From Candidatus Uhrbacteria bacterium (GTDB lineage: Bacteria > Patescibacteriota > Patescibacteriia > UBA9934), in NCBI GenBank assembly GCA_943359325.1, contig CALRHD010000002.1, forward strand, positions 4,629-68,628: a DNA stretch of 64,000 bases, given 5' to 3'. The notes beneath the pieces were generated by a model that worked only from the letters and a program-made list of their open reading frames with translations, made no database searches and was not told the DNA's origin. Positions within the stretch are counted from its first letter, which is position 1. Each line of letters starts with the position of its first letter. A program made the translations under genes and the position numbers. This document shows positions 1-64,000 of the stretch, one piece after another.

Positions 1-144
1 TTAAACCACTCGGCCACCCTTCCGTGCGAACAAAGACTAGCGGAAAAATCATTTTTCGTAAAGTTGTCGTCTGCAGATCGGTGCGCTATTTTTCGGCAGT
101 TGCGCTGGACGAATTGTGTGCGGCGATGTAGGATAGGTAATCTT

Positions 145-2217
145 ATGTCGGGTATTTTGCAGGAAATAAAAACCGTGAAGGGCGTGGGGGCATTGAAGGC
201 GCGGGATTTTTCGCGATTGGGTTTGGAGACGTTGTACGATGTGTTGTATGACTTTCCGTTTCGTTACGACGACCTCTCGAATATTTTGCATATTGTGGAA
301 GTGCGATCGGGACAGAAAATTACTGTGCAAGGAAGAATTGCCGCGATTGAAAACAGGAAGAGTCATGCGTCTCGACGGATGATGATTACTGAGGCAGTTG
401 TTGAGGACGGCACGGGGACGATAAAGGCAACATGGTTTCACCAGGGTTTTCTTACAAAACTGTTGCGTCCCGGCGTTATTGTGTCGCTGGCAGGGAAGGT
501 CGACGACAAATATGGGCTTGCTCTCGTGAATCCTGCGTATGAAGTGATCGGCAATGCGCGATCGACAACACACACGGGGCGCATTGTGCCGATTTATCGT
601 TTGGCGGGTGCGTTGACGCAAAAAGTTCGTCGTATTGTTGCCGAGCGTGCGGTGAGTCTTGTTGGTGACATTGCAGAATGGATGCCAAGCGACATCGTGA
701 AAGACGCGCAACTCATTCCGCTTGCGGCAGCGCTTCGTGAAATGCATTTTCCAGAGACGACGACCGCAAAAGAGAAGGCGATTCATCGTCTGAAGTTTGA
801 TGAATTCTTTTTGCATCAATTGCTCCATGCAAAGTCTCGTCGTGAATTGCAATGTCAACGAGCACCAAAAATTACGTTCAACGAGAAGATTGTGAAGGAC
901 GCTGTTGCGTCGTTGCCATTTGTGTTGACCGACGCGCAGAAGAAATCTGCGTGGGCAATTATGAAAGACATGCAGCGTACGGAGCCCATGAACCGTTTGC
1001 TCGAGGGTGACGTGGGGAGTGGAAAAACGGCCGTCGCAGCGCTTGTTGCAGTGAATGCAGCGTCTCAAGGTTGGCAGACGGCAATGCTGGCGCCAACGGA
1101 AATTCTTGCAGAGCAGCACGCAATGACGCTTGAACGACTGTTTGGAAAAACGCTCCGTATTGCGCTCTACACACGAACGAAGCGCCGTGTGAACGGGAGG
1201 GAAGTGACGAAGGAGCAACTGCTTGAGGGTTTGCGAAACGGGAAAGTTGATCTTGCGATTGGAACGCATGCGTTGCTCACCGAGCAAGTACTTTTTGATC
1301 GCCTTGGTTTGATTGTCGTCGACGAGCAGCATCGTTTTGGTGTGCGGCAACGACAGGCCTTAAAAGACAAACAGGGCGACGCCGACGGCATTCCGCACTT
1401 GCTCTCTATGACCGCGACGCCGATTCCGCGTTCGTTGGCGCTGGTGTTATATGGAGATCTCGATCGCTCATTGCTCGACGAATATCCTGCGGGGCGTAAA
1501 CCTATTGCGACGTCGATTGTCGACGTCGGTCGAGAGGGTGAAGCGTACGGCGTCATGAAAAAAGAAATGGACGCAGGGCGGCAAGTATTCGTGGTGTGTC
1601 CGCTTATTGAAGAGTCGGACGCGCTTGGTGTGCAGTCGGTGAATGAAGTATATGCATATTTTGCGGAAGGGCCGTTTAAGGAATATAAAATCGCAATGCT
1701 GCACGGAAAGTTAAAGACGAAAGAAAAGGATGACGTGATGCGTGCATTTGCGCGTGGCGAATTTGACATGCTTATCGCGACGACGGTGGTGGAGGTGGGA
1801 ATAGATGTGCAGAACGCGACGGTGATGTATGTGGAGGGGGCGGAGCGGTTTGGGTTGGCGCAATTGCATCAGCTGCGTGGTCGTGTAGGGCGCGGCGAAC
1901 ATGCGAGTGTGTGCTTTTTGCATCCGAGTGCAATGTTGTCGTTGACGGCACGGGAGCGCTTGCTTGCGTTAGTGGAAAGTCAAAATGGATTTGAACTTGC
2001 AGAGGCCGACTTGCGTTTGCGTGGGCCGGGGGATGTATTTGGGACGCGTCAAAGTGGGTTTGAGCAGTTCAAACTCGGCACCTACGCCGACATCGACGTG
2101 ATTAGCATGGCAAAGGATTACGCAAAAACCATGCTTGACGACGACCCCGACCTCGCCCGTCACCCGCTTCTGCGCGACCGTATGCTCGCCTATGCGCAGG
2201 AGGTGCATTTTGAGTAA
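145..2217 (+). CDS. recG: ATP-dependent DNA helicase RecG
   Basis: Track ORF 64..2217, with the start moved to the Met of MSGILQEIKTVKGVG. It has a wedge-domain N-terminus, the Walker A motif GDVGSGKTAVA and a DEQHRFG motif II. The C-terminal helicase motifs HQLRGRVGRG are present. Confidence 0.9.
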   Translation: MSGILQEIKTVKGVGALKARDFSRLGLETLYDVLYDFPFRYDDLSNILHIVEVRSGQKITVQGRIAAIENRKSHASRRMMITEAVVEDGTGTIKATWFHQGFLTKLLRPGVIVSLAGKVDDKYGLALVNPAYEVIGNARSTTHTGRIVPIYRLAGALTQKVRRIVAERAVSLVGDIAEWMPSDIVKDAQLIPLAAALREMHFPETTTAKEKAIHRLKFDEFFLHQLLHAKSRRELQCQRAPKITFNEKIVKDAVASLPFVLTDAQKKSAWAIMKDMQRTEPMNRLLEGDVGSGKTAVAALVAVNAASQGWQTAMLAPTEILAEQHAMTLERLFGKTLRIALYTRTKRRVNGREVTKEQLLEGLRNGKVDLAIGTHALLTEQVLFDRLGLIVVDEQHRFGVRQRQALKDKQGDADGIPHLLSMTATPIPRSLALVLYGDLDRSLLDEYPAGRKPIATSIVDVGREGEAYGVMKKEMDAGRQVFVVCPLIEESDALGVQSVNEVYAYFAEGPFKEYKIAMLHGKLKTKEKDDVMRAFARGEFDMLIATTVVEVGIDVQNATVMYVEGAERFGLAQLHQLRGRVGRGEHASVCFLHPSAMLSLTARERLLALVESQNGFELAEADLRLRGPGDVFGTRQSGFEQFKLGTYADIDVISMAKDYAKTMLDDDPDLARHPLLRDRMLAYAQEVHFE

Positions 2218-2220
2218 TTC

Positions 2221-2256
2221 GTGATGAGCCTTGTCCACGACTCAGTTGCGGACACC
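2221..2256 (+). repeat. REP-like palindromic element copy 1. It has the flank GTGATGAGCCTTG plus the hairpin GTCCACGAC-TCA-GTTGCGGAC, and the stop codon of the RAYT gene lies inside it.
   Basis: I read this directly. The same core of about 21 nt recurs at 3000, 4336, 17401, 33636, 42864 and 63902. It sits between the convergent recG and RAYT genes. Confidence 0.8.
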
Positions 2257-2880
2257 GCTCCATTCTCGCATAAACTTTTGGTAATCACTTTTTCCTTGAA
2301 ACAGATTACTGAGAATATCCATGCTGACGATAGGATCGTGTACCAGCATCAGATAGTGACTGTAGCTTGACCATGGATATGATGTGAGAAGTGCATTTGC
2401 GACATCCCAGTTTTCTATACCGCGAATCTTCCAGTCGGGGAGAAAGAGCTTGAGTGGATTGAAGTGGATATATCGCGAAATGTGTAGAAGCTGTGCGTCG
2501 CTTTTTATTGGCACAGCCTTATATTCACTTTCCCATAGCCGTCCCGTTCGCTCATTTTGACGATTAAAGTATTGAGCAAAACCAACACCCAACTTCTGCA
2601 TAAAGCGTGATACCCCATTGTCTGATACTTGTTTTAGGAGAAAATGGTAATGATTTGGCATGATCGCGTAACTCATAATTTTCACTAAAGGATTCTTGCT
2701 CGGTGATGGGCGGTGCTGGAGTCTGTGGAGAACGATTCTCCTGTCGCCCGTATCATTGAAGGCGAGCATACTGCGAATGAATCGTTCGCGATCGTTGTCG
2801 TTGCCATACGTCGATCGACGATCAACGCCGCGATTATATACATGATAGTAACCATCATTGACGATTTGTTCCTTGCGCAT
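2242..2880 (-). CDS. IS200/IS605-family HUH Y1 transposase, probably a REP-associated tyrosine transposase (RAYT, TnpA_REP)
   Basis: N-terminal GYYHVYNRG is followed by the HUH motif MPNHYHFLL and a C-terminal RLWESEY...YIHFNPLK with the catalytic Tyr region. There is no tnpB partner. It is flanked on both sides by REP-like hairpins. The start is taken at the Met of MRKEQIV, although the track ORF extends to 2985. Confidence 0.75.
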   Translation of the reverse strand: MRKEQIVNDGYYHVYNRGVDRRSTYGNDNDRERFIRSMLAFNDTGDRRIVLHRLQHRPSPSKNPLVKIMSYAIMPNHYHFLLKQVSDNGVSRFMQKLGVGFAQYFNRQNERTGRLWESEYKAVPIKSDAQLLHISRYIHFNPLKLFLPDWKIRGIENWDVANALLTSYPWSSYSHYLMLVHDPIVSMDILSNLFQGKSDYQKFMREWSGVRN

Positions 2881-2987
2881 AAAAAAGATGTTAAACAGTA
2901 AATAAAAATCTCCCAATGCGCTCATCATAATAGATGAACGTAGGGAGTACGTATTCATTTTCCTGCGAAGCACGACGGACGTCAAGT

Positions 2988-3022
2988 GTGGATAAGTTTG
3001 TCCACGACTCAGTTGCGGACAT
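2988..3022 (+). repeat. REP-like palindromic element copy 2 (GTGGATAAGTTTG-GTCCACGACTCAGTTGCGGAC-AT)
   Basis: Read directly. It lies between the RAYT start and the radA stop, in the same orientation as copy 1. Confidence 0.85.
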
Positions 3023-4299
3023 TACTTCAATAACTGATCGATTGTCTTGATCGTTTTTGGCGTAATGGCGTTTTTGAGTCCGAGGCGTTCGGCCTCTTTG
3101 AGGCGGCGTTCGAGGTGGGGAACGGTGCGTACTTCGCCGCCGAGGCCGAGTTCGCCAAAAATAACCGTGTCGTCAGGGATTATTTTGTTTGACATTGCCG
3201 ACATGATCGCTGCGGCAACTGCAAGGTCAGCCGCCTTTTCTTTGACCTGCATGCCACCGACGACGTTGAGGTAGACATCTTGATCACCAACTTTGACGCC
3301 CGCACGTTTATTCACAATCGCGAGGAGCATTTGTAGCCGACTCGCGTCGTAGCCAGACGTGCGGCGCACAGGGTTTGGGAAAAGGCTGCGATCGATGAGT
3401 GCTTGAATTTCGACGAGAAACGGGCGTGAACCTTCCATGATGCAGGTGACAACAGACCCAGGGCAGGGGATGCGTTCGGCGAGAAATCGTGCTGAGGGAT
3501 TTTCTACTGTTACCATGCCATGTTCGGTCATTTCGAATACACCGACGTCGTCCGTTGCACCAAAACGATTTTTGCTACAGCGCAAAATGCGGTACGCCGT
3601 GTCGGCATCGCCTTCGAGTGTGAGAAGTGTGTCAACGAGGTGCTCGAGCGTTTTTGGCCCTGCGATTGACCCCTCTTTTGTGACTTGTCCGATGATGAGC
3701 ACGGGCACATTCGCAGTTTTTGCGTAGCTGATGAGTTCGCTCGTTGCCGCACGGACCGCTGTCGGCGTCCCCGGAAATGCATCGGCGTCCTCGACCATCA
3801 TTGTTTGTATAGAGTCAACAATGAGAATGCTCGGTGACATGGTTTTCGCTGCGGCAATAATACTGCCGATTTCGACGGCTCCCGAAAACACAATTGATTG
3901 CATACCAATACCGAGGCGTTCAAATCGCATACGCACTTGCCCCTCGCTTTCTTCGCCAGAGACGTAGTATGAAGGCGTCGACGACGACATTGCCACAGCA
4001 ATCTGCGCGACGAGCGTCGACTTTCCAATACCTGGTTCGCCTGCCAACAAAACAACAGCACCTGGAACAATGCCGCCACCGAGCACGCGGTCGAGTTCAG
4101 CAATATCTGTGGGGCGGTGAGTAATTTTGGTGAAGTTGGTGTTGTCGAGCGCGATCATCGCTGCGGGTGCAGCTTTTGCAGATGAAGTTTGGCGACCCGG
4201 CGTCGTACCACCTTCTGCAATAGTTCCCCAATTTCCGCATTCGGTGCAACGCCCCTGCCATTTGTTAAATTGACTGTCGCACTTGGTACAAGAAAACAT
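3022..4299 (-). CDS. radA: DNA repair protein RadA/Sms
   Basis: N-terminal C4 zinc finger (CTKC...CTEC) is followed by the Walker A motif GEPGIGKST and the KNRFG motif. The C-terminus is a Lon-protease-like domain. Confidence 0.9.
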   Translation of the reverse strand: MFSCTKCDSQFNKWQGRCTECGNWGTIAEGGTTPGRQTSSAKAAPAAMIALDNTNFTKITHRPTDIAELDRVLGGGIVPGAVVLLAGEPGIGKSTLVAQIAVAMSSSTPSYYVSGEESEGQVRMRFERLGIGMQSIVFSGAVEIGSIIAAAKTMSPSILIVDSIQTMMVEDADAFPGTPTAVRAATSELISYAKTANVPVLIIGQVTKEGSIAGPKTLEHLVDTLLTLEGDADTAYRILRCSKNRFGATDDVGVFEMTEHGMVTVENPSARFLAERIPCPGSVVTCIMEGSRPFLVEIQALIDRSLFPNPVRRTSGYDASRLQMLLAIVNKRAGVKVGDQDVYLNVVGGMQVKEKAADLAVAAAIMSAMSNKIIPDDTVIFGELGLGGEVRTVPHLERRLKEAERLGLKNAITPKTIKTIDQLLK

Positions 4300-4320
4300 A
4301 TTTTACGCCCCCTTCACACT

Positions 4321-4356
4321 GTGGATAACTATGTCCTCGACTCAGTTGAGGACACT
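4321..4356 (+). repeat. REP-like element copy 3. It is a variant, GTCCTCGAC-TCA-GTTGAGGAC, in which both stem arms have changed in a compensatory way.
   Basis: Read directly. The flank GTGGATAACTATG is conserved and the stem carries an A>T change paired with a C>A change. It lies between the radA start and the stop of ORF 4355..5812. Confidence 0.8.
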
Positions 4357-5812
4357 ACCGGCACATCGTTGTTGGTCTGACGCTTTCGCTGATGGGCGTG
4401 ACGCAGCAGTGGTTTTTCGCGTCCCATGTTTTGCAGAGCGCCGTCGAGTACACGGTACCGTTTGCGCCGCCAATGCGATAGCTCGAGTCGCCAAACGCCG
4501 TGTTGCACGACGACGACCCTTGCCCTGCGAGTTCAAAGTGCCACGGCTCGTTCGGAATGCGGCAAAACCCATTCGCGAACAGTGTTTGCGTCATGAGGTT
4601 TTGTAGCGTGACGTCGAATTGAAATCCTGTACCCGACCCCTCTGCCCATAAATCGGCAGCGACGTTGTTCGTATGTGTGCAATTGCGTCCGTCGCCATGG
4701 GCAACGAGCCCCGCGATAACTTCGGATTTGCTTATTCCAGAGTACGCATCGGTGAGCGTCCATTTTCCGCTCACTTTGCTTATCACTGTTTTGTCGCTTC
4801 CGTCGACATTACACGTATCAGGACTGCAGTAGCCATTTTTTGCGACACAATTCTCGTAGAAGAGCGTTGCTTGTTTTTGGATGCTACGACTTCCTGACGT
4901 TACACGAATGTTTTTCGCATTTCCAGGATTCAATGCATTACTCGCGGTGTAAAATTTTCCTGCTGCGGCCGTCAATTTCGTGAGGACATCTTTACCGATA
5001 TACGTGTCCCCTGATTTCACACTAACAATGAGATGAGTGCCCCCCCCTCCTACAAGTTGCGTGACATCGTCGCCTTGCACGATAGCAATCGCAGGCATGT
5101 AGTCTGCGAAGTCTTCGAAATCGGCAGTCGCGACGTATTCGATGGTTTTTATTTTGAGAGTTGCGAATTTTACGGTGTGCGGGTCGATGAGAAACGCAAT
5201 AGTATACGCCGACATGAGGAGGACCATGCCCGTTACTGCGTTCACCATACGGGTTTTTGCTTGCTTTACGGCGTCCGCATGACCGCGCGAAAGAATGTAT
5301 TGGAATCCACCGACCATGAGCATGATAATGGCGACGAGTGCCATGGCGACCATGAGAAACCTGTAGAGCGCATCGACATACGATGCGAGGTAGTTTATGT
5401 TCAGATTGCCGTCGGCGTCGTAGGTAAGACCGTTTGAAAAGTCGAGTCCAGGAATGGCGACGTTGAGATTGGGAATAATCGGATTGCGCTTTTCGCCACC
5501 CTCGGTGTTGTCTTCTGTTTCTGCTACTGCCTCTTGACTTGTGATTGTACCCGCACCAACAGGTGCGTCATTCCCTTCGTTGTCCGTGCAGATGAGCGAC
5601 CAGTTGACATTGCCTTTTGTTGCATATGGCGTGCACGCAGTGATGCAGCTCGACATGAGGTTGTTCGCATTTTCTTCGACGGTTCCTTCACCATTCGACA
5701 GGTCTTGATAGACACACGAACAGGTGTATGAATCCTGCATGCAATAAACCGCCGACGCATGCAGCGGTGCGAAAATGAGCAGTGCGGTGATGACGATGAG
5801 AATGCGTTTCAT
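4355..5812 (-). CDS. Secreted, membrane-anchored Cys-rich protein with a C-terminal LAS/M15-type peptidase (VanY-like D,D-carboxypeptidase) domain
   Basis: It has a signal peptide and many Cys residues. A central hairpin of two hydrophobic helices around a charged loop (FLMVAMALVAIIMLMVGGF...RGHADAVKQAKTR...AVTGMVLLMSAYTIAF) resembles TrbC/VirB2-type pilins. The C-terminal NEPWHFEL resembles the EPWH(Y)RYVG motif of M15B peptidases. Its start overlaps dsbA by 4 nt (ATGA). Confidence 0.5.
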   Translation of the reverse strand: MKRILIVITALLIFAPLHASAVYCMQDSYTCSCVYQDLSNGEGTVEENANNLMSSCITACTPYATKGNVNWSLICTDNEGNDAPVGAGTITSQEAVAETEDNTEGGEKRNPIIPNLNVAIPGLDFSNGLTYDADGNLNINYLASYVDALYRFLMVAMALVAIIMLMVGGFQYILSRGHADAVKQAKTRMVNAVTGMVLLMSAYTIAFLIDPHTVKFATLKIKTIEYVATADFEDFADYMPAIAIVQGDDVTQLVGGGGTHLIVSVKSGDTYIGKDVLTKLTAAAGKFYTASNALNPGNAKNIRVTSGSRSIQKQATLFYENCVAKNGYCSPDTCNVDGSDKTVISKVSGKWTLTDAYSGISKSEVIAGLVAHGDGRNCTHTNNVAADLWAEGSGTGFQFDVTLQNLMTQTLFANGFCRIPNEPWHFELAGQGSSSCNTAFGDSSYRIGGANGTVYSTALCKTWDAKNHCCVTPISESVRPTTMCR

Positions 5813-6456
5813 GGTGTGTGGGCTAGCGCGGAGCGAATTGCTCCTTCGATTTCCGATGCACTTACGGCGCCCGTGAAGCGCTCGTTGTTTATGAATATCG
5901 TTGGTGTTGCGGTTATTTGGAGTGTGATGCCTTCGTCGTAGCTTTTTTCAATGAGTGGGAGCGTTTCTTGTTTTTCGGTGCAACGGTTAAACGTGCGTTC
6001 GTTGAGCTTCAGCGATTGCGCGATGGACGTGTAGAGTTCACTCCCAAGTGACGCTTGGTTTGCAAAGAGGTACGAGTGGTACGGGAAAAATGCGTCTTGT
6101 TTTCCTGCGCAGCGCGCGGCTATTGCGGCGTTGAGTGCTTCAGGATGCACCGATGTGTTCGGCATGTCTTTCCACACTAATCGGATTTGATTTGGGAATT
6201 TTGCAATGACGTCGACAAGTGTATTTTCGACGTCTGCACAGGTGCCACATGAATAGTCGCCGAAGCTCACGATGGTGACAGGTGCATCGGCGGCGCCTAC
6301 ACTCGGGTCGGCAATGGTGACGGTTGGCGTGGTGATGAGTGTTGTGCTATCGGTAAATGTCACATGGTCGCCACTACCGAGCGAGAATATGAAGAATACA
6401 AAAATGATTGTGGCGACGAACACGATGGCGATAATTGCGTGCCAAAAATAGCGCAT
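5809..6456 (-). CDS. Membrane-anchored DsbA-like thiol:disulfide oxidoreductase of the thioredoxin fold
   Basis: It has an N-terminal transmembrane helix and a C-x-x-C active site (SCGTCADVEN). The size and layout fit the DsbA/BdbD family. It is translationally coupled to the Cys-rich secreted protein downstream. Confidence 0.55.
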   Translation of the reverse strand: MRYFWHAIIAIVFVATIIFVFFIFSLGSGDHVTFTDSTTLITTPTVTIADPSVGAADAPVTIVSFGDYSCGTCADVENTLVDVIAKFPNQIRLVWKDMPNTSVHPEALNAAIAARCAGKQDAFFPYHSYLFANQASLGSELYTSIAQSLKLNERTFNRCTEKQETLPLIEKSYDEGITLQITATPTIFINNERFTGAVSASEIEGAIRSALAHTP

Positions 6457-6460
6457 AGTG

Positions 6461-7693
6461 TTAGTGAAGTTTCATGGATAATAGTCGTCCTGACGCGTCC
6501 TGGAAATAGAGTGTATTGCCGTTTTCGCTGACAGTGAGGTTGAACATTGCAGTTTCGGCAGCCGCGTATCCGAGTGGCGTTGCTTTGCCGGATGGAAGGT
6601 CGATTTGGTAGAGCGTGTCGGGTGATGTCACTAAACTATGATTGTCGCCAGAGCCATCTGCCACTATTCGTGGCACAGCGCAATAGATCGTTGACGCCGA
6701 TGCGAACGTGCATTTCTCGACCCATGTTTCAGGGCCGAGGTGTAAGCGAATGCCACCGTGACGGTCGCCGCGGCTATCGGTGTACCAAAGCGATGGACGG
6801 TAATTGTTGCTTGCGTCGGAAACCGAGTACAAAATATTTGTGCCGTCGGGCGACCAGATCGCGCTGAAATTTGCACCAACAACGGTGACGCTTCCGACTG
6901 CATCGCCTGTTTGTCCGATGAGGTAGAGTTGGTTTTGGTCGAACGACTGCGTGTAGCCTGTCGCCGAGAATGCAACGACGTTGCCTGATGGAGAAAGATT
7001 GACGTCGACCTTGTCGTCGTTCTCGCCGAGCGCCGCGATGACGTCAGTGTGTGAACCGTCGGTCGCGGTTATGACGAGCGAGCGGTTCGACGCGTCGTTC
7101 CCAATGCTCTTTGTTGCGATCTCGCTGCCATCCTCGCTAAATGAAAAGTCTTCCCAGTGCGACGGGAGCGTCGTTTGCTTTGCCGATATGAAGTCGTACA
7201 CAACATTGCTCCCGTCTGGGAATTCTATAACCGCGGCAGTCGCGTTGTTTGCGATGGTCACGTTCTCGGCGTTCGGAAAACGCGCCTGCGACAACAGCGT
7301 GACGTCGCCATGACTGTTGATTGTGTAAAAATGACCATCGGCAGGGTCGTAATAGGCCAATGTGCCGTCGCGCGTCATTGTGGGACTCACAATTTCTGTA
7401 TTCGTAAGGAGTAGTGTCGCCGTTGCGGCTCCGCCTTCTGCAATTTGCGAAATGGGGAGTGCACCTGTGCCCGTTGTTCCATCTGCCGACGTTGGTGTTT
7501 CGCCTGTCCCTCCCGTTGCGTCGCCTGAACCCGTGAGGTTGCTCGCGGTTTCTTGCTCTTCGGGTGTCGTGGTGACGCTTGGCGCTTTGCGTAAAAATGC
7601 GAAGTAGAGCGCGATGCCAATAAGCACAGCGACACAGAGAAACAATGCAAGGCGGAAGAGTATTTTTATACGGTCAGACATAGATTCAATCAT
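6461..7693 (-). CDS. Membrane-anchored beta-propeller (TolB/PD40-like repeat) protein
   Basis: An N-terminal transmembrane helix is followed by a low-complexity Thr/Gly linker. Repeated WSPDG/SPSG beta-strand motifs are typical of PD40-type propellers. Confidence 0.45.
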   Translation of the reverse strand: MIESMSDRIKILFRLALFLCVAVLIGIALYFAFLRKAPSVTTTPEEQETASNLTGSGDATGGTGETPTSADGTTGTGALPISQIAEGGAATATLLLTNTEIVSPTMTRDGTLAYYDPADGHFYTINSHGDVTLLSQARFPNAENVTIANNATAAVIEFPDGSNVVYDFISAKQTTLPSHWEDFSFSEDGSEIATKSIGNDASNRSLVITATDGSHTDVIAALGENDDKVDVNLSPSGNVVAFSATGYTQSFDQNQLYLIGQTGDAVGSVTVVGANFSAIWSPDGTNILYSVSDASNNYRPSLWYTDSRGDRHGGIRLHLGPETWVEKCTFASASTIYCAVPRIVADGSGDNHSLVTSPDTLYQIDLPSGKATPLGYAAAETAMFNLTVSENGNTLYFQDASGRLLSMKLH

Positions 7694-7702
7694 TGCTCTT
7701 GG

Positions 7703-8452
7703 CTATCTGCCAAATGTGATTTCTGCCCATGCCCGAATGCCAAGCATGGGATTTGTGACAATTTCATAGCCGATAACGATGAACATGACGAATACGCCGA
7801 GGATAAAAAACACCCAGAAATACAAGAAAACGGCGTCGACGAGTTGACCCCAGCCGTGCATGCTTCGAAGATCGAATTTTTGCGGCAACATTCTGCCAAG
7901 CGTGCCGCCGTTGATTTTTTCATTGAACGCGGGGAATATCGTTAACAGTAATTGATACATGCTGCCGAGCCAGCCGAATGCGAGCATGACGCCGCCGTCT
8001 GCGGGCAGCATATCAATCGTACCGCTCCCCTGAAACACGGAACCCCACACGGCTTCGTTTGCGAATTGCTCACCTTCGCTTCGTTCGCTCGCTCCTGTGA
8101 CGGTGACGCTACTACGTCCCGCTACTCGTCTGTTTGCAGGCATCTGAAGTTCATAGCTCGCTTCGTTATCTTCTGACGACCTTGCAGGAAATTCGGGAAG
8201 CCGTTGTCGTGTTGCCGACGCGATGCGTGCACGTTGTTGCGCTGCGGCGAATCGGTTTCCTTGCGGCAGCGTTGCTTCCGCGATCATAAATTTTTGATTG
8301 TTCGCGGGGTACTCTTGATTGTTCGCAGACGCGGGGGCTTCACTAGTTTCTGACAATCGCGCTCTTTGGAGCACCACGCGATTACGCAAAAATTCCCCCC
8401 GTGCAATAGCAGGATCGAACGCGGGGAGTCCTCGTGTTGCGGCCAAAGCCAT
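7703..8452 (-). CDS. Hypothetical membrane protein with transmembrane helices in the C-terminal 100 aa
   Basis: The ORF sits in the same operon. The C-terminus has two or three hydrophobic helices, while the N-terminal half is low complexity, so the true start may be internal. Confidence 0.3.
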   Translation of the reverse strand: MALAATRGLPAFDPAIARGEFLRNRVVLQRARLSETSEAPASANNQEYPANNQKFMIAEATLPQGNRFAAAQQRARIASATRQRLPEFPARSSEDNEASYELQMPANRRVAGRSSVTVTGASERSEGEQFANEAVWGSVFQGSGTIDMLPADGGVMLAFGWLGSMYQLLLTIFPAFNEKINGGTLGRMLPQKFDLRSMHGWGQLVDAVFLYFWVFFILGVFVMFIVIGYEIVTNPMLGIRAWAEITFGR

Positions 8453-8472
8453 ATCGCGTTTCAGTATATCAC

Positions 8473-8496
8473 AAAACGCCCTGCTCAGGCGTTTTG
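8473..8496 (-). terminator. Hairpin AAACGCC-CTGCTCA-GGCGTTT that overlaps the clpC stop and is a possible bidirectional terminator
   Basis: Read directly: a 7-bp stem with T-rich sequence on both sides. Confidence 0.35.
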
Positions 8497-10989
8497 TTTT
8501 ACACGTTTTTTGTGCATGCGCGTTACGCGGAATATTCCATTGCTTTCCGTGACGACAACCTCGCGCGGTAGTTTTGATGTGGTAAGCATGAGGTCGGCAA
8601 TGGGGTGTTCGATGTGTTCTTCAATGATGCGACGAACGTCACGAGCACCGTATTTTTCGGTGACGGTGTGCGCAACGGCGTTGGCGATGTGTTTCGTGGC
8701 GCACAATGTGACGCCAAGTGTGGCAAGGCGTTTCGCAGTATCGGCAAGCGCGATGCGTGCGATGAGGGTGAAGTCATCGAATTCGAGTGGGCGGAATAGG
8801 CAGGTGTGGTCGATACGATTGAGAAGCTCGGGGCGGAAATGGTCTTCGAGGAGCAAACGAATATCGTCGCGGAATTGCGCACTCGATACGGTTTGGTCGC
8901 TCACAAAACCGAGGCCATGTTGGTGGAAGCGTTCGCGCCCTGCATTTGTGGTCATGACGATAACTGCATTGCGGAAAGAGACGCTGCGCCCCGTTGCGTC
9001 GGTCAATACGCCGTCGTCAAGAATTTGGAGGAGCAAGTTATGGACGTCGCCATGTGCTTTTTCGAGTTCATCGAAGAGAATAACCGAGTGAGGGCGTGCG
9101 AGAACGGCATCGGTGAGTTTTGCGCCTTCGCGAAACCCGACGTAGCCCGCAGGAGAGCCGATGAGTTTGCTCACGGAAAAACTTTCTCCGAATTCGGACA
9201 TGTCGAAACGCACGAGCGCGTTCGGGTCGTCGAAGACTTCGGCAGCAATCGCGCGTGCAAGTTCGGTTTTTCCCACGCCCGATGGCCCGACGAAGAGGAA
9301 CGACGCGAGCGGACGTTTGGGCTGCGCCAATCCGAGGCGGGCGCGTTGCAGTGCTGCGGCAACACGAGTCACGGCGTCGTGTTGACCAACAACGCGCGCC
9401 GAAAGTCGCTCGGCAAGCGTACGGAGTGCGGCGGATTCATTCGCGGAAAGTCGTGACACGGGAATGCCGGTCATGTGTGCGACGGCAGCATTGATACGTG
9501 CACGGTCGAGCACAAGCGGTGCGCTCGTTGGTGCCTGTTTCTTGAGCGCGCCGTGTTCTTTTCGGAGTGCAGTCTCTTCGGTTTTGCAGGCAAGTGCTTC
9601 GGAAAAGCGTTCTTCAAAAACGGCCGCAGCTTTTCGCATGCGCAGTGTGTCGAGACATGCGGCAATGTCACGAAGTTGTGCGGCATGTTGCGCATGGCGT
9701 TTACCGTACACTGCTGCCGATCCTGCTTCATCTAAAATGTCGATTGCCTTGTCGGGAAAATGTTTTCCGTGCATGTAGCGTTCAGAAAGTGTGAGCGCAG
9801 CCTCGATCGCGTCTTTCGTAAAACGTACGCCGTGGTACTTTTCGTATGCGGGCTGAATGCCAAAAAGTATCGTGCGCGTTTCGGCGAGTGTTGGTTCGTT
9901 GACGGTAATTTTTTGGAATCGTCGTTCGAGCGCAGCGTCGGGTTCTATTTCTTTTTTATATTCGGCAGGCGTTGTTGCGCCAATGCAGCGCAATTCACCA
10001 CGCGCAAGTGCAGGCTTCAAAATGTTTGCCGCGTCGAGCGATCCCGATGCCGCGCCTGCACCAACCACGGTATGCATTTCGTCGATAAACAAAACGATGT
10101 CGGGATGATCGTAGATTTCGTCCAAGATATGCTGGAGTCGCTGCTCAAAGTCGCCACGATACATCGTTCCCGCGACAAGTGTCGCCATATCGAGGCGGAA
10201 AATGCGTTTGTTTTTGAGCGCGTCAGGAACCTTACCGTCGACGATTGCTTTTGCAAGCCCTTCCACGATCGCGGTTTTACCAACGCCTGTTTCGCCTACA
10301 AGCACAGGATTATTTTTTGTTCGACGTAACAAAACGTGCGCAAGCCGTGCGACTTCGTGTTCGCGACCAATGAGCGGGTCGATGCGTGCGGCTACTTCGC
10401 GTGTCGTTAGTTCGGTTGTAAAAAAGTCGAGCGCAGGAGTTTTCTTCGTTTCCACGTTGCACTCTTTGCATTCGGTGTCGTCGGAGTGCGTGTGCGGTGT
10501 GGTTTCTTCGTCGACGTGAACGTTCGGGAACGACGTCGTCGTGCGAAACACCGCCTGCAAATTTTGTACGAGATTTCTTTCGCGTATGCCGCTGTCGTGG
10601 AAAAATGCACGGATATTTTTCTGTGCGAGCTGCAAAAGTCCTGCGAGCAAGTGTTCGGTGCCGACGTGGTGGTGTTCGTGCATGCTTGCCGTCAACACCG
10701 CTTTTTCTATCGCGGTTTTCGCGTCATTCGACAGGAGCGGCGTTTTGTCATTTACGGTGAGTGGAGAAAATGAAGTCTTTCCTGCAGCCACTTTTGCGAA
10801 TATACGCAATGCCTCTTCCTTCACTCCCGCCTTTGCAAGAACCTCCGCGCCAATACTGCCGCGTTCCGTGCCAAGCGACCACAATAATTCTCGCAGCCCG
10901 ATTTCTTCGCCGCCATGCTCCACGACAAGACACAACGCTCGTGTGAGCACACTTTTTAAGTGCGATGTAAATTTATCCGTCAATTCCAT
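8485..10989 (-). CDS. clpC: Clp/Hsp100 ATPase (ClpC-type ATP-binding chaperone subunit)
   Basis: Clp_N repeats are followed by two AAA+ modules. The Walker A motifs are [14 protein letters not shown] and [15 protein letters not shown], and the signature [10 protein letters not shown] is present. The start is at the Met of MELTDKF, although the track ORF starts at 11070. Confidence 0.85.
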
Positions 10990-11078
10990 ATGTAAATTCT
11001 CTCTACGTCTTGTCGCCAATACAGACTGATGTACTATGTGCATGCTACGTTTTTCAGTCATGACTGTCAAAGGAAATT

Positions 11079-11840
11079 ATGTCTATTCGCGGGAAAAAAC
11101 TTGTTGCGTTTGATCTTGATGGCACACTCACGGAAAGTAAGATGCCGATGGACGCCGAGATGGCGGACCTGCTTGACCAATTGTTGCACCATGTGATGGT
11201 CGCAATTATTTCAGGAGGTGCGTACATGCAGTTTGAGCGCCAACTTGCAGTTTTGAAATCTGGACCAGAAGAATTGCGAAAACTTTTTTTCTTTCCTACG
11301 ACCGGTACACGGTTTTTTCGTTACGAAAATGACTGGAAACAGATTTATGCAGATGAGCTGACGGAAGATGAACGTACGAAAATTAAAGATGCGTTCGAAA
11401 AGGCGTTTGTCGACGTACATTATGCGCATCCGAAAAAAGTATACGGCGAGGTTGTCGAAGATAGAGGAACACAGATAACGTTTTCCGCCGTTGGTCAAGA
11501 TGCGCCAATCGAGGCAAAGAAATTATGGAAGGCGACGCAGGATCGGCGTGCAGAAATTGTGCAGGCGCTTGAAAAATATATTCCTGATTTTGAAGTCAAG
11601 ATGCCCGGGCTTTCGTCGATTGATGTCACACGAAAAGGGGTGGATAAAGCCTACGGGATTCAGAAAATTGAGGAACTCCTTGGTGTGGTCGTACCGGAGA
11701 TAGTGTTTGTTGGTGATGCGTTGTACGAGGGCGGGAATGATCATGCGGTTATTCGGACCGGTGTCGAGACTGTTGCGGTGGAGAATGCAGAAGAAACAAA
11801 AATGTTGTTGCGCGGGTGGCTCGCTGAATTTACTGCATAG
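11079..11840 (+). CDS. HAD-superfamily hydrolase (Cof/IIB-like)
   Basis: Motif I is DLDGTLT. The C-terminal GDALYEGGNDHAV matches HAD motif IV. Confidence 0.6.
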   Translation: MSIRGKKLVAFDLDGTLTESKMPMDAEMADLLDQLLHHVMVAIISGGAYMQFERQLAVLKSGPEELRKLFFFPTTGTRFFRYENDWKQIYADELTEDERTKIKDAFEKAFVDVHYAHPKKVYGEVVEDRGTQITFSAVGQDAPIEAKKLWKATQDRRAEIVQALEKYIPDFEVKMPGLSSIDVTRKGVDKAYGIQKIEELLGVVVPEIVFVGDALYEGGNDHAVIRTGVETVAVENAEETKMLLRGWLAEFTA

Positions 11841-11883
11841 TGCAATTGCCCCTGCTGCATGGGGGGTGTAGAATGGGATAACT

Positions 11884-12375
11884 ATGGCTTCTGATCTCAC
11901 AAAACAGGATCTCATTGATGCACTTCGTGGTTTGGCCACGAAAGAAGATCTGCTTCGATTTGCTACGAAGCAGGATCTTTTGGCGATACGTGAGGAAATG
12001 GCGACGAGTTTTTCATCGGTTCGTGAGGAAATGGAGACGAGTTTTTCATCGGTTCGTGAGGAAATGGAGAAAAATCACGGTGAGGTGCTGCAAATCATCA
12101 ACACGCTTTCGTCAAGTACCGATGCGGGATTTGCTCATATGCATGAAGTTATGGCGACGAAAGAGTATGTGGATAAACGTATCACCCAGTCCGAGCACGC
12201 AATAAAAGATTTTGTAGATCGTCGTGCGAGCAAAATCGAAGATGAACTCTCTGCTCCGCTAAGGGCGGTCGACGAGAAAGACACCGCACTCATCACGCAT
12301 CTCGGTAATAAAAAAGTTATTGCAAAGCCCGACGTTGCGGCTATCGTCGCGCTGTCTCCATTTGCCGCACGGTAG
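11884..12375 (+). CDS. Hypothetical coiled-coil protein with an internal tandem repeat
   Basis: A 36-nt in-frame repeat encodes SVREEMETSF twice. A TAGAAT -10-like hexamer lies about 10 nt upstream of the ATG and there is no Shine-Dalgarno sequence. Confidence 0.45.
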   Translation: MASDLTKQDLIDALRGLATKEDLLRFATKQDLLAIREEMATSFSSVREEMETSFSSVREEMEKNHGEVLQIINTLSSSTDAGFAHMHEVMATKEYVDKRITQSEHAIKDFVDRRASKIEDELSAPLRAVDEKDTALITHLGNKKVIAKPDVAAIVALSPFAAR

Positions 12376-12384
12376 TCGTCGCGT

Positions 12385-13455
12385 ATGTTTTCTGTCCTCT
12401 TATTTCTCGTCATTCTTTCTGTCCTCGTGTTGGCGCACGAAGCAGGGCATTATGTTGCGGCACGGATTGCGAAGGTGAAAGTTGAAGAATTCGGACTGGG
12501 CTTCCCGCCGCGTATTTTTTCGTGGAAAAATAAAAATGGGATGACGTGGAGTCTGAACGCCATTCCGCTCGGCGGGTTTGTAAAGCTGAAAGGTGAAAGT
12601 GGCGATGAGCGTGCGGCGCATGACAGTTTTGCGCGGCAGTCGCTTGCAAAGCGTTTTTTTGTGCTTGTGGCAGGTGTCGGCATGAATCTTGTTACCGCAG
12701 CAGTTATTTTTGGTGTGGGATTCGTGATTGGCATGCCGACTATTGTCGACGGCGGCATTGCGGGCGGCACGGTGAGCAATCAGGATATTCGTGTTATCGA
12801 AGTGTTGCCCGATTCTCCTGCGTCGCAGGCAGGCATTCTTGTGGGTGACAAACTTGTTGGCATTGACGGCGTCGCGTACACGTCGAGCACCGCAGCACGA
12901 GACGCACTTTCACTTAGTGCACCACACACGGTAACATTTGCGCGTGGCGACGTGGAAGTCGTCGCGACGCTCGATCCTACGTTCATCCCCTCGCTCAATC
13001 GCGCCGTTGTCGGCCTCGGTCTTGTCGAGACGGGCACGGTGCGGTTCCCATGGTATGCGGCACCGTTCATGGGCATACGTGCTGCGGCGTCGTCGACATG
13101 GCAAGTGCTTTCTGCTTTTGGCGTATTGCTTGCAAGCCCATTCACACACGCAAATATTGGCGCAGAAGTTTCTGGCCCGATCGGCATTGCCGTCCTTACG
13201 GGTGAAGTCGCAAAACTCGGCATTGCCCATGTACTGCAATTCGCCGCCATGCTTTCCATTAACCTCGCGATCATCAACATTCTTCCTATACCCGCTCTTG
13301 ACGGCGGCCGTGTGGCGTTCCTCGCTCTCGAAGCGATTCGCCGAAAACCCACGACGCCGCGCGTGGAACAAATGGTGCATGCCGCAGGCTTCGCGGTGTT
13401 GCTCTTGCTCATTGTTGTGGTAACGTTGAAAGATATTGTGGGGCTGTTCTCTTAG
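12385..13455 (+). CDS. rseP: RIP (site-2) zinc metalloprotease RseP
   Basis: The HEAGHY zinc motif lies in the first transmembrane helix. The protein has a PDZ domain and the C-terminal LDGG motif. Confidence 0.85.
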   Translation: MFSVLLFLVILSVLVLAHEAGHYVAARIAKVKVEEFGLGFPPRIFSWKNKNGMTWSLNAIPLGGFVKLKGESGDERAAHDSFARQSLAKRFFVLVAGVGMNLVTAAVIFGVGFVIGMPTIVDGGIAGGTVSNQDIRVIEVLPDSPASQAGILVGDKLVGIDGVAYTSSTAARDALSLSAPHTVTFARGDVEVVATLDPTFIPSLNRAVVGLGLVETGTVRFPWYAAPFMGIRAAASSTWQVLSAFGVLLASPFTHANIGAEVSGPIGIAVLTGEVAKLGIAHVLQFAAMLSINLAIINILPIPALDGGRVAFLALEAIRRKPTTPRVEQMVHAAGFAVLLLLIVVVTLKDIVGLFS

Positions 13456-13458
13456 CGT

Positions 13459-14532
13459 ATGAAAGACGAACTCGAAAAACTCGTTGTCGACCTGACTGCT
13501 GCGCTTTCTTCGGTGCACGACACTGCGGCACTCGAAGTAGTGCGCGTAGAATATGTCGGTCGAAAAGGCAGGCTCGCCGAACTCATGAAGGGGCTGGCGG
13601 CGCTTTCTGTTGACGAGAAAAAAGTTATTGGTCAAATTGCAAACAGCGTGAAGGCGCGCGTCGAAGCGGAATTTGCGCGAGTTGAAAAAATGATTGCTGA
13701 CGCCGACGTCAAAGCGCGAATGACGCGCGAATGGCTCGACGTTACGCTTCCGGGAGCGGCGCCAAGTGTCGGGCATCTTCACTTGGTGTCGCAAGCAATA
13801 GAAGACATTACGGATATTTTTCGGCGGCTTGGTTTTGTACGCGCTCGGCACCCAGAAATCGACGGCGATTATTACGCGTTTGAGGCGTTGAACATGCCGA
13901 AGGATCATCCTGCACGAGATGAATGGGAAACGTTTTTTATACGCGACTCTCACAGTGCGGAAGTGATGCAGGGGCAAAAGGGGAAAATGGTGTTGACGCC
14001 ACACACGAGCAACGGGCAAGTACGAGAAATGGAGAAGGGCGTGTTGCCGATTCGTATGATCAGTATCGGAAAGTGCTATCGACGACAGTCGACGGCGCGA
14101 CATTCGCCGATGTTTCACCAGTTCGAAGGTTTGGTCATTGATAAAAAGTCTTCGGTAACGGAATTGAAGGGCGTGTGCGAATATTTTGCAAAGAGTTATT
14201 TTGGTGCCGACCGCACAACGCGGTTGCGCCCATATCACTTTCGTTTTACGGAGCCAAGTTTTGAGTTGGATATTTCGTGCGGCATTTGTAAGGGCGTAGG
14301 AAGCGTTGGTGGTGTTAAGTGTAAATTGTGCAAAGAGGGCTGGCTTGAGTTGGGCGGTGCGGGCATGGTGCACCCGAACGTCATTAAGGCGGGAGGCCTC
14401 GATCCTGACGTGTACGCAGGATTCGCTTTTGGCTGGGGCGTTGAACGCACGATGATGATGCGTGCAGGCGTAAACATCGACGATATTCGCATTTTGTACA
14501 GAAATGACTTGCGATTCATTCGGCAGTTTTAG
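13459..14532 (+). CDS. pheS: Phenylalanine--tRNA ligase alpha subunit
   Basis: Class II aaRS motifs are present: FRRLGF, FTEPSFELD and GAGMVHPNVIKAGG...GFAFGWGVERT. A 4-Cys insertion (CGICKG..CKLCK) sits before motif 3. Confidence 0.9.
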   Translation: MKDELEKLVVDLTAALSSVHDTAALEVVRVEYVGRKGRLAELMKGLAALSVDEKKVIGQIANSVKARVEAEFARVEKMIADADVKARMTREWLDVTLPGAAPSVGHLHLVSQAIEDITDIFRRLGFVRARHPEIDGDYYAFEALNMPKDHPARDEWETFFIRDSHSAEVMQGQKGKMVLTPHTSNGQVREMEKGVLPIRMISIGKCYRRQSTARHSPMFHQFEGLVIDKKSSVTELKGVCEYFAKSYFGADRTTRLRPYHFRFTEPSFELDISCGICKGVGSVGGVKCKLCKEGWLELGGAGMVHPNVIKAGGLDPDVYAGFAFGWGVERTMMMRAGVNIDDIRILYRNDLRFIRQF

Positions 14533-14542
14533 TTATGAACAA

Positions 14543-14676
14543 TTTCTCCCACATAACATACTCCGTTCCTTGTGAAGCCCCGCAGCCGCAGTCCGTACAC
14601 AAGGCCTCGGCTTACGCCGGCCACGGACTGACGGGCGGCGCCTCACGACGTCACGAAGTATGTTATGTGGGAGAAA
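14543..14676. repeat. GC-rich structured intergenic repeat, copy 1 (about 134 bp, ERIC/MITE-like) with perfect 20-bp terminal inverted repeats TTTCTCCCACATAACATACT / AGTATGTTATGTGGGAGAAA
   Basis: Read directly. The core CCCCGCAGCCGCAGTCCGTACA(G)CAAGGCCTCGGCTTACGCCGGCCACGGACTGACGGGCGG recurs at 51934, 59989 and 61416. It lies between pheS and pheT. Confidence 0.85.
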
Positions 14677-14685
14677 TCAGTGATT

Positions 14686-17061
14686 ATGAATAATTTCGCT
14701 TCCTACAATTGGCTGAAAGAATATTGTAAAACGACATTGTCGCCAGAGGATTTTAGTAGTGAGATAAGTTTGCGTTCGATGTCGGTCGAAAAAGTTGACC
14801 ATGTGAGTGAGCGTTTTGCACACATCATCGTCGGCTTGGTGAACGAGGTGCGCCCGCATCCCAATGCTGACAAATTGCGGATTGCAACGGTGAGTATGGG
14901 GAGCGCGGCAGTGGAAATCGTGTGCGGCGGCACGAATCTTGTAGAGGGAATGAAGGTCGCACTTGCGCTTCCAGGATCGACGGTCATCGGCCACGATGGG
15001 CAACGTGTGACGCTCGCCGTGAACACGATTCGTGGCGTAGAAAGTCCGGGAATGTTGTGCGGGCCTGACGAACTTGGTTTTGGTGCCCTTAAAAAAGGCG
15101 CACATGAAATTTGGGATTTAGGTGCGGTGACCGATGCAAAGGCGGGTACGCCACTCGCCGAGGCGCTCGGCATCGACGACGTCATGTTCGATGTTGAGAT
15201 TACGACCAACCGCCCCGACGCAATGGGTATTGTGGGTTTGGCGCGCGAAGCAGGTGCGGCGTGTGGCGCACCGTTTGCATGGCAGCCACCCATTTTTCCT
15301 GTCGCTGCGAATGACATTCCGTTTACGGTCGCGATTGAAGACGCGTCGCGCTGTTTGCGTCAAATGGCGGTTGTCATCGACGGTGTCACGGTCGCACCAT
15401 CGCCATGGTGGCTGCAGGCACGACTGTTGTTGGCAGGTTTGCGACCGATTAACAACATTGTCGACATTACAAATTACGTCATGCTCGAGTACGCCCAACC
15501 GCTTCACGCATTTGATTATAAAAAATTGGATGGTGCAGAAATTCGCGTGCGGCAGGGAAGGGCGGGAGAAAAATTGGTTGCACTCAACGGGAAGGAATAT
15601 GACGTTGAGGGTGTGCTTGTGCTTGCCGATGCAGTGAAGCCGCTCGACATTGCGGGGATTATGGGAGGCGAGCATACAGGCACGACGTCAGAAACGACCA
15701 CCGTCGTACTTTCGGCGTCGGCGTTCGACCATGTGGCGCTTCGCCGAACGTCGCGTGCGCTTCATCTGCAAAGCGACGCGCAACTTTTGTTCGAAAAAGG
15801 TTTGTCGACGGAAGCGCCGCCGTTTGCGTTGGCTCGTGCCGTTGAACTTATTGCAAAAATTGCGGGCGGTCGCGTGGCGAGCCCCGTGTGCGATGAACGT
15901 GTTTCGCCGTATGTACCGATCGTGTTGACGTGCAACCCGCAAAAAATTCGTGAGCGTATTGGCATCGACATTTCCGACGTACGCATTCTAGAAATTTTGA
16001 CGCAACTTGGATTTGCCGTTGATCAATTGCATGGAGCGTGGAGTGTCATCGTTCCGTGGTGGCGCGATCATGATATTGAGGACGCGATCGATCTTTCTGA
16101 AGAAGTCGCGCGCATTTACGGTTATCACGAACTACCCGCAATACTCCCGAGTGGAGTTCCTCCTACAACACCTGAAGACGCAACACTTGTGTGGGAGCGT
16201 TGGTGTAAGCGGTTTTTTGCAGGTGCAGGGTACGACGAATTTTTCAGCAACTCGTTTGTGAGTGCTGACGACCTCGCGCGGTACGGTGAAGACGCTGCGC
16301 AGTCGTATGCATTGTTGAATCCGCTCGCAAGTGATTTGTCGCACATGCGAATGTCGCTCATGCCGTCGATATTGCGTGCGGTAGAGTCAAATCAAGGGCA
16401 TATCGCGTCGGCGAAGTTTTTCGAGTTGTCGCGTGTGTACATTCCTCACGGCAATGACATGCCCGAAGAGCGCATGCAGCTTGTGCTCGGCGAATATGGG
16501 CACGACGACGTGGAAAAAGCATTCATGCGTACGCGCGGCGTGCTCGATGTGTTTGCTGCGCGAACCGGTCTTTCGTTGACGCTGCTTCGCGACGAAACTG
16601 ATGCGCGGTGGCACCCTTCGCGCACGGCGAAAATTATGCACGGCGAGGTGTGTGTGGGGCGCATCGGAGAAATCGCTTTTGCAACGCAAATTGCATTCGG
16701 CATTAATCGGCGCGTTATGGTGCTCGCCCTCGACCTCGAGACACTTTTTTCGTCCATGCATCTCACGCATCGGTATGTTCCCGTGTCTGAATTCCCTTCT
16801 GTTGTTCGCGACCTTTCGATTATCCTCGACGAACGAGCGACGTTCGACGACATTGTGCGATGCGCGAAGAACGACATTGTTGCGAGCGCAGCACTTGTCG
16901 ATGTGTATCGCGGTGCGGGCGTTCCCGAAGGAAAAAAGAGCATGACGGTGTCATTCACCATGCAAGTAGAGAGAACGTTGACGTCAGAAGAAGCAGACAC
17001 CGCGCTCGCGGTGATTAGTGAGAAGCTTGTTTCCGAATTATCGGGTATACTCCGTTCATAA
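14686..17061 (+). CDS. pheT: Phenylalanine--tRNA ligase beta subunit
   Basis: The N-terminus is SYNWLKEY. The protein has the tRNA-binding (OB) domain, the B3/B4 domains and the C-terminal FDVY..K..S.T...T motif. The start is set at MNNFAS, downstream of the repeat. Confidence 0.9.
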   Translation: MNNFASYNWLKEYCKTTLSPEDFSSEISLRSMSVEKVDHVSERFAHIIVGLVNEVRPHPNADKLRIATVSMGSAAVEIVCGGTNLVEGMKVALALPGSTVIGHDGQRVTLAVNTIRGVESPGMLCGPDELGFGALKKGAHEIWDLGAVTDAKAGTPLAEALGIDDVMFDVEITTNRPDAMGIVGLAREAGAACGAPFAWQPPIFPVAANDIPFTVAIEDASRCLRQMAVVIDGVTVAPSPWWLQARLLLAGLRPINNIVDITNYVMLEYAQPLHAFDYKKLDGAEIRVRQGRAGEKLVALNGKEYDVEGVLVLADAVKPLDIAGIMGGEHTGTTSETTTVVLSASAFDHVALRRTSRALHLQSDAQLLFEKGLSTEAPPFALARAVELIAKIAGGRVASPVCDERVSPYVPIVLTCNPQKIRERIGIDISDVRILEILTQLGFAVDQLHGAWSVIVPWWRDHDIEDAIDLSEEVARIYGYHELPAILPSGVPPTTPEDATLVWERWCKRFFAGAGYDEFFSNSFVSADDLARYGEDAAQSYALLNPLASDLSHMRMSLMPSILRAVESNQGHIASAKFFELSRVYIPHGNDMPEERMQLVLGEYGHDDVEKAFMRTRGVLDVFAARTGLSLTLLRDETDARWHPSRTAKIMHGEVCVGRIGEIAFATQIAFGINRRVMVLALDLETLFSSMHLTHRYVPVSEFPSVVRDLSIILDERATFDDIVRCAKNDIVASAALVDVYRGAGVPEGKKSMTVSFTMQVERTLTSEEADTALAVISEKLVSELSGILRS

Positions 17062-17075
17062 TAAGTGAATCCACT

Positions 17076-17348
17076 ATGCTCGAATCCACGGACATCCTGT
17101 ACATCGTTCTCGCTTTTTGTGTGTTGTGGTTTACGGCGTTTTTGTGCTGGCTCATGTACCAAGCGGTGTCGATTGTTCGTCATGCACATGACGTTCTCGA
17201 AATGGTCGAACGAAAAATTGACTTGCTTGAACGCTCAGTGACAGGAATAAAAGCGAAGTTTGAATCTGGAACTGCGATTTTCGTAACTCTTGCCGACGGC
17301 CTCCGCCGTGTTGTCGATTTAGTTCGCAAAGATAGACGCGAAGAATAA
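17076..17348 (+). CDS. Small hypothetical membrane protein (90 aa)
   Basis: It has one N-terminal transmembrane helix and a charged C-terminus. It sits between pheT and dnaE. Confidence 0.35.
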   Translation: MLESTDILYIVLAFCVLWFTAFLCWLMYQAVSIVRHAHDVLEMVERKIDLLERSVTGIKAKFESGTAIFVTLADGLRRVVDLVRKDRREE

Positions 17349-17384
17349 AATCGCAGAATAAAAATCCGCTTTGTCAAGCAAAAA

Positions 17385-17421
17385 GTGGATAACTATGTCC
17401 ACGACTCAGTTGCGGACATAA
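17385..17421 (+). repeat. REP-like element copy 4 (GTGGATAACTATG-GTCCACGACTCAGTTGCGGAC-AT)
   Basis: Read directly. It lies immediately upstream of the dnaE start, and the track ORF translates it as a spurious MDNYVHDSVADI N-terminal extension. Confidence 0.85.
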
Positions 17422-17444
17422 CGCAAACCCGAAAATCTGTTACC

Positions 17445-20400
17445 ATGCGAGCGTATCGTCGTCGTATGGATCCGAAGAATTTTGTTTATCTCCACAATCA
17501 TTCGCATTACTCGCTTTTGGAGGCGCTGCCGAAGCCGAAAAGCCTCGTGAAACGCGCGAAAGAGCTGGGAATGTCGACATTGGCGTTGACGGACAACGGG
17601 GCGCTGTATGGTGCGGTCGAGTTTTTTAAGGCGTGTAAAGATGCCGAAATGAAGCCCATTCTTGGCATGGACACCTACGTTGCGCCGTACCGCATGACCG
17701 ATCGCCGACCGCGTGTCGACGAACGGGCGTTGCGACTCGTGCTCCTCGCCGAGAATGACGAAGGCTACCGTAATCTTCTTCGTATTACGACTGCGGGGTT
17801 TCTTGATGGTTTTTATTACAAGCCGCGCGTTGACAAAGAATTTTTGCGGGAGCATGCACGGGGGTTGATTGCACTTTCGGGGAGTGTGAGCAACGACATC
17901 GCCTTGGCGCTCCTATCCGATGACGTCGACAAAGCGAAGATGCTTGTTGCGAGCTATCAAGATATTTTTGGAAAAGAAAATTTTTATCTTGAACTCATTC
18001 ACCACCCCGACATGCAGCGCCAGCTTGAGGTGAACGAGGCATACAAAAAATTATCGGCGGAAACAGGTGTACCGCTTGTGGCAACACGCAACGTATTTTA
18101 CCTCGACCCCGATGACCGCGAGGGGTATGAGGCGCAGTTGTGCATTATGCGTGGAAGGACGCTCGAAGAATTTCGTCGCACGTCTACCGACGACGTTGAC
18201 TTGTCGTTTGGTACGCCCGAGGAGATTTGCACATATTTTGCCGACGTTCCCGACGCGCTCGAAAATACTGCGAAGATCGCCGAGCGGTGCACGTTTACCA
18301 TGGAGCTTGGAAAAAACTTTCTTCCTGTCTTTCCGCTTCCTCCGGGAAAAACGGACAATGAATATTTTCATGAGTTGTGTATCGCGGGTTTGAAGGAGCG
18401 TTACGCCGACCCCATTCCTGTCGACGTCATGGAGCGATTCGATTTTGAGTACGCGACTATTGAAAAGATGGGATTTGCATCGTACTTTCTTATCGTGCAG
18501 GACTACATCAATTGGGCAAAAAACAACGGCGTGCTCGTAGGGCCCGGCCGTGGAAGTGCAGCGGGAAGTATTGTGGCGTATGCGCTACGCATTACCGACA
18601 TCGAGCCGTTACGTTATGGATTGCTTTTTGAGCGGTTTCTTAACCCCGACCGTGCGTCGCTCCCTGACATTGACACCGACTTTGCCGACCGCGGCCGTGG
18701 AAAAGTCCTCGAATACATCGCACAAAAATACGGCGCTGACCATTGTGCAGGCATTATCACGTTTGGAACCCTCATGCCTCGTGCTGCGGTTCGCGACGCC
18801 GCGCGTGTGCTCGGCCTCACGTTTCAAGAGGCCGACGTTATTGCAAAGGCTGTACCGCCGCCTGTGCAAGGGCGCCACACGCCACTCAAAGAGGCGATTG
18901 TGGAGTCGCCCGACTTGCGGCGTATTGTTGACGGTGACCCGATCGCGCGACGCGTTGTCGACCTCGCCATGAAGCTTGAGGGCAACCCTCGCCACGCCTC
19001 GCAGCACGCATGCGGCATTGTGATTGGTGACAAGCCGCTTGTTGAGCGTGTGCCCCTCCAGAAAGGTCAACATGAAGACATGGCGTTCATTACGCAATAT
19101 TCGCTTAATTCCGCCGAGGCTGCGGGTCTCGTGAAGATGGACTTTCTCGGATTGTCGAACCTCACCGTCATTGAAGACGCACTCGAAATTGTGCGCGCCG
19201 TTCACGGTGTCACTATCGACATCGAGAATGTTCCGTTAGACGACAAAAAAACATTTGCGCTTCTCGGCCGTGGTGATACGACGGGCGTATTTCAGCTGGA
19301 AAGTGATGGCATGAAGCGCTACATTCGCGACCTGAAGCCGACGATGTTTGAAGACATTATTGCAATGGTGTCGCTGTATCGCCCAGGGCCAATGCAGTTT
19401 ATTGAAAGTTTTATTAGTCGCAAACATGGCCGTGAAGCGGTTGCGTACGAACACCCACTTATGGAACGGGCGTTTAAAGAAACGTACGGTATTCCCGTAT
19501 ATCAAGAGCAGGTCATGCAGGTGAGCAAAGACGTTGCAGGTTTTACGGGCGGTGAAGCAGACACGCTTCGTAAGGCGATGGGAAAAAAGATTGCCGAGCT
19601 CATGGCGAAGATGAAAACAAAATTTATCGACGGCGCAGTGAAAAACGGCGTGCGCGCAACTGTTGCAGAAAAGATTTTTCAAAAGTTGGAAGACTTTGCC
19701 GCATATGGGTTCAATAAGTCTCATGCTGCGTGCTATGCAATGATTGCGTACCGCACGGCGTATCTCAAGGCCTACTACCCGGCAGAATTCATGTGTGCCC
19801 TCATGAATAGTGATTCGGGTAATCTCGATCGTATTACTATCGAAGTTGCTGAATGTAGTCGTATGGGGCACGTGGTGTTACCGCCTGACGTCAACGAATC
19901 ATTCCCTGGATTTGCTGTGGTACCGGATACAAAAAACATTCGTTGGGGTTTGCAAGCGATTAAAAATGTCGGCACAGAGATTGCAGAGATTATCGTTCGT
20001 GAGCGTAAGCAAGGCGGAGAGTTTGTCGACCTTCCCGATTTTTTGGGGCGCATCCATGCAAACACATTTAACAAAAAAACGCTTGAGGCGCTTATAAAAA
20101 CCGGTGCGCTCGATCGTTTTGACGACCGTGCAAAACTTTTCACGAACCTTGACCAGCTGCTGTTGTACAACAAGCACATCAACGCATCACGTGAACAAAA
20201 CCAAGTGACACTTTTCGATCTTTCGCCAACGATGGTGACGGAGAAGATTGTGTTGCGCCCGTCCGAAAATATTTCACGGAGCACCATACTTGGGTGGGAA
20301 AAAGAATTACTGGGCTTGTATGTCAGTATGCATCCTGGAGTTCTTTTTGCCGATGCATTTTTGGGTCGTGTCAAAACATGCGCGGAAATTGCTACAATGG

Positions 20401-21017
20401 ACGACGATGTTTTTGTGTCGACTGCAGGAGTTATTGGGAGCGTGAAACAGATTTTCACAAAAAAGAAAAACGATGCAATGGCGTTTGTGCGACTCGAAGA
20501 TAGCTCGGGAAGCATTGAGATGGTCGTGTTTCCGAAAGTGTATGCGCAGATTAAGGAGAAGCTGTTGCCGGATACGCTTGTGCTTGTGAAGGGTAAGGTT
20601 TCGGTGCGCGAAGGTCGTGAAGACGCCGAGGGGAATGTGACGAATGAACATTCGGTGTTGTGCGACGCTATCGTGCCATTTCGCGAGGAAGATGTGCCGC
20701 GCATTGGTGCAATGTTGCAACAGGATATGTGGCCGGAAGAAGGAGGTCCGGCGAAGCCGGATCCGGCTTCGCCAGAAAAGAGAAAAGTGGGAAGTATCGA
20801 AGACGGTATTATGATCACGGCACCAGAAATGCCGTCGCAAGAGATGATTGGGAAGTTGCGCGAAATATTCCAGGCAGCACCGGGGAGGGAGCGGGTGTAC
20901 CTCCTTGTACAGTCGGGCGGGAAATTGCAAACCATCGCAACCGAGTATTCCGTGAAACGCTCGCAAGACCTTCTTGTCCGCATTTCTGCAATTGTCGGTG
21001 CAGAGAATGTGCGGTAG
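17445..21017 (+). CDS. dnaE: DNA polymerase III alpha subunit
   Basis: The PHP domain starts YLHNHSHYSLLEA. The polymerase core motifs and an OB fold are present. At about 1190 aa it is the right size. The start is set downstream of the REP. Confidence 0.9.
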   Translation: MRAYRRRMDPKNFVYLHNHSHYSLLEALPKPKSLVKRAKELGMSTLALTDNGALYGAVEFFKACKDAEMKPILGMDTYVAPYRMTDRRPRVDERALRLVLLAENDEGYRNLLRITTAGFLDGFYYKPRVDKEFLREHARGLIALSGSVSNDIALALLSDDVDKAKMLVASYQDIFGKENFYLELIHHPDMQRQLEVNEAYKKLSAETGVPLVATRNVFYLDPDDREGYEAQLCIMRGRTLEEFRRTSTDDVDLSFGTPEEICTYFADVPDALENTAKIAERCTFTMELGKNFLPVFPLPPGKTDNEYFHELCIAGLKERYADPIPVDVMERFDFEYATIEKMGFASYFLIVQDYINWAKNNGVLVGPGRGSAAGSIVAYALRITDIEPLRYGLLFERFLNPDRASLPDIDTDFADRGRGKVLEYIAQKYGADHCAGIITFGTLMPRAAVRDAARVLGLTFQEADVIAKAVPPPVQGRHTPLKEAIVESPDLRRIVDGDPIARRVVDLAMKLEGNPRHASQHACGIVIGDKPLVERVPLQKGQHEDMAFITQYSLNSAEAAGLVKMDFLGLSNLTVIEDALEIVRAVHGVTIDIENVPLDDKKTFALLGRGDTTGVFQLESDGMKRYIRDLKPTMFEDIIAMVSLYRPGPMQFIESFISRKHGREAVAYEHPLMERAFKETYGIPVYQEQVMQVSKDVAGFTGGEADTLRKAMGKKIAELMAKMKTKFIDGAVKNGVRATVAEKIFQKLEDFAAYGFNKSHAACYAMIAYRTAYLKAYYPAEFMCALMNSDSGNLDRITIEVAECSRMGHVVLPPDVNESFPGFAVVPDTKNIRWGLQAIKNVGTEIAEIIVRERKQGGEFVDLPDFLGRIHANTFNKKTLEALIKTGALDRFDDRAKLFTNLDQLLLYNKHINASREQNQVTLFDLSPTMVTEKIVLRPSENISRSTILGWEKELLGLYVSMHPGVLFADAFLGRVKTCAEIATMDDDVFVSTAGVIGSVKQIFTKKKNDAMAFVRLEDSSGSIEMVVFPKVYAQIKEKLLPDTLVLVKGKVSVREGREDAEGNVTNEHSVLCDAIVPFREEDVPRIGAMLQQDMWPEEGGPAKPDPASPEKRKVGSIEDGIMITAPEMPSQEMIGKLREIFQAAPGRERVYLLVQSGGKLQTIATEYSVKRSQDLLVRISAIVGAENVR

Positions 21018-21055
21018 CGTCGCGGGCGCCTAGGCATTCGGGACGCGGTATTTTT

Positions 21056-21084
21056 TTGACAAAACGCCCATTTTTTGTTATAAA
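21056..21084 (+). promoter_or_regulatory. Near-consensus sigma70-type promoter: TTGACA, a 17-nt spacer, then TATAAA with an upstream TGT (extended -10)
   Basis: Read directly. It lies about 80 nt upstream of ORF 21164, which has the strong Shine-Dalgarno sequence AAAAAGGAGGACTAGCCGATG. Confidence 0.6.
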
Positions 21085-21163
21085 ATAAGGGTTGATCCTC
21101 TTGTTGGATTGACCGTTTCTCGAGCGTTTTGAGATGTTTTTCAAGAAAAAGGAGGACTAGCCG

Positions 21164-21946
21164 ATGTCTCAACCATTGTTCTCGTCCGTAACACTGGACG
21201 ATCCAAAGGGTATCAAGTGTTCTACCATGTTCCGTGAGGTCTATAACGGAATGGAGTTGAATGACGATCGCGCACAGCTCGTTAATGAGCGGGGAGGAGA
21301 GTTCAAGGCAGGAGTGCGCGAGCTTCTTGCACGGCTTTCCGCGGTCGGGAAGATGTTTAACATCACTCACCAGATTGAGCAGCTTATCGCGCTCAATTTC
21401 CAAACAGGGTGCAGCCCGAGCGGCATGAGTGCCGAGGATTATCGCAAGCTCTGGCCAACGTCTGTCGTGCAACCCGTGGAGTACGCGGGTCGTCTCGACC
21501 TACCACTCCTTGTCGATACGACGATCCCGCTCAATCGACTCGTAGTGCTGAACCACAATGTTGTGGAGCACATCAATCTTTTATCCTGTAGGGATATGGT
21601 CAATGCACCATGTCACGCAAGTGGTGCAATGTGTACCCGCTACATTGCGTGGGTGCAGACTCATCGCTGGCTCGGACGAAAGGTTGCCGATGTTCGTAAG
21701 GAGATGGCCGCAGACGAAGTGGGACTCGTGATTGTGGAAGGGCTGCATCTTCCGGGGCAATGCGAATCTCTGCTCCGAAAGCAGGGTGTTGACATCCCTG
21801 GCTCGCGCTGCGGCGAGGCCTACGCGCCGTGCGTCGACTGGTTCGACGATGTTCGGCCGCGCGTTTGCGCCAGCCTCGTCGAGTATGCCAATGCGTTCTA
21901 TGGTTCTGCATCCCGTGGGACTACTGTGGTGCCTGTGACCTGGTAG
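21164..21946 (+). CDS. Hypothetical cytoplasmic protein (260 aa, 12 Cys)
   Basis: It has a strong promoter, a strong Shine-Dalgarno sequence and an intrinsic terminator. I do not recognise any family motif. Confidence 0.6.
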   Translation: MSQPLFSSVTLDDPKGIKCSTMFREVYNGMELNDDRAQLVNERGGEFKAGVRELLARLSAVGKMFNITHQIEQLIALNFQTGCSPSGMSAEDYRKLWPTSVVQPVEYAGRLDLPLLVDTTIPLNRLVVLNHNVVEHINLLSCRDMVNAPCHASGAMCTRYIAWVQTHRWLGRKVADVRKEMAADEVGLVIVEGLHLPGQCESLLRKQGVDIPGSRCGEAYAPCVDWFDDVRPRVCASLVEYANAFYGSASRGTTVVPVTW

Positions 21947-21957
21947 CCTGAAACCTT

Positions 21958-21992
21958 GATGCCCGCAACTTTGTTGCGGGCATCTTTGTATT
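21958..21992 (+). terminator. Intrinsic terminator GATGCCCGCAAC-TTTG-TTGCGGGCATC followed by TTTGTATT
   Basis: Read directly: a perfect 11-12 bp stem followed by a T-run. Confidence 0.75.
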
Positions 21993-22175
21993 CTGAAAAC
22001 TTTTGCGTATCGCCGCCATGGTGTCAAAGAAAAATGCACAACTCTCTCCGCACAACATACTTTCGTTGTCATCCTCATAAAAATAGGGATCCATGTTGAT
22101 GCTGTCTGGATTCCCGCCTACGCGGGAATGACAGAAATTGGGAATATGTTGTGGGGGAAGAGGTATAGAAAAATG

Positions 22176-22184
22176 TGCTATAAT
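22176..22184 (+). promoter_or_regulatory. Extended -10 promoter TGCTATAAT whose last base is 9 nt from the ATG at 22193, which predicts a leaderless transcript
   Basis: Read directly. Confidence 0.5.
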
Positions 22185-22192
22185 GCCCTCGT

Positions 22193-23368
22193 ATGGTAAA
22201 AAGCGTGCCCAAAAAGGGTGGGGCAGGGAAGAAGCCGTTATCCCGAAGTTTGCGAATGTATCAACGCATTGCGGTTGCATTTGTTGTAGGAACGCTTGGG
22301 CTTTTGATTGTCGTTCTCTACCTATCCATTTCTCGCGCTACAATTCATATTGTTCCTAAAGCAAAAACCGTCGATGTTACTGTTCCTGTGCATGTTGTGC
22401 CGAATCCGACTGAAGAAGGCGATATGACGGGTGTTGTTGTTGAACAAACGTTTACGAAGGCACAGTCGTTTGCGTTGCCGAGCGAGGGTGGGACGCCTGT
22501 CGAACAAAAGGCGGGTGGTATGGTGACGCTCATTAACAAAACCAACGCACCGCAAACGCTCGTTGCGACAACGCGACTTTTGTCGGAGGAAGGTGTGCTT
22601 TTCCGTATTGATAATTACGTCACTATTCCTGCAAACGGTCAGCTCGACACTACGGTGCATGCCGACGTCACAGGACTTTCGGGCGAAGTGCCGCCTACGC
22701 AGTTCACTATTCCCGGATTGCCCACGTCGCAGCAAAAAGACATTTATGCAGTGAGTGTTGACGCGATGACGGGTGGGGTGAGTTACGTCCGTACATTGTC
22801 GGAACAAGACTTGAACGACGCGGTGACGTCGCTTACCGACAGTATGATTTTGGACAGCAAAGCGACGCTTGCTGCAGGCGTCGATCGTGCGATTTTTCCA
22901 GGCGAAGCATATGTGAGCGACGTTCTTGAGCGTAAAAGTGACACGCAACCCGGAAGCGAGGCGGGGAGTTTTACCGTATCGCTCACTGTGCATGTCGCAG
23001 CGGTGTATTACGACCCTGCGATTCTCACCACCTACGCACAACAAAAACTCGCCGCACAGTTGCCGAGCGAGTACGCTATGGTGACAATGAATACCGAAAG
23101 CATGCAGGTTTCCGTCGACTCTGCTGAAAAGTCGAAAGGTACGGCGACACTTTCGGTGTATCTTGACGGCGTTGGTGCGATTTCGGCAGGCGCAGACGCA
23201 TTTCGCAAAGAGCGTTTCCTTGGCCGTTCGGCACAAGAAGTGATGACGCTGCTCTCTGTTTCGGATGCGATTGCCAGCTCGAGTGTCACTTTCACACCGT
23301 TTTGGCTCAAACGAGTTCCTACGCTTCGTGACCACATCGTTGTTGACATAGAAGAGCCTGCTTCGTAA
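22193..23368 (+). CDS. Hypothetical protein with an N-terminal membrane anchor (391 aa)
   Basis: A basic N-terminus is followed by one transmembrane helix and a large beta-rich, Thr/Val-rich extracytoplasmic domain. Confidence 0.5.
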   Translation: MVKSVPKKGGAGKKPLSRSLRMYQRIAVAFVVGTLGLLIVVLYLSISRATIHIVPKAKTVDVTVPVHVVPNPTEEGDMTGVVVEQTFTKAQSFALPSEGGTPVEQKAGGMVTLINKTNAPQTLVATTRLLSEEGVLFRIDNYVTIPANGQLDTTVHADVTGLSGEVPPTQFTIPGLPTSQQKDIYAVSVDAMTGGVSYVRTLSEQDLNDAVTSLTDSMILDSKATLAAGVDRAIFPGEAYVSDVLERKSDTQPGSEAGSFTVSLTVHVAAVYYDPAILTTYAQQKLAAQLPSEYAMVTMNTESMQVSVDSAEKSKGTATLSVYLDGVGAISAGADAFRKERFLGRSAQEVMTLLSVSDAIASSSVTFTPFWLKRVPTLRDHIVVDIEEPAS

Positions 23369-23406
23369 TATGAACAAAGTTGGAGTGTCGATTTTTGTAT
23401 TTTTTT

Positions 23407-25146
23407 ATGCAGCCAGAACAACTTGAACATCTTCGCCACTCTCTCGCACACCTTTTAGCCGCTGCGGTCTTGGAGCTGTACCCCGACGCACAGCGGACGA
23501 TTGGTCCTGCGATTGACGATGGGTTTTATTATGACTTCAATTTTTCGTCGCCCGTGTCGGAAGACGATTTGCCAAAAATTGAAGCGAAGATGCGTGAACT
23601 CATGCCCACGTTCACCGCGTTTCAGAGGGACGAAGTTGACGCGAATGCGGCACGAGAAGCGTTCGACGGAAACAAATACAAAATTGAACTTATCGATGAG
23701 TTTAGCAAAGATGGTCAAACGTTGACGTTGTACCGATCGGGGAACTACGTCGACCTTTGTCGCGGCGGTCATGCGGAGCGCCTCGATAACGTCGACCCCG
23801 AATGCTTTACGCTCACAAAAATTGCAGGCGCATATTGGCGTGGTGACGAACACAACGATCAGCTCACGCGTATTTATGCTGTAGCGTTTGCGACAAAGGC
23901 CGAACGTGATGCGCATTTGGCCATGCTCGAAGAAGCGAAGAAGCGCGATCATCGCAAGCTTGGCAAAGAGCTTGGATTGTTTACGCTTATCGAAGAAATT
24001 GGTGGGGGGTTACCGCTCTTTTATCCAAAAGGCGCCATTCTTCGACGTACGATCGAAAATCTCATTACAAACATGCAAGAGAGTCGGGGCTACACGCCGA
24101 TTTGGATTCCGCACATCACCAAGGGAAAACTCTATGAGATGTCTGGGCATTTGCAAAAGTATGATGCGATGTATCCGCCCATGGTGTTGAAAGGTGAGGA
24201 CAATTACTACTTGAAGCCAATGAATTGTCCGCATTTCATGATGCTGTATAAAACGTTAGCGCATTCCTACAAAGATTTACCAGTTCGTTGGGTATGCACA
24301 ACAACGAACTATCGATATGAGAAAAGCGGAGAACTTTCTGGGCTTGCTCGCGTTCGTGCATTGACGCAAGATGACTGCCACGTCTTCGTTATGCCGGAGC
24401 AGATCGAGAGCGAGATCAATATCATGCTTGACATGCTTCAGGATCTTTATAGAATCTTCGACCTCAAAGATTTTTGGGTACGCATCTCAACGCATGATCC
24501 GAAAGATAAAGAAAAATATATCGGTGATGATGACGTTTGGCAAAGCTCTGAAGCCGCACTTGAAAAACTTATCAAGGCACGGGGTTGGAAATTCGATGTT
24601 GGCGTTGGGGAGGCGGCATTCTACGGCCCCAAGCTTGATTTCATGTTCAAGGATGCACTCGGTCGCGAATGGCAATTGTCGACGATTCAGCTCGACATGA
24701 ATCTTCCGGAGAGGTTTGACCTTGAGTACATGGATAGCGATAACAAAAAGAAACGTCCTGTTGTTATTCATCGTGCACTCCTTGGATCCGTTGAGCGATT
24801 TCTCGGTATCATGATTGAGCATTACGCAGGTGCATTCCCTATGTGGCTTGCGCCAGAACAAATTCGCGTTGCAACGGTTGCAGAAGAATTTTTGCCGTTT
24901 GCAACTGCACTCGTTGCACAGCTTTCCGACGCAGGACTCCGCGTTGCGCTTGATGACTCGAGCGAAAAAGTTGGCAAAAAAATCCGTAACGCCGCAATGG
25001 CAAAAGTACCGTGGACGATTGTGGTCGGTGCAAAGGAAGTTGAAGGCGGCGACTACAAAGTAAATGTGTTCGGCCAAACCGAAGATATTCTTATCGCCCA
25101 ATCCGATCTCGTACAGAAAGCGATCGAAAGCGCGAAGCTGCCGTAG
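23407..25146 (+). CDS. thrS: Threonine--tRNA ligase lacking the N-terminal TGS domain
   Basis: The N2 editing-domain motifs HSLAHLL and GPAIDDGFYYDF are present. Class II motifs and the C-terminal anticodon-binding domain follow. Confidence 0.9.
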   Translation: MQPEQLEHLRHSLAHLLAAAVLELYPDAQRTIGPAIDDGFYYDFNFSSPVSEDDLPKIEAKMRELMPTFTAFQRDEVDANAAREAFDGNKYKIELIDEFSKDGQTLTLYRSGNYVDLCRGGHAERLDNVDPECFTLTKIAGAYWRGDEHNDQLTRIYAVAFATKAERDAHLAMLEEAKKRDHRKLGKELGLFTLIEEIGGGLPLFYPKGAILRRTIENLITNMQESRGYTPIWIPHITKGKLYEMSGHLQKYDAMYPPMVLKGEDNYYLKPMNCPHFMMLYKTLAHSYKDLPVRWVCTTTNYRYEKSGELSGLARVRALTQDDCHVFVMPEQIESEINIMLDMLQDLYRIFDLKDFWVRISTHDPKDKEKYIGDDDVWQSSEAALEKLIKARGWKFDVGVGEAAFYGPKLDFMFKDALGREWQLSTIQLDMNLPERFDLEYMDSDNKKKRPVVIHRALLGSVERFLGIMIEHYAGAFPMWLAPEQIRVATVAEEFLPFATALVAQLSDAGLRVALDDSSEKVGKKIRNAAMAKVPWTIVVGAKEVEGGDYKVNVFGQTEDILIAQSDLVQKAIESAKLP

Positions 25147-25147
25147 C

Positions 25148-27010
25148 TTACGCCTGTAGTTTTCCGCGTTTTAATTTCGTTTTTCTTTCAGTTTCGAGTC
25201 GTTTAAGTGATGCTTCTGCTGCCTGTTTCATCTTTCTTGTGTACCACCAACGTTCTACAATTCCCGCATTTTTCACGTCCTCTAAACTAAACTTCAATAA
25301 TTTTGGGAATTCTATTTTAAGTTCGTTGTATTGACGAACGAACTCTTTTGCTCCGCCGAAATTGTCGGCCAATCGGCGGAATGAATTCGTTTCCGTAAGC
25401 GCGTTTTTGCGCTCTAAATTTTTGTTGCTTTCGTACGCAGCAGCCCCAATGGGAGTTTTTTCGCCTTCATCAAACCATGTTGACTCAAGATCGACTTTAC
25501 GGTCGGGTGAATATTCCAGGTCGTCTCGACGTCGTTGTGGCTCTATTATTTCTGGTGCGCGATATTGGAGGTCGTCTACAATCTGTTCTTTTTTTAATCG
25601 TTTTGCACCTGCCTTCGAAAGCGCGGGCATTACGATTTTTGGAATTGGCAATACCGCTTTTACTTTTTCCAAAACTGGCTTCTTCCACTTCGGTGTTTCA
25701 GCTGCCGGCCGATCGTCTGCGGACAAAATCTTATTACCGACGCGATATGAGCCGTCGTCAGGGCGAATGACTTTTGCGCGGGACGCTTTCTTCGGGGCGG
25801 GTTCGTCAGCTTCGACTTCCACCGTGACGGGCGTTGGCGTAATAGTCTGTTCCGTAATTTCTTCGCTTTCTGGGAGTTTGAGCTCATCAAGAAGCCGCGC
25901 GACGCCATCTTTTTCATGTTGCGCAAGATCGGGACTCTTCGAAAGCTCGTGCAAATGATCACGCGCTTCGTCAGCGTCGATACGCCCTGTTTCCAGTGCA
26001 CGATGGAGTGAAGATTCGACTTTCGACGGCCGATCTTTTCCTGCGGCAGATTCTGCGAGTTTTGTGAACATTGCTCTTACTGTTTCTCCACCTTCAGAAA
26101 TAAGTAGACTTCGCGATGCCAGAAGTATTTGCTCACGTTCCTGCAATTCAAGAATTCCAAATGGTGCGGCAACGGTATCTTTGTCGACTTTGAGCTTTTC
26201 GATGACATCGTCGCATCGAGCGATGTGTACGTCGAGGTCCTCGAGCGTCATTTGACCGATGTCGAACCCCTTCGTTATCTCGAGCGCAACGAACGGCGAG
26301 AGTTCGCCACGTGCAACGCTGACCACTTCGTTTCCTTCTGTGAGCGCCATGGTTTCCGCCGCTACCATGCGATTGGCAATGTCTTCGTCCTCTTCGATCG
26401 CGTCGACATGAATTTCTCGGAGAAGTCTTTCGTCGTTCGCCTTTATGGCTCGATTGTACATGTCATCGATGCCTTCTGCATCCTGTTTGCGAATTTCGGC
26501 AACGGCATCGAAAAGCAATCGTGCCATGTCGGGCATGTCGTCTACCGAAGCGCTGATCGACGCAATGCGTATTATGTCTTTTTTGTAGCGATCGAGAAAT
26601 GCTTTCTCTGCTTTCGATTCTTCTTTGTCTCCCATGCCTTCGGTTGCTGCAAGCGCGTTATCCCAATGCTCGGCAATGCTTTCGCCGATGTCATTCGTTG
26701 CTGCGCGTTCCTCTATTGCCGCTTCGGAGCGCGTCAACCATGTAACGCTATCGCCGCGCCGCAAATAGAGCGTATCGCCCGTAGCATTGTCGACGACCCA
26801 TTCTTCGTACTGCCCGTCACGGCCGATGCGCTCAACGACACTTCCCTCCTTGTACGTTTCTGCACGACTGGTAACCCAATTTCCCTTTGGCGCGGCCTCG
26901 CGCATTGCTTCTGCCTCGGCGGCGACGTCGATACGCTCGTTGTGCAGCGTTGGTAGCTCGGCCTCTGGTATGTCGTGCTGCAACACTCTTTCTGTGCTTC
27001 GTTTTGCCAT
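25148..27010 (-). CDS. Hypothetical highly charged, acidic protein (620 aa)
   Basis: It has no transmembrane helix and no motif that I recognise. It is Glu/Asp/Lys-rich with predicted long helices. Confidence 0.45.
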   Translation of the reverse strand: MAKRSTERVLQHDIPEAELPTLHNERIDVAAEAEAMREAAPKGNWVTSRAETYKEGSVVERIGRDGQYEEWVVDNATGDTLYLRRGDSVTWLTRSEAAIEERAATNDIGESIAEHWDNALAATEGMGDKEESKAEKAFLDRYKKDIIRIASISASVDDMPDMARLLFDAVAEIRKQDAEGIDDMYNRAIKANDERLLREIHVDAIEEDEDIANRMVAAETMALTEGNEVVSVARGELSPFVALEITKGFDIGQMTLEDLDVHIARCDDVIEKLKVDKDTVAAPFGILELQEREQILLASRSLLISEGGETVRAMFTKLAESAAGKDRPSKVESSLHRALETGRIDADEARDHLHELSKSPDLAQHEKDGVARLLDELKLPESEEITEQTITPTPVTVEVEADEPAPKKASRAKVIRPDDGSYRVGNKILSADDRPAAETPKWKKPVLEKVKAVLPIPKIVMPALSKAGAKRLKKEQIVDDLQYRAPEIIEPQRRRDDLEYSPDRKVDLESTWFDEGEKTPIGAAAYESNKNLERKNALTETNSFRRLADNFGGAKEFVRQYNELKIEFPKLLKFSLEDVKNAGIVERWWYTRKMKQAAEASLKRLETERKTKLKRGKLQA

Positions 27011-27099
27011 ACGTCAATATAAGGTGATATTGAGAACAGTATACTCTATGTTGACGAAACCGTCGTTTTCGGTTACGGTTTTTTGGCTCAGGAGGTTCA

Positions 27100-27711
27100 A
27101 TGTACTTCAATACGGATGCGGAGCGTATTGCAGCGCTTGCACGGAGAGCGCTCGCCCAGCGGGGAATAATTCCTTTGTTGGGTAGAGATGACGATGCGGC
27201 GGAGTCGCTACGACCAGAAGCGCAGTATGTCGTCGACATGTTGAGTTGGCGAGACCCGTGGCATAGGCCACTTCTCGCAGGTTATGCCGCGGCGCTCATG
27301 ACGTACATTTTGAGCGTCAACGAGGAAACGCCGCACGACTTTGGCAGGCTGCAAGTTGTTGCGTGGACGCGGTTTGTTGCGGACTGGCTCGACAGGCACG
27401 AATGCAGCGACGCGCGGTGGGAAGACGTGAAATTCTTACGGCGCATTGCGTGGCAAGAAGAAAACGGGCAGCCGATTGCGAAGAATCTTCTGCTTGAGGC
27501 AGATAGGCGATTACGCGAAACGCAGCGTGCATTGACACCGATATGTCGTTTAGACCGCATTGCACTGTCGAACCACCTCGTGGCGACAGGTGCGGCACGG
27601 AACGGATTTGGATGCAGCATGAGCTACCATGCATTCACCCTAGTGTGGATCGTGATGCACCCGAAGGCAAAAGCGTATTTCCAGAACGTGGCGTTCGGAA
27701 TCGCAGGATAA
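27100..27711 (+). CDS. Hypothetical protein (203 aa)
   Basis: An AGGAGG Shine-Dalgarno sequence lies 6 nt upstream. It is transcribed divergently from the acidic protein gene. Confidence 0.45.
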   Translation: MYFNTDAERIAALARRALAQRGIIPLLGRDDDAAESLRPEAQYVVDMLSWRDPWHRPLLAGYAAALMTYILSVNEETPHDFGRLQVVAWTRFVADWLDRHECSDARWEDVKFLRRIAWQEENGQPIAKNLLLEADRRLRETQRALTPICRLDRIALSNHLVATGAARNGFGCSMSYHAFTLVWIVMHPKAKAYFQNVAFGIAG

Positions 27712-27793
27712 ATTTTCTCTTGAGTCTCGACGGCTTGTTGCCGTCGTTGTGTTTTATGGGCTACCCCGCTACTATTTTACAAACTCACCGTTT

Positions 27794-28636
27794 ATGCAAA
27801 AGATTCGCGTCATTGCAATTGTCGGGCCAACGGCGTCGGGAAAGTCTGACGTGGCTTTTCGGGTTGCGAAAGCGGTGGGTGGAGAAGTGTTGTGCGTTGA
27901 CTCGCGGACAGTGTATCGAGGAATGGATGTCGGGACAGCCAAAGGAAGTGGGTGGGGAACCGATCTTGTGAATCCCGACGAGGCATTTACCGTTGCAGAT
28001 TTTGTGGAGTATGCGAAAGTGAAAATTGACGAGATTGTATCGTGGGGAAAGGTTCCGGTGCTTGTGGGTGGAACGGGGTTGTATTTTCGTGCGCTTCTCG
28101 ATGGGTTGACGCTCGCCGACGTTGCGCCGAACGAAGTGTTGCGTGCGGAGTGGGAGGGGAAGTCGACCGACGAACTTGTCGAGATGCTTCGCGTACAAGA
28201 TGCGAATGCGGTGAACACGATTGACACGAAAAATCGTCGTCGTGTGCTTCGTGCACTGGAAATTGTCACAGCGACAGGTGCGCCGCTTTCCGAACGTCAA
28301 CAAAAAGTCGCAACGCCCTACGACGTGTGTTGGATCGGCGTTGATGTGCCTACCGATGAGTTGTTTCGCCGTATCGACGCTCGAGTAGATGAAATGATTG
28401 CAAATGGACTCGAAGCTGAAGTGCGTGTGCTTTATGAAAAATACGGCGGGAGTCCTCGTGCTATGTCGGGCATTGGGTACCATCAATTCGTAGAATATTT
28501 TGAGGGAAAAACAACCCTCGACGCCGCAATCGCCCGCATAAAAACCGACACCCGCAGCTACGCGAAGCGCCAGCGAACGTGGTTTAAAGCCGATAAGAGG
28601 ATTCAATGGGTTACGAGCCTAAGATCTCACGAATAA
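27794..28636 (+). CDS. miaA: tRNA dimethylallyltransferase
   Basis: The P-loop is GPTASGKS. The motifs DSRTVYRGMDVGTAK and VGGTGLYF are present. Its 3' end overlaps gatB convergently by about 26 nt. Confidence 0.9.
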   Translation: MQKIRVIAIVGPTASGKSDVAFRVAKAVGGEVLCVDSRTVYRGMDVGTAKGSGWGTDLVNPDEAFTVADFVEYAKVKIDEIVSWGKVPVLVGGTGLYFRALLDGLTLADVAPNEVLRAEWEGKSTDELVEMLRVQDANAVNTIDTKNRRRVLRALEIVTATGAPLSERQQKVATPYDVCWIGVDVPTDELFRRIDARVDEMIANGLEAEVRVLYEKYGGSPRAMSGIGYHQFVEYFEGKTTLDAAIARIKTDTRSYAKRQRTWFKADKRIQWVTSLRSHE

Positions 28637-30122
28637 TCCTTGTTGCTGACTCGGCGTCTGCGTTTCCTTTTGTTGCTTTCATCACGCTCCCGAGAAAGAA
28701 TGGAAGAAGTTTTGTTTCCCCATTTTTGTAGCGGATGACTTCAGTTGGGAGGCCGGCGAGGACGGAGTCGATAATGTTGCGGAGTGCGGTAACGTCGTCC
28801 ATACGTTTTGCGCCCATGTCTTGCATGGCATGTTCGGGATCGCTCCCGTCGTCGAGCATGCGGTTTAGGACTTCGAGCCCTTTTGTGCCTGTCAGCCGAC
28901 CGTCGGCAATGAGCATGACGAATTGCGCGAAGTTTTCGGGCGTGAGTTTTGCGATACGAATATCACTGCCACGCTCCGCGAGCAGGCCACCAAGTTTCGA
29001 GATAAGCCAGCCGCAAAATACTTTCGACATTTTGGTGCGTGCGGCAGGCATGGTTTCTGCGGTGACGTCTGGCTTTGCTTCGAGCCATGCGCCGAGTTCT
29101 GAGAGCGCGTTTTCCGCAAAGTTCGCGAGCGCAGGGTCATCGACAATGTGCGCAGCGTCGCTCCGTTTGAACCCATACTCTTCCATGAGCCGTGCGCGTT
29201 TTGCCGCAGGCAGCTCGGGCATTTTTTGTCGCATTGCTTTCGCGATCGATGCGAGTTCGAGCGGCGGGATGTCTGGTTCGGGGAAGTAGCGGTAGTCGGC
29301 AGAGTCTTCTTTTGTGCGCTGTTCGTCGGTGCGCTGTGCGGTGTCGTTCCAGCCACGTGTTGTGGTGACGGCAGGCGGCGTTCCTGCCTCCCACAGCTTT
29401 GTTTGCCGTGCAGTTTCGTACGCAATGGCACGTTCGACGTGACGGAATGAATTGATATTTTTAATTTCCGTTTTCGTGTTGAGGGGTCCGATAAATGCAC
29501 CGTCGTTGTCGACCTCACGAAGCGAAATATTCACGTCGCAGCGCAGTTGACCTTTTTCCATGTTGCCACCTGAAATACCTAGCGTGCGAACGAGTAGTCG
29601 CAATTCGTGCAGATATGCTTTTGCTTCTGCAGCGCCACGGAAATCTGGCCGTGTCACAATTTCGCACAGCGGCATACCGCCGCGATTAAAGTCGACGTAT
29701 GTTTTTCCATCGTCGCCATGCATATTCTTCGCCGCGTCTTCTTCTAAATGCATGCGTTCAATGCCAATGCGCGGTACGCCTTTTGCGCCCTCAACTTCAA
29801 TGTCGAGCCAACCGTCTGTCATGACGGGAAGGTCGAATTGTGAAATTTGATAGGCCTTCGGAAGGTCGGGGTAGAAATAATGTTTGCGGTCAAATTTTGA
29901 GTGCGGTGTAATTTTTCCATTGAGCGCCAACCCCAAAAGTACCGCCCACCGCACGGCGGTTTCGTTTGGCACAGGCAACACTCCTGGATGTCCCAAACAA
30001 ATTTGGCACACCGATGTGTTCGGCTGCGCGTTCTCACTGCTGACCGCGCATGCACAAAAGAGTTTTGTGTTTGTTGCAAGCTGGATGTGCGTTTCAAGGC
30101 CAATGACAGGAACGAGCTTCAT
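28611..30122 (-). CDS. gatB: Asp/Glu-tRNA amidotransferase subunit B
   Basis: The motif VIGLETHIQL...K.F is followed by the helical and YqeY-like C-terminal domains. The start is at MKLVPVIGLE, because the track ORF has a spurious 68-aa Pro/Arg-rich extension. Confidence 0.88.
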   Translation of the reverse strand: MKLVPVIGLETHIQLATNTKLFCACAVSSENAQPNTSVCQICLGHPGVLPVPNETAVRWAVLLGLALNGKITPHSKFDRKHYFYPDLPKAYQISQFDLPVMTDGWLDIEVEGAKGVPRIGIERMHLEEDAAKNMHGDDGKTYVDFNRGGMPLCEIVTRPDFRGAAEAKAYLHELRLLVRTLGISGGNMEKGQLRCDVNISLREVDNDGAFIGPLNTKTEIKNINSFRHVERAIAYETARQTKLWEAGTPPAVTTTRGWNDTAQRTDEQRTKEDSADYRYFPEPDIPPLELASIAKAMRQKMPELPAAKRARLMEEYGFKRSDAAHIVDDPALANFAENALSELGAWLEAKPDVTAETMPAARTKMSKVFCGWLISKLGGLLAERGSDIRIAKLTPENFAQFVMLIADGRLTGTKGLEVLNRMLDDGSDPEHAMQDMGAKRMDDVTALRNIIDSVLAGLPTEVIRYKNGETKLLPFFLGSVMKATKGNADAESATRIIREILGS

Positions 30123-30133
30123 ACAGTTCGAGA

Positions 30134-30874
30134 TTATGCCTTTTTGGCCGCAATGTACAGTGTGGTGCGGTACACAAGAATGAGCGGCATGACAACGATT
30201 TCGACGACGCGAAGGAGGAGATCCATGGGGACGGGGAGGGGTGCGGTGGGATCGAGGTGTGCGAGGTCGTAGCCGAGGAGGAGGTCGATGCACACGACAG
30301 CGAGGATATAGAGGAGAAGTATGCACACATCAAAGCCCCAGAGGCGGAGGAGCATAGCAAAAAATCGTCCACGGACAAGTTCGCGACTTTGTGCGAACGC
30401 CACAAACACGCGGCGTTTTTCGAGTGTCACAATGATCGGTGCAAACGCAAACCAAATTGCAAAAAGAATTCCGGGAACAATGAGCACGAATCCGAGAAGC
30501 GTGACGACGCCATAGAGGACGCATGACAAAAAAATTGTGAGGAGTACGTCGCGTGCGGTGCTTGGTGACTCGGGAAGCTTGCCGTCAACGAGAATGTGCT
30601 GTGTAGTCATCACGATGTGTGCGTACATCCAAATGCTGATGACAATCGTGATGATTTGCAAGCCGAGATCGAGCGTGTCAACAATGTCGCCGCTCCCAAA
30701 TGTGATGCGCAAAAGGATGCTGAGGACGAGCGGCATCAAAAGCCAGCCCGAATATCCGAGGAAGGTGAAAAAGTGTTTTTGAAAAATGCGGAGACTGGTG
30801 GCGGCGAGGTTACGAAGACTCGGCAGTCCGCCCGCTGGCGGAGGTGCGAGTGGCAACAAGACTTTGGAAGACAT
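30134..30874 (-). CDS. Polytopic membrane protein that is a paralogue of the upstream gene
   Basis: It has 6-7 transmembrane helices. The motif ELVRGRFFAMLLR parallels ALVKGRWWATMLR in the ORF at 30810..31706. Confidence 0.45.
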   Translation of the reverse strand: MSSKVLLPLAPPPAGGLPSLRNLAATSLRIFQKHFFTFLGYSGWLLMPLVLSILLRITFGSGDIVDTLDLGLQIITIVISIWMYAHIVMTTQHILVDGKLPESPSTARDVLLTIFLSCVLYGVVTLLGFVLIVPGILFAIWFAFAPIIVTLEKRRVFVAFAQSRELVRGRFFAMLLRLWGFDVCILLLYILAVVCIDLLLGYDLAHLDPTAPLPVPMDLLLRVVEIVVMPLILVYRTTLYIAAKKA

Positions 30875-31706
30875 AATAATCAGCAATAATGAACACCGGC
30901 GCCGTTACTGCAGCAACGAGTGTTGAGAGAATTTGGCTTATGGCGCCAACGAAAATTTCGAGCGCACTTTGGTCGATAAACTCTGTCGCGGGAACCAGTG
31001 CGGCAGAGAGCACGAACATGAGAAGCGAAATAAGCAGCTGTACGAAAAGAATAATGACGAGGAGCGTGAGTTTCGGCACGAGCACACGAAGCATGGTCGC
31101 CCACCAGCGGCCCTTGACCAGTGCGAATGCGCGGCGAATGCTCGCCACAACACCGCCTTTTTCGAGCATGAGTGAAAGCGGTGCCATGGGGAAGACGACA
31201 ATACAGTATGCGATAAGAATCGCCGATGTGACGCCGCCAAAAAAGAGGAAAAACATGCCAAGCGACGGGAGTACAACGCCGCTGTGTTCCTGTAGAGCAG
31301 AAATGAAAAGCATGCCAACTCCCGGTAGCACGAGTAGACATGCACCGAGTACAAGAATACCGAGCGCAAGACCTTGGAGGAATAGTTTGGCGACAATGTT
31401 TGGAATTTGCGCACGAATACTCGCAGGTTTTTTTCCGACTTCGAATGCGCTGGTTGACAGCACTACGCCGCCAAAAATGCCATACCCAATGCACAGCGCG
31501 AACAGTGCATTGAGGAACATGAGTATGACAACGGCGAGGGTTCCTGCGAATGAGTCAGCAAACAAAGGGAACAGCACCATGCTCACGATAATCAGCGGTA
31601 CGCCGAGCAACATCCACAGCGCAATCCGCATGTAGTCGCCGAAATGTTTTTCGTAGAGGTGAAATGTTTTATCGACGATTTGGCCGATGCTGATGAGTTG
31701 GATCAT
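30810..31706 (-). CDS. Polytopic membrane protein, the tandem paralogue of 30134..30874
   Basis: It has about 8 transmembrane helices and a shared motif. It overlaps the downstream paralogue. Confidence 0.45.
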   Translation of the reverse strand: MIQLISIGQIVDKTFHLYEKHFGDYMRIALWMLLGVPLIIVSMVLFPLFADSFAGTLAVVILMFLNALFALCIGYGIFGGVVLSTSAFEVGKKPASIRAQIPNIVAKLFLQGLALGILVLGACLLVLPGVGMLFISALQEHSGVVLPSLGMFFLFFGGVTSAILIAYCIVVFPMAPLSLMLEKGGVVASIRRAFALVKGRWWATMLRVLVPKLTLLVIILFVQLLISLLMFVLSAALVPATEFIDQSALEIFVGAISQILSTLVAAVTAPVFIIADYYVFQSLVATRTSASGRTAESS

Positions 31707-31754
31707 AATAAATAGAGTATATCAAACTTTCCTCTTCTTTGTCCCCAATGCCCG

Positions 31755-33614
31755 TTGACCGACGGGGTAAGGCGGGTAAGATGCCGATGTATGACAAATG
31801 CATCGCGGTATAGAAAACTTGAGTCGAGCGATCGCAAGGCGACGTTTGCCGTTGCGAACGGTAGCGAAGAAACGCGGCAAGTAGCGTACGGAGACGGCGA
31901 CATGTTGCCGTACCGTTCGTTCGTAGCCGAAGAGGCGTTTTCGCTTGTTGAGCCGTATATTTTGTCGCCCGAGAGCAACATCACTGCCCTCAACATGCAG
32001 AAATTGAGTGGCGTTGCAGGTGCCATGCTTGCACGTCAAAGTCGCATTCAGGGTACTGTCGTTGACGTACTCATGAAGGAATTTTTGGTGACCAGCCCAG
32101 ACGAAGCGGTTGAGTTGGGCGTCGAGATTGGTGATTTGAAACGCGCAAAGCTCGACGGGATTATTGAGCGCATTCTTATTCAGTACGGCGATGACTCGGT
32201 GCAGGAGCTCGAAACCGCAACTGTGCTTTTTAATTCCGTAAGCAATCTTGCGACGAAAGTCATTGAAGACCGTCGGCTTGGTGGGTACATCGAACAGTCG
32301 AGTCGGTATGTGTACTACACGGATCGCGACCCTGTCACAGGACGATGGTGGTATGTGCGCGAGCCGCGGATTATGGCGAGCCGTTTGGGTGGGAGCTATG
32401 TCGTGCTCATGGACAAAGCGTTCGATGTGTATGCCCGGCTTGCAGACGCGTTGACTGCACACTACGAAATCATCAAACCCGTTGACGGCGCGGAATACGC
32501 CGTGCGGCCGAACGATGCAACGAAATATCGGTTGGCGGATTTAACAGACGAAAAAGAAATCAAAGAATTCAAGCGCGTCTATAAGTTTGACCTGAAAACA
32601 AAAGCGTGCGACACGGCGCGCATCGTGTTGCCTGCGTCGACATTGACGAATGTGGCAATGGTTGCGAACGGCCGCACGTTTGAGCATTTGCTCAAGCGAC
32701 TCTACGCAACCGATAATGCAGAGTTTCAGGACATCGCGGAACGGTTACACGCAACGCTCAATAAAGTTATTCCGAAGTATGTGAAGCGTGCGTCGAAAAA
32801 CGGCGAGGCGTACACGAAGGGCGTTGACGCACGAACCGTGACGCAAATTGCGCGCGAATTTCCCGAATTGCTGCAGTTCGTCCGATCGAAGAGCGAAGTT
32901 GAGTGGGTCATAGACCCTGAGTCAGATCGAAGAGTCGAAGAGGTTGTGCAATATTTGGCGACAACGTATTACCCGTTTTGTCGTGTATCGTTCGCAACGA
33001 TCATTTCGACGCTTGCTGCGTGTCCGTACGAACGTCTTGTGTCGCTCGTCAAAGAAATTATCGGCGAGCGCATGACGCGTCGCGATAGGCTCGGTCGTGG
33101 GTTTGAAGCGGGTTATCCGTTTACGTTCGACATTACGGGGAACTTTGGAATTTTTCGTGATTTGCATCGGCATCGTATGCTCACGCAGCAGCGTCAACTG
33201 CTGAACCCACATATTGGTTTTACGGTGCCGCAAGATGTGGAGGACATTGGCATGGGCGACGAAGTGCGAAGCTTGGAGGCAGAAATTCGCGGCTTGTACG
33301 ACGAGCTCGCCAACGAAGTGAGCCACGAGGCGGCGCAGTACTGCGTGTTGTTTGGGCACCATATTCGTTTTACGATGGGCTTTAATTTGCGTGAAGCGCA
33401 GCACTTCCTCGAACTTCGCACTGTGCCGCAGGGGCACCCAGACTACCGTCGCGTGTGCCAAACGATGCACAACATGATCATTCGTCGTACGCCATGGCTT
33501 CATGACACCGGGATTTTTACATTCGTCGATCACAATGACTACCCTTGGAGCCGCGCCGACGCCGAAGCCCGTCAATCGCAAAAACGCATCGCAAAGGGGT
33601 TGACGGAGGAGTAA
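31755..33614 (+). CDS. thyX: FAD-dependent thymidylate synthase ThyX with a tandem duplicated domain, in which the N-terminal copy is degenerate
   Basis: The C-terminal half carries the ThyX signature FRDLHRHRMLTQQRQ. The N-terminal half has a degenerate equivalent, IEDRRLGGYIEQSSRYV. The start is uncertain: Met1, Met13 or Met50. Confidence 0.6.
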   Translation: MTDGVRRVRCRCMTNASRYRKLESSDRKATFAVANGSEETRQVAYGDGDMLPYRSFVAEEAFSLVEPYILSPESNITALNMQKLSGVAGAMLARQSRIQGTVVDVLMKEFLVTSPDEAVELGVEIGDLKRAKLDGIIERILIQYGDDSVQELETATVLFNSVSNLATKVIEDRRLGGYIEQSSRYVYYTDRDPVTGRWWYVREPRIMASRLGGSYVVLMDKAFDVYARLADALTAHYEIIKPVDGAEYAVRPNDATKYRLADLTDEKEIKEFKRVYKFDLKTKACDTARIVLPASTLTNVAMVANGRTFEHLLKRLYATDNAEFQDIAERLHATLNKVIPKYVKRASKNGEAYTKGVDARTVTQIAREFPELLQFVRSKSEVEWVIDPESDRRVEEVVQYLATTYYPFCRVSFATIISTLAACPYERLVSLVKEIIGERMTRRDRLGRGFEAGYPFTFDITGNFGIFRDLHRHRMLTQQRQLLNPHIGFTVPQDVEDIGMGDEVRSLEAEIRGLYDELANEVSHEAAQYCVLFGHHIRFTMGFNLREAQHFLELRTVPQGHPDYRRVCQTMHNMIIRRTPWLHDTGIFTFVDHNDYPWSRADAEARQSQKRIAKGLTEE

Positions 33615-33622
33615 TGAAGTTT

Positions 33623-33656
33623 GTGGATAACTATGTCCACGACTCAGTTGCGGACA
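33623..33656 (+). repeat. REP-like element copy 5 (GTGGATAACTATG-GTCCACGACTCAGTTGCGGAC-AT)
   Basis: Read directly. It fills the whole convergent spacer between the thyX stop and the dcd stop. Confidence 0.85.
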
Positions 33657-34769
33657 TCACATCTTAAAGTGTTTGCTGAGCCGTGGACCACGTTGCCGAT
33701 AGTAGTTTGAGGCAAGTTTGGCGTCGCCGTAGAGAAGTTCGGCGGGGGCGGCGAGGCGTTCGTAGATCATTTTGCAGATGGGTTGGCCGTCGCGCAGCAC
33801 GAAGTCGATGTCGTGGGTGAAAATTTCGAGAACACCCGGCGTGCCACGTATGGCACCTTCTGCACCATACCCAAATCCAGGGTCGAAAAACCCTGCGTAG
33901 TGCGAACGAAATTCGCCTTTGCTCGGGTCGTACGCAGCCATTTCTGCGGCGTACCCGTCGGGAACGCGAAGACATTCTTTTGTTGCGAAGATGTAGAAAT
34001 CTCCTCGGCGCATCATAAATTGGCCGTTCTTTGGGCGCATGATAGGTTCAAAGAATTCTGCAGGGTCATAATCGCGTTTTGCAAAGTCGAGCACGCGACA
34101 CGCGGTCGGGGAGCTTGAGTACCCAATTATGTCTTCGCTTGAAAGGTCAACAGACATCACCACACCGTCTTTGTCGACTGTAGCGCGATCGGCACGATAG
34201 GCGTTTCCCGCAAGGTCGCAGAGCAATTGCGACTGGTCGACGAGTCGGAAATGGTCGGCGTCAGAAAGCCGCGCGTCGCACGTGGCAAAACGCATCTGAT
34301 TGACTCGCTCTCCTGCATCGAGCTTCACAGGAAATGATTTTGGAATAACTTCGAGCCATAACTCGCCCTTGTATCCGCTTGGCACCATGTCGAATCGTGA
34401 AACACCGTCAATGAGAAGACGTGTTTGCAAATTGATACGGCCGGAGGACGACTTGTTGTTTGTGTATGCGTGGACAGCGTCGGGGAGCGACAGCATTTCG
34501 TTTAGCCGCACCAAATAAATGCCGAACAGCTCGAGGGGGTGCTGTAAGTCGCAGCGATACAGCATACCGTCTTTGATAAGTTCGCGAATTGTTTCGCCAC
34601 GGCGTGGAAGAAACGTACCCCGCATGCGGTATACTTCTCCCGAGAGCGACAGGTCGAGTGACGACGGCTGAAGGTGCTCAGTTTTCGCGCCATGAATGTG
34701 CCCCTCGGCCATGAGGGTACGGATATATTGGAGGGGAAGTGCGCCACGAACGTCGATCCAGTTGGTCAT
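33657..34769 (-). CDS. dcd: 2'-deoxycytidine 5'-triphosphate deaminase (long DCD form with a tandem dUTPase-like fold)
   Basis: The motif SSLDLSLSGEV is typical of the dCTP deaminase/dUTPase fold. The roughly 370-aa length matches the DCD (PF06559-type) family. Confidence 0.6.
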   Translation of the reverse strand: MTNWIDVRGALPLQYIRTLMAEGHIHGAKTEHLQPSSLDLSLSGEVYRMRGTFLPRRGETIRELIKDGMLYRCDLQHPLELFGIYLVRLNEMLSLPDAVHAYTNNKSSSGRINLQTRLLIDGVSRFDMVPSGYKGELWLEVIPKSFPVKLDAGERVNQMRFATCDARLSDADHFRLVDQSQLLCDLAGNAYRADRATVDKDGVVMSVDLSSEDIIGYSSSPTACRVLDFAKRDYDPAEFFEPIMRPKNGQFMMRRGDFYIFATKECLRVPDGYAAEMAAYDPSKGEFRSHYAGFFDPGFGYGAEGAIRGTPGVLEIFTHDIDFVLRDGQPICKMIYERLAAPAELLYGDAKLASNYYRQRGPRLSKHFKM

Positions 34770-34818
34770 ACCGCTACACGCTACCAGCTACACGCTACTT
34801 CGAAAAGGGGATAAACTG

Positions 34819-35334
34819 ATGATAATTATGCACATCACGATTCTTGCCGCCATGAGCGCTGACGGCCGTATTGCAACGAGCCGTGACGAGCTCGTTGACT
34901 GGACAAGTCCGGAAGACAAGCAGTTTTTTGTATTAAAAACAAAGGAGGCAGGCGTCGTCGTTATGGGGCGTCGCACATTTGAAACGCTCGGCGAACCATT
35001 GTCGGAGCGCCTGAACGTCGTCATGTCGCACCAGCAAGCATTGTTTCCTGACGTTCCTGGAGTCGTTGAATGTACAAGCGAATCGCCGCACGGTGTGGTG
35101 CACTCGCTCGAATCTCGCGGGTATATGAAGGCAGTCGTTATTGGCGGCCACGAAATTTATTCTGCGTTTCTTTCGGCAGACTTGGTGACGGATATGTATC
35201 TCACTATCGAACCACGTATTTTTGGCGACGGCGTTCCGTTCGTTGAGGGGATCGCAGCAAAAAAATTGCAGCTGATGTCTGCAGAAAAACTTGGTGGGCA
35301 GTCGGTGCTGTTGCACTACGTTGCGCTTTCATGA
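34819..35334 (+). CDS. Dihydrofolate reductase-like (RibD C-terminal/DHFR family) protein
   Basis: The motifs ILAAMSADGRIA, FFVLKTKEAGVVVMGRRTFE and VIGGHEIYSAFL fit a DHFR-like NADPH-binding fold. Confidence 0.55.
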   Translation: MIIMHITILAAMSADGRIATSRDELVDWTSPEDKQFFVLKTKEAGVVVMGRRTFETLGEPLSERLNVVMSHQQALFPDVPGVVECTSESPHGVVHSLESRGYMKAVVIGGHEIYSAFLSADLVTDMYLTIEPRIFGDGVPFVEGIAAKKLQLMSAEKLGGQSVLLHYVALS

Positions 35335-36552
35335 CTGATCGTTCGTGGATGACTTGTGAAAAATAAGTGTGTTGCCAATCACGGGAAGTATTTCGATAAT
35401 CGTGCCGTCGATTTCCGTTCCTCCAGACGTTCCGTCGGACCAAACGAGTGCGTTCACATCCATACCAAGTGCGGAAAGTTCCGTTTCTGAAGGGAGCGCC
35501 GCAGACATGGAATCGGATTGTAGCGCGCTTGCGCGAACAGTCTGAACGTGGAGTGCGTAGGGTGTTGTCGTTCCTGCAGGAATAGTTTCGGCTGTGGTGA
35601 GTGTCGCAGAAAGAAAAGCAACATCGTCTCTGTTTGGTGTGCATGCGTTGCCATTTGCGCGATATGCAACCCATGTTGCGGGGACTTCCGTGTTCGTAAG
35701 CGTGTTCACAAGTTTGAAATTGCTTGTATCCGCGCCGAGCGTTTTGCAGGTATTCCACACGGTGCCCGCATTATCGGTTGTGGTGAGAGAAAAGACGACG
35801 CTGTTAAACGTGATGTCGCCCGCCGCTTCAGCAGTTGCGTCGACGCGGAGCACCTCAAGAAAACTCGGTTCAACGTAACCCATCGGCGAAAGTGTCGACA
35901 GGGTGAGTGTCGGCTTTGTGTTGCGGAGTGTCATGCCGTTTGCGGCGTAGTTTTTGTTGACGTCCGTCTGTGTAATGACTCTTCCTGAAAACAGCGTTGC
36001 CGAAAATTCTTTTGTGCGCGCATTGATTGCTACCTGGAATTGCATGCCGGACGTTACCGCTGTGTCGTCGATTGCGGCAGTTGAAATATTGACGTCGACG
36101 GTTGCCGTGAGGCTATGCGCGACAAGAAGTGAAAGGTCAGAAAACGTCAGCGACCCGTCGACGAATACACCCGTGACCACCTGCGTGTTGCCGTTGCTGC
36201 TCGTTGCAGTAAGCGTGACGAGTGGTGCAACAAGGTCGGAACCGAGTGCCTCTGTACCGTCGATGCAATCGCCATCGCTATCTTTTGGTGTTGCGACACA
36301 ATTGTGCAGCGTGAGCGTGTGGATAGTCATGTCTTCACGACCGCCACGAAAAGTGAAGTGTGCAACGTGAACGTCGGGTTGGCTGTCGAGTATGATTGCG
36401 GCTTGTGGGCTGTCTACAGCAGAGACGCTAAAAAAGGGAAGCGGCGTTGCAGCACGTGATGGCTGCGTGAGCGTGACGGCGCTCATGGTGCCGATCGCGA
36501 GTCCCATTGCGCTGAACACCATTGCGGCATGAAAGTGAAAGTGGCGGTGCAT
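35329..36552 (-). CDS. Secreted Thr/Ser-rich beta-rich protein (putative surface protein)
   Basis: It has a signal peptide after a His-rich N-terminus, then low-complexity T/S/V/A beta-strand repeats. Confidence 0.45.
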   Translation of the reverse strand: MHRHFHFHAAMVFSAMGLAIGTMSAVTLTQPSRAATPLPFFSVSAVDSPQAAIILDSQPDVHVAHFTFRGGREDMTIHTLTLHNCVATPKDSDGDCIDGTEALGSDLVAPLVTLTATSSNGNTQVVTGVFVDGSLTFSDLSLLVAHSLTATVDVNISTAAIDDTAVTSGMQFQVAINARTKEFSATLFSGRVITQTDVNKNYAANGMTLRNTKPTLTLSTLSPMGYVEPSFLEVLRVDATAEAAGDITFNSVVFSLTTTDNAGTVWNTCKTLGADTSNFKLVNTLTNTEVPATWVAYRANGNACTPNRDDVAFLSATLTTAETIPAGTTTPYALHVQTVRASALQSDSMSAALPSETELSALGMDVNALVWSDGTSGGTEIDGTIIEILPVIGNTLIFHKSSTNDQS

Positions 36553-36617
36553 ACAAAGAAGTTGAATTTTTTTTAGTATAACACAAAAGCTCGGGACATT
36601 CCCGAGCTTCTGCCTTT

Positions 36618-37304
36618 TTACAAACTTCCTACGTCGAGCATGACTGCTGGCCCCATGGTGGACGTGAGCGTTGCCGACTTGATGAAGATGCCTTTGCTTG
36701 ATGCAGGTTTTGCTTTCTTGACTGCGTCGAGTGCGGTTTGCACATTGAGTACGAGCTTCTCGGCACTAAACGATGCTTTGCCGAGGATCATGTGGAGATT
36801 ACTCGTGTTGTCGTTTTTGAATGCGACCTTTCCACCCTTTTGCTCCTCGATAATTTTTGCGATGTTCGGACCGACGGTGTCAGTTTTTGGGTTCGGCATG
36901 AGTCCGCGTGGGCCGAGAATTTTTGCGGCCTTCGCGAGTTTCGGCATCATGAGCGGGATTGCCACGGCAACGTCGAAGTCGATTTTTCCTGTTTTCGCGA
37001 TTGTGTCGATGACTTCTTCGGTACCAATAATGTCGGCACCTGCGGCCTTTGCGGCAGCTTCGTTGTTTGCGTCAACGAACGCGATGACGCGTTTTATTTT
37101 ACCCGTACCGTGTGGCAGAGTGACGGTGGCACGAATTTGCTGGTCACCTTGCTTTGGGTCGATGCCGAGCGCAAGGTGCATCTCCACGGTTTCGTCGAAC
37201 TTTGCGGTCGCGGCGCCTTTGACGAGCTCAACTGCGGCTGCGATAGAGTACGTCGTCTTATTGTCGATTGCTTTTTTTGCCGCGGTGAATCGTTTGCTTG
37301 TCAT
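36618..37304 (-). CDS. rplA: 50S ribosomal protein L1
   Basis: The motif PHGTGK is present. It lies at the conserved position after rplK. Confidence 0.92.
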   Translation of the reverse strand: MTSKRFTAAKKAIDNKTTYSIAAAVELVKGAATAKFDETVEMHLALGIDPKQGDQQIRATVTLPHGTGKIKRVIAFVDANNEAAAKAAGADIIGTEEVIDTIAKTGKIDFDVAVAIPLMMPKLAKAAKILGPRGLMPNPKTDTVGPNIAKIIEEQKGGKVAFKNDNTSNLHMILGKASFSAEKLVLNVQTALDAVKKAKPASSKGIFIKSATLTSTMGPAVMLDVGSL

Positions 37305-37354
37305 AATATTTTTGTGGTGATGGCGACCCGTTTGAGTCTCCCACGCATTAAAAT

Positions 37355-37783
37355 TTATTTTTCATCTTTCTCATTTTTCCAGTCGCGATACACGACGCGG
37401 AAGTGAATGACGAAGAGGGGGAGTGACACGAGGATGAGTGCGAGGTTGCGCACGGCTTGGTTTGCTTTTTGTGTTTTGTAGTTTAGGAGGTTCGTTGCAT
37501 TGCTTGCCTCGCAGCGTGCTTTTGTTTCTTCTGGCGTCAACGTAACATTCTCTGCTATCGACGGGTCGGCCTTTGTCGGACGCGACAATGTACCGAACTG
37601 GTAGCCTGCGTCAGGACTGTCGCAGTTGACTATTCCATATTCTGGAACGTCTGCTGCAGTGAAGATGTACGTCTTGAGGCCGATCGACAAAAAGTCGATA
37701 GCGCCGTACATGAGCGTGAAGAGCGTGACTGCGGCAACAACTCCGAAGTACAGGCGAAGAATGAGCGAGCTACCTTTTGTCAT
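37355..37783 (-). CDS. Hypothetical two-transmembrane protein inserted between rplK and rplA
   Basis: It has N-terminal and C-terminal transmembrane helices around a periplasmic loop. Confidence 0.4.
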   Translation of the reverse strand: MTKGSSLILRLYFGVVAAVTLFTLMYGAIDFLSIGLKTYIFTAADVPEYGIVNCDSPDAGYQFGTLSRPTKADPSIAENVTLTPEETKARCEASNATNLLNYKTQKANQAVRNLALILVSLPLFVIHFRVVYRDWKNEKDEK

Positions 37784-37810
37784 ACGAAGAGATTAATGAT
37801 GATGTGAGGA

Positions 37811-38239
37811 TTATACCTCAACATCCACTCCCATCTGTCGGCATGTTCCCGCAATAATACGCATTGCTGCGTCGATATCCTTCGTGTTCAAGTCGGGCAG
37901 TTTGCGTTCTGCGATGTCCTTTAGCTGTGCTTTTGTCAGCTTGCCCTTTTTTTCCGTGTTCGGTTTCCCGCTGCCACGTTCAATGCCGAGCGCCTTTTTG
38001 ATCATGTCGGATGCAGGAGACGTTTTGAGCACGAATTCGAAGCTGCGGTCTTCGTAGATGGTGACAATCGCAGGGACGACTTCGCCGCGGCGGTCTTGCG
38101 TTGCGGCGTTAAATTGCTGACAGAACTGCGCGATGTTTGCACCGTGTTGGCCGAACGTTGGACCGAGCGGTGGTTGCGGGGTTGCAGCACCACCGGGAGC
38201 CTGCACCTTAATAATCGCCTTAATGGGTTTCTTTGCCAT
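37811..38239 (-). CDS. rplK: 50S ribosomal protein L11
   Basis: The N-terminus is MAKKPIKAIIKVQAPGGAATP and the PPLGPTFGQHG motif is present. Confidence 0.92.
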   Translation of the reverse strand: MAKKPIKAIIKVQAPGGAATPQPPLGPTFGQHGANIAQFCQQFNAATQDRRGEVVPAIVTIYEDRSFEFVLKTSPASDMIKKALGIERGSGKPNTEKKGKLTKAQLKDIAERKLPDLNTKDIDAAMRIIAGTCRQMGVDVEV

Positions 38240-38308
38240 ACGACTTCTTTTTATAGTGGACTCCTCGAAAACTACGAAGTAACCACGTCGTGAATGAAGT
38301 GAGCGCTA

Positions 38309-38854
38309 CTATATCTTCTTTACCTGCAAAAAGTCCAGTTCCAAGGGTGTTTCGCGGCCAAAGAGGGAAACGAGCACACGAATCTTCCCGCGGCCTTCGT
38401 CGACCTTATCGACCTTGCCTTGCTGGCCTTTGAACGGCCCGTCGATGATCGAAATGGGGTCGCCTTTGCTCACATCGATGGTGAATTCTGGTTCGTCGAC
38501 GTGTCCGCGCTTAATTGTTTCGTCCATCTGCTCTTGTGGAATTGGCGTTGGTGTTGTGCCTGTGCCAATGAAGCCGGTGACGTTTGGCGTGTTGCGCACG
38601 ACATACCAAGAGTCGTCAGTCACGATCATTTCAATAAACACGTAGCCCGGAAAGAGTTTTTCTTCCATGACGCGGCGTTTGCCGTTTTTGATTTTGATCT
38701 TTTTTTCCTTCGGCACGAGGATGCTGAAAATTTTGTCACCCATGTCCATGGTCTCAATGCGTTGTTTGAGACTGTCGAGCACACTTTCTTCGTAGCCCGA
38801 GTAGGTATGAATTGCATACCAGCGGCGGCCGTAATTTGCGGTTTGTTTTGCCAT
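38309..38854 (-). CDS. nusG: Transcription antitermination factor NusG
   Basis: The NGN domain contains WYAIHTYSGYE, and the KOW domain contains GPFKGQQGKV. Confidence 0.92.
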   Translation of the reverse strand: MAKQTANYGRRWYAIHTYSGYEESVLDSLKQRIETMDMGDKIFSILVPKEKKIKIKNGKRRVMEEKLFPGYVFIEMIVTDDSWYVVRNTPNVTGFIGTGTTPTPIPQEQMDETIKRGHVDEPEFTIDVSKGDPISIIDGPFKGQQGKVDKVDEGRGKIRVLVSLFGRETPLELDFLQVKKI

Positions 38855-38858
38855 ATGT

Positions 38859-39065
38859 TTAGGACGTGAGGTTTACGAGTGCGGCAAGTCCGCGCGTCAT
38901 GAGCCAGTCAAAGAGTCCGAAGTATGCGCCGAGCACGACACTCATTACCATGATAGCGACGCTATAGCGCACAGTATCTTGGCGCGATGGCCATGTGACT
39001 TTTTTTAATTCTTCGTATGCCTCACGGAAGTACCGTACGGCAGCGTTATTGGTGAGTGCGGACAT
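38859..39065 (-). CDS. secE: Preprotein translocase subunit SecE
   Basis: It is 68 aa with the motif KVTWPSRQD and one C-terminal transmembrane helix. It lies at the conserved position upstream of nusG. Confidence 0.8.
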   Translation of the reverse strand: MSALTNNAAVRYFREAYEELKKVTWPSRQDTVRYSVAIMVMSVVLGAYFGLFDWLMTRGLAALVNLTS

Positions 39066-39331
39066 ACTATATTTCAGGACTTTCCCAGTTGTGACGAGTT
39101 TCGATGAACGACGAGTAAAGCTTTCGAGGCGTACAACATGCGTACGTCGAGGAAGTTTACGATGGCGTGAGTCGAAAATCGGCCAACAGGGGAAGTCCTG
39201 TATTTAAAAAGCCCCTCGCGGGGAACAGAGAAAACTATAAACGATTCATGTTTTTTATGCAAGGGGTTGCGAAAAATGCGGGGGATAACCAGCTGGAAGG
39301 TGATGAATCGATAGGGTAGTATGTTTTTACT

Positions 39332-41083
39332 ATGTCCGAAGCAAATTTTTTAAAGAATTTCTCTAAGAAAGAGCATGCGGAGGAACGAAAGAAAAAAGCA
39401 GAAGAAATTATTGAGGCTCGGAATAGCGCACAGGAAGCAAAGGGAGAGAAGCCAGAGGTGGAGAGGGCGCACGTTGAAGGGAGCGCTGAGCTGACTGAAG
39501 CTATCGCCCGCTTGGAAAAATTAGCCACAGATATTGATGCAGGGAGAGAAAAAATAGAAAAGATGTCCAGCGAACGGTTCGGGGAAATTCGAAATTTCTT
39601 TGCATTAATGAAGGTGCGACAAGAACTCGCGAACATTGAAGGGATGCAGGCGGTGGAGACACCGACCGTTACACACCTGCGTCAACTTGTCGACGCGCAC
39701 CGCATGCAGATTGACGATTTATCAAAACGCATCGAAGATCCCGCGCATATTCTTGCAACATTTTACGAAGAAGAAAAAAAGGCGTGGCAGGAAGCGCTGA
39801 TCAGTGAACAGGATATTAAAGAACATTTTACCGCAGAGCATCTCGCAGGACTTTCCACGGAGGAATATATCCTCCTCATGAAACGGTTTCCGAACGAGAT
39901 GGTCACGCATGTGAGTCGTCGCGGCATTCGCGACCACACAGGTTTTATGTATCACTCTGCCGGCGTGGATGAATTTCACGATTCATTCGACCGTGTGCTT
40001 GAGAGTGGAAAACTTCAGTCTGCACTTGCGACAAAACTTGAGGCAGGGAAAGCGGAAGAAATGATTCGTCAGTACGTGCAGCTTGATAATGCGGATAATC
40101 GACAAGACGCCATTGCGATGCTTGACGCAGAAATGGAGAAGCAGGGTTTTGCGAGTGTTGCCGATGTCGCCGCGTTTCATGTTGCAACGGAAGATGTTGC
40201 GGACGTGTACTATGGCGCAGAGAGTCAAAATGAAGTTTTTGTTGCGCACCCCTCTGCATTGATTGCAGCAGAATATATGTTTAGTGGCTCGTTGACTGAT
40301 GCGGGCGGGGACGCGTCGCATAACGACACATGGATTTGGATGAAGGAAGAAGAGGGCATTCCTCTTGATGCGGGTTTTGTGTTTCTCCCAAAAGATACGA
40401 TGGTTGATCCGGAAACGGGTTCTCGTTATGCAACCGACGCAGAGAAGAAGCCCATTGTTGCACAGGAACGCATTGACGAATTGTTTGCGCTTGTGGGGCG
40501 AGAAGACTTTGCGAAATTTATTCTTGCGGCAGCGGAAGAGCGTCGTAATAATCCTGCGTACAAAGCATATGAGGTGCGACAAAAAATTACCGAGCAATTT
40601 GGTGTGACGAATGAGCGTCTTGCGAAAAAAATAGAAGAGTATGTAGGTGCGGAATTGGTAGAGGCGCTGTCTGGAGAGTATGCGATGAAAAAATCGCTCG
40701 AAGAGCGTACGCGAGTGACAGGTGCGATGATAGAGCGATATTTACGTGAAGAGCATCTCTATTTTAAAGAGGCAAAAAGCGCTGTTCCTGCAGAAGAGTT
40801 TTGGAATGCATATTTTGTTGCTCATCCCGAACGGAAACCAAAACACATCGTGATGTACGAAGGGGGAAGTCCTGCGGCAGCGCTTATAAAGTGGAAACAG
40901 GATAACGGTTTAACAAAGCGTGGAAAAGATCTCGGTATCGATCTTAATCGCACAAAAGAATTGCAGCAGCGTCCGGGACAGTCGACACGAGAAGTGGAAA
41001 GCGGCGAACGTTTCCGTGCTATTATCATGGCGGAGATTGACAAACGTTTTCCAGAGGAGGAAGAAATACCGCCAGATGTGTAA
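39332..41083 (+). CDS. Hypothetical large cytoplasmic protein (583 aa)
   Basis: The N-terminus is a charged coiled coil. I do not recognise any motif. It lies directly upstream of an ABC-2 exporter on the same strand. Confidence 0.5.
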   Translation: MSEANFLKNFSKKEHAEERKKKAEEIIEARNSAQEAKGEKPEVERAHVEGSAELTEAIARLEKLATDIDAGREKIEKMSSERFGEIRNFFALMKVRQELANIEGMQAVETPTVTHLRQLVDAHRMQIDDLSKRIEDPAHILATFYEEEKKAWQEALISEQDIKEHFTAEHLAGLSTEEYILLMKRFPNEMVTHVSRRGIRDHTGFMYHSAGVDEFHDSFDRVLESGKLQSALATKLEAGKAEEMIRQYVQLDNADNRQDAIAMLDAEMEKQGFASVADVAAFHVATEDVADVYYGAESQNEVFVAHPSALIAAEYMFSGSLTDAGGDASHNDTWIWMKEEEGIPLDAGFVFLPKDTMVDPETGSRYATDAEKKPIVAQERIDELFALVGREDFAKFILAAAEERRNNPAYKAYEVRQKITEQFGVTNERLAKKIEEYVGAELVEALSGEYAMKKSLEERTRVTGAMIERYLREEHLYFKEAKSAVPAEEFWNAYFVAHPERKPKHIVMYEGGSPAAALIKWKQDNGLTKRGKDLGIDLNRTKELQQRPGQSTREVESGERFRAIIMAEIDKRFPEEEEIPPDV

Positions 41084-41091
41084 CGCGTACT

Positions 41092-42069
41092 ATGTCTCAT
41101 ATCGCTATCAAGAATTTACGTAAAGTTTTTACGACTACACTACGTAATCCCGAGAAGGGATTTTGGGGCAATTTTTTTCGTCCTGAAAAGAAGGCGATAA
41201 TTGCGGTTGACGATATTTCTTTTTCGATTGAAAAGGGCGAGCGCGTCGCATTTATTGGCCCGAACGGTGCAGGAAAGTCGACGACAATTAAAATGCTTGC
41301 GGGTATTTTGCAGCCAACGAGCGGGAGCATGATGGTGTGCGGACTGAACCCGACGACAGAACGTCGCACGCTTGCAGCAAAAGTCGGCACATTGTTTGGC
41401 CAGCGTTCGCAGCTGTTGCCGAATTTGCCGTTACTCGATGGGTTTGAACTTTTTGGTGCGCTGTATGGGCTCACGGCGTCGACTGTATTGCGTCGCCGTA
41501 AAGAGCTTATGGGGCGGTTCAGTCTTGAAGACTTTGCGACGCAACCTGTGCGCAAACTTTCGCTTGGTCAACGCATGCGTGCCGAAGTCGCCGTGTCGCT
41601 TTTGCATAAACCAGAAGTATTGTTTCTCGACGAACCAACGATTGGTCTCGATGTTGTTGCGAAGCGGGCACTTCGCGAAACGTTGCTCGAATATAATCGC
41701 GACGAAGGCGTGACAATTTTGCTCACGTCGCACGACCCATCGGACGTCGAAGCCTTGTGTCCGCGAACGATTGTTATTAACCACGGCCGCCTCGTGATTG
41801 ACGCACGAACGGACGAATTACGCAGTCGTTATTTTACAACGAAGCATGTGGCGTTCGACTTGCCCGTAGGTGAGGCGCCGCATGTCGTCGAAGGGCTGCA
41901 AATTGTAGAGCGCGATGGCACACGTGTCGAAGCGACTATTGATATCGAAAAATATGAATTGCGTGATGTACTCACTGCGCTGCTCGCCTGTCACAAAGTC
42001 AACGACCTCGACGTTGCCGACCCATCGATGAACGAGGTTATCGAAGCGATTTATGCCCACACGACATAG
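41092..42069 (+). CDS. ABC transporter ATP-binding protein of the ABC-2/DrrA-like type
   Basis: It has the Walker A motif GPNGAGKST, the signature LSLGQRMR and the Walker B motif LFLDEPT. Confidence 0.85.
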   Translation: MSHIAIKNLRKVFTTTLRNPEKGFWGNFFRPEKKAIIAVDDISFSIEKGERVAFIGPNGAGKSTTIKMLAGILQPTSGSMMVCGLNPTTERRTLAAKVGTLFGQRSQLLPNLPLLDGFELFGALYGLTASTVLRRRKELMGRFSLEDFATQPVRKLSLGQRMRAEVAVSLLHKPEVLFLDEPTIGLDVVAKRALRETLLEYNRDEGVTILLTSHDPSDVEALCPRTIVINHGRLVIDARTDELRSRYFTTKHVAFDLPVGEAPHVVEGLQIVERDGTRVEATIDIEKYELRDVLTALLACHKVNDLDVADPSMNEVIEAIYAHTT

Positions 42070-42850
42070 GGCACGCCGCTACGGAAAAATTATTGTGCTG
42101 ACGCTGCGCGAACAATACAGCCGCGCCATGTTTATGGTGCCGTGGCTATTGGCAACGTTGGTAGTGACGGGGGTGACGATGACGTTATATGCGACGGCGT
42201 ATAAGGCGACATCAATACACACGGTGTCGCTCGCTGCAGCGCTGTGGTCGCTCGGCATTGCTGCGTTGTTGCGGTTGTCATGGCGGCATCTTTCGAATGG
42301 TATCGGAGAAGACGTTGTGCAGGGAACTATTGCGCTCAAAGTTCGTTATCCGTTGCCGTATCTCGGCGTCGTTGTCGCCGACCACATCGGGCGAAGCACC
42401 CCGTGCTTTATGGCGTTGCCGTTCTTTGTGCTGTTTGCCGTTGTCATGGGTGGCGTGCCACACGTCGAAGCACCAGTGTTGTCGACGTTCCTCGGCTTGC
42501 TCCTCTTTTGTGGCGGCGCCGTGCTTTCAGGCATGGTGTACATTATGCTTGGCCTCAATGCATTTTGGATCGAGAACGCAGAACCCGTGTTGTGGATTTT
42601 CGAAAAAACAACACTTGTGCTCGGCGGGTCGGTCATTCCACTCGCGCTTCTTCCATCAACTGCTCGTAATATTATTGAATTTACTCCGTTTGCTGCAACA
42701 GGTTTTGCGGCGCGTGCGGTTAACGCCGACTTTCTCGCCGTTGCGCCAAAACTTATTATGGTGCAGGCGGTGTGGCTCATACTTTTCGGCGGACTCCTGT
42801 TCGTTATATGGCGCAAAGCAGTGAGACGACTTGATGTGAATGGGGGATGA
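42053..42850 (+). CDS. ABC-2 family transporter permease
   Basis: It has six predicted transmembrane helices. Its start overlaps the ATPase gene and may instead be at Met27. Confidence 0.6.
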   Translation: MPTRHRARRYGKIIVLTLREQYSRAMFMVPWLLATLVVTGVTMTLYATAYKATSIHTVSLAAALWSLGIAALLRLSWRHLSNGIGEDVVQGTIALKVRYPLPYLGVVVADHIGRSTPCFMALPFFVLFAVVMGGVPHVEAPVLSTFLGLLLFCGGAVLSGMVYIMLGLNAFWIENAEPVLWIFEKTTLVLGGSVIPLALLPSTARNIIEFTPFAATGFAARAVNADFLAVAPKLIMVQAVWLILFGGLLFVIWRKAVRRLDVNGG

Positions 42851-42852
42851 CT

Positions 42853-42886
42853 ATGGATAACTCTGTCCACGACTCAGTCGTGGACA
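42853..42886 (+). repeat. REP-like element copy 6. It is a perfect-palindrome variant, GTCCACGAC-TCA-GTCGTGGAC, with the flank ATGGATAACTCTG.
   Basis: Read directly. It lies between the two permease genes. Confidence 0.85.
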
Positions 42887-42896
42887 GATAGTATTT

Positions 42897-45772
<2,876 letters not shown>

Positions 45773-45776
45773 TCAT

Positions 45777-46670
45777 ATGGAAGGACAGGAGTTTCACGAG
45801 ATCGAAAAAGATTTTAAGCGTGAGTTGGCCATTACCGCCGCGCGTCCAAGGTTGGCGCGGTTTGGATTGCTCGTGTGGTTGCTCGTCGACGTTGGCCTCA
45901 TGATCTTTTTCTTTGCGACGGTTGTTTTGTATCTCGTCAACGGCACATTTGGTGAACAGCGCGTCATCGCGACGCTCGGCAATAATGTTGCAGCGCTGCA
46001 CGACGCTGCGGCGGCACGAGCGGCAGAGCCACTTTTAGTTGGCGATGCAAAAGTGTTGACGCGGGACGTCGGTTCGTACGATTTTTACGCTACGCTCGAG
46101 AACCCGAACAGCGAATGGTACGCAACATTTTCCTACACGTTTGACGGCGTAACACCGATGACGGCAAGCATTATGCCAAGTGAACAACGTTATGTGTTTG
46201 CATTAAACGTGCAGGCCGACGCACGTCCATCGGCGACGATTGATGTGCGCGACGTTGTCTGGCACCGCGTCGATCGTCACGCCATTCCGAATACTGCGGA
46301 GTTTCTTGTCGCGCACAATAATTTTGTTGTAGAAAATGCGACGTATGCCGACACGATCACCATCGACTCTCAACATGTCGGAGACGCCTCATTCACTATT
46401 GACAATGCAACGTCGTATAGTTTTTACAACCCTACATTTTTCGTTGTGCTCGAACGTGCAGGCGGTATAGTCGGCATAAACCAACTAACGATCCCACAAT
46501 TTTTAGCGGGCGAAAGGCGTGACGTCAGTGTGCATTGGTTTGGACAAATTCCGACGACGGGTTCCGTTGTTATCATCCCCGTGATCGATTATTTCGACAC
46601 AAACAGCTATATGGATCCTCAGGGTGAGATGGGGGCGGACGTGCGAGACACATCCGAAAAAAGGCGGTAA
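45777..46670 (+). CDS. Hypothetical membrane-anchored protein
   Basis: One N-terminal transmembrane helix is followed by an extracytoplasmic beta-rich domain. Confidence 0.45.
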   Translation: MEGQEFHEIEKDFKRELAITAARPRLARFGLLVWLLVDVGLMIFFFATVVLYLVNGTFGEQRVIATLGNNVAALHDAAAARAAEPLLVGDAKVLTRDVGSYDFYATLENPNSEWYATFSYTFDGVTPMTASIMPSEQRYVFALNVQADARPSATIDVRDVVWHRVDRHAIPNTAEFLVAHNNFVVENATYADTITIDSQHVGDASFTIDNATSYSFYNPTFFVVLERAGGIVGINQLTIPQFLAGERRDVSVHWFGQIPTTGSVVIIPVIDYFDTNSYMDPQGEMGADVRDTSEKRR

Positions 46671-46681
46671 GCTGATGTTGT

Positions 46682-47782
46682 ATGCAGTCGCTTTTGCGGT
46701 TTCTCCAGCGTTTTGATTGGAAGTTGCTTGTTGCCGCGTTTGTCTTGTTTGTTTTTGGTATTGCGGCGATGTACTCCGTGGAGTTATCGCACGGGACGGG
46801 CACATTTGTGCTTTTGCGCAAGCAGTGCATTGCGCTTTTGCTCGGCATCGTACTCGCGACGGCTATCGCGCGAACGAACTATCAAATTTTTCGTAACTAC
46901 GGGAAGGGGCTGTACATGCTCGGTATTGTGCTGCTGATTGCCGTTCTCGTATTTGGTGCAGAGTACAATGGTGCACGCGGGTGGTTCGTACTTGGCGGCT
47001 TTGCGTTTCAACCGATTGAGTTCATGAAGCTCGGGCTTGTGTGTCAGTTGGCGCGATATTTTGGCGAGCATGCTGCGCGACGTTTTGGTTGGCGCGACTT
47101 TGCAAAGAGTGGCGTCATGACTGCGGTGCCGATTGGTCTCGCTATGTTGCAGCCAGACTTGGGCGGTGCAACATTGCTCGCAGGCATTTGGCTTGTCATG
47201 GTATTTTCTGCAGGAGCACGGTGGCAGCATTTTGGTGCGCTCGTGTTGGCGGGTGTCGCGGTTGCGCTTTTGGGATGGTTTTTGGTGTTCCACGATTACC
47301 AGCGCGAACGCCTCGTCACTTTTCTTCACCCGTCGTCCGATCCGCTCGACACGGGCTATAACGTGACGCAAGCAACTATTGCCATTGGTGCGGGCGGCGT
47401 GTTTGGGCGAGGACTTGGTGCGGGGTCGCAAAGTCAACTACGATTTTTGCCGCAGGCGCAGGCCGACTTTGTGTTCGCAGTTATTGCCGAGGAACTAGGA
47501 TTTATCGGTGTTGTTGCAATTTTACTTTTTTTAACGATGCTCCTTGCGAGACTTCTCGGCATTGCGCGCATTTCTCACGACAGTTTCGCGGCGTTTCTTG
47601 TGCTCGGCGTTTTTGCGTCGTATGCAACGCAAGCTGCAGTCCACGTTGGCACAAACCTTGCTGTTCTTCCTGCAACCGGTGTTGCACTTCCGTTCGTGAG
47701 CTACGGCGGCACGTCGCTCGTGCTTTCTTGCGTCTTTCTCGGTATCGCAGAGAGCATTGCGGTGCGAAATGTACGGGAGTAA
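46682..47782 (+). CDS. SEDS-family peptidoglycan glycosyltransferase FtsW/RodA
   Basis: It has about 10 transmembrane helices. The motifs GGFAFQPIEFMKLG and PFVSYGGTS are present. Confidence 0.85.
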   Translation: MQSLLRFLQRFDWKLLVAAFVLFVFGIAAMYSVELSHGTGTFVLLRKQCIALLLGIVLATAIARTNYQIFRNYGKGLYMLGIVLLIAVLVFGAEYNGARGWFVLGGFAFQPIEFMKLGLVCQLARYFGEHAARRFGWRDFAKSGVMTAVPIGLAMLQPDLGGATLLAGIWLVMVFSAGARWQHFGALVLAGVAVALLGWFLVFHDYQRERLVTFLHPSSDPLDTGYNVTQATIAIGAGGVFGRGLGAGSQSQLRFLPQAQADFVFAVIAEELGFIGVVAILLFLTMLLARLLGIARISHDSFAAFLVLGVFASYATQAAVHVGTNLAVLPATGVALPFVSYGGTSLVLSCVFLGIAESIAVRNVRE

Positions 47783-47805
47783 CGGTCGTGCTACACTCTA
47801 TCTAT

Positions 47806-48102
47806 ATGGATCTCTTCATGGACGGATTGCCGATGCCGAATTGCCTGTTTTGTGGTGCGTTGTATGGCATGGCGGCGAGAGAGCGTATTGGTGGGGAAAA
47901 AATGGAGGGTGAGGAGTTGCTGCATGTGACGTGCGGCGAATGCGATCGGTTTCTTGTTTTGTCGACCGTTCATACACCGACAAAAATGCTGAGTGTGGGG
48001 ATGATCACCGATTGTAATGCTGCGGATTATGCAAAGTTCCATGCAAGAAAAAAAGTCTGTATTGACGACGTTATTCGTGTGCACGAGCGACTCCGCATAT
48101 AG
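47806..48102 (+). CDS. Small zinc-ribbon protein with two CxxC pairs
   Basis: The pairs are CLFCG and CGEC. The track ORF starts at 47728, inside ftsW, so an internal Met is used. Confidence 0.35.
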   Translation: MDLFMDGLPMPNCLFCGALYGMAARERIGGEKMEGEELLHVTCGECDRFLVLSTVHTPTKMLSVGMITDCNAADYAKFHARKKVCIDDVIRVHERLRI

Positions 48103-48147
48103 TGTGTGTTGACAGGCTTCTGCTTTTCCTGTGAAATACTGTCCGAT

Positions 48148-48837
48148 ATGATACATACAACACTTCACGCCGAGGCTCGCACAGTCATGGGTCGCAAGAC
48201 CGACCAATTGCGTGCTGACGGCCTTTTCCCTGCGGTTATCTATGGTTTCGGTATTGAACCGACGAATGTGACCATCGACCGCAACGCATTTATTAAAACG
48301 TACGCTGCGTCAGGCGAGAGCACGGTTGTCGACCTTGATGTCGGCGGCACGGTTCATCCTGTTATTATCGTTGACGTGCAACGCAATCCGTTGAACGACT
48401 TTGTGACACATGCCGACTTCCATCGTGTCGACCTTTCAAAGAAGATCGAAGCGAAAATTCCGTTGAAGCTTATCGGTATTTCTTCGGCAGTGAAGGACAT
48501 GGGTGGAACGCTTGTGCAGTCGCTCGAAGACATTGAAGTGCTTTGTCTTCCGAATGCGCTTGTGCACGATATTACCGTCGACATTGCCGCACTCAAAACA
48601 TTTGATGATGTTATTCGCGTGGCCGATATTACCATCCCCGATGGCATCGAAGTTATTACGCCTGCAACAAACGCTGTTGCATCGGTACAGCCGCCACGCT
48701 CCGAGGCTGAAATTGCTGCGCTCGATGCTGCGGTTGACACTGACGTGAGCAAGGTCGAAGTGACAACCGAGAAGAAAGACGAACCTGCGGCAGAGGGTGA
48801 TGCGAAGGACGTAAAGAAAGATGCGAAAAAAGAGTAA
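48148..48837 (+). CDS. rplY: 50S ribosomal protein L25/general stress protein Ctc
   Basis: The N-terminus is RTVMGRKTDQLRADGLFPAVIYG. A C-terminal Ctc-type extension ends in an acidic/Lys tail. Confidence 0.85.
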   Translation: MIHTTLHAEARTVMGRKTDQLRADGLFPAVIYGFGIEPTNVTIDRNAFIKTYAASGESTVVDLDVGGTVHPVIIVDVQRNPLNDFVTHADFHRVDLSKKIEAKIPLKLIGISSAVKDMGGTLVQSLEDIEVLCLPNALVHDITVDIAALKTFDDVIRVADITIPDGIEVITPATNAVASVQPPRSEAEIAALDAAVDTDVSKVEVTTEKKDEPAAEGDAKDVKKDAKKE

Positions 48838-48841
48838 GTAC

Positions 48842-49963
48842 ATGACGCATAAAAAAGTCTCAGGGGGAGGGAAAGAGACGAAGACCCGCATGTCGGGTCT
48901 CGTCTCTTTTCTTTCACGTATAAAAAAATCTGATCGCACAACAAAAATGTTTTTTGGTTCTGTGGTGCTTGCATGTGCAGTGATGGTTGTCGTTGTTGTA
49001 GCGATTGTGACGCAGCCGCCGACATTGAACAGCACGCCAGTGGGTGTCATACCTATTTTTCGTCACCCATTAACAGGTGCAGTGATTGATGCGCCGATGC
49101 AGTCGCTTCCGCAGGTTTTTGCCGTGATGATCGAAAATTCCGCCGACGCATGGCCGCTGGCAGGACTGCAAGATGCGTTTCTCGTAATTGAAGCACCTGT
49201 TGAAGCGGGCATTCCGCGGTTCGAAGCGTTTTTCAGCGACGATGCGGCAACGGAAAAAATCGGCCCCGTGCGCTCTGCACGACCATACTACTTGGACTGG
49301 GCGTCGGAGTTCGATGCAGTATATGCACATGTCGGCGGCAGTCCTGAGGCGCTCGATCTCATCCCGTCGATGTCACTTACTGATTGCAACGAATTTTTTA
49401 ACGGCACATACTTTTACCGCTGGTCGGCGCGGTATGCACCGCACAATGTTTATACAACAATGCGTGAGCTCTTGCTGTTTGCGAACAATGCAGATCTCGA
49501 GACTCCTCACTACGACTCGTGGCAATTCAAGAGTGACGCAGCAGGTGACGATGCGCAGTCGCTTTCTCTCGACTGGTCGTCTGGGACGACGTATGACGTT
49601 GACTGGAATTATGACGCGATAACGAATGCGTATGTTCGCGATCAGCGAGGTGTGAATGTTTTTTTGGAAAAGGGTGAACAAACGAGGGCGAACAATGTTG
49701 CGGTCATGGAGAGTGATATTGAGATTGTTGATGAGATGGGCAGACGACACATTCGAACGATAGGTGAAGGGAGGGCGATGATTGCGCAGGACGGTCGGGT
49801 GATTTTTGGGACGTGGAAAAAAGCGTCCCAAGCAGAACGGCTGCGATTTTATGATGAGGCAGGGAACGAAATGATGATGAACGCGGGAAAGACGTGGGTT
49901 GAAGTTGTGTCGTCGCTTGGGCAGGTAAGAGTAACGAGTAGGCGAGTAGCTAGTAAAGAGTAG
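48842..49963 (+). CDS. Membrane-anchored protein, possibly DUF3048/YerB-like
   Basis: It has an N-terminal transmembrane helix. The ARPYYLDWASEF region resembles DUF3048. Confidence 0.35.
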   Translation: MTHKKVSGGGKETKTRMSGLVSFLSRIKKSDRTTKMFFGSVVLACAVMVVVVVAIVTQPPTLNSTPVGVIPIFRHPLTGAVIDAPMQSLPQVFAVMIENSADAWPLAGLQDAFLVIEAPVEAGIPRFEAFFSDDAATEKIGPVRSARPYYLDWASEFDAVYAHVGGSPEALDLIPSMSLTDCNEFFNGTYFYRWSARYAPHNVYTTMRELLLFANNADLETPHYDSWQFKSDAAGDDAQSLSLDWSSGTTYDVDWNYDAITNAYVRDQRGVNVFLEKGEQTRANNVAVMESDIEIVDEMGRRHIRTIGEGRAMIAQDGRVIFGTWKKASQAERLRFYDEAGNEMMMNAGKTWVEVVSSLGQVRVTSRRVASKE

Positions 49964-50840
49964 CGAGGACAACGCGAGGTTTGCCAGTGAGGTCGTTGAT
50001 GACTGTTGTTGCGGCACCGGGAAAATGTTTTTTCATGAGCGACGGCGCGGAGATTTTTTGCGATGAGTCGATCTCAATGAGCACGTCGAGTTTTTGGGGG
50101 AACGCATGTCGGCGTAACATGAGTTGTGTAAAGAGCGCATCGTAGTGGTCGAGCCCATCAACGCCAGAAACGAGCGCACGTGTTGGTTCGAATATGCGGA
50201 CGTCCGCATCGAGGGCGTCGAATTGTCGTGCGGAAAGGTAGGGGAGGTTTGCGACAATCACGACGTGTTCGCCGAGTGACTCGCCGTTGCTTTCAGAAAA
50301 GAGTGGTGTAAGCAGATTGCCACCGAGGAATGCGATGAGTTCGGTGGGTGCAAGACGAATTGCGTTTGTCTTGGCGACGGCAAGGGCGTCTTCGCTTTCG
50401 TCGATTGCAACAACCGGTCGGTGCGTTTCGCACGCAAGCGTCACCGCAATTGCGCCGCTTCCTGTACCAACATCAACAATGAGCGTTGTGTTTGTGATGA
50501 CTTTTTTTGCTTCGTCGATAAGTGTCTCGGTGTCGGGGCGAGGAATAAGCGTTACGGGTGTCACGAAAAATTCGCGTCCGTAAAATTCTTTTTTGCCGAG
50601 GAGATACGCGACAGGTTCGTGTTGTGATCGGCGTTCTACGAGGCGACGAAACTGTTCCTCTTTTGGTGGCGACAACATGTCATCGCCATGTGCAAAAAGA
50701 TACGCAGTCCCTTTCTCAAGTACGAACGCCAAAAGTGTCTGTGCATCCAGTTTTGGATTCTGCACAGGGTTGAGATGTTTTTTTAATATGTCATCTGCCC
50801 ATGCGAGGGCTTCAAAAATCGTCACATTACTCCTCGTCAT
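49950..50840 (-). CDS. prmC: Release factor glutamine methyltransferase PrmC (HemK)
   Basis: The AdoMet-binding motif [12 protein letters not shown] and the NPPY-like motif VANLPY are present. It is adjacent to prfA. Confidence 0.85.
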
Positions 50841-51915
50841 CTTCGCTTACCGACGCCGCCAGTTTTCCGTCGCGTTCTGCCAGACGTAACGTCGTGATGA
50901 CGTCGTCTATATCGCCATCGAGAATGCCGGGCAGGTTATGCCAGCTTTGGCCGACGCGGTGATCGGTGACGCGGTCCTGTGGAAAATTGTATGTGCGAAT
51001 TTTCTCGCTGCGGTCACCGCTTCCGATTTGACTGCGACGTTCTGCGGTCAGTGCCGCATTCTTTTTTTCTTCCTCGTACGCACACACACGCGCGCGCATG
51101 ACGTCCATCGCCTTTGCCTTGTTTTGTGACTGCGAACGTTCGTCTTGGCAGTACACGGTAATACCTGTCGGAATATGTACCATGCGAATGGCGGAGTACG
51201 TCGTGTTGACTGACTGTCCGCCTGCGCCCGTTGACGTTGTCGCTTCAATCGTGAGGTCTTGCGGGTTCAGCGTGAAGTCGCTTTCTTCGATTTTCGGCAA
51301 CACGGCAACGGTAATCGTCGACGTGTGAATGCGTCCGGCTTTCTCTGTTGACGGCACGCGCTGCACACGGTGGACGCCTGATTCGTATTTCATTGTGCCA
51401 TACGAACCAAGACCGACGACTTCAAAAATGATTTCTTTGAATCCACCGAGGTCGTTTTGACTCTGTGACACGAGCGATATTTTCCAGCCATGACTTTCTG
51501 CGAAGTGTGTGTACATGCGGAATAAATCTGCAGCAAAGAGCGCGGCTTCGTCGCCACCTGCGCCTGCACGAATTTCGATAATTGCGTCGTTGTCGTCACG
51601 AGGGTCGCGAGGAAGGAGCGCGAGTTCGAGGGCGTTTTCCGCGGCAGGGAGTTTTTGCGCGATGTCGTCGAGTTCGGTTTGTGCCATTGTGCGAACGTCG
51701 ACGTCGCTATCGGCAAGCGCAGCAGTTGCGCCAGTTTGATCGCGCAATAATGTTTCGTGGAGTTCAGCCGCATCAAGTGTGCGCTTCAGTTGCTGGAATG
51801 CAATGTTCGTTTCGCGTAGTTTTTTTTGATTACCAAAAATCGCAGGGTCGGCGAGATCCTGTTCGAGTTGCTGAAACGTCTTTCGTTTTTCGTCGATGAT
51901 TTTTTTGTAGTCCAT
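50827..51915 (-). CDS. prfA: Peptide chain release factor 1
   Basis: The GGQ motif is [10 protein letters not shown]. The RF1-type tripeptide region is [17 protein letters not shown]. Confidence 0.88.
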
Positions 51916-51933
51916 ATTTTATGTTGTACATGG

Positions 51934-52068
51934 CTTTTCCTGCATGGCATGCTCCACTCCTTGTTCAGCCCCGCAGCCGCAGTCCGTACAGCAAGGCCTC
52001 GGCTTACGCCGGCCACGGACTGACGGGCGGTGCCGAACGACGTCGCAAAGCATGCCATGCAGAAAGAG
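51934..52068. repeat. GC-rich structured intergenic repeat, copy 2. Its terminal inverted repeats CTTTTCCTGCATGGCATGCT / AGCATGCCATGCAGAAAGAG differ from copy 1 by compensatory transitions.
   Basis: Read directly. It lies between the rpmE 3' end and the prfA 5' end. Confidence 0.85.
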
Positions 52069-52100
52069 CGTTACGCCCAGTGTATCCGAACTTCGTGCGA

Positions 52101-52131
52101 AACAAAAACACCCACGCGCTGTGCACGGGGT
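52101..52131 (-). terminator. Probable intrinsic terminator of rpmE, a hairpin followed by TTTTTGT on the minus strand
   Basis: Read directly: CACCCC-GTGCACAGCGC-GTGGGTG then a T-run. Confidence 0.45.
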
Positions 52132-52143
52132 GCTTTGCTGTAG

Positions 52144-52437
52144 CTATTTTTCGGTGGAGGTCTTTTTTGCGGCGCGGGCCTTGGCGCGCGTTGCCTCCTT
52201 TTTCGCTTTGTCGGCGCTCGTAAGCACTGTTGCCGACTTCTTTTCGGTGCGACCAGTGAACTTTTCAACGCGGCGAGCGCTGTCAATAATCTTCTGCTTG
52301 CCCGTAAAGAACGGGTGGCATGCGGCACACAACTCAATATCGATGCGTTCGTTTACCGAACCCGTCGTGTACGTTGCGCCACAGGCACAGACGATTTTTG
52401 CTTCTGGGAAATAGGTGGGGTGGATACCAGACTTCAT
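52144..52437 (-). CDS. rpmE: 50S ribosomal protein L31
   Basis: The N-terminus is MKSGIHPTY. The CxxG...CxxC zinc motif is present. A Lys/Ala-rich C-terminal tail follows. Confidence 0.9.
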
Positions 52438-52547
52438 AGTCGAAGGTAGACGCCGCTATGATACGGGGTCGATGATTTATGGGCAGAAAGTTATCAGTGA
52501 GGGGCGTTTTTGTCAAACGTCAGCAAGATTGCTACGCTCTCACCATT

Positions 52548-53570
52548 ATGCGAACGCCAATCTCCGATTTTGATTATATTCTTCCTTCCGAGTTCATCGC
52601 GCAAACTCCTTTAACGCCGCGTGACGCGTCGAAGCTCCTCGTGATGGACCGTGAGAGTGGCGCAGTCTCGCACCATATTTTTCGCGATATTGTCGATTTC
52701 CTTCGACACGACGACGTCCTTGTTTTTAACCAGTCAAAAGTTTTTAACGCTCGACTTACATTTTTTTTCCTTTCCAAAGAGATTGAAATTTTCGTTCTCC
52801 GCATTCGCGACAACGAAATGGATGCGCTCGTTCGTCCTCTTAAGAAAATTATTTTTGACGGAATATGGACGATCGGATGTTTTACTCCTATAGCAAAAAC
52901 TACTGATGGCATTGTGACGTTTCACACAGGAATGACCGCAGCAGAGATGTTTGCGTATTGCGATGAGCACGGCAGCGCGCCAACGCCGCCGTATGTCACG
53001 AGACCACTCGCTGATGCGTCGCAGTACCAAACGGTGTATGCAAAAGATGCCGGCTCTGTTGCCGCACCGACGGCGGGGCTGCACTTTACGCCGGAATTGC
53101 TCGAACGCATTCGCGCAAAAGGTGTGCAAATGGAATGTGTGACGCTTCATGTGGGTATTGGCACGTTTCGTCCTATGCAATCGGCAACGATTGAGGAGCA
53201 TGTAATGCATAGCGAGTGGGTGTCGATCGACGATGCGACCGCACAGCGTATTGTGGAAGCAAAAAAATCCGGCCGCCGCATTATTGCCGTTGGCACAACA
53301 ACGGTGCGAGTGCTGGAAGGAGTCACGCTGCGTCGCGGTCAGCTTGAGGGCTATACGGAGGAGGTCGACATGTTCATCACTCCCGGTTTTTCATTTCGTA
53401 TTGTCGATGGTCTTATTACAAACTTTCATCTCCCAAAGTCGACGTTACTCGTTCTCGTTTCCGCCTTCGCCGGCCGTGAACACGTTCTCGCTGCATATAA
53501 AGAGGCAAAACGTCAGAATTATCGGTTCTTTTCGTTCGGAGATGCGATGTTTGTCGTCCCAGACGCCTAG
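52548..53570 (+). CDS. queA: S-adenosylmethionine:tRNA ribosyltransferase-isomerase
   Basis: The N-terminus is DFDYILPSEFIAQTPL and the C-terminal core contains GLHFTPELL...GTT.VR. The start is at MRTPISDF. Confidence 0.88.
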   Translation: MRTPISDFDYILPSEFIAQTPLTPRDASKLLVMDRESGAVSHHIFRDIVDFLRHDDVLVFNQSKVFNARLTFFFLSKEIEIFVLRIRDNEMDALVRPLKKIIFDGIWTIGCFTPIAKTTDGIVTFHTGMTAAEMFAYCDEHGSAPTPPYVTRPLADASQYQTVYAKDAGSVAAPTAGLHFTPELLERIRAKGVQMECVTLHVGIGTFRPMQSATIEEHVMHSEWVSIDDATAQRIVEAKKSGRRIIAVGTTTVRVLEGVTLRRGQLEGYTEEVDMFITPGFSFRIVDGLITNFHLPKSTLLVLVSAFAGREHVLAAYKEAKRQNYRFFSFGDAMFVVPDA

Positions 53571-53612
53571 CGTCTGGGACGAGGGGCGTCTGGGACGCCT
53601 CCTCGATTGACG

Positions 53613-53825
53613 TCCTCATGTGATTCCGCTACTCTTTCTGCACTTATCCCACTCTGCCCCCAGGGCTTTGTTTGGGATAACCCCCAACAAAGTGCCCAAC
53701 GAAGCCGAAGGCGTAGTGGTACGAAGTGGGGTTTATTCATCTTTCAGATCCGAATTTCGCTGTCGGCCCTTGCCCTGTTTACGGGGTTCCGTCAGTCCGG
53801 ATCGTTGTAAAAAAGGATTTACATT
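53613..53825 (+). promoter_or_regulatory. Long structured 5' leader of rpsB, possibly an S2 autoregulatory structure
   Basis: There is a hairpin CTTTGTTTGGG-ATAACCCC-CAACAAAG and further GC-rich stems. Upstream is a possible promoter, TTGACG then 17 nt then TACTCT. Confidence 0.35.
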
Positions 53826-54659
53826 ATGGCACTTCCCGAACTCCTCGACATGTTGAAGGCTGGCGTTCACTTCGGCCACCAGTCGTCCCGTTGGCACCCC
53901 AAGATGGCTCCGTACATTTACGGTGTTCGCGGTGGTGTCCACGTCATGGACCTTGAAAAAACACGCGAACAAATTGCAAAAACGACGAGCTACGTCGAAG
54001 CGCTTGTTGCGCGCGGCGGCAGTGTGATGTTCGTTGGCACAAAACGTCAGGCGCAGGACATCGTCGCAAAGTACGCATTGTCGTGCGGCATGCCGTATGT
54101 CAACACCCGTTGGCTCGGTGGAACGTTTACGAACTTTCCACAAATTTCAAAGCTCATTAAAACGTACTTGGAATTGAAAGACAAAACGGAAAAAGGTGAG
54201 TTGAAAAAATATACAAAACTCGAGCAGTTGCAGTTTGCGCGCCAGATTGTTGAGCTCGAAGAAAAAATCGGCGGCATTTCGACCATGATGCGCTTGCCAG
54301 AAGTCGTGTTCATGTTCGACGCACGTCACGACAAAACCGCAGTGCGTGAAGCGCTTGCGATGAAGGTGAAAATTATTGCGATTTGCGATACGAATGTGAA
54401 CCCTGTGGGCATCGACTATGTCATTCCTGCGAACGACGACGCTGTTGGTTCTCTCGATATGATTGCACATTGCATTGCCGACGCGGTGAATGCAGGCAAG
54501 GCAAAAGGCATTGCGTCGCGCGCCGCAGCCGCAGCAGTGCTCGCACGACCATCGGCGGAAGAAGACGTGAAGGTGGCAGCGAAGGACCAGGAGGCAGTCG
54601 AGGATATGGACGACGCCATGAAAGAAAAACTCGTCGCAGAAGCCCAAGATAAAAAATAA
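53826..54659 (+). CDS. rpsB: 30S ribosomal protein S2
   Basis: The N-terminus is LLDMLKAGVHFGHQSSRWHPKM. It has an acidic C-terminus. Confidence 0.92.
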   Translation: MALPELLDMLKAGVHFGHQSSRWHPKMAPYIYGVRGGVHVMDLEKTREQIAKTTSYVEALVARGGSVMFVGTKRQAQDIVAKYALSCGMPYVNTRWLGGTFTNFPQISKLIKTYLELKDKTEKGELKKYTKLEQLQFARQIVELEEKIGGISTMMRLPEVVFMFDARHDKTAVREALAMKVKIIAICDTNVNPVGIDYVIPANDDAVGSLDMIAHCIADAVNAGKAKGIASRAAAAAVLARPSAEEDVKVAAKDQEAVEDMDDAMKEKLVAEAQDKK

Positions 54660-54660
54660 T

Positions 54661-55257
54661 ATGAACATTACCGCAAGCGACGTCATGAAACTTCGTGAGA
54701 TGACGGGTGCCGGCATGATGGAGGCAAAAGGTGCCTTGGCGCAGGCCGATGGCAACATGGAAAAAGCGGTCGATATTTTGCGCGCAAGCGGTGCGGCAAA
54801 GATGGCAAAGAAGGCCGAACGCACAACGGCAGAAGGTCGTGTCCATGGGTACGTGCATAGCAACGGCAAGTTAGCCGTGCTTGTCGAAGTCATGTGTGAA
54901 ACCGACTTTGTGGCGCGTAACGAACAGTTCGTCGACTTCTGTGGCGACTTGGCCATGCACATTGCCGCAAGCGCTCCGCAATATGTCACCCGCGAACAAG
55001 TGCCGAGCGAAATTGTTGAAAAAGAACGTGCGATCATTGCCGAAAGTCTCGCAAGCGAAAACAAACCGGCAGAAATCATGGCGAAAATTGTCGAAGGCCG
55101 TTTGAGTAAGTTCTACGCCGACGTTTGCCTTATGGAACAGGCATTCGTAAAAGACGACAGCATGACGATCACCCAACTTCTCGAACAACGTATTACCCAA
55201 ATTGGAGAAAACATTCGCATCGGGCGATTTACGCGCATGCAGTTGGGGGTTGAGTAG
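54661..55257 (+). CDS. tsf: Elongation factor Ts, short 198-aa form
   Basis: The N-terminus is VMKLREMTGAGMMEAKGAL. It follows rpsB in the conserved rpsB-tsf arrangement. Confidence 0.9.
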   Translation: MNITASDVMKLREMTGAGMMEAKGALAQADGNMEKAVDILRASGAAKMAKKAERTTAEGRVHGYVHSNGKLAVLVEVMCETDFVARNEQFVDFCGDLAMHIAASAPQYVTREQVPSEIVEKERAIIAESLASENKPAEIMAKIVEGRLSKFYADVCLMEQAFVKDDSMTITQLLEQRITQIGENIRIGRFTRMQLGVE

Positions 55258-55269
55258 CAAAAAATAACA

Positions 55270-55299
55270 AGCGGAGCCGCGGTGGTTCCGCTTTTGTGT
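55270..55299 (+). terminator. Intrinsic terminator GCGGAGCCGCGGTGGTTCCGC followed by TTTTGTGTT
   Basis: Read directly. Confidence 0.65.
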
Positions 55300-55304
55300 T
55301 ATAC
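55296..55304 (+). promoter_or_regulatory. Extended -10 element TGTTATACT upstream of gap
   Basis: Read directly. It lies 18 nt upstream of the ATG at 55322. Confidence 0.4.
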
Positions 55305-55321
55305 TCACAGCAGAAATTTTC

Positions 55322-56329
55322 ATGGGGGCTATGGCGCGGATTGCGATAAATGGTTTTGGGAGGATTGGGCGGAGTACGCTTAAGGCGGGGTGGGGGCGGA
55401 GCGGTTTTGACGTTGTGGCGATCAATGACTTGACCGACGCTGCGACGTTGGCGTATTTATTGCAGCACGATACGAATTACGGCATGTGGGACGTTGATGT
55501 GAAAGTGGGCAAAAATATGCTCGTTATCGACGGTGTAAAAATTCCCATTTACGCGGAGAAAGATCCGTCAACGCTTCCGTGGAAAAAGCTCAAAGTTGAC
55601 GTGGTTATTGAGTCGACAGGTTTTTTTGTCACCGAAGAAGGTGCAATGGCACACATAAAAGCAGGTGCAAAGCGTGTTGTGATTTCTGCTCCTGCAAAAG
55701 GCGGCAATGTGCCGACGTATGTGCTCGGCGTGAACGGTGACCATCTCGCACACGAATCGGCAGCAATACTGAACAATGCGTCATGCACCACAAACAGCGT
55801 TGCTCCTGTTACAGAAGTGATGGATCGTGTGTTTGGTGTCAAAAAGGCGATGTTGACGACTGTGCATGGCATGACGGCGTCGCAGTCTCTTGTCGACAGT
55901 CCAAAAAAAGATGTGCGCGAAGGGCGTGCGGCATCGCAGAATATTATCCCGACGACAACCGGTGCGGCCATCGCGGTTACACAAACGCTTCCACAGCTTG
56001 TGGGTAAGTTCGACGGGCTGTCGATTCGTGTGCCGATTTCTACGGTGTCACTTTCCGACATGACGTTTGTGCTGAAAAAGAAAGTCACGAAGGAAGACGT
56101 CAACAACGCACTCATCGCCGCGTCGAAAAGCAAGCGCTACCTTGGCATTCTTGGCGTCTCTCACGAACCGCTTGTGTCGAGCGACTATATTGGCGACCCG
56201 CATTCATGTATTGTCGACCTTGCGCTCACGAATGTTGTCGACGGTGACCTCGTAAAAGTTGTTGCGTGGTACGATAATGAATGGGGTTACGCGAACAGGC
56301 TGTGTGAATTAGCATTAACGATTGGATAA
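55322..56329 (+). CDS. gap: Glyceraldehyde-3-phosphate dehydrogenase
   Basis: The N-terminus is INGFGRIGR. The catalytic motif SCTTNS is present, and the C-terminus contains WYDNEWGY. Confidence 0.92.
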   Translation: MGAMARIAINGFGRIGRSTLKAGWGRSGFDVVAINDLTDAATLAYLLQHDTNYGMWDVDVKVGKNMLVIDGVKIPIYAEKDPSTLPWKKLKVDVVIESTGFFVTEEGAMAHIKAGAKRVVISAPAKGGNVPTYVLGVNGDHLAHESAAILNNASCTTNSVAPVTEVMDRVFGVKKAMLTTVHGMTASQSLVDSPKKDVREGRAASQNIIPTTTGAAIAVTQTLPQLVGKFDGLSIRVPISTVSLSDMTFVLKKKVTKEDVNNALIAASKSKRYLGILGVSHEPLVSSDYIGDPHSCIVDLALTNVVDGDLVKVVAWYDNEWGYANRLCELALTIG

Positions 56330-56333
56330 CTAT

Positions 56334-56828
56334 ATGCGAACAGAATCTTTTTTCGACCGTCTTGGAAGCACCGCACAGCAACGTTTTTTTGGAGTCAGTT
56401 TTATTGCATTACGCATTGCACTCGGCGGCATGTTCTTTTTTTCAGGGCTTGCAAAGTTCGGCGAGTGGAGCGCGGAGAGTTATTTACTGAAAGCATCGGG
56501 TCCTTTTGCTGCGTGGTTCCAGTCGCTTGCGGGGAATGGTGTTGTTGACGCACTGAACGCGTGGGGCATGGTGCTCATTGGCCTTGCGCTCGTTATTGGC
56601 TTCTTGGTTCGGCCTGCGGCGATTGCAGGTATCGCAATGATGACACTTTACTATTTTGCACATTTTGTGGAGAACACGGCCTATGGCTACATCGACCAGC
56701 ACGTCATTTTTGCCCTCGTATTTTTCCTATTCGCTGCAGGTGGTGCGGGTAATGTGTTTGGACTAAACGCACTTGCCCTCCGTTCGTTGCGCCACCCGAA
56801 CGCATTTGCAAAATATATGTTGGGGTAG
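56334..56828 (+). CDS. DoxX-family membrane protein
   Basis: It has four transmembrane helices. The N-terminus LRIALGGMFFFSGLAKF is typical of DoxX. Confidence 0.6.
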   Translation: MRTESFFDRLGSTAQQRFFGVSFIALRIALGGMFFFSGLAKFGEWSAESYLLKASGPFAAWFQSLAGNGVVDALNAWGMVLIGLALVIGFLVRPAAIAGIAMMTLYYFAHFVENTAYGYIDQHVIFALVFFLFAAGGAGNVFGLNALALRSLRHPNAFAKYMLG

Positions 56829-56837
56829 TGGTCTACT

Positions 56838-58082
56838 ATGGAACATCGTCCCCGCGTCGTTATTATCGGTGGAGGGTTTGGGGGTTTGCGCACAGCGTTG
56901 TTGTTGTCGCGTCAGCGCATGCCACTCGAAATCATTCTTGTTGATGCGAACGACGTGCATGTGTACACGCCGTGGTTGTACGAAGTTGCGTCGGGGCGTA
57001 CGGATGGTGTTTCCGAGCGTCATCGCCGACGCTTGCGCCACTCGGCGAGTTTTCCGTTTATCGATATTCTGCGCGGCACGAATGTGATGTTTCGTAAGGC
57101 AGTTTTGAAGAACGTCGACGCAGAACGCCGTCACGTACTTTTTGCGGACGGGAGCACACTTGCATTCGACTCACTCGTGCTTGCAGTAGGGAGTGAATCC
57201 GCAATATTTGGCATTCCCGGACTTGAGCGTCACGCCTTGCAACTCAAAACGGTTACAGATGCTATTGCCATTGAAAACAATATTACCTCACAACTCAAGA
57301 ATGACAACGCTCTCCATATTTTCGTCGCAGGTGCAGGTTCGAGTGGCGTTGAACTTGTTGCTGAGTTGGCAACAATGGTCGGTGCGCGGCAACGGCGCGG
57401 GTCGTTGCCAAAGGGTGAGGTGAAATTTTCGCTTGTCGACGCGGCGAGCAGCGTGCTTTCGATGTGTAGTCACGGTGTGCAGGTTGCAACGCTTCGGCGC
57501 TTGCAAAAACTCGGCATCACCGTGTTGCTCGACACGATGGTAACGAAAGTGGCAGAGGACATGGTGACGCTTGCACCGAGGCAGCGCTTGCCACTTTCTT
57601 CGTCGCGCGAAGTGCCGTACACCTGTTTTGTGTGGTGCGGCGGTGTTGCGCCGAACCATGTGACGTTGGCGTTGCCTTTCACGAAGGACGCCCGCGGCCG
57701 CATTGCCGTTGATGTGTCGTTCGAAATATTGGGACATGCAAACATTTTTGCACTGGGAGATGCGGTTGCGATGGCGGATTTCGACCTTCCCGCCACCGCA
57801 CAGGCGGCAGATGAAACCGCAAAGACTGTTGCGGAAAATGTCGTGCGTGGTTTGCGGCGTCGCGCACTTAAAAAATATGTGCCGCCACGTCGGTGGCCAT
57901 TTGTTGTCGCAGTCGGCGGTGCGTATGGTGTTGCTGATGTGTTTGGATTGACGCTGACAGGTTGGCCTGCGTATGCACTTCGTCGTCTTGCAGATTTGCG
58001 GTACTGCGTTCGTACATTTCGATTTTTTACTGCGCTTCGTGTGTGGCGATTGCGTATGAAATTTTATGGCAAAAACGATTAG
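56838..58082 (+). CDS. Type II NADH:quinone oxidoreductase (NDH-2)-like FAD-dependent oxidoreductase
   Basis: Two Rossmann GxGxxG motifs are present: VVIIGGGFGG and FVAGAGSSGVE. The C-terminus is amphipathic. Confidence 0.7.
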   Translation: MEHRPRVVIIGGGFGGLRTALLLSRQRMPLEIILVDANDVHVYTPWLYEVASGRTDGVSERHRRRLRHSASFPFIDILRGTNVMFRKAVLKNVDAERRHVLFADGSTLAFDSLVLAVGSESAIFGIPGLERHALQLKTVTDAIAIENNITSQLKNDNALHIFVAGAGSSGVELVAELATMVGARQRRGSLPKGEVKFSLVDAASSVLSMCSHGVQVATLRRLQKLGITVLLDTMVTKVAEDMVTLAPRQRLPLSSSREVPYTCFVWCGGVAPNHVTLALPFTKDARGRIAVDVSFEILGHANIFALGDAVAMADFDLPATAQAADETAKTVAENVVRGLRRRALKKYVPPRRWPFVVAVGGAYGVADVFGLTLTGWPAYALRRLADLRYCVRTFRFFTALRVWRLRMKFYGKND

Positions 58083-59133
58083 TGGACTTCGCACGTGGAC
58101 TGCCGCCGACATTCCTACAGGATGCCGTGTGCTTGTGCGTGTTGATGCGAATGTCACCATAAAAAATGGTCGAGCAGATATTTCAGCGAGCGGAAGAATT
58201 GCGCGGAGCATTCCCGAAATAAAAAAACTGCTCAAACGTCATGCGCGGATTATTTTAATGACGCATCTCGGAAGTGATACGGAATCAACTGCGCCGATCG
58301 CAAAAGCTTTCTCACAATTGCTTGATCGCCCTGTTCTTCTTGCGAAGGACGTTGTCGGGAAAGACGCGTCACAACTTTCCGCACTGCTTGAGCCGGGTAG
58401 CGTCATGATGCTCGAGAATTTGCGTAGCGATAGAGGGGAGGAAGAGAACGATGTCGCGTTTGCAAGACATCTTGCCCTCCTCGGCGACGTATATGTGAAC
58501 AACGCATTTGGTGTATGTCACCGAAAACATGCGTCTGTTGTTGCAATGACGAAGTGTCTCCCGAGTTTTGCGGGAGAGCTATTGGTGCGTGAAGTCAGTG
58601 AGTTGACGCAGCCGATCGCAAAACCATTTGTTCTTGTTGTCGGTGGGGTGAAAATAGATACGAAACTCCCGTTGCTTGAAAAGCTTGGTGTGCATGCTTC
58701 CTGTGTTGTCGTTGGCAGCGCGCTTGCCGACGAACTTGCGCATCATCCAAAACTTTCAAAACACGTTCACAGCCTTCTCGGTGATAAACTTCAATTGCCT
58801 ATCGATCTTCGCCGTGATGCGGATCATCATGCATTCGACGTTGGAGCGAAAACTGAAAAAATGTTTGCAACGTGGCTTGAGGGCGCTGCGACAATTTTGT
58901 GGAACGGCCCCGTTGGTGTCGTTGAGCACGCGGCTGGCCGTCATGGTACTACGGCGCTCGCCAATGCGATCATGGCGTCGTCCGCCCGCACTATTGTTGG
59001 CGGCGGCGATACGGTTGCATTCCTCGAGTCAATGAAGATAACAAAACAATTCTCGTGGGTCTCAACAGGCGGCGGCGCGATGCTTGCTCTTTTGGCTGGT
59101 GAAAAACTTCCGGGGCTTGAGGTGTTACGGTGA
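58066..59133 (+). CDS. pgk: Phosphoglycerate kinase, short form
   Basis: The motif NNAFGVCHRKHAS corresponds to N.AFG.AHR.HAS, and GGGDT is present. At 355 aa it is shorter than typical PGK. Confidence 0.75.
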   Translation: MAKTISGLRTWTAADIPTGCRVLVRVDANVTIKNGRADISASGRIARSIPEIKKLLKRHARIILMTHLGSDTESTAPIAKAFSQLLDRPVLLAKDVVGKDASQLSALLEPGSVMMLENLRSDRGEEENDVAFARHLALLGDVYVNNAFGVCHRKHASVVAMTKCLPSFAGELLVREVSELTQPIAKPFVLVVGGVKIDTKLPLLEKLGVHASCVVVGSALADELAHHPKLSKHVHSLLGDKLQLPIDLRRDADHHAFDVGAKTEKMFATWLEGAATILWNGPVGVVEHAAGRHGTTALANAIMASSARTIVGGGDTVAFLESMKITKQFSWVSTGGGAMLALLAGEKLPGLEVLR

Positions 59134-59200
59134 AAGATTTTTCTGCACGGCCGCTTTGTTTTCTGCTATACTTCAGACAATTGCTTTTCATATTTATTTT

Positions 59201-59980
59201 ATGGCAACAAACGGGGGAGGTTTTTGGCCGCGATGGGACGAGCATAAATTATTTTTTGTATTGCTCGCGATATTGATGGTGTATGCAACGGTGCTCGTAT
59301 TTGTACACATTGAGAAGACGATTGTTGAAGTACGTGGCGTGGGGTTTGCCGATCAAACTGCGCCAACGATTTCGGTGACCGGTGAAGGTAAAGCAAGTGC
59401 GGTGCCCGACATTGCAAAAGTCGATATGATCGTGACGAATAAGGCGGCAAACACGTCGGCGGCACAAAGTGTAAACACCACGGTTATGAATGGGCTTATT
59501 GCGGCTATGCGGAATGCGGGGGTTGCGGAGAAGGATTTGAAAACGTCATCGTATAGTGTGTATCCCGTGTACGATTATGACGTGAGTCCTGCAACGATTA
59601 CCGGCTACGAAGCGTCGCAAACATTGAGTGTGACAATCCGCGATACTGAAAAATCGGGTGCAATTTTGGAAGCGGCAGGCAGCAATGGTGCGACGCAGAT
59701 TGGGAGTCTTCGTATGGAGGTTGACGATGAAACTGACGTGAAGAGCGAAGCGCGAAAGGCGGCGATTGCGGATGCACGCGCTGAGGCCGAGAGTATCGCA
59801 GCGGCGATGGATGCACGTCTTGGACGTGTCGTAAGTTATTACGAGTCAGAAGGTGGAAGTATGGGCTTTTATTACGAAGGGGCGATGTTGTCCGATAGCA
59901 TGAAAGTGGGCGCACCCGACATTGCAGAAGGGGAAAACGAAACGAACATTACGGTGACAATGACATACGCCATTCAGTAA
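59201..59980 (+). CDS. SIMPL/DUF541 (BP26/OMP28-like) periplasmic protein with an N-terminal membrane anchor
   Basis: The motifs ISVTGEGKASAVPDIA and SYSVYPVYDY are typical of SIMPL domains. Confidence 0.6.
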   Translation: MATNGGGFWPRWDEHKLFFVLLAILMVYATVLVFVHIEKTIVEVRGVGFADQTAPTISVTGEGKASAVPDIAKVDMIVTNKAANTSAAQSVNTTVMNGLIAAMRNAGVAEKDLKTSSYSVYPVYDYDVSPATITGYEASQTLSVTIRDTEKSGAILEAAGSNGATQIGSLRMEVDDETDVKSEARKAAIADARAEAESIAAAMDARLGRVVSYYESEGGSMGFYYEGAMLSDSMKVGAPDIAEGENETNITVTMTYAIQ

Positions 59981-59988
59981 ATCTGCAA

Positions 59989-60123
59989 CTCTCCCATCAC
60001 AACATACTCCGCTCCTTGTGAAGCCCCGCAGCCGTAGTCCGTACAGCAAGGCCTCGGCTTACGCCGGCCACGGACTGACGGGCGGTGCTACACTGCGTCG
60101 CAAAGTATGTTATGACGGGAGAG
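59989..60123. repeat. GC-rich structured intergenic repeat, copy 3, with terminal inverted repeats CTCTCCCATCACAACATACT / AGTATGTTATGACGGGAGAG
   Basis: Read directly. It lies between the SIMPL gene and eno. Confidence 0.85.
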
Positions 60124-60146
60124 ATCGGAGAAAATTAGAAGGAGTT

Positions 60147-61415
60147 ATGAAAGAACGTATTGACGTTATTCATGCACACGAAATTCTCGATTCGCGTGGA
60201 AACCCCACGTTGAACGTGACGGTGATGCTCAAAAACGGCCTGCGAGGGAGTGCATCGGTGCCGAGTGGAGCGTCGACGGGAGTTCATGAGGCGCTTGAAT
60301 TGCGAGACGGCGACATGTCGCGGTACCGTGGCAAAGGTGTGCGAAAGGCAGTAAAGAATGTAAATGTGACGATTGCAAAAGCGCTGCGTGGCATGGACGT
60401 TTTTGACGTTCGAGCGCTCGACGACGCAATGCGTATTATCGATGGTACGGAGAATAAGCATGTGCTTGGCGCGAACGCCATTCTCGGCGTGTCGCTTGCG
60501 TGCGCACATGCGGGTGCACGGAGGGCGAACACGCCGCTTTACGAACACATTCGCAATGTGTTCGGGTTACGCTACAACGGGTTTACGCTGCCAACGCCGT
60601 TCATGAACGTGTTTAACGGCGGCCTGCATGCCGACACGAATCTCGACATGCAGGAATTTATTATTATTCCCCACGGATTTAAAAAGTATTCTCGAAAAGT
60701 ACAGGCGGGGAGTGAGATTTTTCATGCGCTTGGTGACGTGCTGCACGCTGATGGGCTCGACACGGATGTGGGGAACGAAGGCGGCTACGCACCAAACGTC
60801 GGCAAAACAGAAGTTGCGCTCGAGTATTTGGCAAAGGCGACAAAAAAAGCAAAATATAAACTTGGTGGTGAAATTGGATTCGGCATCGACGTTGCAGCGA
60901 GTGAGTTCTATGACGCCAAAAAGGACAGGTATATTTTACGGACAGACAGACGGAAATTGAATGGGGGAGAGATGATTGATTTGTATGAGCAGTGGCTGAA
61001 GAAATATCCACTCATGTCGGTTGAAGACGGGCTCGACCAAGACGCATGGGTGGACTGGGCGATGCTCACCAAGCGTCTTGGCAAAAAAATGCTGCTCGTC
61101 GGGGATGATCTTTTTGTAACGAATGTAGAACGAGTGAAAATGGGACTTTCGCAAAAAGTTGCGAACGCCGTGCTCATAAAGCCAAACCAGATTGGTACGC
61201 TCTCGGAAACGATCGATACTATTCTGCTTGCGCAGAAGCACAAATATAAAATAGTTATCTCGCACCGTTCAGGAGAAACAAGCGACACAACGATTGCCGA
61301 CCTCGCCGTTGCGGTGAACGCGCAGTACATCAAGTCGGGCGCACCTTCGCGTTCGGAGCGGCTTTCGAAATATAATCGACTGCTTGAAATTGAGGAGGAG
61401 CTAGATGGAATTTGA
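60147..61415 (+). CDS. eno: Enolase
   Basis: The N-terminus is ILDSRGNPT. The C-terminal motif SHRSGETSDTTIADLAV is present. An AAGGAG Shine-Dalgarno sequence lies 5 nt upstream. The track ORF start at 60018 lies inside the repeat. Confidence 0.92.
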   Translation: MKERIDVIHAHEILDSRGNPTLNVTVMLKNGLRGSASVPSGASTGVHEALELRDGDMSRYRGKGVRKAVKNVNVTIAKALRGMDVFDVRALDDAMRIIDGTENKHVLGANAILGVSLACAHAGARRANTPLYEHIRNVFGLRYNGFTLPTPFMNVFNGGLHADTNLDMQEFIIIPHGFKKYSRKVQAGSEIFHALGDVLHADGLDTDVGNEGGYAPNVGKTEVALEYLAKATKKAKYKLGGEIGFGIDVAASEFYDAKKDRYILRTDRRKLNGGEMIDLYEQWLKKYPLMSVEDGLDQDAWVDWAMLTKRLGKKMLLVGDDLFVTNVERVKMGLSQKVANAVLIKPNQIGTLSETIDTILLAQKHKYKIVISHRSGETSDTTIADLAVAVNAQYIKSGAPSRSERLSKYNRLLEIEEELDGI

Positions 61416-61507
61416 CGCCCCCGCAGCCGCAGTCCGTACGGCAAGGCCTCGGCTTACGCCGGCCACGGACTGACGGGCGGTGCCGAACGACGTCGCAAAG
61501 CATGTAG
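61416..61507. repeat. GC-rich structured repeat, copy 4, which is partial: the 5' arm is missing and it abuts the eno stop codon
   Basis: Read directly. The core and 3' arm are present but there is no outer terminal inverted repeat. Confidence 0.8.
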
Positions 61508-61541
61508 TATAGGGATATACACCATGCTAGTCGCTCGATCG

Positions 61542-62765
61542 CTACGCGGCGAGTTCGTGATCGTAATGCCAGCCGCTTGTGCGTTCGAGGAGCATGGTAC
61601 CTGCGGTTGTGGCACGCTGCCAAGCATGTTGGCCGAAGCGTTTTTGTATGGTGTTGAGTGCGCCAAGTACAGAATGCATTTTTTCGGTTTTGCGAAAGAG
61701 TGATGGGGGTACACTATTTTTTTGCAGTGCGCTGACGGTAACGCCGATGAGTCGAACACCGCGTGCATAGTCGATGTTTGGCAGCAAAATACTCCACGCA
61801 CTTTTTGCAATGCCAAGCCCGTCACGCAAGGGTTCCTTGAATAGTTTGTCGCCGCCCATCTGTGAAAAGTCCCCGTAACGAACGAATGCGTTCACGCGAA
61901 AGCCGACAACATAGCCGTGCTGCATTCGTGAGGCGACGCGGTCGGAAAGTGCTAAGAGATTTTTCCATACGTCATGTTTGGTTAGGAGATTGGCAGGAAA
62001 AGTGTACGAATGACCAATAGACTTTGCAGGGGCGTCGACGGCGAGCGGTGTGTTGTCTTTTCCATGTGCGGCATTTGAGAGCCATGCACCATGACTCTTG
62101 AACCGCGCAACGAGTTGTTCTCGTGAAATTGCGCGAAGTGTGGCGACTGACGTTGCACCCATTGTTTCGAGTGCGCGTTCGGTTTGCCTGCCAATGCCAC
62201 AAAACTCTTTGAGCGGCCGCGTGGCAACAAACGCTGCAACATTTTCTGGTAGTACAACGGTGAGGCCATTTGGTTTTACTGATTCGCTCGCAAGTTTTGC
62301 AACAAGTTTGTTTGGCGCAACGCCGATGGACGCCGTGCACGCACTTCCACACGCCGCTTTGAGTTCCGCACGAATCGTCTGCGCCAGAAGTGTCGCGCCG
62401 AAATAATCTTGCGCGCTCTGTGTAACGTCGAGAAAGACTTCGTCGGTGCTGAATTGTTCAAGCTGATCCGCATATTTTGTACAGATAGTAATAAGACGAT
62501 TGGTAATGTCGCTATATTTTTGAGGGTCTCCGGGGAGAATAATGAGTTCGGGGCATATTTTTTTCGCTTCCCATGTGGACATTGCAGTTTTGACACCGCG
62601 CGCTTTTGCTTCTCGTGATGCCGTCGCCACTACAGAGCGCGTCGACCCTCCCAATCCCTTACCCTTTCCACCAACCGCAATTGCTTTCCCGCGTAGAAAC
62701 GGATTCGCCTGCTGCTCGACGCTCGCAAAGTAGCTATTGAAATCGATGTGCATGAGTATGGGCAT
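61542..62765 (-). CDS. dinB: DNA polymerase IV (Y-family), DinB
   Basis: The N-terminus is ILMHIDFNSYFASVE. The Y-family palm, fingers and little-finger layout is present. Confidence 0.88.
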   Translation of the reverse strand: MPILMHIDFNSYFASVEQQANPFLRGKAIAVGGKGKGLGGSTRSVVATASREAKARGVKTAMSTWEAKKICPELIILPGDPQKYSDITNRLITICTKYADQLEQFSTDEVFLDVTQSAQDYFGATLLAQTIRAELKAACGSACTASIGVAPNKLVAKLASESVKPNGLTVVLPENVAAFVATRPLKEFCGIGRQTERALETMGATSVATLRAISREQLVARFKSHGAWLSNAAHGKDNTPLAVDAPAKSIGHSYTFPANLLTKHDVWKNLLALSDRVASRMQHGYVVGFRVNAFVRYGDFSQMGGDKLFKEPLRDGLGIAKSAWSILLPNIDYARGVRLIGVTVSALQKNSVPPSLFRKTEKMHSVLGALNTIQKRFGQHAWQRATTAGTMLLERTSGWHYDHELAA

Positions 62766-62778
62766 ATGGAGAGTGCTT

Positions 62779-63024
62779 TTAATCCGTATAGATCTCCACC
62801 AGTCTCCATTCGAGTGTCTCGGTGTCGAAGCGTAGCTTCATGAAATTAGTTTTGTCGGACACGGAGAAGTAAAAAATGCGTTTTGCACCTTCAAGAGCGC
62901 CGTGCACCAAATTGACGCATTGCAATGGGTACCGACGGTTACTCCACCGTACTTCGCGAGGGCGAATACGGTGGCCAAAGAAATCCACCGTCACCTCGAT
63001 GGGGTCGTTCATGTAGGTATGCAT
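62779..63024 (-). CDS. Small hypothetical protein (81 aa) between lexA and dinB
   Basis: It lies 13 nt upstream of dinB on the same strand, so it is probably co-transcribed. Confidence 0.4.
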   Translation of the reverse strand: MHTYMNDPIEVTVDFFGHRIRPREVRWSNRRYPLQCVNLVHGALEGAKRIFYFSVSDKTNFMKLRFDTETLEWRLVEIYTD

Positions 63025-63205
63025 AAGTGTAAAAAATGTATTTTTATGTATGCAATAGTCCCCTCAATTTTTGCCTCATCATGCGTCGATTGAAGAGCAG
63101 ACGGAACGTCGAACGGAGGTTTTGATTGCGACGCGCAGAAGCAAGAGTGCGATAACCGAGCGTCACATTGTAGTGACGAGCAATGAGTGATGTCATATTT
63201 CGTAG

Positions 63206-63826
63206 TTAAAATTTTCTTATTACTGCGCGGACGATGCCCTGAATGTTTATGTCGCCTTTAATAATGATAGGTTTCATGGTGCTGTTTGCAGGCTGGAGGC
63301 GAATGTGATTTTTTTCGCGGTAGAAACGTTTGAGTGTTGCATAAGCGTTGTCGAGGAGCGCGACAACGATGTCGCCGTTTTTGGGAGAATGTTTGCGTTC
63401 AACGACGACCATGTCGCCGTCAAAGATGCCATCTTCGATCATGGATCTGCCCTTGACTTTAAGTACGTACGAATTCATGGCGTCGACCACATAATTTGCA
63501 GGAACGGCGATGGCTTCGTTTTCTTCGATTGCTTCGATGGGCTCGCCTGCGGTGATGAGTCCTGCAAGCGGGAGCATGATGGCAAGCGGCGACAGCGGTT
63601 CAGTTTCGACGACCTCGATGCTGCGTGCGCTGCCGTTCTCGCCCGTATTGATAATGCCCTTTTCACACAGCGCCTTAATGTGTTGGTGAACCGTTGCGGG
63701 CGAACACAGCCCGAGTTCTTTTGCGATTTCGCGGTACGACGGAGTGTACCCATTTGCGCGAACAAATGTTGCCACGCAGTCGAGCACCTGACGTTGTTTT
63801 TTCGTAAGGGGAGGAAGCGGACTCAT
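63206..63826 (-). CDS. lexA: LexA repressor (S24 peptidase)
   Basis: The N-terminal winged-HTH motif is QRQVLDCVATFVRANGYTPSYREIA. The catalytic Ser is in GRSM and the catalytic Lys is in LKRF. Confidence 0.9.
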   Translation of the reverse strand: MSPLPPLTKKQRQVLDCVATFVRANGYTPSYREIAKELGLCSPATVHQHIKALCEKGIINTGENGSARSIEVVETEPLSPLAIMLPLAGLITAGEPIEAIEENEAIAVPANYVVDAMNSYVLKVKGRSMIEDGIFDGDMVVVERKHSPKNGDIVVALLDNAYATLKRFYREKNHIRLQPANSTMKPIIIKGDINIQGIVRAVIRKF

Positions 63827-63832
63827 ATGTAC

Positions 63833-63874
63833 GTTCGTTATCTGTTCGTATTATCTCGCGAACAAAAACCGAAC
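63833..63874 (+). promoter_or_regulatory. Two LexA-box-like direct-repeat motifs, GTTCgttatctGTTC and GAACaaaaaccGAAC (GTTC-N7-GTTC type), immediately upstream of lexA
   Basis: Read directly. The motif type matches the direct-repeat LexA boxes described for Alphaproteobacteria. Applying it to this organism is inference. Confidence 0.35.
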
Positions 63875-63885
63875 GCAAGAGCAAG

Positions 63886-63923
63886 GTGGGGATAAGTATG
63901 TCCACGACTGAGTCGTGGACATA
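63886..63923 (+). repeat. REP-like element copy 7 (GTGGGGATAAGTATG-GTCCACGAC-TGA-GTCGTGGAC-AT), a perfect palindrome with an inverted loop
   Basis: Read directly. It lies in the lexA upstream region. Confidence 0.85.
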
Positions 63924-64000
63924 CTTGCACAAGAGATTCTTCGTCGCGTAGAGTAGGGGCACAAACATAAAAGCTGTATGCTAAAAATCGTCGAAGCGCC

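Follow-up and report, generated by a model that had tools for sequence, protein, structure and literature searches.

The stretch of DNA analyzed here (the window, 64,000 nucleotides from a Candidatus Uhrbacteria contig) contains a minus-strand gene for a putative RAYT-like HUH/Y1 transposase, flanked on both sides by hairpin repeats that recur elsewhere in the window (Table 1). The neighbors of the gene are recG and radA, so it has no TnpB partner, as a preliminary description of this DNA had noted. The gene occurs only once in the window, and in databases it is known from one genomic context. A longer start at 2928 gives 228 aa, corresponding to the database protein P0001, and database calls begin there.

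Table 1. Features of the transposase locus and the repeat units in the window.
Feature	Position	Strand	Details
RAYT-like HUH/Y1 gene	2242..2880	-	ATG at 2880, stop TGA 2244-2242, 212 aa
Downstream REP unit	2220..2254	-	hairpin 2254-2232, loop is the Y1 stop; tail 2231-2220 degenerate (AGGCTCATCACG)
Leader hairpin	2881..2956	-	CTCCC..TTCATC / GATGAG..GGGAG, then T-run just 5' of ATG
Promoter-like element	2957..2985	-	TTGACG-N17-GAAAAT; putative, from consensus match and conservation
Upstream REP unit	2987..3021	-	hairpin 3021-2999; tail AAC + TTATCCACA (2995-2987), exact DnaA-box consensus
Dispersed REP unit	4320..4354	-	exact DnaA-box sequence 4320-4328
Dispersed REP unit	17384..17418	-	box TTATCCACT; between pheT and dnaE
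Dispersed REP unit	33622..33656	-	exact box; between convergent thyX and dcd
Dispersed REP unit	42852..42886	-	perfect 10-bp stem, box TTATCCATA; between two ABC-2 permease genes
Dispersed REP unit	63887..63921	-	perfect stem, loop TCA on this strand, box TTATCCCCA; divergent lexA/metK promoter region

The hallmarks of IS200 and RAYT proteins previously ascribed to the open reading frame 2242..2880 are borne out by a profile search, in which the protein matches Pfam Y1_Tnp (PF01797) with 38.7 bits against a cut-off of 23; all 43 aligned homologues match the same family. The HUH motif is H77-Y-H79, preceded by N76, and the protein also has Y137 within YIHFNP, a WE motif, and WSS at 170-172. In the 43-sequence alignment the family motifs are NH[YFH]H, [FW][EQ], YIH[LF]NP, and WSS, and the residues H13, R17, G18, N76, H77, H79, Y137, N141, and S172 are invariant. 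A sequence search of the PDB aligns Y137 with the catalytic Y132 of ISDra2 TnpA and the HUH motif with its HVH. The structure model (pLDDT 91) has 4ER8, 2VHG, and 2EC2 as best fold matches, and structure comparison places the fold nearer TnpA_REP. ISDra2 TnpA alone was retrieved, and weakly, by PDB sequence searches with the single protein and with the 43-sequence profile, and neither found E. coli TnpA_REP; the relationship to TnpA_REP is drawn from structure. The comparison with RAYT models comes out mixed, with 52.4 bits for the NCBIfam equivalog REP_Tyr_transpos (NF047646), far above the 14 bits for the IS200 model but under the cut-off of 80. Both this score and the failure of sequence searches to detect E. 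coli TnpA_REP count against a RAYT reading. At E-values up to 10, the 43 members gave no Pfam match to a C-terminal HTH domain of the Bac_DnaA_C, HTH_23, or HTH_28-like type, and a DnaA-like DNA-binding domain in the protein was rejected (hhalign against E. coli DnaA, probability 0.05).

The repeat unit is 35 nt long and reads, on the gene strand, TGTCCGCAAC-TGA-GTCGTGGACA, a 3-nt spacer, and TTATCCACA. On the plus strand the hairpin core is the 21-mer GTCCACGAC-TCA-GTTGCGGAC at 2233-2253, in which TCA (2242-2244) is the 3-nt loop and the complement of the TGA stop of the Y1 gene. An identical 21-mer lies in the same orientation at 3000-3020, confirming that two identical hairpins (2232-2254 and 2999-3021) bracket the gene; the upstream one directly follows the radA stop (3024-3022). 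The five further copies reported earlier are also real: they occur at 4333, 17397, 33635, 42865, and 63900 with 0-3 mismatches, giving seven loci in the window, where 0.00 are expected from 100 dinucleotide-preserving shuffles. The adjoining 10 kb holds three more units, for a total of 10 (two flanking and eight dispersed) in 73.8 kb, or about one per 7-9 kb. Every unit is intergenic or overlaps a gene end, and each stands as a singlet, no closer than 700 nt to the next. In 5 of the 10 units the triplet just before the hairpin is TNA. The fit can be very close: the unit at 4320 takes up the space from the stop of a pilin-like gene (4355-4357) to the start of radA (4299), the hairpin at 33622 comes immediately after the dcd stop (33657-33659), the box of the unit at 42852 ends 1 nt from the stop of the upstream gene, and dnaE starts about 30 nt downstream of the unit at 17384.

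The variants among these copies are compensatory. A T-A pair replaces the A/C mismatch of the master copy in the copy at 4333, and those at 42865 and 63900 form perfect 10-bp stems. As single-stranded DNA, the master hairpin itself folds weakly (-4.2 kcal/mol, z -1.4). A conserved 5' flank had been described for the repeat; on the plus strand it reads (T)GTGGATAA(C/G)T(A/T/C)T in six of the seven window copies, but is degenerate in the copy at 2233. The hairpin foot has no GTAG or GTGG; TGT...ACA forms the base of the stem, and the tail nnnTTATCCACA is the conserved motif. The absence of a GT[AG]G foot, the weak master hairpin, the arrangement as direct singlets and not as REPINs or BIMEs, and the basis of the census, about 74 kb of one genome, all count against a RAYT reading. 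A resemblance of the stem base TGTCC..GGACA to the GGGGWSAS motif of TIRYTs is partial and lost in orthologues, and was not retained. The centroid fold pairs GTGGA with TCCAC, as if the tail were a guide for the stem, but this pairing is not conserved in orthologues and the idea was dropped for that reason. No Rfam family matches anywhere in the window. A degenerate form of the 21-mer was searched for in 185,579 reference genomes, a collection without the source MAG. The 10 matches are perfect palindromes standing alone in genomes that are unrelated and mostly GC-rich, and the sole CPR match (L005) has no DnaA box beside the palindrome.

The proximity of these units to gene ends invites comparison with E. 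coli REPs near stop codons, for which mRNA 3'-end protection or ribosome stalling has been described. If the hairpins acted in RNA in such ways, the association with the Y1 gene would be incidental. A stop codon lies immediately before or inside four of the units (radA TAA, pilin-like TAG, dcd TGA, and the Y1 gene itself), a C39-peptidase-like gene ending in the loop TGA is a fifth case, and compensatory change maintains the stem. However, the units at 17384 and 42852 are antisense to both neighboring genes, and action in RNA alone leaves unexplained the identical 35-nt copies, the conserved tail that does not pair, and the species-specific hairpins found on both sides of the gene across the family. 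This explanation is accordingly very improbable. Intrinsic termination was rejected as well, as there is no T-run 3' of the hairpin and a consensus scan gave no terminator there.

Five orthologues, 55-62% identical, occupy the same slot between radA and recG. Among the six genomes, including that of the window, RadA is 80-94% identical while the Y1 protein is only 55-71% identical. Within each genome the two flanking hairpins are alike, and their direct orientation, previously pointed out as unusual, is kept throughout the clade. The stems differ between genomes (GTCCGCAAC, GTAGGAAAC, GTAAGAAAC, GTGGGCGCC, GGCCGCGCC) but still pair, with 93.9% of cells paired compared with 72% in shuffles and compensatory changes in seven of the ten stem pairs. 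Even between genomes with RadA more than 90% identical the stem can be replaced completely with pairing retained, and despite wholly different stems the TGA loop and the adjacent TTATCCACA are kept. In L013 an older hairpin type stands in tandem with the current type. Most of 87 related loci have species-specific palindromes flanking the Y1 gene on both sides, and several relatives of the gene have an in-frame copy of the flanking hairpin within it (L023, L037, L038, L047, L052, L058, L059, and L067). The junction between the pilin-like gene and radA records one lineage-specific insertion of the 35-nt unit: four orthologues have a spacer of 3-32 nt without a repeat, and the window has 55 nt including the unit.

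In the IS200/IS605 layout a Y1 gene lies between same-strand subterminal hairpins. The 790-bp segment of hairpin, gene, and hairpin could on that model be an autonomous IS200-like insertion sequence, with the two same-strand hairpins as its left and right ends and the other hairpins as solo ends or MITE-like derivatives; direct subterminal hairpins around a Y1 gene of this size agree with the layout, and the solo copies do look like non-autonomous derivatives. The gene is, however, present in single copy in the window and at the same radA/recG position in six genomes with RadA as divergent as given above, and because it is syntenic and single-copy it is not mobile as a unit. In addition, the tyrosine motif is Y...NP and not Y...Q, the IS200 model scores low, the protein exceeds IS200 TnpA in length by 60-70 aa and has the class 2 'SS' tail, and the fold is nearer TnpA_REP. 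An autonomous insertion sequence is thus highly unlikely.

Read on the opposite strand, the conserved 5' flank is the DnaA-box consensus TTATCCACA, a point that the preliminary description had missed. Of nine intact tails, five match this 9-mer consensus of the high-affinity R-type box exactly and four have one mismatch. There are six exact TTATCCACA sites in the 73.8 kb, where 0.56 are expected, and five of them are within units. An unbiased scan of gene flanks at the 87 family loci has TGTGGATAA as its top 9-mer, present at 13 loci against 1.0 expected, so that the association of hairpin loci with the DnaA-box 9-mer is family-wide; the density of exact boxes is 0.59 per kb in the flanks and 0.038 per kb elsewhere. 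A distant relative (L086) has four dispersed units of hairpin and box within 20 kb. The box is present in only 15-30% of family loci, and its spacing from the hairpin (1-20 nt) and its orientation are variable. A consensus DnaA box in a REP-like repeat is the new point here and is undescribed for RAYT-type systems.

Two related readings follow this observation, and both are tentative. One holds that the units are above all sites for the host DnaA, that is, dispersed high-affinity boxes with a hairpin that would serve DnaA titration or control of neighboring genes; the Y1 protein would then be an enzyme for their maintenance or dissemination, or would depend on DnaA for duplex opening. This possibility is compatible with the main explanation given below and extends it, but it is rather less likely to be true than not. 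The enrichment of exact sites in units, the rank of the 9-mer in the flank scan, and the dispersed units of L086 agree with it, and variable spacing and orientation are more easily reconciled with a protein that binds duplex DNA than with a single-strand guide. Some proteins of subgroup 2.1.2 have a Bac_DnaA_C-like domain (PMC6006769), and the genes next to units include dnaE, lexA, radA, recG, thyX/dcd, and xseA. On the other hand, DnaA binding is predicted from the sequence of the units, the box is confined to a minority of family loci, the 9-mer could simply be the recognition sequence of the Y1 protein, and the list of neighbors may have no significance, given the abundance of DNA-metabolism genes in CPR genomes. 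The second reading, which is likewise doubtful, is that the hairpin repeats are mobile DnaA boxes that a domesticated transposase spreads and homogenizes, supplying most of the consensus boxes of a genome of about 1 Mb. If so, the transposase promoter, the neighboring DNA-metabolism genes, and possibly the timing of initiation could be coupled to DnaA; in another version, DnaA could assist hairpin extrusion by promoting duplex opening. Mobile boxes would also account for the C-terminus resembling DnaA domain IV that other members of subgroup 2.1.2 have acquired.

The region between the upstream repeat and the gene is conserved among orthologues in both its promoter and its leader. The promoter-like element begins one base past the DnaA box, and its -35 TTGAC is in the same position in all five orthologues. 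Since the box is one base from the -35, expression of the Y1 gene is probably tied to whatever binds this putative DnaA box. The leader hairpin is conserved, with a fold of -20 kcal/mol (z -4.2), and together with its T-run may be an attenuator.

Two apparent peculiarities of the locus lose weight when more DNA is considered. The seven units of the window all have one orientation, on a stretch of uniformly positive GC skew, but of the three units in the following 10 kb, on the same replichore, two are inverted. The uniform orientation of the motif weakens to a tendency of eight in ten, and strict orientation as a signature of the replicated strand was rejected. The stop codon of the transposase does come from the loop of the downstream REP, as had been reported, but as a special feature this does not stand. 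The stop is in the loop in three of six orthologues, about two being expected under a random frame, and in the remaining orthologues the gene stops within the left arm or reads through. Selection for this arrangement was rejected, and the overlap looks incidental, fitting the chance framing of an invariant TGA loop. Flanking repeats that overlap gene ends have already been recorded for genes of this kind (PMC3733652).

The explanation best in accord with these results is that the locus probably encodes a domesticated, vertically inherited HUH/Y1 single-strand endonuclease (predicted) of the RAYT/TnpA_REP kind, which occurs with its cognate repeats in a CPR genome. The fold and catalytic motifs, the single copy, the synteny, the dispersal of the repeat, and the compensatory evolution of the stem are observed. 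The identification as a REP/RAYT pair made in the preliminary description is upheld by the REP_Tyr_transpos score (52 bits compared with 14 for IS200), the single syntenic copy, and the dispersal of the hairpin in intergenic gaps. Catalysis, the strand used, and the cleavage sites are proposed by analogy with E. coli TnpA_REP and IS608 TnpA. The Y1 protein would bind the extruded hairpin on single-stranded DNA and cleave beside it by means of Tyr137 and a metal held by H77 and H79. Rejoining of the strand elsewhere would copy single units, and not REPIN doublets, into very short intergenic gaps, and would also homogenize the two copies flanking the Y1 gene. The stem co-evolves rapidly with the protein, the loop and tail staying fixed.

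REP/RAYT systems offer the best example of a host that has retained a transposase, although the benefit to the host is debated and such systems have been studied almost only in Proteobacteria. The locus shows a partnership of the RAYT-REP type in the streamlined genomes of Patescibacteria and would extend REPs to a Y1 subclass described in surveys as being without them. The question of host gain is testable here, given a mobile unit that is a singlet, complete turnover of the stem with pairing retained, and a consensus DnaA box that recurs in the family. If DnaA binds the units, the proliferation of a repeat would be linked directly to the replication initiator, which would give the domesticated transposase a concrete host function and would provide a rationale for the DnaA-like domains of related proteins. 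The rarity outside Proteobacteria claimed earlier needs qualification, as REP-associated class 2 Y1 proteins had been described from both Cyanobacteria and Bacteroidetes (PMC6006769); CPR genomes are absent from the text of that survey (Quentin et al. 2018).

By its motifs the Y1 protein falls in TnpA_Y1 class 2, which has the tyrosine motif Y...NP compared with Y...Q of IS200 transposases, and it resembles subclass 2.1, with the signature NH[VYF]H, W[EQ] or FQ, Y[IV](E/H)LNP, and an SS tail (PMC6006769 Table 1). The likeness is to subgroup 2.1.2 (NH[YF]H, [WF][EQ], Y[IV]H[LF]NP, and a proximal WSS tail), which is equivalent to the Bertels Group 1 RAYTs and to the 'TIRYT' of Di Nocera et al. 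2013 (Quentin et al. 2018, PMC6006769; PMC3733652). Low copy number is common to both, and the median length of 238 aa compares with 212-228 aa here. The best matches among annotated plasmids are TIRYT-like proteins with 26-32% identity (pairwise similarity, E down to 7e-16), and two of the three plasmid relatives inspected (L110 and L111) are flanked by inverted repeats with GGGGWSAS; terminal inverted repeats with this motif are absent from the window locus and from its orthologues. In published surveys subclass 2.1 has no REP-like hairpins, only GGGGWSAS terminal inverted repeats stated to be unlike DnaA boxes (PMC6006769), and likeness to a subclass without REPs also counts against a RAYT reading. 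In contrast, the hairpins described here flank the gene, occur at scattered sites in the genome, and come with an exact DnaA-box sequence, while the C-terminal HTH/Bac_DnaA_C-like domain is undetected.

The system shares with IS200/IS605 elements (IS608 and ISDra2 TnpA) the HUH/Y1 fold, same-strand subterminal hairpins on each side of the gene, and a tendency to one orientation relative to the direction of replication (8/10 here). It differs in having Y...NP and not Y...Q, a longer protein, no TnpB, and flanking hairpins that are identical, not merely similar. In subclass 2.4 TnpA_REP genes, REPs are inserted in frame within the gene (PMC6006769); the gene in the window has only a small hairpin, GGAGAA-TCG-TTCTCC at about 2729-2743, unrelated to the flanking one, but several of its relatives carry an in-frame internal hairpin copy. 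The E. coli REPtron (TnpA_REP, also RayT or YafM, PDB 4ER8, with REP/BIME) belongs to subclass 2.2, or Bertels Group 2, and its protein has a structure-based identity of 13% to that of the window, undetectable by sequence. A tail of 12-13 nt ending in TTATCCACA replaces the GTAG foot of E. coli REPs, and the flanking copies here are direct and not inverted, and singlets and not REPIN/BIME doublets; the density of one unit per 7-9 kb or so is a further difference. The two systems are nevertheless alike in the Y...NP motif, one domesticated gene between cognate hairpins, hairpins in extragenic space, a conserved motif that does not pair by the foot of the hairpin, and co-evolution of protein and repeat.

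In this CPR genome, the Y1 gene probably encodes an endonuclease that is RAYT-like and resembles subclass 2.1, and the singlet REP-like units are its cognate repeats. The REP/RAYT interpretation of the preliminary description is supported by the better score of a REP-associated than of an IS200 model, the single gene copy in the window with its retained radA/recG slot, and the dispersal of the hairpin in intergenic gaps. The protein belongs to the HUH/Y1 group, as had been proposed: the Pfam Y1_Tnp profile (PF01797) matches it with 38.7 bits (cut-off 23), the metal-site motif is NHYH (H77, H79), and Y137, within YIHFNP, corresponds in alignment to Y132, the catalytic residue of ISDra2 TnpA. 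The curated REP_Tyr_transpos model gives 52 bits, which is under its cut-off of 80, while the IS200 model gives only 14. E. coli TnpA_REP is not recovered from the protein by sequence search, and its closest relatives with a named source belong to Candidatus Uhrbacteria and "Patescibacteria group." The MRK start at 2880 corresponds to the N-terminus of most aligned homologues (n = 43); public gene calls start 48 nt farther upstream (P0001, 228 aa).

Coordinates of the Y1 gene, repeat units, and other features (window positions unless another record is named)
Feature	Record	Position	Strand	Remark
Y1 gene	window	ATG at 2880 to TGA at 2244-2242	minus	212 aa; sole gene of region 2221-3022
Downstream hairpin	window	2233-2253		loop TCA at 2242-2244
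Upstream identical 21-mer	window	3000-3020		orientation unchanged
Unit in neighbor-gene tally	window	2987-3021		
Unit in neighbor-gene tally	window	4320-4354		
Unit in neighbor-gene tally	window	17384-17418		
Unit in neighbor-gene tally	window	33622-33656		
Unit in neighbor-gene tally	window	63887-63921		
Unit in neighbor-gene tally	L108	4777-4812		about 69015-69049, window-extended; at end of C39-peptidase-like gene
Leader with hairpin	window	2881-2956	minus	
One-mismatch box in Y1 gene	window	2732-2724		TTCTCCACA
Second repeat family	window	14533-14680	+	
Second repeat family	window	51925-52075	+	
Second repeat family	window	59979-60130	+	
Second repeat family	window	61398-61530	+	
33-nt tandem repeats	window	11984-12070		three, in 163-aa ORF 11884-12375
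Tandem hairpins past radA stop	L013	9849-9910		
Paired box-like 9-mers	L013	17436-17477		
Paired box-like 9-mers	L018	about 7975-8018		
Large serine recombinase	L011	14253-15581		left of window, ~1.5 kb past recG

The downstream hairpin is GTCCACGAC-TCA-GTTGCGGAC, its loop being the complement of the Y1 stop codon. Further copies with zero to three mismatches are at 4333, 17397, 33635, 42865, and 63900, whereas none is expected by chance (100 shuffles of the window). The stem has ten pairs when the flanking T and A are included; the master copy contains a single A/C mismatch and a single G-T pair, copy 4333 has T-A in place of the mismatch, and copies 42865 and 63900 have perfect stems. The flank TGTGGATAACTAT (+ strand) is common to six of the seven window copies. 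Thus the flanking hairpins, the stop inside a repeat, the five further copies, the 5' flank, and the imperfect hairpin are all as first described. The window corresponds to positions 4629-68628 of contig CALRAF010000003.1 in MAG GCA_943350455.1. Another assembly of this genome (L108; 99.98% identity where the two overlap) adds 10 kb rightward and three units, for ten in 73.8 kb. Each of these is either intergenic or overlaps the end of a gene, and several intergenic gaps are hardly larger than a unit, e.g., 33615-33656 (thyX/dcd). The mobile unit is a singlet, with no two units closer than about 700 nt. In a raw tally, the adjoining genes largely function in DNA replication, repair, and nucleotide metabolism (recG, radA, dnaE, thyX/dcd, lexA, xseA), and radA, dnaE, lexA, and xseA each have a unit upstream. 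A second intergenic family consists of four copies of a long imperfect palindrome, each about 135 nt in length, with a nearly invariant core of roughly 70 nt (AGCCCCGCAGCCGCAGTCCGTAC...GGACTGACGGGCGGTGCC) and an outer stem that covaries among copies (ACATAACATACT/AGTATGTTATGT versus GCATGGCATGCT/AGCATGCCATGC). One copy folds as RNA at -80 kcal/mol (z -6.2), and Rfam gave no match to the family, either at gathering score or with E up to 1. The window also contains tandem repeats of the form CG[AG]T[AT]CGTGAGGAAATGG[CA]GACGAGTTTTTCAT.

In four orthologues the pilin-like gene and radA are separated by 3-32 nt that contain no repeat. In the window this spacer is 55 nt long, comprising a 35-nt unit immediately past the stop codon and the radA ribosome-binding stretch; this comparison of sequences is evidence of unit mobility. 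Three further units immediately follow stop codons, namely those of radA, dcd, and the pilin-like gene. The occurrence of TNA just before the hairpin in five of the ten units may reflect a target preference, or just scarce intergenic room. Orientation relative to replication, which the preliminary description had proposed recording, is only partly uniform. GC skew is positive throughout the window and extension, so both belong to a single replichore with the + strand as lagging-strand template. Box precedes hairpin on the + strand in 7/7 window units, but two of the three extension units are inverted, and the resulting eight in ten amounts to no more than a tendency.

Hairpins flank the Y1 gene in every orthologue, alike within each genome, and the direct orientation previously pointed out is real and conserved across the clade. 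Between genomes the stems are wholly unlike (GTCCGCAAC, GTAGGAAAC, GTAAGAAAC, GTGGGCGCC, GGCCGCGCC), and what is retained is a stem of ~10 pairs, the closing C-G, the TGA loop, ACA at the stem base, and the tail (A)GTTATCCACA followed by TTGAC. Across 17 aligned units, 93.9% of cells pair, versus 72% in shuffles and 27-51% with the partner slid by 1-3 columns, and seven of ten pairs show compensatory changes. The promoter-like element and the leader, from hairpin to start codon, are conserved in sequence among orthologues while the stems differ, so the stem is a hypervariable island within a conserved region. Judged from these alignments, hairpin and Y1 protein co-evolve. The leader itself forms a sequence-conserved hairpin (-20 kcal/mol, z -4.2), followed by a T-run and then directly by the start codon, which looks like an attenuator or terminator; it is also upstream of the Y1 gene in L013, L101, L102, and L104, and the start chosen by gene callers falls within it. 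Past the radA stop in L013, an older GAAAC-type hairpin with decayed tail (TGTCAGAAAC-TGA-GTTTCTGCA-GTTACATC) is directly followed by a current GCGCC-type unit with intact box, an arrangement that seems to document how repeats have turned over at one fixed position. Many relatives (L023, L037, L038, L047, L052, L058, L059, L067) have an in-frame copy of their species-specific flanking hairpin inside the Y1 gene, ~150-175 nt in, near codon 55 and N-terminal of the HUH motif; that of L052 encodes TMEVEPQY, and L052 and L076 have a second near +470. At the corresponding first site, the Y1 gene of the window has just one small hairpin of unrelated sequence, overlapping a one-mismatch box.

The stop codon in the loop had been considered unusual. 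The overlap is real and recurs in orthologues P0003 and P0009, but P0002 has its stop in the left arm, while P0012 and apparently P0005 read through, using a different frame. A count of three in six agrees with chance framing of an invariant TGA loop, so the overlap looks incidental, and repeats overlapping the ends of such genes are already on record (PMC3733652). An unrelated C39-peptidase-like gene ends ...VRD-TGA at a unit's loop, its reading frame there matching that of the Y1 gene, and the DnaA box of that unit ends 2-3 nt ahead of the xseA start codon.

An insertion sequence was considered and rejected: the window has one copy of the gene, databases have a single genomic context, and the slot between radA and recG is common to five orthologues with 55-62% identity (P0002, P0003, P0005, P0009, P0012). 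The Y1 gene is domesticated. Between orthologue genomes RadA is 80-94% identical and the Y1 protein only 55-71%, with a roughly similar order of relatedness, which indicates vertical descent with fast evolution. The serine recombinase of L011 (Resolvase, Recombinase, and zinc ribbon) may belong to an integrated element; orthologous loci have different genes at its position.

Of most interest, and absent from the preliminary description, is the fact that the tail is a DnaA box and recurs across the family. Read on the opposite strand, the conserved flank is TTATCCACA, which is the consensus of high-affinity DnaA boxes. Six exact boxes are present in 73.8 kb, versus 0.56 expected; five are inside units, and the other four intact units have a box with one mismatch each. 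Orthologues retain the box while the stem changes, and the upstream box is one base away from the conserved promoter-like TTGAC(G/A)-N17. In an unbiased count over 87 family loci, TGTGGATAA is the top 9-mer in gene flanks (13 loci versus 1.0 expected), with exact boxes at 0.59 per kb in flanks versus 0.038 per kb elsewhere. In distant relatives the box is 1-20 nt from a species-specific hairpin in either orientation; in L054 it forms the stem itself, and L086 has four hairpin-plus-box units scattered across 20 kb. Such variable spacing and orientation fit recognition of the box in double-stranded DNA better than they fit a single-strand guide. A role for the box in the system as a functional DnaA site is a tentative and rather unlikely proposal. 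Two orthologous loci also have paired DnaA-box-like 9-mers (TTCTCCACA, TTGTCCACA, TTTTCCACA), ~25 nt apart, in a conserved intergenic stretch adjoining a phosphoribosyltransferase gene. No link of DnaA boxes to REP or RAYT systems was found in the literature, save for a negative remark that subclass 2.1 repeats do not resemble DnaA boxes, although some members have a Bac_DnaA_C-like domain (PMC6006769).

The motif set of the family (NH[YFH]H, L[FW][EQ], YIH[LF]NP, and WSS) matches the published signature of TnpA_Y1 subclass 2.1 (second row, Table 1, Quentin et al.), equivalent to Bertels Group 1 and the "TIRYT" proteins (PMC6006769). Among annotated plasmids, the top matches are of TIRYT type (26-32% identity, E down to 7e-16), and two of three inspected plasmid relatives (L110, L111) have flanking GGGGWSAS inverted repeats like those published for TIRYTs (PMC3733652). 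Published traits of subclass 2.1 include a C-terminal helix-turn-helix extension, Bac_DnaA_C-like in some members; none is detectable in the Y1 protein. The subclass is also described as being without REP-like hairpins, whereas the window's Y1 gene has them. The direct arrangement of these flanking hairpins mirrors the layout of IS200/IS605, unlike the E. coli REPtron, in which they are inverted.

Follow-up and report, generated by a model that had tools for sequence, protein, structure and literature searches.

A probable REP-RAYT system in a Patescibacteria genome, with a DnaA-box-like tag beside its hairpins

Most known REP-RAYT systems come from Proteobacteria, with others in a few further phyla, and our literature search found none described for Patescibacteria (CPR). 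The E. coli REP/TnpAREP (RayT, YafM) REPtron belongs to subclass 2.2 of Quentin et al. and to group 2 of Bertels. E. coli TnpAREP needs a GTAG tag together with a stem mismatch, and perfecting the palindrome abolishes both binding and cleavage (PMC3333891). Proteins of TnpAY1 subclass 2.1 have a median length of 238 aa and were reported without REP-like sequences nearby, and some of them carry DnaA_C-like tails with no DnaA boxes nearby, whereas in subclass 2.4 REPs are inserted inside tnpAREP (Quentin et al. 2018, PMC6006769).

We analyzed a 64-kb stretch of DNA, referred to as the window, together with its flanks. The nearest named relatives of its RadA are a "Patescibacteria group bacterium" (80% identity) and Candidatus Uhrbacteria (61 to 68%), and its genes include recG, radA, a T4SS-pilin-like gene, dnaE, thyX, dcd, and lexA. 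The G+C content is 51.5% with a GC skew of about +0.10 throughout; the + strand is G-rich, and a fork moving from left to right would use it as its lagging-strand template.

A 21-nt core, GTCCNCGAC-TSA-GTYGNGGAC, occurs in the window in seven copies, against 0.06 expected by chance from shuffled sequences. The cores start at 2233, 3000, 4333, 17397, 33635, 42865, and 63900, by which we name the copies; the original prediction had the right number and positions that were off by 0 to 4 nt. An nhmmer profile built from the seven copies returned exactly these seven, each scoring best on the + strand. The flanks added 10 kb on the right, read in a stretch of the same population (L013) with 1 mismatch over its 10.8-kb overlap with the window, and 4.6 kb on the left. 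Three further full copies were found on the right, at window-equivalent positions 69036 (-), 71152 (+), and 73037 (-), and none in the 4.6 kb on the left, which gives 10 copies in the 78 kb read.

The repeat unit of about 37 nt consists of a 5' tag (TGTGGATAA), 1 to 3 nt, and an imperfect hairpin of 10 to 12 bp with the 3-nt loop TCA; in its general layout the tag is followed by C or G, a stem of up to 12 bp (TATGTCCACGAC), the loop, and the 3' arm. The commonest stem, GTCCACGAC/GTTGCGGAC, is present in 4/7 window copies and has an A.C mismatch at pair 5 and a G.T at pair 7. In copy 4333 both sides of pair 5 are changed to give T-A while the G.T at pair 7 is kept, and copies 42865 and 63900 are perfect 9-bp palindromes with the loops TCA and TGA, respectively. 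Inspection bore out the original prediction on all of these stem forms. As single-stranded DNA the commonest form folds weakly (-4.8 kcal/mol, z = -1.6), and the perfect variants reach -13.3 and -15.1 kcal/mol. A flanking sequence, GTGGATAA, had been ascribed to all seven copies; it is exact in four, carries one mismatch in two, and is missing from copy 2233, the variants being ATGGATAA in copy 42865 and GGGGATAA in copy 63900.

The first copy (2232-2254, +) is a hairpin without the 5' tag, TGTCCACGAC-TCA-GTTGCGGACA, and overlaps the last codons of a RAYT-like gene, whose TGA stop codon (2242-2244) is the hairpin loop read on the - strand. Upstream of the same gene lies the second copy (2987-3021, +), with the tag at 2987-2995 and the hairpin at 2999-3021, abutting the RadA stop codon (3022-3024). 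Both are of the commonest, imperfect form. The third (4320-4356, +), with tag and the T-A pair 5 hairpin, sits in the 55-bp spacer between the pilin-like gene and radA. The fourth (17384-17420, +; tag AGTGGATAA, 12-bp stem) lies between two + strand genes upstream of dnaE, and the fifth (33622-33658, +) fills the 42-bp spacer of the convergent thyX-like and dcd genes. The sixth (42852-42888, +) has the tag TATGGATAA and a perfect 12-bp stem whose outer part (TCT...AGA) shows an A-T to C-G change on both sides. The seventh (63887-63926, +) carries the tag TGGGGATAA, and its perfect stem extends over at least 14 bp (15 by eye); its loop is inverted to TGA with the tag orientation kept, and its site is the divergent lexA/metK spacer. 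Spacers of the window copies measure 24 to 151 bp and several copies abut stop codons, in agreement with the original prediction. The repeat is non-autonomous and has spread into tiny intergenic spacers.

In size and placement the repeat corresponds to REPs, which are repeated, intergenic, imperfect palindromes of 20 to 40 nt: it is 37 nt long and all 10 copies in the 78 kb are intergenic. It departs from canonical REPs in that GT[AG]G is not found directly 5' of the hairpin foot, where the bases are ATAA(C/G) or (C/G)TA, and the GTGG of the tag TGTGGATAA is 6 to 7 nt off. Nor does any copy have a nearby inverted partner joined by a short linker, as in a REPIN or BIME; the closest pair, 2233 and 3000, is direct and 767 bp apart with the RAYT-like gene in between. 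A scan of GTDB representative genomes for the repeat gave only single chance matches in unrelated taxa, and a scan of viral contigs gave none. Four other readings of the repeat (integron attC site, CRISPR repeat, terminator, parS- or matS-like site) were set aside on grounds of size and architecture, because a Y1 gene is present, and because partner genes or a T-run are lacking.

Most copies immediately follow a stop codon and are situated between convergent or tandem genes, where they could act, and be maintained, as host RNA elements (3'-end stabilizers, terminators, or processing sites), any link to the RAYT-like gene being secondary. E. coli REPs have been credited with roles of this kind in mRNA turnover (PMC3479197). 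We nevertheless consider this explanation quite unlikely. The hairpins are not followed by a T-run, and an Rfam scan yielded no family that matches them, a tRNA scan being empty as well. One copy is in a divergent promoter spacer and another upstream of the RAYT-like gene. The orientation of the 10 copies bears no relation to the direction of transcription, so that the transcribed version is mixed: tandem + strand genes bear copies on both strands, and tandem - strand genes bear + copies. Finally, the unit contains a conserved DNA tag without an evident role in RNA.

Between copies 2233 and 3000 lies the gene for a RAYT-like Y1/HUH nuclease (2242-2928, -), called as a protein of 228 aa (P0001). 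The true start is probably the ATG at 2880-2878 (MRKEQ...). The protein is about 212 to 228 aa long, including a 70-aa WSSY tail. The HUH motif is N92-H93-Y94-H95 (2655-2644) and the catalytic tyrosine is Y153 (codon 2472-2470) in YIHFNP (residues 153-158). The protein matches Pfam Y1_Tnp (1.7e-9), and its best NCBIfam match is REP_Tyr_transpos (NF047646; 51.9 bits, E = 7e-14), which lies below the model cutoff of 80 bits. The motifs YH..NRG (YHVYNRG in the window protein), NHxH, and YIHxN are invariant in 38 homologs. The HuH motif and the Y---NP tyrosine motif are those of class 2 TnpAY1 proteins. In a fold search the predicted fold was closest to 4er8, E. coli TnpAREP bound to REP, and structure-specific binding and cleavage of the cognate REP on single-stranded DNA would fit this similarity to the complex. 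The profile found no REP copy inside the window ORF.

The gene also has candidate control elements. A putative promoter (2957-2985, -) with a -35 element TTGACG (2985-2980), a 17-nt spacer, and a -10 element GAAAAT (2962-2957) directly adjoins the tag of the second copy; in a sequence comparison its pattern, TTGAC(G/A)-17 nt-xxxAAT/xxGAT, is kept in six relatives. Further downstream, a 5'-UTR stem-loop CTCCC...GGGAG (2910-2947, -) has in its paired stem the Shine-Dalgarno-like GGGAG that precedes the MRK start, and this structure is kept in six sequences, with no changes on both sides of a pair. We infer that the hairpin and the tag-adjacent promoter control expression of the nuclease.

The gene order RadA-RAYT-RecG recurs in five other lineages (L015/L016, L097, L098, L100/L101, and L102/L103) with RAYT proteins that are 56 to 63% identical, and each of these genes is preceded by a hairpin and has a second one at the 3' end. 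Read in the sense of the RAYT gene, the upstream hairpin is TGTCCGCAAC-TGA-GTCGTGGACA in the window, TGTAGGAAAC-TGA-GTTTCCTACA in L097, TGTGGGCGCC-TGA-AGCGCCCACA in L100, TGGCCGCGCC-TGA-GGCGCG-CCA in L102, and TGGCCGCGCC-TGA-GGCGCGGCCA in L015; in L098 it reads ..AGAAAC-TGA-GTTTCTTACA, the 5' end being cut by the contig start, and the downstream copy is TGTAAGAAAC. After each upstream hairpin come TTATCCACA (in places as TTATGCACA or TTGTCCACA) and, behind it, the -35-like TTGAC(G/A). Synteny across the six lineages, the window included, suggests that the cassette is inherited vertically. It has also been gained or lost: the close relative L108, whose RadA is 81% identical, has no RAYT gene, and its RadA and RecG are 30 bp apart with the spacer filled by a 30-bp palindrome.

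These cassettes bear on whether the locus is an IS200/IS605-type insertion sequence, with the dispersed copies as solo ends or PATE-like derivatives. The likeness to IS200/IS605 elements such as IS608 and ISDra2 is in the Y1/HUH fold and in hairpins that stand at both gene ends as direct repeats on one strand. The absence of the cassette between RadA and RecG in the one close relative would fit such an element, as would a genuine, classical IS200 TnpA adjoining radA in another relative (L104). IS200 is controlled by a 5'-UTR hairpin that occludes the Shine-Dalgarno sequence, and the stem-loop upstream of the window gene resembles this arrangement. We regard an insertion sequence as very improbable all the same. 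The gene occupies one syntenic site in six lineages despite the divergence of its protein to 56 to 63% identity, and therefore appears to have long been unmoved; within the sampled clade it is neither multi-copy nor mobile. It carries NHYH and YIHFNP (class 2, Y---NP) rather than the DH[VI]H and Y[IV]ENQ of IS200/IS605 subclass 1.1, its 212 to 228 aa exceed the approximately 150 aa of that subclass, and NCBIfam transpos_IS200 matches it only at E = 0.054. There is no tnpB, and each dispersed unit is a lone 37-nt hairpin rather than one of a left-right pair of ends.

The spacers also point to movement of the repeat itself. In the window the pilin-RadA spacer of 55 bp consists of a REP plus 18 nt, while in L015, L097, L100, and L102 the same spacer is 3 to 32 bp and free of REPs. 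This makes copy 4333 a lineage-specific insertion.

Across the orthologous cassettes the stems covary. In the cross-lineage hairpin alignment 99% of cells are paired, compared with 72% in shuffled alignments (0/500 reach the observed value), both sides are changed at 7 of the 10 pairs, and the loop and the tag TGTGGATAA are conserved. The covariation score is 0.751 versus 0.239 in the shuffles (0/500), with slid controls at or below 0.195. Selection for stem pairing is clear across species in these alignments.

We found a different picture within the source genome, for which the original prediction had claimed compensatory stem mutations. Over the 12-bp stem of the 10 copies, both sides are changed at two pairs (pair 5 in copy 4333 and the outer A-T to C-G in copy 42865); 86/500 shuffles do as well, and 86.7% of cells are paired versus 84.7% in shuffles. 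Compensation within the genome is not significant and cannot be told from chance. The differences between copies may equally well, at about even chances, reflect mutation bias and subfamily structure, through template switching in the quasi-palindrome or gene conversion, and not selection for pairing. The 3' arm of copies 42865 and 63900 is altered at both imperfect positions and so complements the 5' arm exactly, which suggests template switching within the quasi-palindrome. A template switch through the loop should leave the loop inverted, as in copy 63900, which has TGA there with its tag unturned. The shuffle control, which the copies do not exceed, agrees with such an origin, and the variants fall into a few shared types (for example, GTCGTGGAC twice; GTTGTGGAC in copy 73037 and GTTGTGAAC in copy 71152, one change apart). 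A single switch explains neither copy 4333, with both sides of pair 5 changed and the G.T at pair 7 kept, nor copy 42865, with both sides of the outer pair changed, and the pairing selection seen across species also speaks against this origin. In E. coli the stem mismatch is required, and the perfect copies 42865 and 63900 may therefore, by analogy, be inactive rather than repaired.

Taken together, we propose that this Patescibacteria genome contains a REP-RAYT system and that the repeat was most likely spread by the Y1/HUH nuclease that it brackets. The direct evidence is the association of repeat and gene, the intact motifs, the covarying stems with conserved loop and tag, and one insertion; the predicted fold, closest to TnpAREP, supports the same reading. 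Two direct copies bracket what appears to be a single, vertically inherited RAYT-like gene between radA and recG. If it works like E. coli TnpAREP and IS200/IS605 TnpA, the nuclease would bind the folded hairpin on single-stranded DNA, would read the tag 5' of the hairpin foot, and would cut and rejoin the DNA through the HUH-bound metal and the catalytic tyrosine, so that the repeat would be mobilized or copied. Binding and cleavage of single-stranded DNA, as well as the strand and timing of action on the lagging-strand template, are likewise modeled on these enzymes. Against the proposal stand the predicted nature of the activity of the protein family with its NCBIfam score below cutoff, the missing canonical GT[AG]G tag, the single hairpins in place of REPIN doublets and the direct flanking copies, a sample limited to the 10 copies in 78 kb, and the few copies away from the RAYT gene in most other lineages. 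The original prediction had suggested a single-stranded hairpin recognized by a Y1 transposase. This guess was right in kind, as the Y1/HUH gene between the copies, its TnpAREP-like fold, the conserved cassette, and the covarying stems indicate, whereas its own grounds, strict strand polarity and compensation within the genome, hold up poorly.

As in the E. coli REPtron, intergenic imperfect palindromes of about 35 to 40 nt, in which a conserved tag precedes the hairpin foot on the 5' side and the commonest stem form has a mismatch, flank a Y1/HUH gene on both sides; the gene may likewise be single-copy (one in the 78 kb read) and vertically inherited, and 4er8 is the nearest solved structure. 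Unlike in E. coli, the tag is the 9-mer TGTGGATAA instead of GTAG, BIME or REPIN doublets are lacking, the flanking copies are direct instead of inverted, the protein has about 212 to 228 aa with its WSSY tail instead of 165 aa, the motifs are NHYH and YIHFNP instead of DHLH and YIHYNP, and the host belongs to the Patescibacteria. By motifs alone, and not by HMMs or a tree, the protein resembles subclass 2.1 (Bertels RAYT group 1/TIRYT) in NH[YF]H, W[EQ]/FQ, Y[IV]HLNP, the SS tail, and its length; it differs from this subclass in the hairpins that flank the RAYT gene in most loci and in that no DnaA_C or HTH domain was detected. Compared with the described REP-RAYT systems, the host phylum, the protein subclass, the 9-nt DnaA-box-like tag, the single hairpins, and the direct flanking copies are new.

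A metagenome scan showed that at least 567 stretches encode RAYT relatives, of which we examined the best 80 loci (RAYT identity 31 to 43%). In most of these 80, the gene is flanked on either side by lineage-specific hairpins with loops of 3 nt, in direct as well as inverted arrangement. A perfect stem of at least 8 bp is present in 53 to 58% of RAYT flanks in the 80 loci, compared with 2.6% of control windows and 1.3% of shuffles. The stems in other lineages are perfect palindromes, and most of the sampled lineages have few hairpin copies away from the RAYT gene. Many metagenome RAYT ORFs contain internal copies of the hairpin of their own lineage, as in subclass 2.4 RAYTs (Cyanobacteria/Bacteroidetes), from which the window gene differs in having no internal copy and in its motifs and tag. 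A large family of CPR Y1 nucleases is thus consistently flanked by lineage-specific hairpins, its motifs fit the subclass reported to lack REPs, and at least one lineage has seen its hairpin spread across a highly compact genome. For studying how a RAYT and its hairpin change together, the orthologous cassettes form a natural series.

Read on the opposite strand, the tag TGTGGATAA is TTATCCACA, an exact fit to TT[AT]TNCACA, the consensus that PMC6006769 quotes for high-affinity DnaA boxes. Related loci totaling about 617 kb contain 39 exact matches to the 9-mer, where 4.6 would be expected. Within 30 nt of RAYT-flanking hairpins the degenerate consensus is enriched 8-fold (17 in 14.2 kb versus 89 in 603 kb, Poisson P = 1e-10) and occurs near RAYT hairpins in 15 of the best 80 loci, with stems that are unrelated across many of these lineages. 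Tag variants near RAYT hairpins are mostly changed at positions 3 and 5, which are degenerate in the consensus; tandem boxes are present in L027, L033, and L041, and the box may precede or follow the hairpin. The match is 9/9 in 5/10 copies and in the orthologous cassettes. DnaA boxes are bound by domain IV of DnaA. These observations would suit a working DnaA box, at which DnaA or a protein of DnaA-like specificity binds double-stranded TTATCCACA beside the palindrome. Such a site could regulate the RAYT promoter, whose conserved -35-like TTGAC(G/A) the tag directly abuts in six relatives, help to extrude the hairpin, or make the REPs titrate DnaA, and it is compatible with a REP-RAYT system. 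The Bac_DnaA_C-like tails of some subclass 2.1 Y1 proteins (PMC6006769) echo the DnaA-box-like tag.

We hold this only as a tentative and rather unlikely reading. A DnaA_C-like domain was detected neither in a Pfam search of 38 members of the RAYT family, nor by a profile of the C-terminal tail run against PDB sequences, nor in the fold search. The tag stands 5' of the hairpin foot, exactly where the canonical GTAG is read by the RAYT itself, and 4/9 tagged copies of the source genome have mismatches at non-degenerate positions of the box. The positional argument consists of few, post hoc observations, and the box of the host's own origin may differ. Most simply, the 9-mer would be the counterpart of GTAG in this RAYT family, read by the nuclease. 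If the tag is a DnaA box, a widespread RAYT-REP family of Patescibacteria would have recruited the binding site of the replication initiator; RAYT expression, hairpin extrusion, or REP mobility would be tied to DnaA and the replication cycle, DnaA-titrating sites would be scattered through very small genomes, and the DnaA_C-like tails, so far unexplained, of some Y1 proteins in subclass 2.1 would gain a function. The conserved 9-nt tag offers a concrete, testable link between a domesticated single-strand nuclease and the replication initiator.

All seven window copies are on the + strand, as the original prediction had stated. The uniformity ends beyond the window, where copies 69036 and 73037 are flipped, though the GC skew across those 10 kb stays positive (+0.06 to +0.19). 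Strict strand polarity is refuted by the resulting 8:2, which is not significant (two-sided binomial P of about 0.11) and becomes 6:2 without the RAYT-flanking pair. A bias toward the lagging-strand template is possible. Such a preference is known for IS200/IS605 (PMC6006769; PMC3333891), and action on single-stranded DNA at the lagging-strand template would be a plausible trait shared with these elements. In other lineages the orientation of the RAYT gene relative to the GC skew was mixed (17 positive, 10 negative).

At the radA-RAYT-recG locus of one relative (L015), a relic hairpin (AGAAAC-TGA-GTTTCT, positions 9848-9870), accompanied by a decayed tag, GTTACATC, was detected upstream of the gene for the RAYT, a Y1/HUH nuclease. 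It is of the same type as the hairpins of two further relatives with this gene order (L097 and L098). Because the relic adjoins the present GGCCGCGCC hairpin, we suggest that one REP type has been supplanted by another at this cassette. L015 also carries a second repeated hairpin family, GCGGGGGATGGGACCCCCGC, which occurs in both orientations (3679-3709, 16986-17012 and 17535-17561) and is not related to the RAYT-flanking hairpin.

Two other relatives differ around radA. A close one, L108, has no RAYT, and its radA and recG genes are separated by a palindrome of 30 bp without mismatches (6321-6350). In L104, radA is adjoined by a classical IS200-type TnpA (11339-11827) with the motifs DEDHVH and YVRNQ.

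Hairpin copies of the respective lineage's own type were also identified inside the RAYT reading frame, within the RAYT match, at ten loci (L017, L023, L031, L046, L054, L061, L076, L079, L085 and L093). Hairpins inside the RAYT frame have likewise been described for the subclass 2.4 RAYTs of cyanobacteria.

The RAYT gene of the window is preceded by a conserved stem-loop in its 5'-UTR (CTCCC...GGGAG, window 2910-2947, minus strand), which was found in all six relatives compared. The Shine-Dalgarno-like sequence before the MRK start, the probable true start of the RAYT, lies in the paired part of this structure; two-sided stem changes were not observed among the six relatives. The stem-loop is similar to the RBS-occluding hairpin of IS200.

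The tag was also encountered in other settings. In the rightward continuation of the contig population (L013, window-equivalent position ~72753, minus strand, beyond the window), TGTGGATAG stands immediately before a hairpin of another, terminator-like kind, CAAAAAGCGCGAC-TTTC-GCCGCGCTTTTTG; the tag in this genome is therefore not tied to a single type of stem. A stretch that weakly resembles half a REP, TGTGGATAG TCATGTCTTCACGAC, consisting of the tag and the 5' arm without the 3' arm, lies at window 36318-36341 within an ORF (35329-36552, minus strand); given its nhmmer E-value of 0.3, it may be a chance match. The GTGGATAA octamer has two extra sites inside ORFs (window 11640-11647 and 12169-12176, plus strand) without a hairpin, and all of its occurrences in the window (6/6) are on the plus strand. 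In L027, L033 and L041, tandem tag pairs (e.g., GTGGATAAtgTGTGGATAA) adjoin the RAYT-flank hairpin, on its 3' side and not 5'.

Among the other genes, a long thyX-like ORF (window 31755-33614, plus strand; 619 aa as listed, TTG start) matches the Thy1 domain in two stretches, and may represent a duplicated or fused ThyX or else an over-extended ORF. About 2.7 kb left of the window start, close to the contig end, lies a large serine recombinase gene (L011 14253-15581) with Resolvase, Recombinase and Zn_ribbon_recom domains.

Follow-up and report, generated by a model that had tools for sequence, protein, structure and literature searches.

A candidate pilin-anchored, cysteine-rich M15-type peptidase in a conserved four-gene membrane module of Patescibacteria

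VanY and LdcB, peptidases of family M15B, are membrane-anchored extracytoplasmic DD-/LD-carboxypeptidases, each held by a single N-terminal transmembrane helix and marked by the motifs SxxRxxxxQ, (S/C)xHxxGxAxD and ExxH. Among thiol-disulfide oxidoreductases, BdbD oxidises the pilin-type substrate ComGC. VirB2/TrbC pilins and the VirB2-like pilins of Patescibacteria share a signal peptide, two hydrophobic helices and a short basic loop in precursors of ~100-130 aa. In F-type pili both pilin termini point outward, and we know of no polymerising VirB2 pilin with globular domains at both ends of the hairpin. Local wall opening for type IV secretion systems (T4SS) is the proposed role of VirB1, PrgK and TraG of pIP501, which attack glycan or amide bonds as lytic transglycosylases or CHAP amidases. 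The actinobacterial oxidoreductase MdbA also oxidises pilin-type substrates, and the MdbA-like family is enriched in the CPR (10.1101/335083). Pilin genes of Patescibacteria have been described as lying in arrays and beside virB4 (PMC12102498), and epibiotic growth requires both the T4SS and its pilin array (PMC10633639, PMC12857230).

In the stretch of Candidatus Uhrbacteria DNA analysed here (64 kb, hereafter the window), features of several of these systems meet in one group of four minus-strand genes. We favour, with roughly even confidence and from sequence comparison, the reading that the product of the last gene is a peptidoglycan peptidase stabilised by disulfides, held by a pilin-type anchor and tied to the pilin/T4SS apparatus of Patescibacteria. 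The architecture of the module is widespread yet unannotated. The genes follow one another at 7703-8452 (gene 1), 6461-7693 (gene 2), 5809-6456 (gene 3) and 4355-5812 (gene 4), and encode products of 249, 410, 215 and 485 aa, with +9, +4 and -4 nt between successive genes. The junction between genes 3 and 4 is a 4-nt ATGA overlap (5809-5812), which is kept in relatives. The ORF coordinates thus agree with the tight minus-strand operon, with spacers of -4 to +9 nt, of the original prediction. All four products are membrane proteins, three of them with extracytoplasmic domains, and the genes would form one co-transcribed envelope module of this Uhrbacteria-like genome.

The synteny check that had been proposed gave a clear result, in that 14 species-level genomes and dozens of metagenome contigs have the genes in identical order and tightly spaced, so the arrangement is not due to chance. 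Across 38 related loci, the propeller gene (gene 2) adjoins the gene for the pilin-peptidase (gene 4) in 34, and the DsbA-like gene (gene 3) is its direct neighbour in 24 and lies no more than 1.5 kb upstream in 28. The idea of a free-standing four-gene unit did not hold up, however, as the module is embedded in a conserved ClpC-module-RadA-RecG block, ClpC-module-RadA being the commonest arrangement among relatives. RadA (3022..4299, minus strand) is a conserved co-oriented downstream neighbour, found in that position in 35 of 50 loci; 55 nt separate it from the module here, as against 1-4 nt in many relatives, and RadA may therefore share the module's transcript. Upstream lies a co-oriented gene for a ClpC-type AAA+ chaperone (8485..11070, minus strand), likewise conserved. 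Both neighbours are given as context, and no functional link to RadA is claimed.

The C-terminal part of gene 4 carries the enzyme. Its LAS/M15 zinc-peptidase core (residues 263-430, 4523..5026; this and all further module features are on the minus strand) contains five Cys and is recognised by the motifs S306-x-x-R309-x4-Q314, C378-x-H380-x6-D387 and E422-P-W-H425, the last of which lies within NEPWHFEL (residues 421-428). Models and the alignment place a small beta-rich subdomain behind it (residues 431-485, 4358..4522; Cys at 436, 460, 469, 470 and 484), with strands at 445-473 modelled at pLDDT 86-97 in the domain model and 81-91 in the full-length model; the homologues P0014-P0016, which are more distant, have a shorter version of this subdomain. 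The modelled domain has the central antiparallel sheet and flanking helices of the Hedgehog/DD-peptidase fold, and its best Foldseek match is VanXYc (E 9e-4).

Profile searches reached M15 by way of relatives. A PDB search with single-sequence and close-family profiles returned no M15 chain, and the window protein has no significant M15 model in Pfam or NCBIfam, the sole NCBIfam M15 signal being DdpX at E 0.087. With the diverse family profile, the PDB matches were M15 chains only, motifs aligned on motifs: H380-x6-D387 falls on HxxGxAxD of Ply500, E422-P-W-H425 on EPWH of LdcB, and S306-G-S-R309-SIQK-Q314, in which R and Q are invariant, on SGFRSYDYQ of LdcB. LdcB is also the best alignment for the N-terminal half of this profile. 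The Pfam link is transitive, running through the relatives found by the domain profile, of which 36 of 87 match VanY (best 1.1e-7) and 29 of 87 Peptidase_M15 (best 8e-6). Fold and profile searches therefore both recovered the M15/LAS-like C-terminal domain that the original prediction had proposed from the sequence. The result that would have refuted that prediction, profile searches blank for M15/LAS or for the thioredoxin fold, did not occur. H380, D387, E422 and H425 are invariant in 16 close homologues, and judged from the alignments the M15 active site is complete, H380, D387 and H425 being the zinc ligands and E422 the base, with R309 and Q314 as in VanY and LdcB. The gene 4 product probably acts as a peptidoglycan peptidase; it would cut peptidoglycan stem peptides near the membrane, in the cell's own wall or in that of a host, either as a carboxypeptidase or as an endopeptidase.

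Like VanY and LdcB, the gene 4 product combines these motifs with an extracytoplasmic, membrane-tethered catalytic domain. Where these two have a single transmembrane helix, its anchor is a VirB2-type two-helix hairpin, and its catalytic region differs in having 10 Cys (including a motif Ser replaced by Cys), inserted loops and the additional Cys-rich C-terminal beta subdomain. A further Cys-rich domain precedes the hairpin, and van-resistance genes are absent from the gene context. VanX (M15D) is a soluble, cytoplasmic D-Ala-D-Ala dipeptidase with a closed dipeptide pocket, whereas the gene 4 domain is exported, tethered and disulfide-rich. Unlike the phage M15C endolysins (Ply500, LysB4 and the T5 L-Ala-D-Glu peptidase), it has neither a phage context nor a cell-wall-binding domain, and is instead a membrane-anchored enzyme in a core chromosomal operon.

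Ahead of the enzyme, gene 4 begins with a Sec-type signal peptide recognised by hydropathy and alignment (residues 1-21, 5750..5812), consisting of MKR, a hydrophobic stretch (residues 1-25 being hydrophobic) and HASA|VY, with cleavage predicted after HASA by the A-x-A rule. The protein had been called secreted; the signal peptide agrees with this, but the product is membrane-tethered and extracytoplasmic. It had also been credited with about 25 Cys, and the count is 16 (3.3%, still Cys-rich), 13 of which are invariant across 16 homologues. The variable extracytoplasmic N-domain that follows, delimited by alignment and model (residues 22-105, 5498..5749), contains C24, C31, C33, C56, C60 and C75, five of them invariant, at a mean identity of 23.9%. 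It is modelled as beta-beta-alpha-beta-beta-alpha at pLDDT ~50-80, and a fold search with it gave no significant match.

Residues 106-212 (5177..5497) comprise an invariant P-x-L-N-V-x-I-P-G-L motif and a VirB2/T4SS_pilin hairpin, made of TM1 (144-176), the basic loop SRGHADAVKQAKTR and TM2 (189-210). The TrbC/VirB2-like hairpin anticipated from hydrophobicity matches Pfam T4SS_pilin (PF18895) over residues 149-206 with 32.4 bits (gathering score 26.6), and also weakly matches TrbC and the Mbov_0395 pilin-like family; the window contains no VirB2-type hairpin besides this one. The T4SS_pilin domain is retained in 62 of the 87 relatives. No other part of the protein is as well conserved as the hairpin segment (67.5% identity, against 50.4% for the catalytic core), a pattern that a passive anchor would not predict. 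If the basic loop faces the cytoplasm, both domains that flank the hairpin lie outside the cell. A linker (residues 213-262, 5027..5176; 40.5% identity) joins hairpin and enzyme and is mostly of low confidence or disordered, with pLDDT below 50 for residues 210-243. Whereas VirB2-like pilins have ~100-130 aa, the gene 4 product has 485, with Cys-rich globular domains on both sides, one of them an enzyme. With a domain of 85 aa ahead of the hairpin and a region of 270 aa behind it, it is a pilin-domain fusion and not a canonical pilin.

The gene that overlaps the start of gene 4 encodes a membrane-anchored DsbA/BdbD-like thiol-disulfide oxidoreductase (gene 3; 215 aa, 5809..6456) with the active-site motif C70-G-T-C73, identified by Pfam and hydropathy. 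The thioredoxin-fold CxxC protein expected here scores above the cut-offs for both Thioredoxin_4 (E 5.2e-27, 95.5 bits, cut-off 23.2) and DSBA (E 1.5e-8, 35.1 bits, cut-off 25.6). Its closest solved relative is Bacillus subtilis BdbD (3eu3, E 3.4e-12), other DsbA-like chains also matching, and in the cis-Pro segment its ATPTIF pairs with ATPTIY of BdbD. Ahead of the catalytic domain the protein has one hydrophobic helix, at its N-terminus (1-32), and hydropathy suggests that the catalytic domain is extracytoplasmic. Gene 3 thus resembles BdbD and MdbA in its membrane anchor, CxxC and Thr-cisPro segment, and differs from both in being translationally coupled to one very Cys-rich substrate gene. 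Among the ~35 window ORFs scanned, no gene for a re-oxidising partner (DsbB, BdbC or VKOR) was found. From the overlapping upstream cistron, the oxidase would form up to eight disulfides in the gene 4 product and one in the propeller. Of the earlier proposal of a coupled, dedicated disulfide catalyst, the coupling is real in the start/stop overlap, but "dedicated" goes too far: in several relatives with 8-21 Cys no DsbA gene lies next to the peptidase gene, so gene 3 may be the cell's general oxidase.

Gene 2 (410 aa, 6461..7693) encodes a membrane-anchored PD40/tricorn-type beta-propeller, per profile matches and hydropathy, in which a transmembrane anchor (6-38) and a Ser/Thr/Gly-rich linker precede the propeller; C328 and C338 are invariant. 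By itself the window protein is weakly propeller-like (PD40 at 18.4 bits, below the cut-off of 20.9), and it is through its orthologues, 8 of 14 of which match PD40 (best 4.5e-7), that the beta-propeller gene of the original prediction is supported. Precomputed Pfam families on its relatives are Tricorn_N and PD40, and the gene 2 profile weakly matches an S9-peptidase propeller and TolB. A TolB orthologue was considered and rejected, as NCBIfam TolB gives 16.8 bits against a cut-off of 343, and the N-terminus is a transmembrane anchor with a low-complexity linker in place of a TolB N-domain. No tol or pal genes were found near the module, and the organism belongs to a monoderm lineage without Tol-Pal. 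The PD40 blades shared with TolB, tricorn and S9-peptidase propellers are a generic resemblance only, and in contrast to the S9 peptidases no peptidase domain is attached. As the most constant neighbour of gene 4, the propeller would act as its partner, whether as scaffold, substrate gate or regulator. The domain identities given here for the module proteins are very probably correct.

The strongest functional lead, absent from the original prediction, is the recurrent linkage to T4SS genes and pilin arrays. In at least five related loci (L019, L068, L079, L081 and L087), PrgI, TraC-like and VirB4 genes and a gene for a 183-aa protein lie directly upstream on the same strand, and in an Uhrbacteria locus (L001) a PrgI/TraC-like/VirB4 block lies ~5.5 kb from the module. 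In at least seven loci, VirB2-like pilins of 94-135 aa form arrays next to the pilin-peptidase gene. In one locus (L065) the first ~130 aa are nearly identical between a free pilin and the pilin-peptidase, a pair that points to a recent duplication from pilin to pilin-peptidase. The loci with a T4SS link may come from only about three lineages. No T4SS genes, virB4 included, were found in the 64-kb window; the contig ends 4.6 kb beyond it. We put the association of the module with a T4SS/pilin apparatus at about even odds. Patescibacterial T4SS would mostly be without a wall-opening activity, because no VirB1 homologue is found, and the pilin-peptidase, which would work within the VirB2-like pilin/type IV secretion apparatus, may provide it, either as a hairpin-anchored accessory or by co-assembly with small pilins. 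Relatives of gene 4 encoded inside a T4SS cluster in several cases are placed much as VirB1, PrgK and TraG are; the gene 4 product, being a zinc M15 peptidase with a pilin module, is a functional analogue of these at most, not a homologue.

We consider it possible, but on the whole unlikely, that the gene 4 product is instead a housekeeping enzyme, i.e., a membrane-tethered VanY/LdcB-type carboxypeptidase that trims the cell's own nascent peptidoglycan, with the hairpin as a mere anchor, the DsbA-like protein as a general oxidase and the occasional T4SS proximity as a relic of gene order. The gene is single-copy, and its core neighbourhood of ClpC, RadA, RecG, PheST, DnaE and RodA/FtsW is conserved over 14 species. 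Of the 25 loci whose flank extends over 7 kb or more, 18 have LemA, M48 and ClpC upstream instead of VirB4. VanY and LdcB are likewise membrane-anchored extracytoplasmic enzymes, and the LdcB alignment noted above fits such a role. Nevertheless, this explanation does not sit well with a hairpin and preceding motif conserved above the catalytic core, a T4SS_pilin domain kept by most relatives, same-strand contiguity with VirB4 blocks in several lineages, small pilin arrays next to the gene and the apparent recent duplication.

There is a small chance that the pilin-peptidase is a genuine polymerising, tip or base subunit of a patescibacterial VirB2-type pilus. If so, the T4SS pilus of these ultra-small monoderms would bear a disulfide-locked zinc peptidase and a hypervariable binding domain and could enzymatically breach the wall of a host bacterium or its own, and the PD40 propeller and DsbA-like oxidase would be dedicated assembly factors. 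A more specific version, to which we give a slim chance, has the hairpin polymerise with small VirB2-like pilins so that N-domain and peptidase decorate the outside or tip of the pilus and, where the cells touch, break down the peptidoglycan of the host bacterium. The outward termini of F-type pilins suggest that terminal domains could be displayed. The highly conserved hairpin, the free pilin with an almost identical module, the adjacent pilin arrays, and an N-domain that is hypervariable while its Cys are conserved, as one would expect from a part exposed at the surface or to the host, are all consistent with such display, as is the requirement for T4SS and pilins in epibiotic growth (PMC10633639). 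Against it, globular domains of this size (85 to 270 aa) are not known from any VirB2 pilin, and their packing in a helical filament is sterically doubtful; the 50-aa membrane-proximal linker would suit an enzyme that acts on the cell's own wall just as well, and there is no evidence for Uhrbacteria as epibionts of walled hosts. Finally, a non-catalytic LAS domain, serving as a Hedgehog-like binding or adhesion module or being a pseudo-enzyme, is very improbable, since a pseudo-enzyme would be expected to lose the active-site R, Q, H, D, E and H, which are kept in at least 90% of 148 family sequences.

The first gene of the module (gene 1, 7703..8452) encodes a 249-aa protein without Cys, assigned to the membrane by hydropathy. 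It has a hydrophilic, low-complexity N-terminus of ~150 aa, a weak hydrophobic segment at 155-173 and a strong hydrophobic stretch at 200-239. Searches against Pfam and NCBIfam gave no family match, and homology to the gene at the same position in the T4SS-linked loci could not be shown. Relatives have a gene of like build in the same slot (249-319 aa) with merely 11-30% identity to it, and gene 1 is a fast-evolving membrane protein. Ahead of it, a stem-loop at 8471..8497 (minus strand) spans the ClpC stop codon with a folding energy of -16.2 kcal/mol (z = -4.15), equalled by none of 200 shuffled sequences, and a TGaTATACT extended -10-like box lies at 8463-8471, ~10 nt before the gene 1 ATG; together they possibly mark a boundary or promoter of the module.

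The original prediction of four co-oriented minus-strand genes was borne out by the ORF listing and by direct reading of the junctions. These genes encode a membrane protein (gene 1, 7703-8452, 249 aa), a PD40 propeller (gene 2, 6461-7693, 410 aa), a DsbA/BdbD-like protein (gene 3, 5809-6456, 215 aa), and a protein that we refer to as the pilin-peptidase (gene 4, 4355-5812, 485 aa). Their tight spacing also held, with gaps of 9 nt and 4 nt and an overlap of the last pair in ATGA (5809-5812). The same order, i.e., ClpC, a variable membrane gene, propeller, DsbA, pilin-peptidase, and RadA, with RecG on the opposite strand, was found in 14 species-representative genomes, in many of which the 4-nt DsbA/peptidase overlap recurs and RadA often starts 1-4 nt past the peptidase gene. 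As a unit, the four genes are conserved and tightly coupled. Named homologues belong to Candidatus Uhrbacteria, Magasanikbacteria, or the 'Patescibacteria group', and every named family member looked up carries the label 'hypothetical protein'. A strong stem-loop (-16.2 kcal/mol, z = -4.15) lies across the stop codon of the upstream clpC-type gene and is followed, about 10 nt before the first ATG of the module, by a TGaTATACT box, a putative promoter from which the module may have its own transcription start. A hairpin between gene 4 and radA was no better than those of shuffled sequences.

The anatomy of the gene 4 product was drawn from hydropathy, a 16-sequence alignment, and an AlphaFold model, the structural evidence consisting entirely of predictions from that alignment. 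A Sec-type signal (residues 1-21) is followed by a small domain with six Cys (22-105), which has the lowest conservation in the protein (23.9% mean identity) and yet keeps five of its six Cys invariant. Residues 106-143 contain an invariant P-x-L-N-V-x-I-P-G-L motif, and residues 144-212 form two long hydrophobic helices with a connecting basic loop. A low-confidence linker (213-262) then leads to a globular domain (263-430) and a beta-rich, Cys-rich tail (431-485). If the basic loop is cytoplasmic, the domains on either side of the hairpin would face outward, which fits their 16 Cys; the figure of about 25 Cys given previously was the sole factual error of the original prediction. By this topology the catalytic domain lies outside the cell. 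The resemblance of the hairpin to TrbC/VirB2 was upheld by a match to Pfam T4SS_pilin (PF18895; 32.4 bits against a gathering score of 26.6), with weak similarity also to TrbC/VirB2 and to the Mbov_0395 pilin-like family of Mycoplasma ICEs. No other hairpin of this type occurs in the window. Its conservation, at 67.5%, is the highest of any part of gene 4 (the catalytic core reaches 50.4%), which speaks against a role as a purely passive anchor.

When the 485-aa protein was scanned directly against Pfam and NCBIfam, the pilin domain alone was returned, with the M15 signal limited to DdpX (E 0.087), and neither the protein itself nor its close-family profile retrieved any M15 chain in sequence searches of the PDB. 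Nevertheless, the proposed M15-like peptidase was recovered by way of its relatives. A search of 1.84 billion cluster representatives with the domain profile yielded at least 279 relatives (clusters at 50% identity); among the 87 scanned with Pfam, VanY was matched in 36, Peptidase_M15 in 29, and T4SS_pilin in 62. When a profile built from 26 diverse members was searched against the PDB, it matched M15 chains only (Ply500, 0.0026; LdcB, 0.004; LysB4; YodJ; VanXYc; VanY), and the family motifs aligned onto SGFRSYDYQ, HNYGVAVD, and EPWH of these chains. Close homologues show no variation in the residues S-x-x-R309-x4-Q314, H380-x6-D387, and E422-x-x-H425; in a set of 148 sequences, conservation of the catalytic residues is at least 90%, and the catalytic site, as read from the alignments, is complete. 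Because these independent routes (relatives, PDB profile, and catalytic residues) agree, we file the domain in M15 as a divergent, disulfide-rich member with probable catalytic competence. The absence of vanH, vanA, or vanX-type neighbours led us to reject a role in vancomycin resistance.

The claim of a CxxC thioredoxin-fold protein likewise stood, as gene 3 encodes a membrane-anchored DsbA-type oxidoreductase (Thioredoxin_4, 5e-27; DSBA, 1.5e-8) with the motif C70-G-T-C73. Among solved structures, Bacillus subtilis BdbD is closest to it (3.4e-12), and the Thr-cisPro segments align; the protein also fits the MdbA-like family that Meheust et al. (10.1101/335083) noted as enriched in CPR. In the gene 2 product, an N-terminal TM helix is joined through a Ser/Thr/Gly-rich linker to a propeller of some 320 aa. 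The window's own product falls slightly below the PD40 cut-off; PD40 was detected in 8 of 14 orthologues (best 4.5e-7), precomputed Pfam assignments of relatives give Tricorn_N and PD40, and the family profile touches an S9-peptidase propeller and TolB. TolB itself was rejected, at 16.8 bits against a cut-off of 343. Since C328 and C338 are invariant, the propeller is a plausible second DsbA substrate. Gene 1 matched no family in Pfam or NCBIfam scans. Its position and its architecture, with a long hydrophilic stretch at the N-terminus and hydrophobic helices at the C-terminus, are kept in relatives at an identity of just 11-30%, and a profile-profile comparison with the gene at the same position in loci linked to a type IV secretion system (T4SS) gave at most a 17-column low-complexity match and showed no homology.

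Neighbours were counted across 72 non-redundant loci, taking as denominators the loci with enough flank. The propeller adjoins the peptidase in 34/38, while DsbA lies upstream in 28/38 (directly adjacent in 24/38), and from this difference we conclude that the propeller-peptidase pair is the core of the module. DsbA is frequent and not obligatory, because some relatives with 8-21 Cys have no DsbA neighbour. RadA is downstream in 35 of 50 loci and ClpC upstream in 18 of 25. An origin as a mobile element or cargo was rejected because the position between core genes is conserved in more than 30 genomes.

The window's own genome is uninformative on a link to T4SS, as the contig ends 4.6 kb to the left of the window in a serine-recombinase element. 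The VirB4, TraC-like, PrgI, and 183-aa proteins of two related loci (L001 and L019) had no match in the window by tblastn or phmmer, and Pfam scans of 30 other ORFs there found housekeeping genes and no T4SS, VKOR, or DsbB. The link comes from related loci. L019 encodes, on one strand, PrgI-like, TraC-like, and VirB4 proteins and a conserved 189-aa protein, followed directly by the module, and L068, L079, L081, and L087 have the same arrangement plus a second pilin-hairpin protein before the propeller. The Uhrbacteria locus L001 carries this T4SS block about 5.5 kb away, beyond RecG, and in at least seven other loci small VirB2-like pilins (94-135 aa) are encoded in arrays next to the pilin-peptidase. 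L065 has a free 135-aa pilin (9036-9443) beside a 300-aa pilin-peptidase (9491-10393), and their first ~130 residues are almost identical. Such near identity shows the addition of a peptidase domain to a bona fide pilin module, and the pair indicates a recent duplication with domain fusion. The T4SS-linked loci may represent few lineages.

Published surveys place VirB2-like pilins near virB4 in 1,135 of 1,948 patescibacterial assemblies. Patescibacteria depend on T4SS with VirB2-like pilins for epibiotic life (PMC12102498, PMC10633639), and PMC10633639 and the Patescibacteria passages of PMC12857230 describe the T4SS and pilin array as essential for epibiotic growth. A VirB1-type wall hydrolase was not seen in most genomes with VirB2-like pilins (PMC12102498, PMC10633639). 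In term searches, PMC12102498 did not mention M15, VanY, or a pilin fusion, and PMC10633639 did not mention a carboxypeptidase or peptidoglycan hydrolase; neither term occurs in the Patescibacteria passages of PMC12857230. Each domain is of a known kind, and the literature, as far as searched, does not describe their combination, in which a VirB2-type pilin hairpin bears both a variable Cys-rich head and an M15 peptidase, with genes for a PD40 propeller and a DsbA-like oxidase alongside.

We propose that the DsbA-like oxidase would form the disulfides, that the propeller would be a physical partner, that the substrate would be the peptidoglycan stem peptide, and that the pilin-peptidase would work as part of the pilin/T4SS apparatus, where it might be the missing factor that opens the wall. 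We hold the domain identities with high confidence and consider the predicted peptidoglycan peptidase activity likely; the chances for and against the T4SS association are evenly balanced, and we give the mechanism as a whole an even chance. The main competing explanation, a housekeeping VanY/LdcB-like carboxypeptidase merely using a pilin-derived anchor, draws on the core-genome neighbourhood and the ClpC linkage of a majority of loci; we think it rather unlikely given the high conservation of the hairpin and the pilin and T4SS contexts. If it were true, a large uncultured clade would still gain annotations for four conserved core genes now called 'hypothetical'. A putative pilus-displayed weapon against the host wall is improbable, being without any precedent for domain-bearing VirB2 pilins, and a non-catalytic, Hedgehog-like role of the C-terminal domain is very improbable because the catalytic residues are retained. 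This widespread pilin-M15 fusion family is a candidate for the missing wall-cutting activity, or for host-wall opening. It also represents a new way of anchoring an M15 enzyme and, in a minimal-genome monoderm, a natural example of an exported enzyme with many predicted disulfides whose gene is coupled to that of a DsbA-like oxidase.

Several further observations concern the related loci. The four loci with a second pilin-hairpin protein encode a second fusion family of 366-536 aa (L079 5362-6921; L068 3310-4920; L081 6648-7835; L087 6598-7698) whose large C-terminal domains are very rich in Cys and are no LAS peptidases, the genes lying between the T4SS core block and the propeller. A conserved protein of ~185 aa, with an N-terminal TM helix and a ~150-aa domain, always follows VirB4 (L001 17690-18241; L019 4771-5340; L079 4262-4873; L081 5356-5916; L087 5348-5917) and could be the VirB8-like component reported missing in Patescibacteria. 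L026, L027, and L029 contain (3434-10615) a 2,393-aa ORF with 68 Cys that ends in a LAS peptidase domain of the gene 4 type, with no propeller or DsbA neighbour detected; further long LAS-bearing ORFs occur in L033, L044, and L049. Loci L004, L006, L009-L011, L014, and L015 are titled 'uncultured Gammaproteobacteria bacterium' despite clearly patescibacterial content and synteny, apparently a placeholder or mislabel.

In Bacillus, clpC and radA are adjacent in the ctsR-clpC-radA-disA operon; here, the module is inserted between clpC (8485-11070) and radA (3022-4299), and most loci also share LemA and an M48 peptidase farther upstream in conserved order. The loci concerned include L018 and L020; of these, L018 keeps LemA-M48-module-RecG without ClpC or RadA. 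A Y1_Tnp (IS200/IS605-type) transposase gene (2242-2985, minus strand) lies between RecG and RadA in the window and is missing from that position in syntenic relatives (L001, L003, and others). On the window's own contig (L092), a 176-aa membrane protein directly left of the window (contig positions 3757-4287) keeps its place beyond RecG in more than 20 related loci. Just past this gene and RecG are a serine recombinase with Resolvase/Recombinase domains (1976-3304), near-identical to one in L062 and L066, and two unannotated genes at the contig end; it is possibly a mobile element breaking synteny where L001 has its T4SS block. Elsewhere in the otherwise housekeeping region, seven ORFs of 203-620 aa matched no Pfam family at E 1e-3 (minus strand: 25148-27010, 35329-36552, and 30810-31706; plus strand: 39332-41083, 22193-23368, 21164-21946, and 27100-27711). 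A ThyX-like ORF on the plus strand (31755-33614), with two stretches matched to Thy1, has an unusual length of 619 aa.

Follow-up and report, generated by a model that had tools for sequence, protein, structure and literature searches.

The pheS-pheT, rpmE-prfA and SIMPL-eno-dinB neighborhoods of a Candidatus Uhrbacteria contig harbor copies of a repeat of approximately 135 bp. The window referred to throughout is the whole 64-kb stretch of DNA that was analyzed. Within it, the sequence-only reading had located four copies with nearly identical cores, at 14543..14676, 51934..52068, 59989..60123 and 61416..61507. All of these coordinates are right, with every copy on the plus strand, and the pairwise identity of the cores is 93-99% (blastn). 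A 24-nt core probe with up to three mismatches finds three of the copies (0.00 expected from 100 shuffles), while the copy at 14.5 kb, which carries a 1-nt deletion, is recovered by repeat search and blastn and not by the probe. No further copies are present in the ~83 kb of the contig examined. A fifth, related element near 22 kb had been overlooked in the earlier reading. The elements are listed here on the strand that folds better, which is also the strand matched by the covariance models:

14542..14677, minus strand: copy 1, full, in the pheS-pheT spacer; core at approximately 14567-14652
22042..22162, minus strand: fifth element, chimeric, with an unrelated core between arms that are homologous to the arms of copies 1 and 3
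51933..52069, minus strand: copy 2, full, its arms a variant of GCATGC type; the rpmE terminator lies on one side and the prfA ATG on the other
59989..60123, minus strand: copy 3, full, in the SIMPL-eno spacer
61416..61507, minus strand: copy 4, truncated to the core, between the convergent genes eno and dinB

The repeat is richer in GC than its surroundings, as had been described (0.75 in the core and 0.57-0.63 in whole elements, versus 0.50-0.53 in the window), and contains no credible open reading frame (ORF) within its ~135 bp. Its predicted RNA folds reach -68 to -82 kcal/mol on the plus strand and -85 to -95 kcal/mol on the minus strand, well below what shuffled sequences give (z-scores from -6 to -12.6). 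Every sub-helix named in the earlier account of the core's self-complementarity is present in the minimum-energy folds: the CAGTCCGT/ACGGACTG pairing, the CGGC-TTAC-GCCG hairpin, and the GGCC pairs. The element consists of an outer stem that varies in sequence but stays paired, an internal loop that is conserved and rich in GA, and an inner hairpin that is likewise conserved and is rich in GC. Copies 1-3 do end in inverted repeats, in the form of closing stems of 22-25 bp (the arms of copy 1, 14542-14566 and 14653-14677, are 96% complementary). These ends do not, however, appear to be a conserved sequence: the stems differ from copy to copy and the pairing is kept.

Insertion sites of the individual elements

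Copy 1 lies immediately ahead of pheT, and GGGAGA (14669-14674) in its right arm takes the Shine-Dalgarno position for the pheT ATG (14686), where it is buried in the stem. The copy is bracketed by a direct repeat:

14533..14546, plus strand: left repeat, TTATGAACAATTTC, which duplicates the region around the start of pheT
14684..14697, plus strand: right copy of the direct repeat, TTATGAATAATTTC, the native pheT start with its ATG at 14686, where the ENA gene call starts

The two sequences match at 13 of 14 positions, a level that none of 500 shuffles reached. From the duplicated ATG (14535), a 52-codon ORF extends across the hairpin to a TAA (14691-14693) overlapping the real pheT start; judged from the sequence, this ORF could keep pheT translated. 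In the NCBI metagenome-assembled genome (MAG), the pheT call at copy 1 begins ~90 nt downstream of the ATG called by ENA.

Copy 2 is surrounded by minus-strand features, namely the rpmE terminator (52129-52111) and the prfA ATG (51915), and its better-folding strand is the transcribed one. Copy 3 precedes eno's own GAAGGAG ribosome-binding site, leaving 24 nt to the eno ATG (60147). Copy 4 begins directly after the eno stop codon, and the C-terminus of enolase is intact in comparison with relatives. This copy has lost both arms and is 98.8% identical to the core of copy 2.

The element at 22 kb has a terminator (21958-21984) on one side and, on the other, a TGCTATAAT box (TGnTATAAT type). Its outer arms are ~80% like the arms of copies 1 and 3, and its core has been replaced by a doublet resembling a REPIN (GTCATCC..GGATCC / GGATTCCCGC..GCGGGAATGAC). 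The direct repeat AGAAAAATG brackets the element, with 10 of 11 positions matching (reached by 4 of 500 shuffles). No significant direct repeat flanks copies 2 and 3, and direct-repeat lengths are unequal where they occur (7-14 bp at copy 1 and 9-10 bp at the 22-kb element). We also considered the arms as guides derived from the target; they match no flanks, save for an ATTTC overlap at copy 1.

The sequence-only reading had every copy within a co-transcribed spacer. This is correct for the pheS-pheT operon and for the site before the enolase ribosome-binding site. It does not extend to the 22-kb element, and as a general statement it is wrong because copy 2 follows a terminator and runs opposite to transcription at its site, and copy 4 is placed between convergent genes.

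The copies are recent insertions

The distance from the pheS stop to the pheT ATG is 1-11 nt in 12 relatives (e.g., TAGTTTATGAATAAT), compared with 153 nt in the window. From the SIMPL stop to the eno ATG, a relative whose enolase is 86% identical (L090) has 3 nt, compared with 166 nt in the window. The copies are insertions, because the corresponding gaps in relatives measure only 1-11 nt. The core is absent from relatives with 86-89% identical enolases and from ~80 pheS loci; the PheS and enolase relatives belong to MAGs of Candidatus Uhrbacteria or Patescibacteria. Related genomes thus provide the empty sites at pheS-pheT and at SIMPL-eno. The 93-99% identity of the cores, and their absence from relatives, show that the element is a recent and lineage-restricted insertion.

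The sequence-only reading had itself allowed for an assembly artifact. The same sequence with the same junctions is found in an NCBI MAG (GCA_943350455.1, contig CALRAF010000003.1) and in two ENA sample assemblies. It is also found in Logan short-read contigs, which end inside copies 1 and 4. Breaks of this kind are the one feature that might point to a collapsed or chimeric repeat, produced in assembly or binning. Against this stand the identical junctions in the NCBI MAG and in assemblies of two separate ENA samples, the SNPs and arm differences that distinguish the copies, and the intact flanking genes, and we regard an artifact as scarcely conceivable. Shared junctions across assemblies, together with short-read contigs that stop in the repeat, therefore mean that the repeat is real and multi-copy.

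The absence of the element from the same sites in relatives argues for selfish insertion over a dedicated regulatory RNA. Under the latter explanation, the copies would act in cis, whether as an RNase III or other processing site, by stabilizing the message upstream, by attenuation, or by gating translation through concealment of the ribosome-binding site of pheT. Copies 1 and 3 do lie inside operons and copy 2 in the prfA leader, the folds are very stable, and compensatory changes keep them paired. At pheT, moreover, the proximal GGGAGA is held in a stem, and the 52-codon ORF that ends on the pheT start could couple translation. Nevertheless, the element is not conserved at these positions and relatives manage with spacers of 1-11 nt, while copy 4 and the 22-kb element stand outside co-transcribed spacers altogether. 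None of the copies has a T-run downstream, so none is an intrinsic terminator. We consider a dedicated cis-acting RNA unlikely, and the orientation of the elements, described below, also speaks against it.

Covariation of the stems

Among the three full copies, 12 of the 54 predicted pairs have undergone double-sided changes, with 98% of cells paired. None of 500 shuffles equals this value, and slid-partner controls yield 0-3 double-changed pairs. Most of the double changes (10 of 12) fall in the outer stem; the inner stem has two compensated transversions. When the outer-stem arms of copies 1 and 2 are compared by eye, 8 of 20 positions differ, all by transitions, and every differing pair still pairs. 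Over the arms as a whole, ~35-40% of positions differ between these two copies versus ~5-7% of core positions (the cores being ~93% identical), and changes in one arm are mirrored in the other. There are two types of arm, one belonging to copies 2 and 4 (copy 4 being core only) and the other to copies 1 and 3. Each type is found in two copies, and both variants have therefore multiplied. This covariation shows that the single-strand fold of the element is under selection.

Arms that are the least conserved part of an element, and whose changes are mirrored, fit selection for pairing and not for a transposase-binding sequence. This bears on the alternative that the repeat is an ordinary MITE, derived by internal deletion from an insertion sequence (IS) and moved by a DDE transposase that recognizes its terminal inverted repeats (TIRs) and generates target-site duplications. 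A MITE would explain the ~135-bp size, the lack of coding capacity, the 22-25-bp inverted ends, and the direct repeats at copy 1 and at the 22-kb element. The sharing of arms between elements with unrelated interiors is likewise seen in MITE families. However, divergence is concentrated in the very arms that such a transposase would have to recognize, and copies 2 and 3 are without a significant direct repeat, the lengths of those found elsewhere being different. An ordinary MITE is thus an improbable description of the element, in our view.

A sister family in a related genome

A covariance model built from the minus strand of copies 1-3 (R1) matches five elements within a 42.7-kb portion of a related genome of 1.08 Mb (ENA ERZ4201064 NODE_1; PheS 73% identical), with scores of 24-45 bits:

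Locus L094, 11405-11533: sister element, R1 match
Locus L094, 13967-14100: sister element, R1 match
Locus L094, 17880-18017: sister element, R1 match
Locus L096, 9791-9928: sister element, R1 match
Locus L096, 12604-12741: sister element, R1 match

A second model, built from the five sister elements only (R2), in return detects copies 1 and 2, at 38 and 31 bits, respectively. Both families have the same architecture: a variable outer stem in which pairing is kept, a conserved internal loop, covarying inner stems, and a conserved apical part. In the sister family, 11 of 47 pairs show double changes. One sister copy sits between SIMPL and eno, in the gap that holds copy 3 in the window. Three of the five sister copies have a conserved 5' tail in which a GTAG comes right before the hairpin.

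The internal loop shared by the two families, 5'-GACG(U/A)C / (A/U)AGGA-3' with GA facing GA, is found in four of the five sister copies, the fifth (L6d) having TAGAA. This motif suggests, at the level of sequence, that the two families might be homologous, although some of their similarity could reflect convergence of generic long GC-rich hairpins. The tandem GA/GA arrangement also led us to consider a K-turn, but the strand with the extra nucleotides misfits the canonical layout.

Element orientation tracks replication

We find that all 10 elements, five in the window and five in the sister family, have the C-rich strand as their model-sense strand, with one replichore sampled per genome. 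Both regions keep a positive GC skew over their whole length, even across blocks of minus-strand genes. With respect to transcription, the picture is mixed. A neighboring minus-strand gene has the model-sense strand in its transcript at copy 2 (rpmE-prfA), at copy 4 (relative to dinB), and at one sister element (L6e, on the dinB side); the remaining elements are antisense to the adjacent transcript. Given a mixed sense relative to transcription and a uniform sense relative to GC skew, orientation therefore tracks replication and not transcription. Orientation bias relative to the replication strand, as in miniature elements of the IS200/IS605 type, is in this way observed in 10/10 elements. 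The C-rich strand also folds better in all eight full elements, with RNA and with DNA parameters alike (by 2.8-10.5 kcal/mol with the latter).

These observations bear on several of the alternatives. A cis-acting RNA does not account for an orientation that is mixed relative to transcription and uniform relative to replication, and the mRNA of the operon copies contains the weaker-folding strand. For elements moved by a DDE transposase, strict replication polarity would be unexpected.

The stability of the C-rich strand in 8/8 elements, and the GA/GA loops that it carries, could instead indicate that the repeats are independent genes for small or antisense RNAs transcribed from this strand. 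Functional RNAs typically combine conserved loops and covarying stems, and G-U pairs in the minimum-energy folds of copies 1-3 of the window family are more numerous on the C-rich strand than on the other (13 versus 3). This asymmetry is missing from the sister family, however, where the counts are 25 and 26. Furthermore, no promoter- or terminator-like signals are associated with the copies, the sequence upstream is different at every copy, Rfam has no match, and the truncated and chimeric copies resemble products of decay rather than maintained genes. We consider small RNA genes very unlikely.

Searches for the family and for a mobilizing enzyme

At gathering thresholds, Rfam has no match in the window. 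In permissive E-value mode, searches with copies 1 and 2 and one sister copy give only chance-level hits (E ≥ 0.2) that lie far below thresholds. As ARAGORN likewise detects no tRNA or tmRNA, the repeat is not a known RNA family, which agrees with the earlier statement that none could be recognized. The repeat also has no match in plasmid and phage collections, or in 5,426 Escherichia coli genomes searched by blastn in distant mode. Core 21-23-mers are absent from viral, GTDB-species, and JGI metagenome collections, and exact 20-23-mers gave no further copies in the genome and metagenome collections, where one chance match was obtained. These results exclude a plasmid, phage, or viral origin as far as those collections reach, and membership in the ERIC or E. 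coli REP families as far as the 5,426 genomes do. There are no spurious protein calls over the repeat when its concatenated six-frame translation is used as a protein query. When ~0.8 Mb of related loci were searched with a descriptor combining the outer stem and GACGNN...NAGGA, the result was too noisy, and only the known copies scored 12/12.

We found no parent IS, and no transposase with the element's ends, in ~83 kb of the contig; this search covered Pfam-annotated genes across most of the contig examined and direct scans of other large ORFs. As far as these sequences allow a judgment, the element is best read as non-autonomous. Among the Pfam-annotated genes and the large ORFs scanned, the window has a single transposase-like gene:

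2242-2928, minus strand: RAYT-like HUH/Y1 transposase gene, with motifs NHYH and YIHFNP

Its product matches Y1_Tnp (PF01797; E = 1.7e-9), and scores 52 bits against the NCBIfam model for REP-associated tyrosine transposases (NF047646), below the cut-off of 80. A PDB sequence search with this protein returned only a marginal match to ISDra2 TnpA (E = 0.83). The gene is bracketed, at 2232 and 2999, by hairpins of a different repeat, D2, which occurs in seven copies, all in one orientation. A REPtron, by definition, has its RAYT gene flanked by the same repeat; here D2 takes that place, and the link of the gene to the ~135-bp element is therefore circumstantial. The product might nonetheless be considered a candidate enzyme that acts on the repeat in trans. 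A motif shared by D2 and the core of the element (CCACG-ACT) is too weak for use. A large serine recombinase gene is located 4.6 kb to the left of the window.

Comparison with known repeat systems

REPs are 20-40 nt long, and a REPIN consists of two REPs in inverted orientation, its ends being highly conserved and its middle variable. Like the REP/REPIN-RAYT system, the element is an extragenic, non-coding, multi-copy hairpin unit, and the window has a RAYT-like Y1 gene. Its conserved middle and variable ends are, however, the reverse of a REPIN. In REP hairpins, compensatory changes are common (PMC3116915). REPs are recognized as one single strand only, and their hallmark is a GTAG recognized by TnpA_REP (PMC8266576). 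A compensated hairpin of one specific strand is also what we find, with double changes at 12/54 and 11/47 pairs and the same strand favored in 8/8 folds; its recognition by a protein is putative. A GTAG 5' of the hairpin is a further likeness, found in the sister family (3/5 copies), but in the window it is absent from copies 1-3 on either strand. The element also differs from REPs in that the RAYT-like gene is bracketed by D2 and that the host is a CPR bacterium.

ERIC elements (also IRU) of Enterobacteriaceae and Vibrio are imperfect palindromes of ~127 bp that lie in transcribed intergenic regions in either orientation, and their long RNA hairpins can alter mRNA decay. The element resembles them in size, imperfect palindromy, intergenic location, and potential for a long RNA hairpin. 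In contrast to ERIC, to which it shows no sequence similarity by blastn against the 5,426 E. coli genomes, it is strictly replication-polar, and its arms are hypervariable yet paired.

MITEs are non-coding, multi-copy elements of <300 bp, a description that suits a ~135-bp repeat with four copies and one chimeric relative in ~83 kb. Among bacterial MITEs, the repeat resembles Correia/NEMIS (Neisseria), RUP, Nezha, and bcr1 elements, which are 100-160 bp long, with inverted ends, and are co-transcribed near gene starts; their hairpins are substrates of RNase III. In Correia elements, however, the 26-bp inverted repeats are conserved and the TA duplication is fixed, whereas the ~135-bp element has variable arms and inconsistent direct repeats.

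PATEs, miniature elements derived from IS200/IS605, depend on a Y1 HUH transposase and single-stranded DNA, and have a replication-biased orientation, separate subterminal hairpins, and no target duplication. The element shares the replication-biased orientation, and a Y1 gene is present in the window. It differs in being one long hairpin, in having some direct repeats, and in that the C-rich strand folds better.

Integron attC sites (e.g., VCR), which also resemble the element, are imperfect palindromes of 60-140 bp that are conserved in structure more than in sequence and active as a folded single strand. Here, by contrast, the neighbors are pheS/pheT, eno, and prfA, with neither a cassette array nor an integrase next to the copies, and by inspection the arms lack RYYYAAC/GTTRRRY core sites. 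We rejected attC sites, and also the template or variable repeat of a DGR, a retron, and a CRISPR or TIGR array, on the grounds that the element is dispersed and intergenic, with no reverse transcriptase, integrase, or array nearby.

Together, these comparisons place the element with the palindromic repeats of the REP/REPIN, ERIC, and MITE types. It is distinct from each of them in its combination of a conserved center with drifting arms, its inconsistent direct repeats, the lack of GTAG, and its CPR host. The proposal of the sequence-only reading, a new GC-rich hairpin-forming repeat family of ERIC/MITE type, is supported. A literature search found no description of REP/RAYT-, ERIC-, or MITE-type repeats in CPR bacteria.

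Discussion

On balance, we favor the interpretation that the repeat is a lineage-restricted, non-autonomous mobile element of REP/MITE type, a hairpin with a strand-specific single-stranded DNA intermediate. The four rival explanations weighed above (a cis-acting RNA, an ordinary MITE, small RNA genes, and an artifact) all rank below it. The essential feature of such a mobile element would be its long single-strand hairpin. Recent insertions would have entered the few short intergenic gaps that a compact CPR genome tolerates, and copies might later decay, as copy 4 appears to have done, or be overwritten, as in the 22-kb element. We propose that compensatory changes arise because the copies that can fold are those that propagate.

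The uniform orientation relative to the replication strand, independent of transcription, suggests a strand-specific single-stranded DNA form. We thus infer that the element probably follows a single-stranded DNA route. Movement or persistence might proceed through a strand-specific, single-stranded form of the DNA at the replication fork, as for REP/REPINs and IS200/IS605-type elements with HUH (Y1) transposases. That an HUH enzyme is the mobilizer of the hairpin element is a more tentative suggestion, in favor of which are the Y1 gene in the window and the GTAG in three of the five sister copies. HUH transposition makes no target duplication, yet direct repeats flank copy 1 and the 22-kb element. 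The active strand of IS200/IS605 elements is on the lagging-strand template. In that paradigm the active strand is G-rich, whereas here it is the C-rich strand that folds better. The D2 hairpins around the RAYT-like gene, and the absence of GTAG from the window family, are also at odds with the favored interpretation of a hairpin mobile element.

Copies that are co-transcribed with their neighbors (pheS-pheT, SIMPL-eno, and the prfA leader) would necessarily form a very stable RNA hairpin. This may affect RNA processing or translation, most likely as a by-product of the element's presence.

A broader and more doubtful possibility is that the window and sister families, with their ~140-nt hairpins, represent a class of giant REP-like replicators in CPR bacteria. 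In that case, the GA/GA loops may be putative sites of protein recognition between stems that covary freely, and strictly replication-polar copying would perhaps be carried out by divergent RAYT-like HUH enzymes. If this is true, such replicators would fill ~1-2% of highly streamlined genomes, at the observed density of one per 9-20 kb.

Genomes of CPR/Patescibacteria are ~1 Mb in size, densely packed, and usually considered repeat-poor. The hairpin mobile element that we favor here would mean that a replicator of this kind can invade essential operons of a compact CPR genome, among them pheS-pheT, the cluster with the glycolytic gene eno, and the leader of prfA, and that related genomes carry hairpin families of their own in the same few permissive spacers. 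In practical terms, these repeats break the short-read contigs of CPR MAGs. A conserved loop with drifting, paired stems, combined with the polarity seen in 10/10 elements, would make this a natural system for studying mobilization through recognition of structure. Finally, if the elements gate the translation of pheT or eno, they would represent new regulatory variation in organisms that have few regulators.

A second repeat family and a RAYT-like gene

Besides the GC-rich hairpin repeat, the window holds another repeat family, named D2, whose unit is a near-perfect palindrome of 23 bp (TGTCCACGACTCAGTTGCGGACA). All seven copies have the same orientation, six of them are preceded by GTGGATAAcTA or a close variant, and three contain a perfect DnaA-box-like TGTGGATAA.

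Window 2232-2254, 2999-3021, 4332-4354, 17396-17418, 33634-33656, 42864-42886 and 63899-63921: D2 copies
Window 2242-2928, - strand: RAYT-like HUH/Y1 transposase gene (PF01797, NF047646)

Two D2 copies bracket the RAYT-like gene, an arrangement that resembles a REPtron. The encoded protein matches PF01797 (E 1.7e-9), reaches 52 bits against NF047646 (cut-off 80), and contains the NHYH and YIHFNP motifs; its nearest solved structure is ISDra2 TnpA, at only E 0.83. The gene's host is a CPR genome. Further D2 copies sit shortly before radA, dnaE, and lexA, and D2 might thus alternatively be an SOS-type operator. No D2 copy was found in any of the relatives' loci.

Other features of the contig

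L098 17137-18465 (on the window's own contig, at about bases 1976-3304, beyond the window's left edge): gene for a large serine recombinase with Resolvase, Recombinase, and Zn_ribbon_recom domains
Window 53551-53600: GC-rich hairpin (GC 0.68) where queA ends, ahead of rpsB

Lying 4.6 kb before the window begins, the recombinase gene could be the sign of an integrated element; the two sample assemblies disagree on the gene calls around it. The hairpin ahead of rpsB, weakly matched (16.6 bits) by the covariance model R1 of the studied family, is probably an ordinary terminator-like stem.

At copy 1 of the studied family, a duplicated pheT start creates a 52-codon ORF (window 14535-14693) that crosses the copy and stops 5 nt past the real pheT ATG. 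The ENA call places the pheT start at 14686; the NCBI call, at 14779, is about 90 nt too far downstream.

Hairpin elements in relatives

Several Uhrbacteria genomes contain a REPIN-like doublet built from small hairpins (GTCATCCC..GGGATCC opposite GGATTCCCGC..GCGGGAATGAC), in one case immediately upstream of pheT. In the window, the doublet is enclosed by the studied family's arms.

Window 22070-22135: REPIN-like doublet
L037 5400-5470: REPIN-like doublet
L007 8388-8452: REPIN-like doublet
L047 3905-3965: REPIN-like doublet
L088 about 12032-12060: REPIN-like doublet
L089 about 958-986: REPIN-like doublet
L096 (sister genome) 1905-1954 and 9939-9988: CTAC-rich tract
L005 5072-5215: unrelated long GC-rich hairpin
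L088 1090-1318, same in L089: unrelated long GC-rich hairpin
L096 1776-1870: unrelated long GC-rich hairpin

In the sister genome, the CTAC-rich tract, which reads as three to four GTAG on the opposite strand, adjoins hairpin elements, and a short motif, CCAAGGCTCGGG, repeatedly accompanies them; the two together suggest mosaic, BIME-like arrangements. A further hairpin family, GGGTCCTGCCG...CCGCGTCACCCG, is common to L005 and L096; in L096, CTAC comes next (GTAG on the opposite strand), and the equivalent L005 position reads ATAC.

The unrelated long hairpins of other lineages occupy identical spacers: pheS-pheT, SIMPL-eno, and tsf-gap. In compact genomes such as these, the permissive insertion sites seem to be a few spacers.
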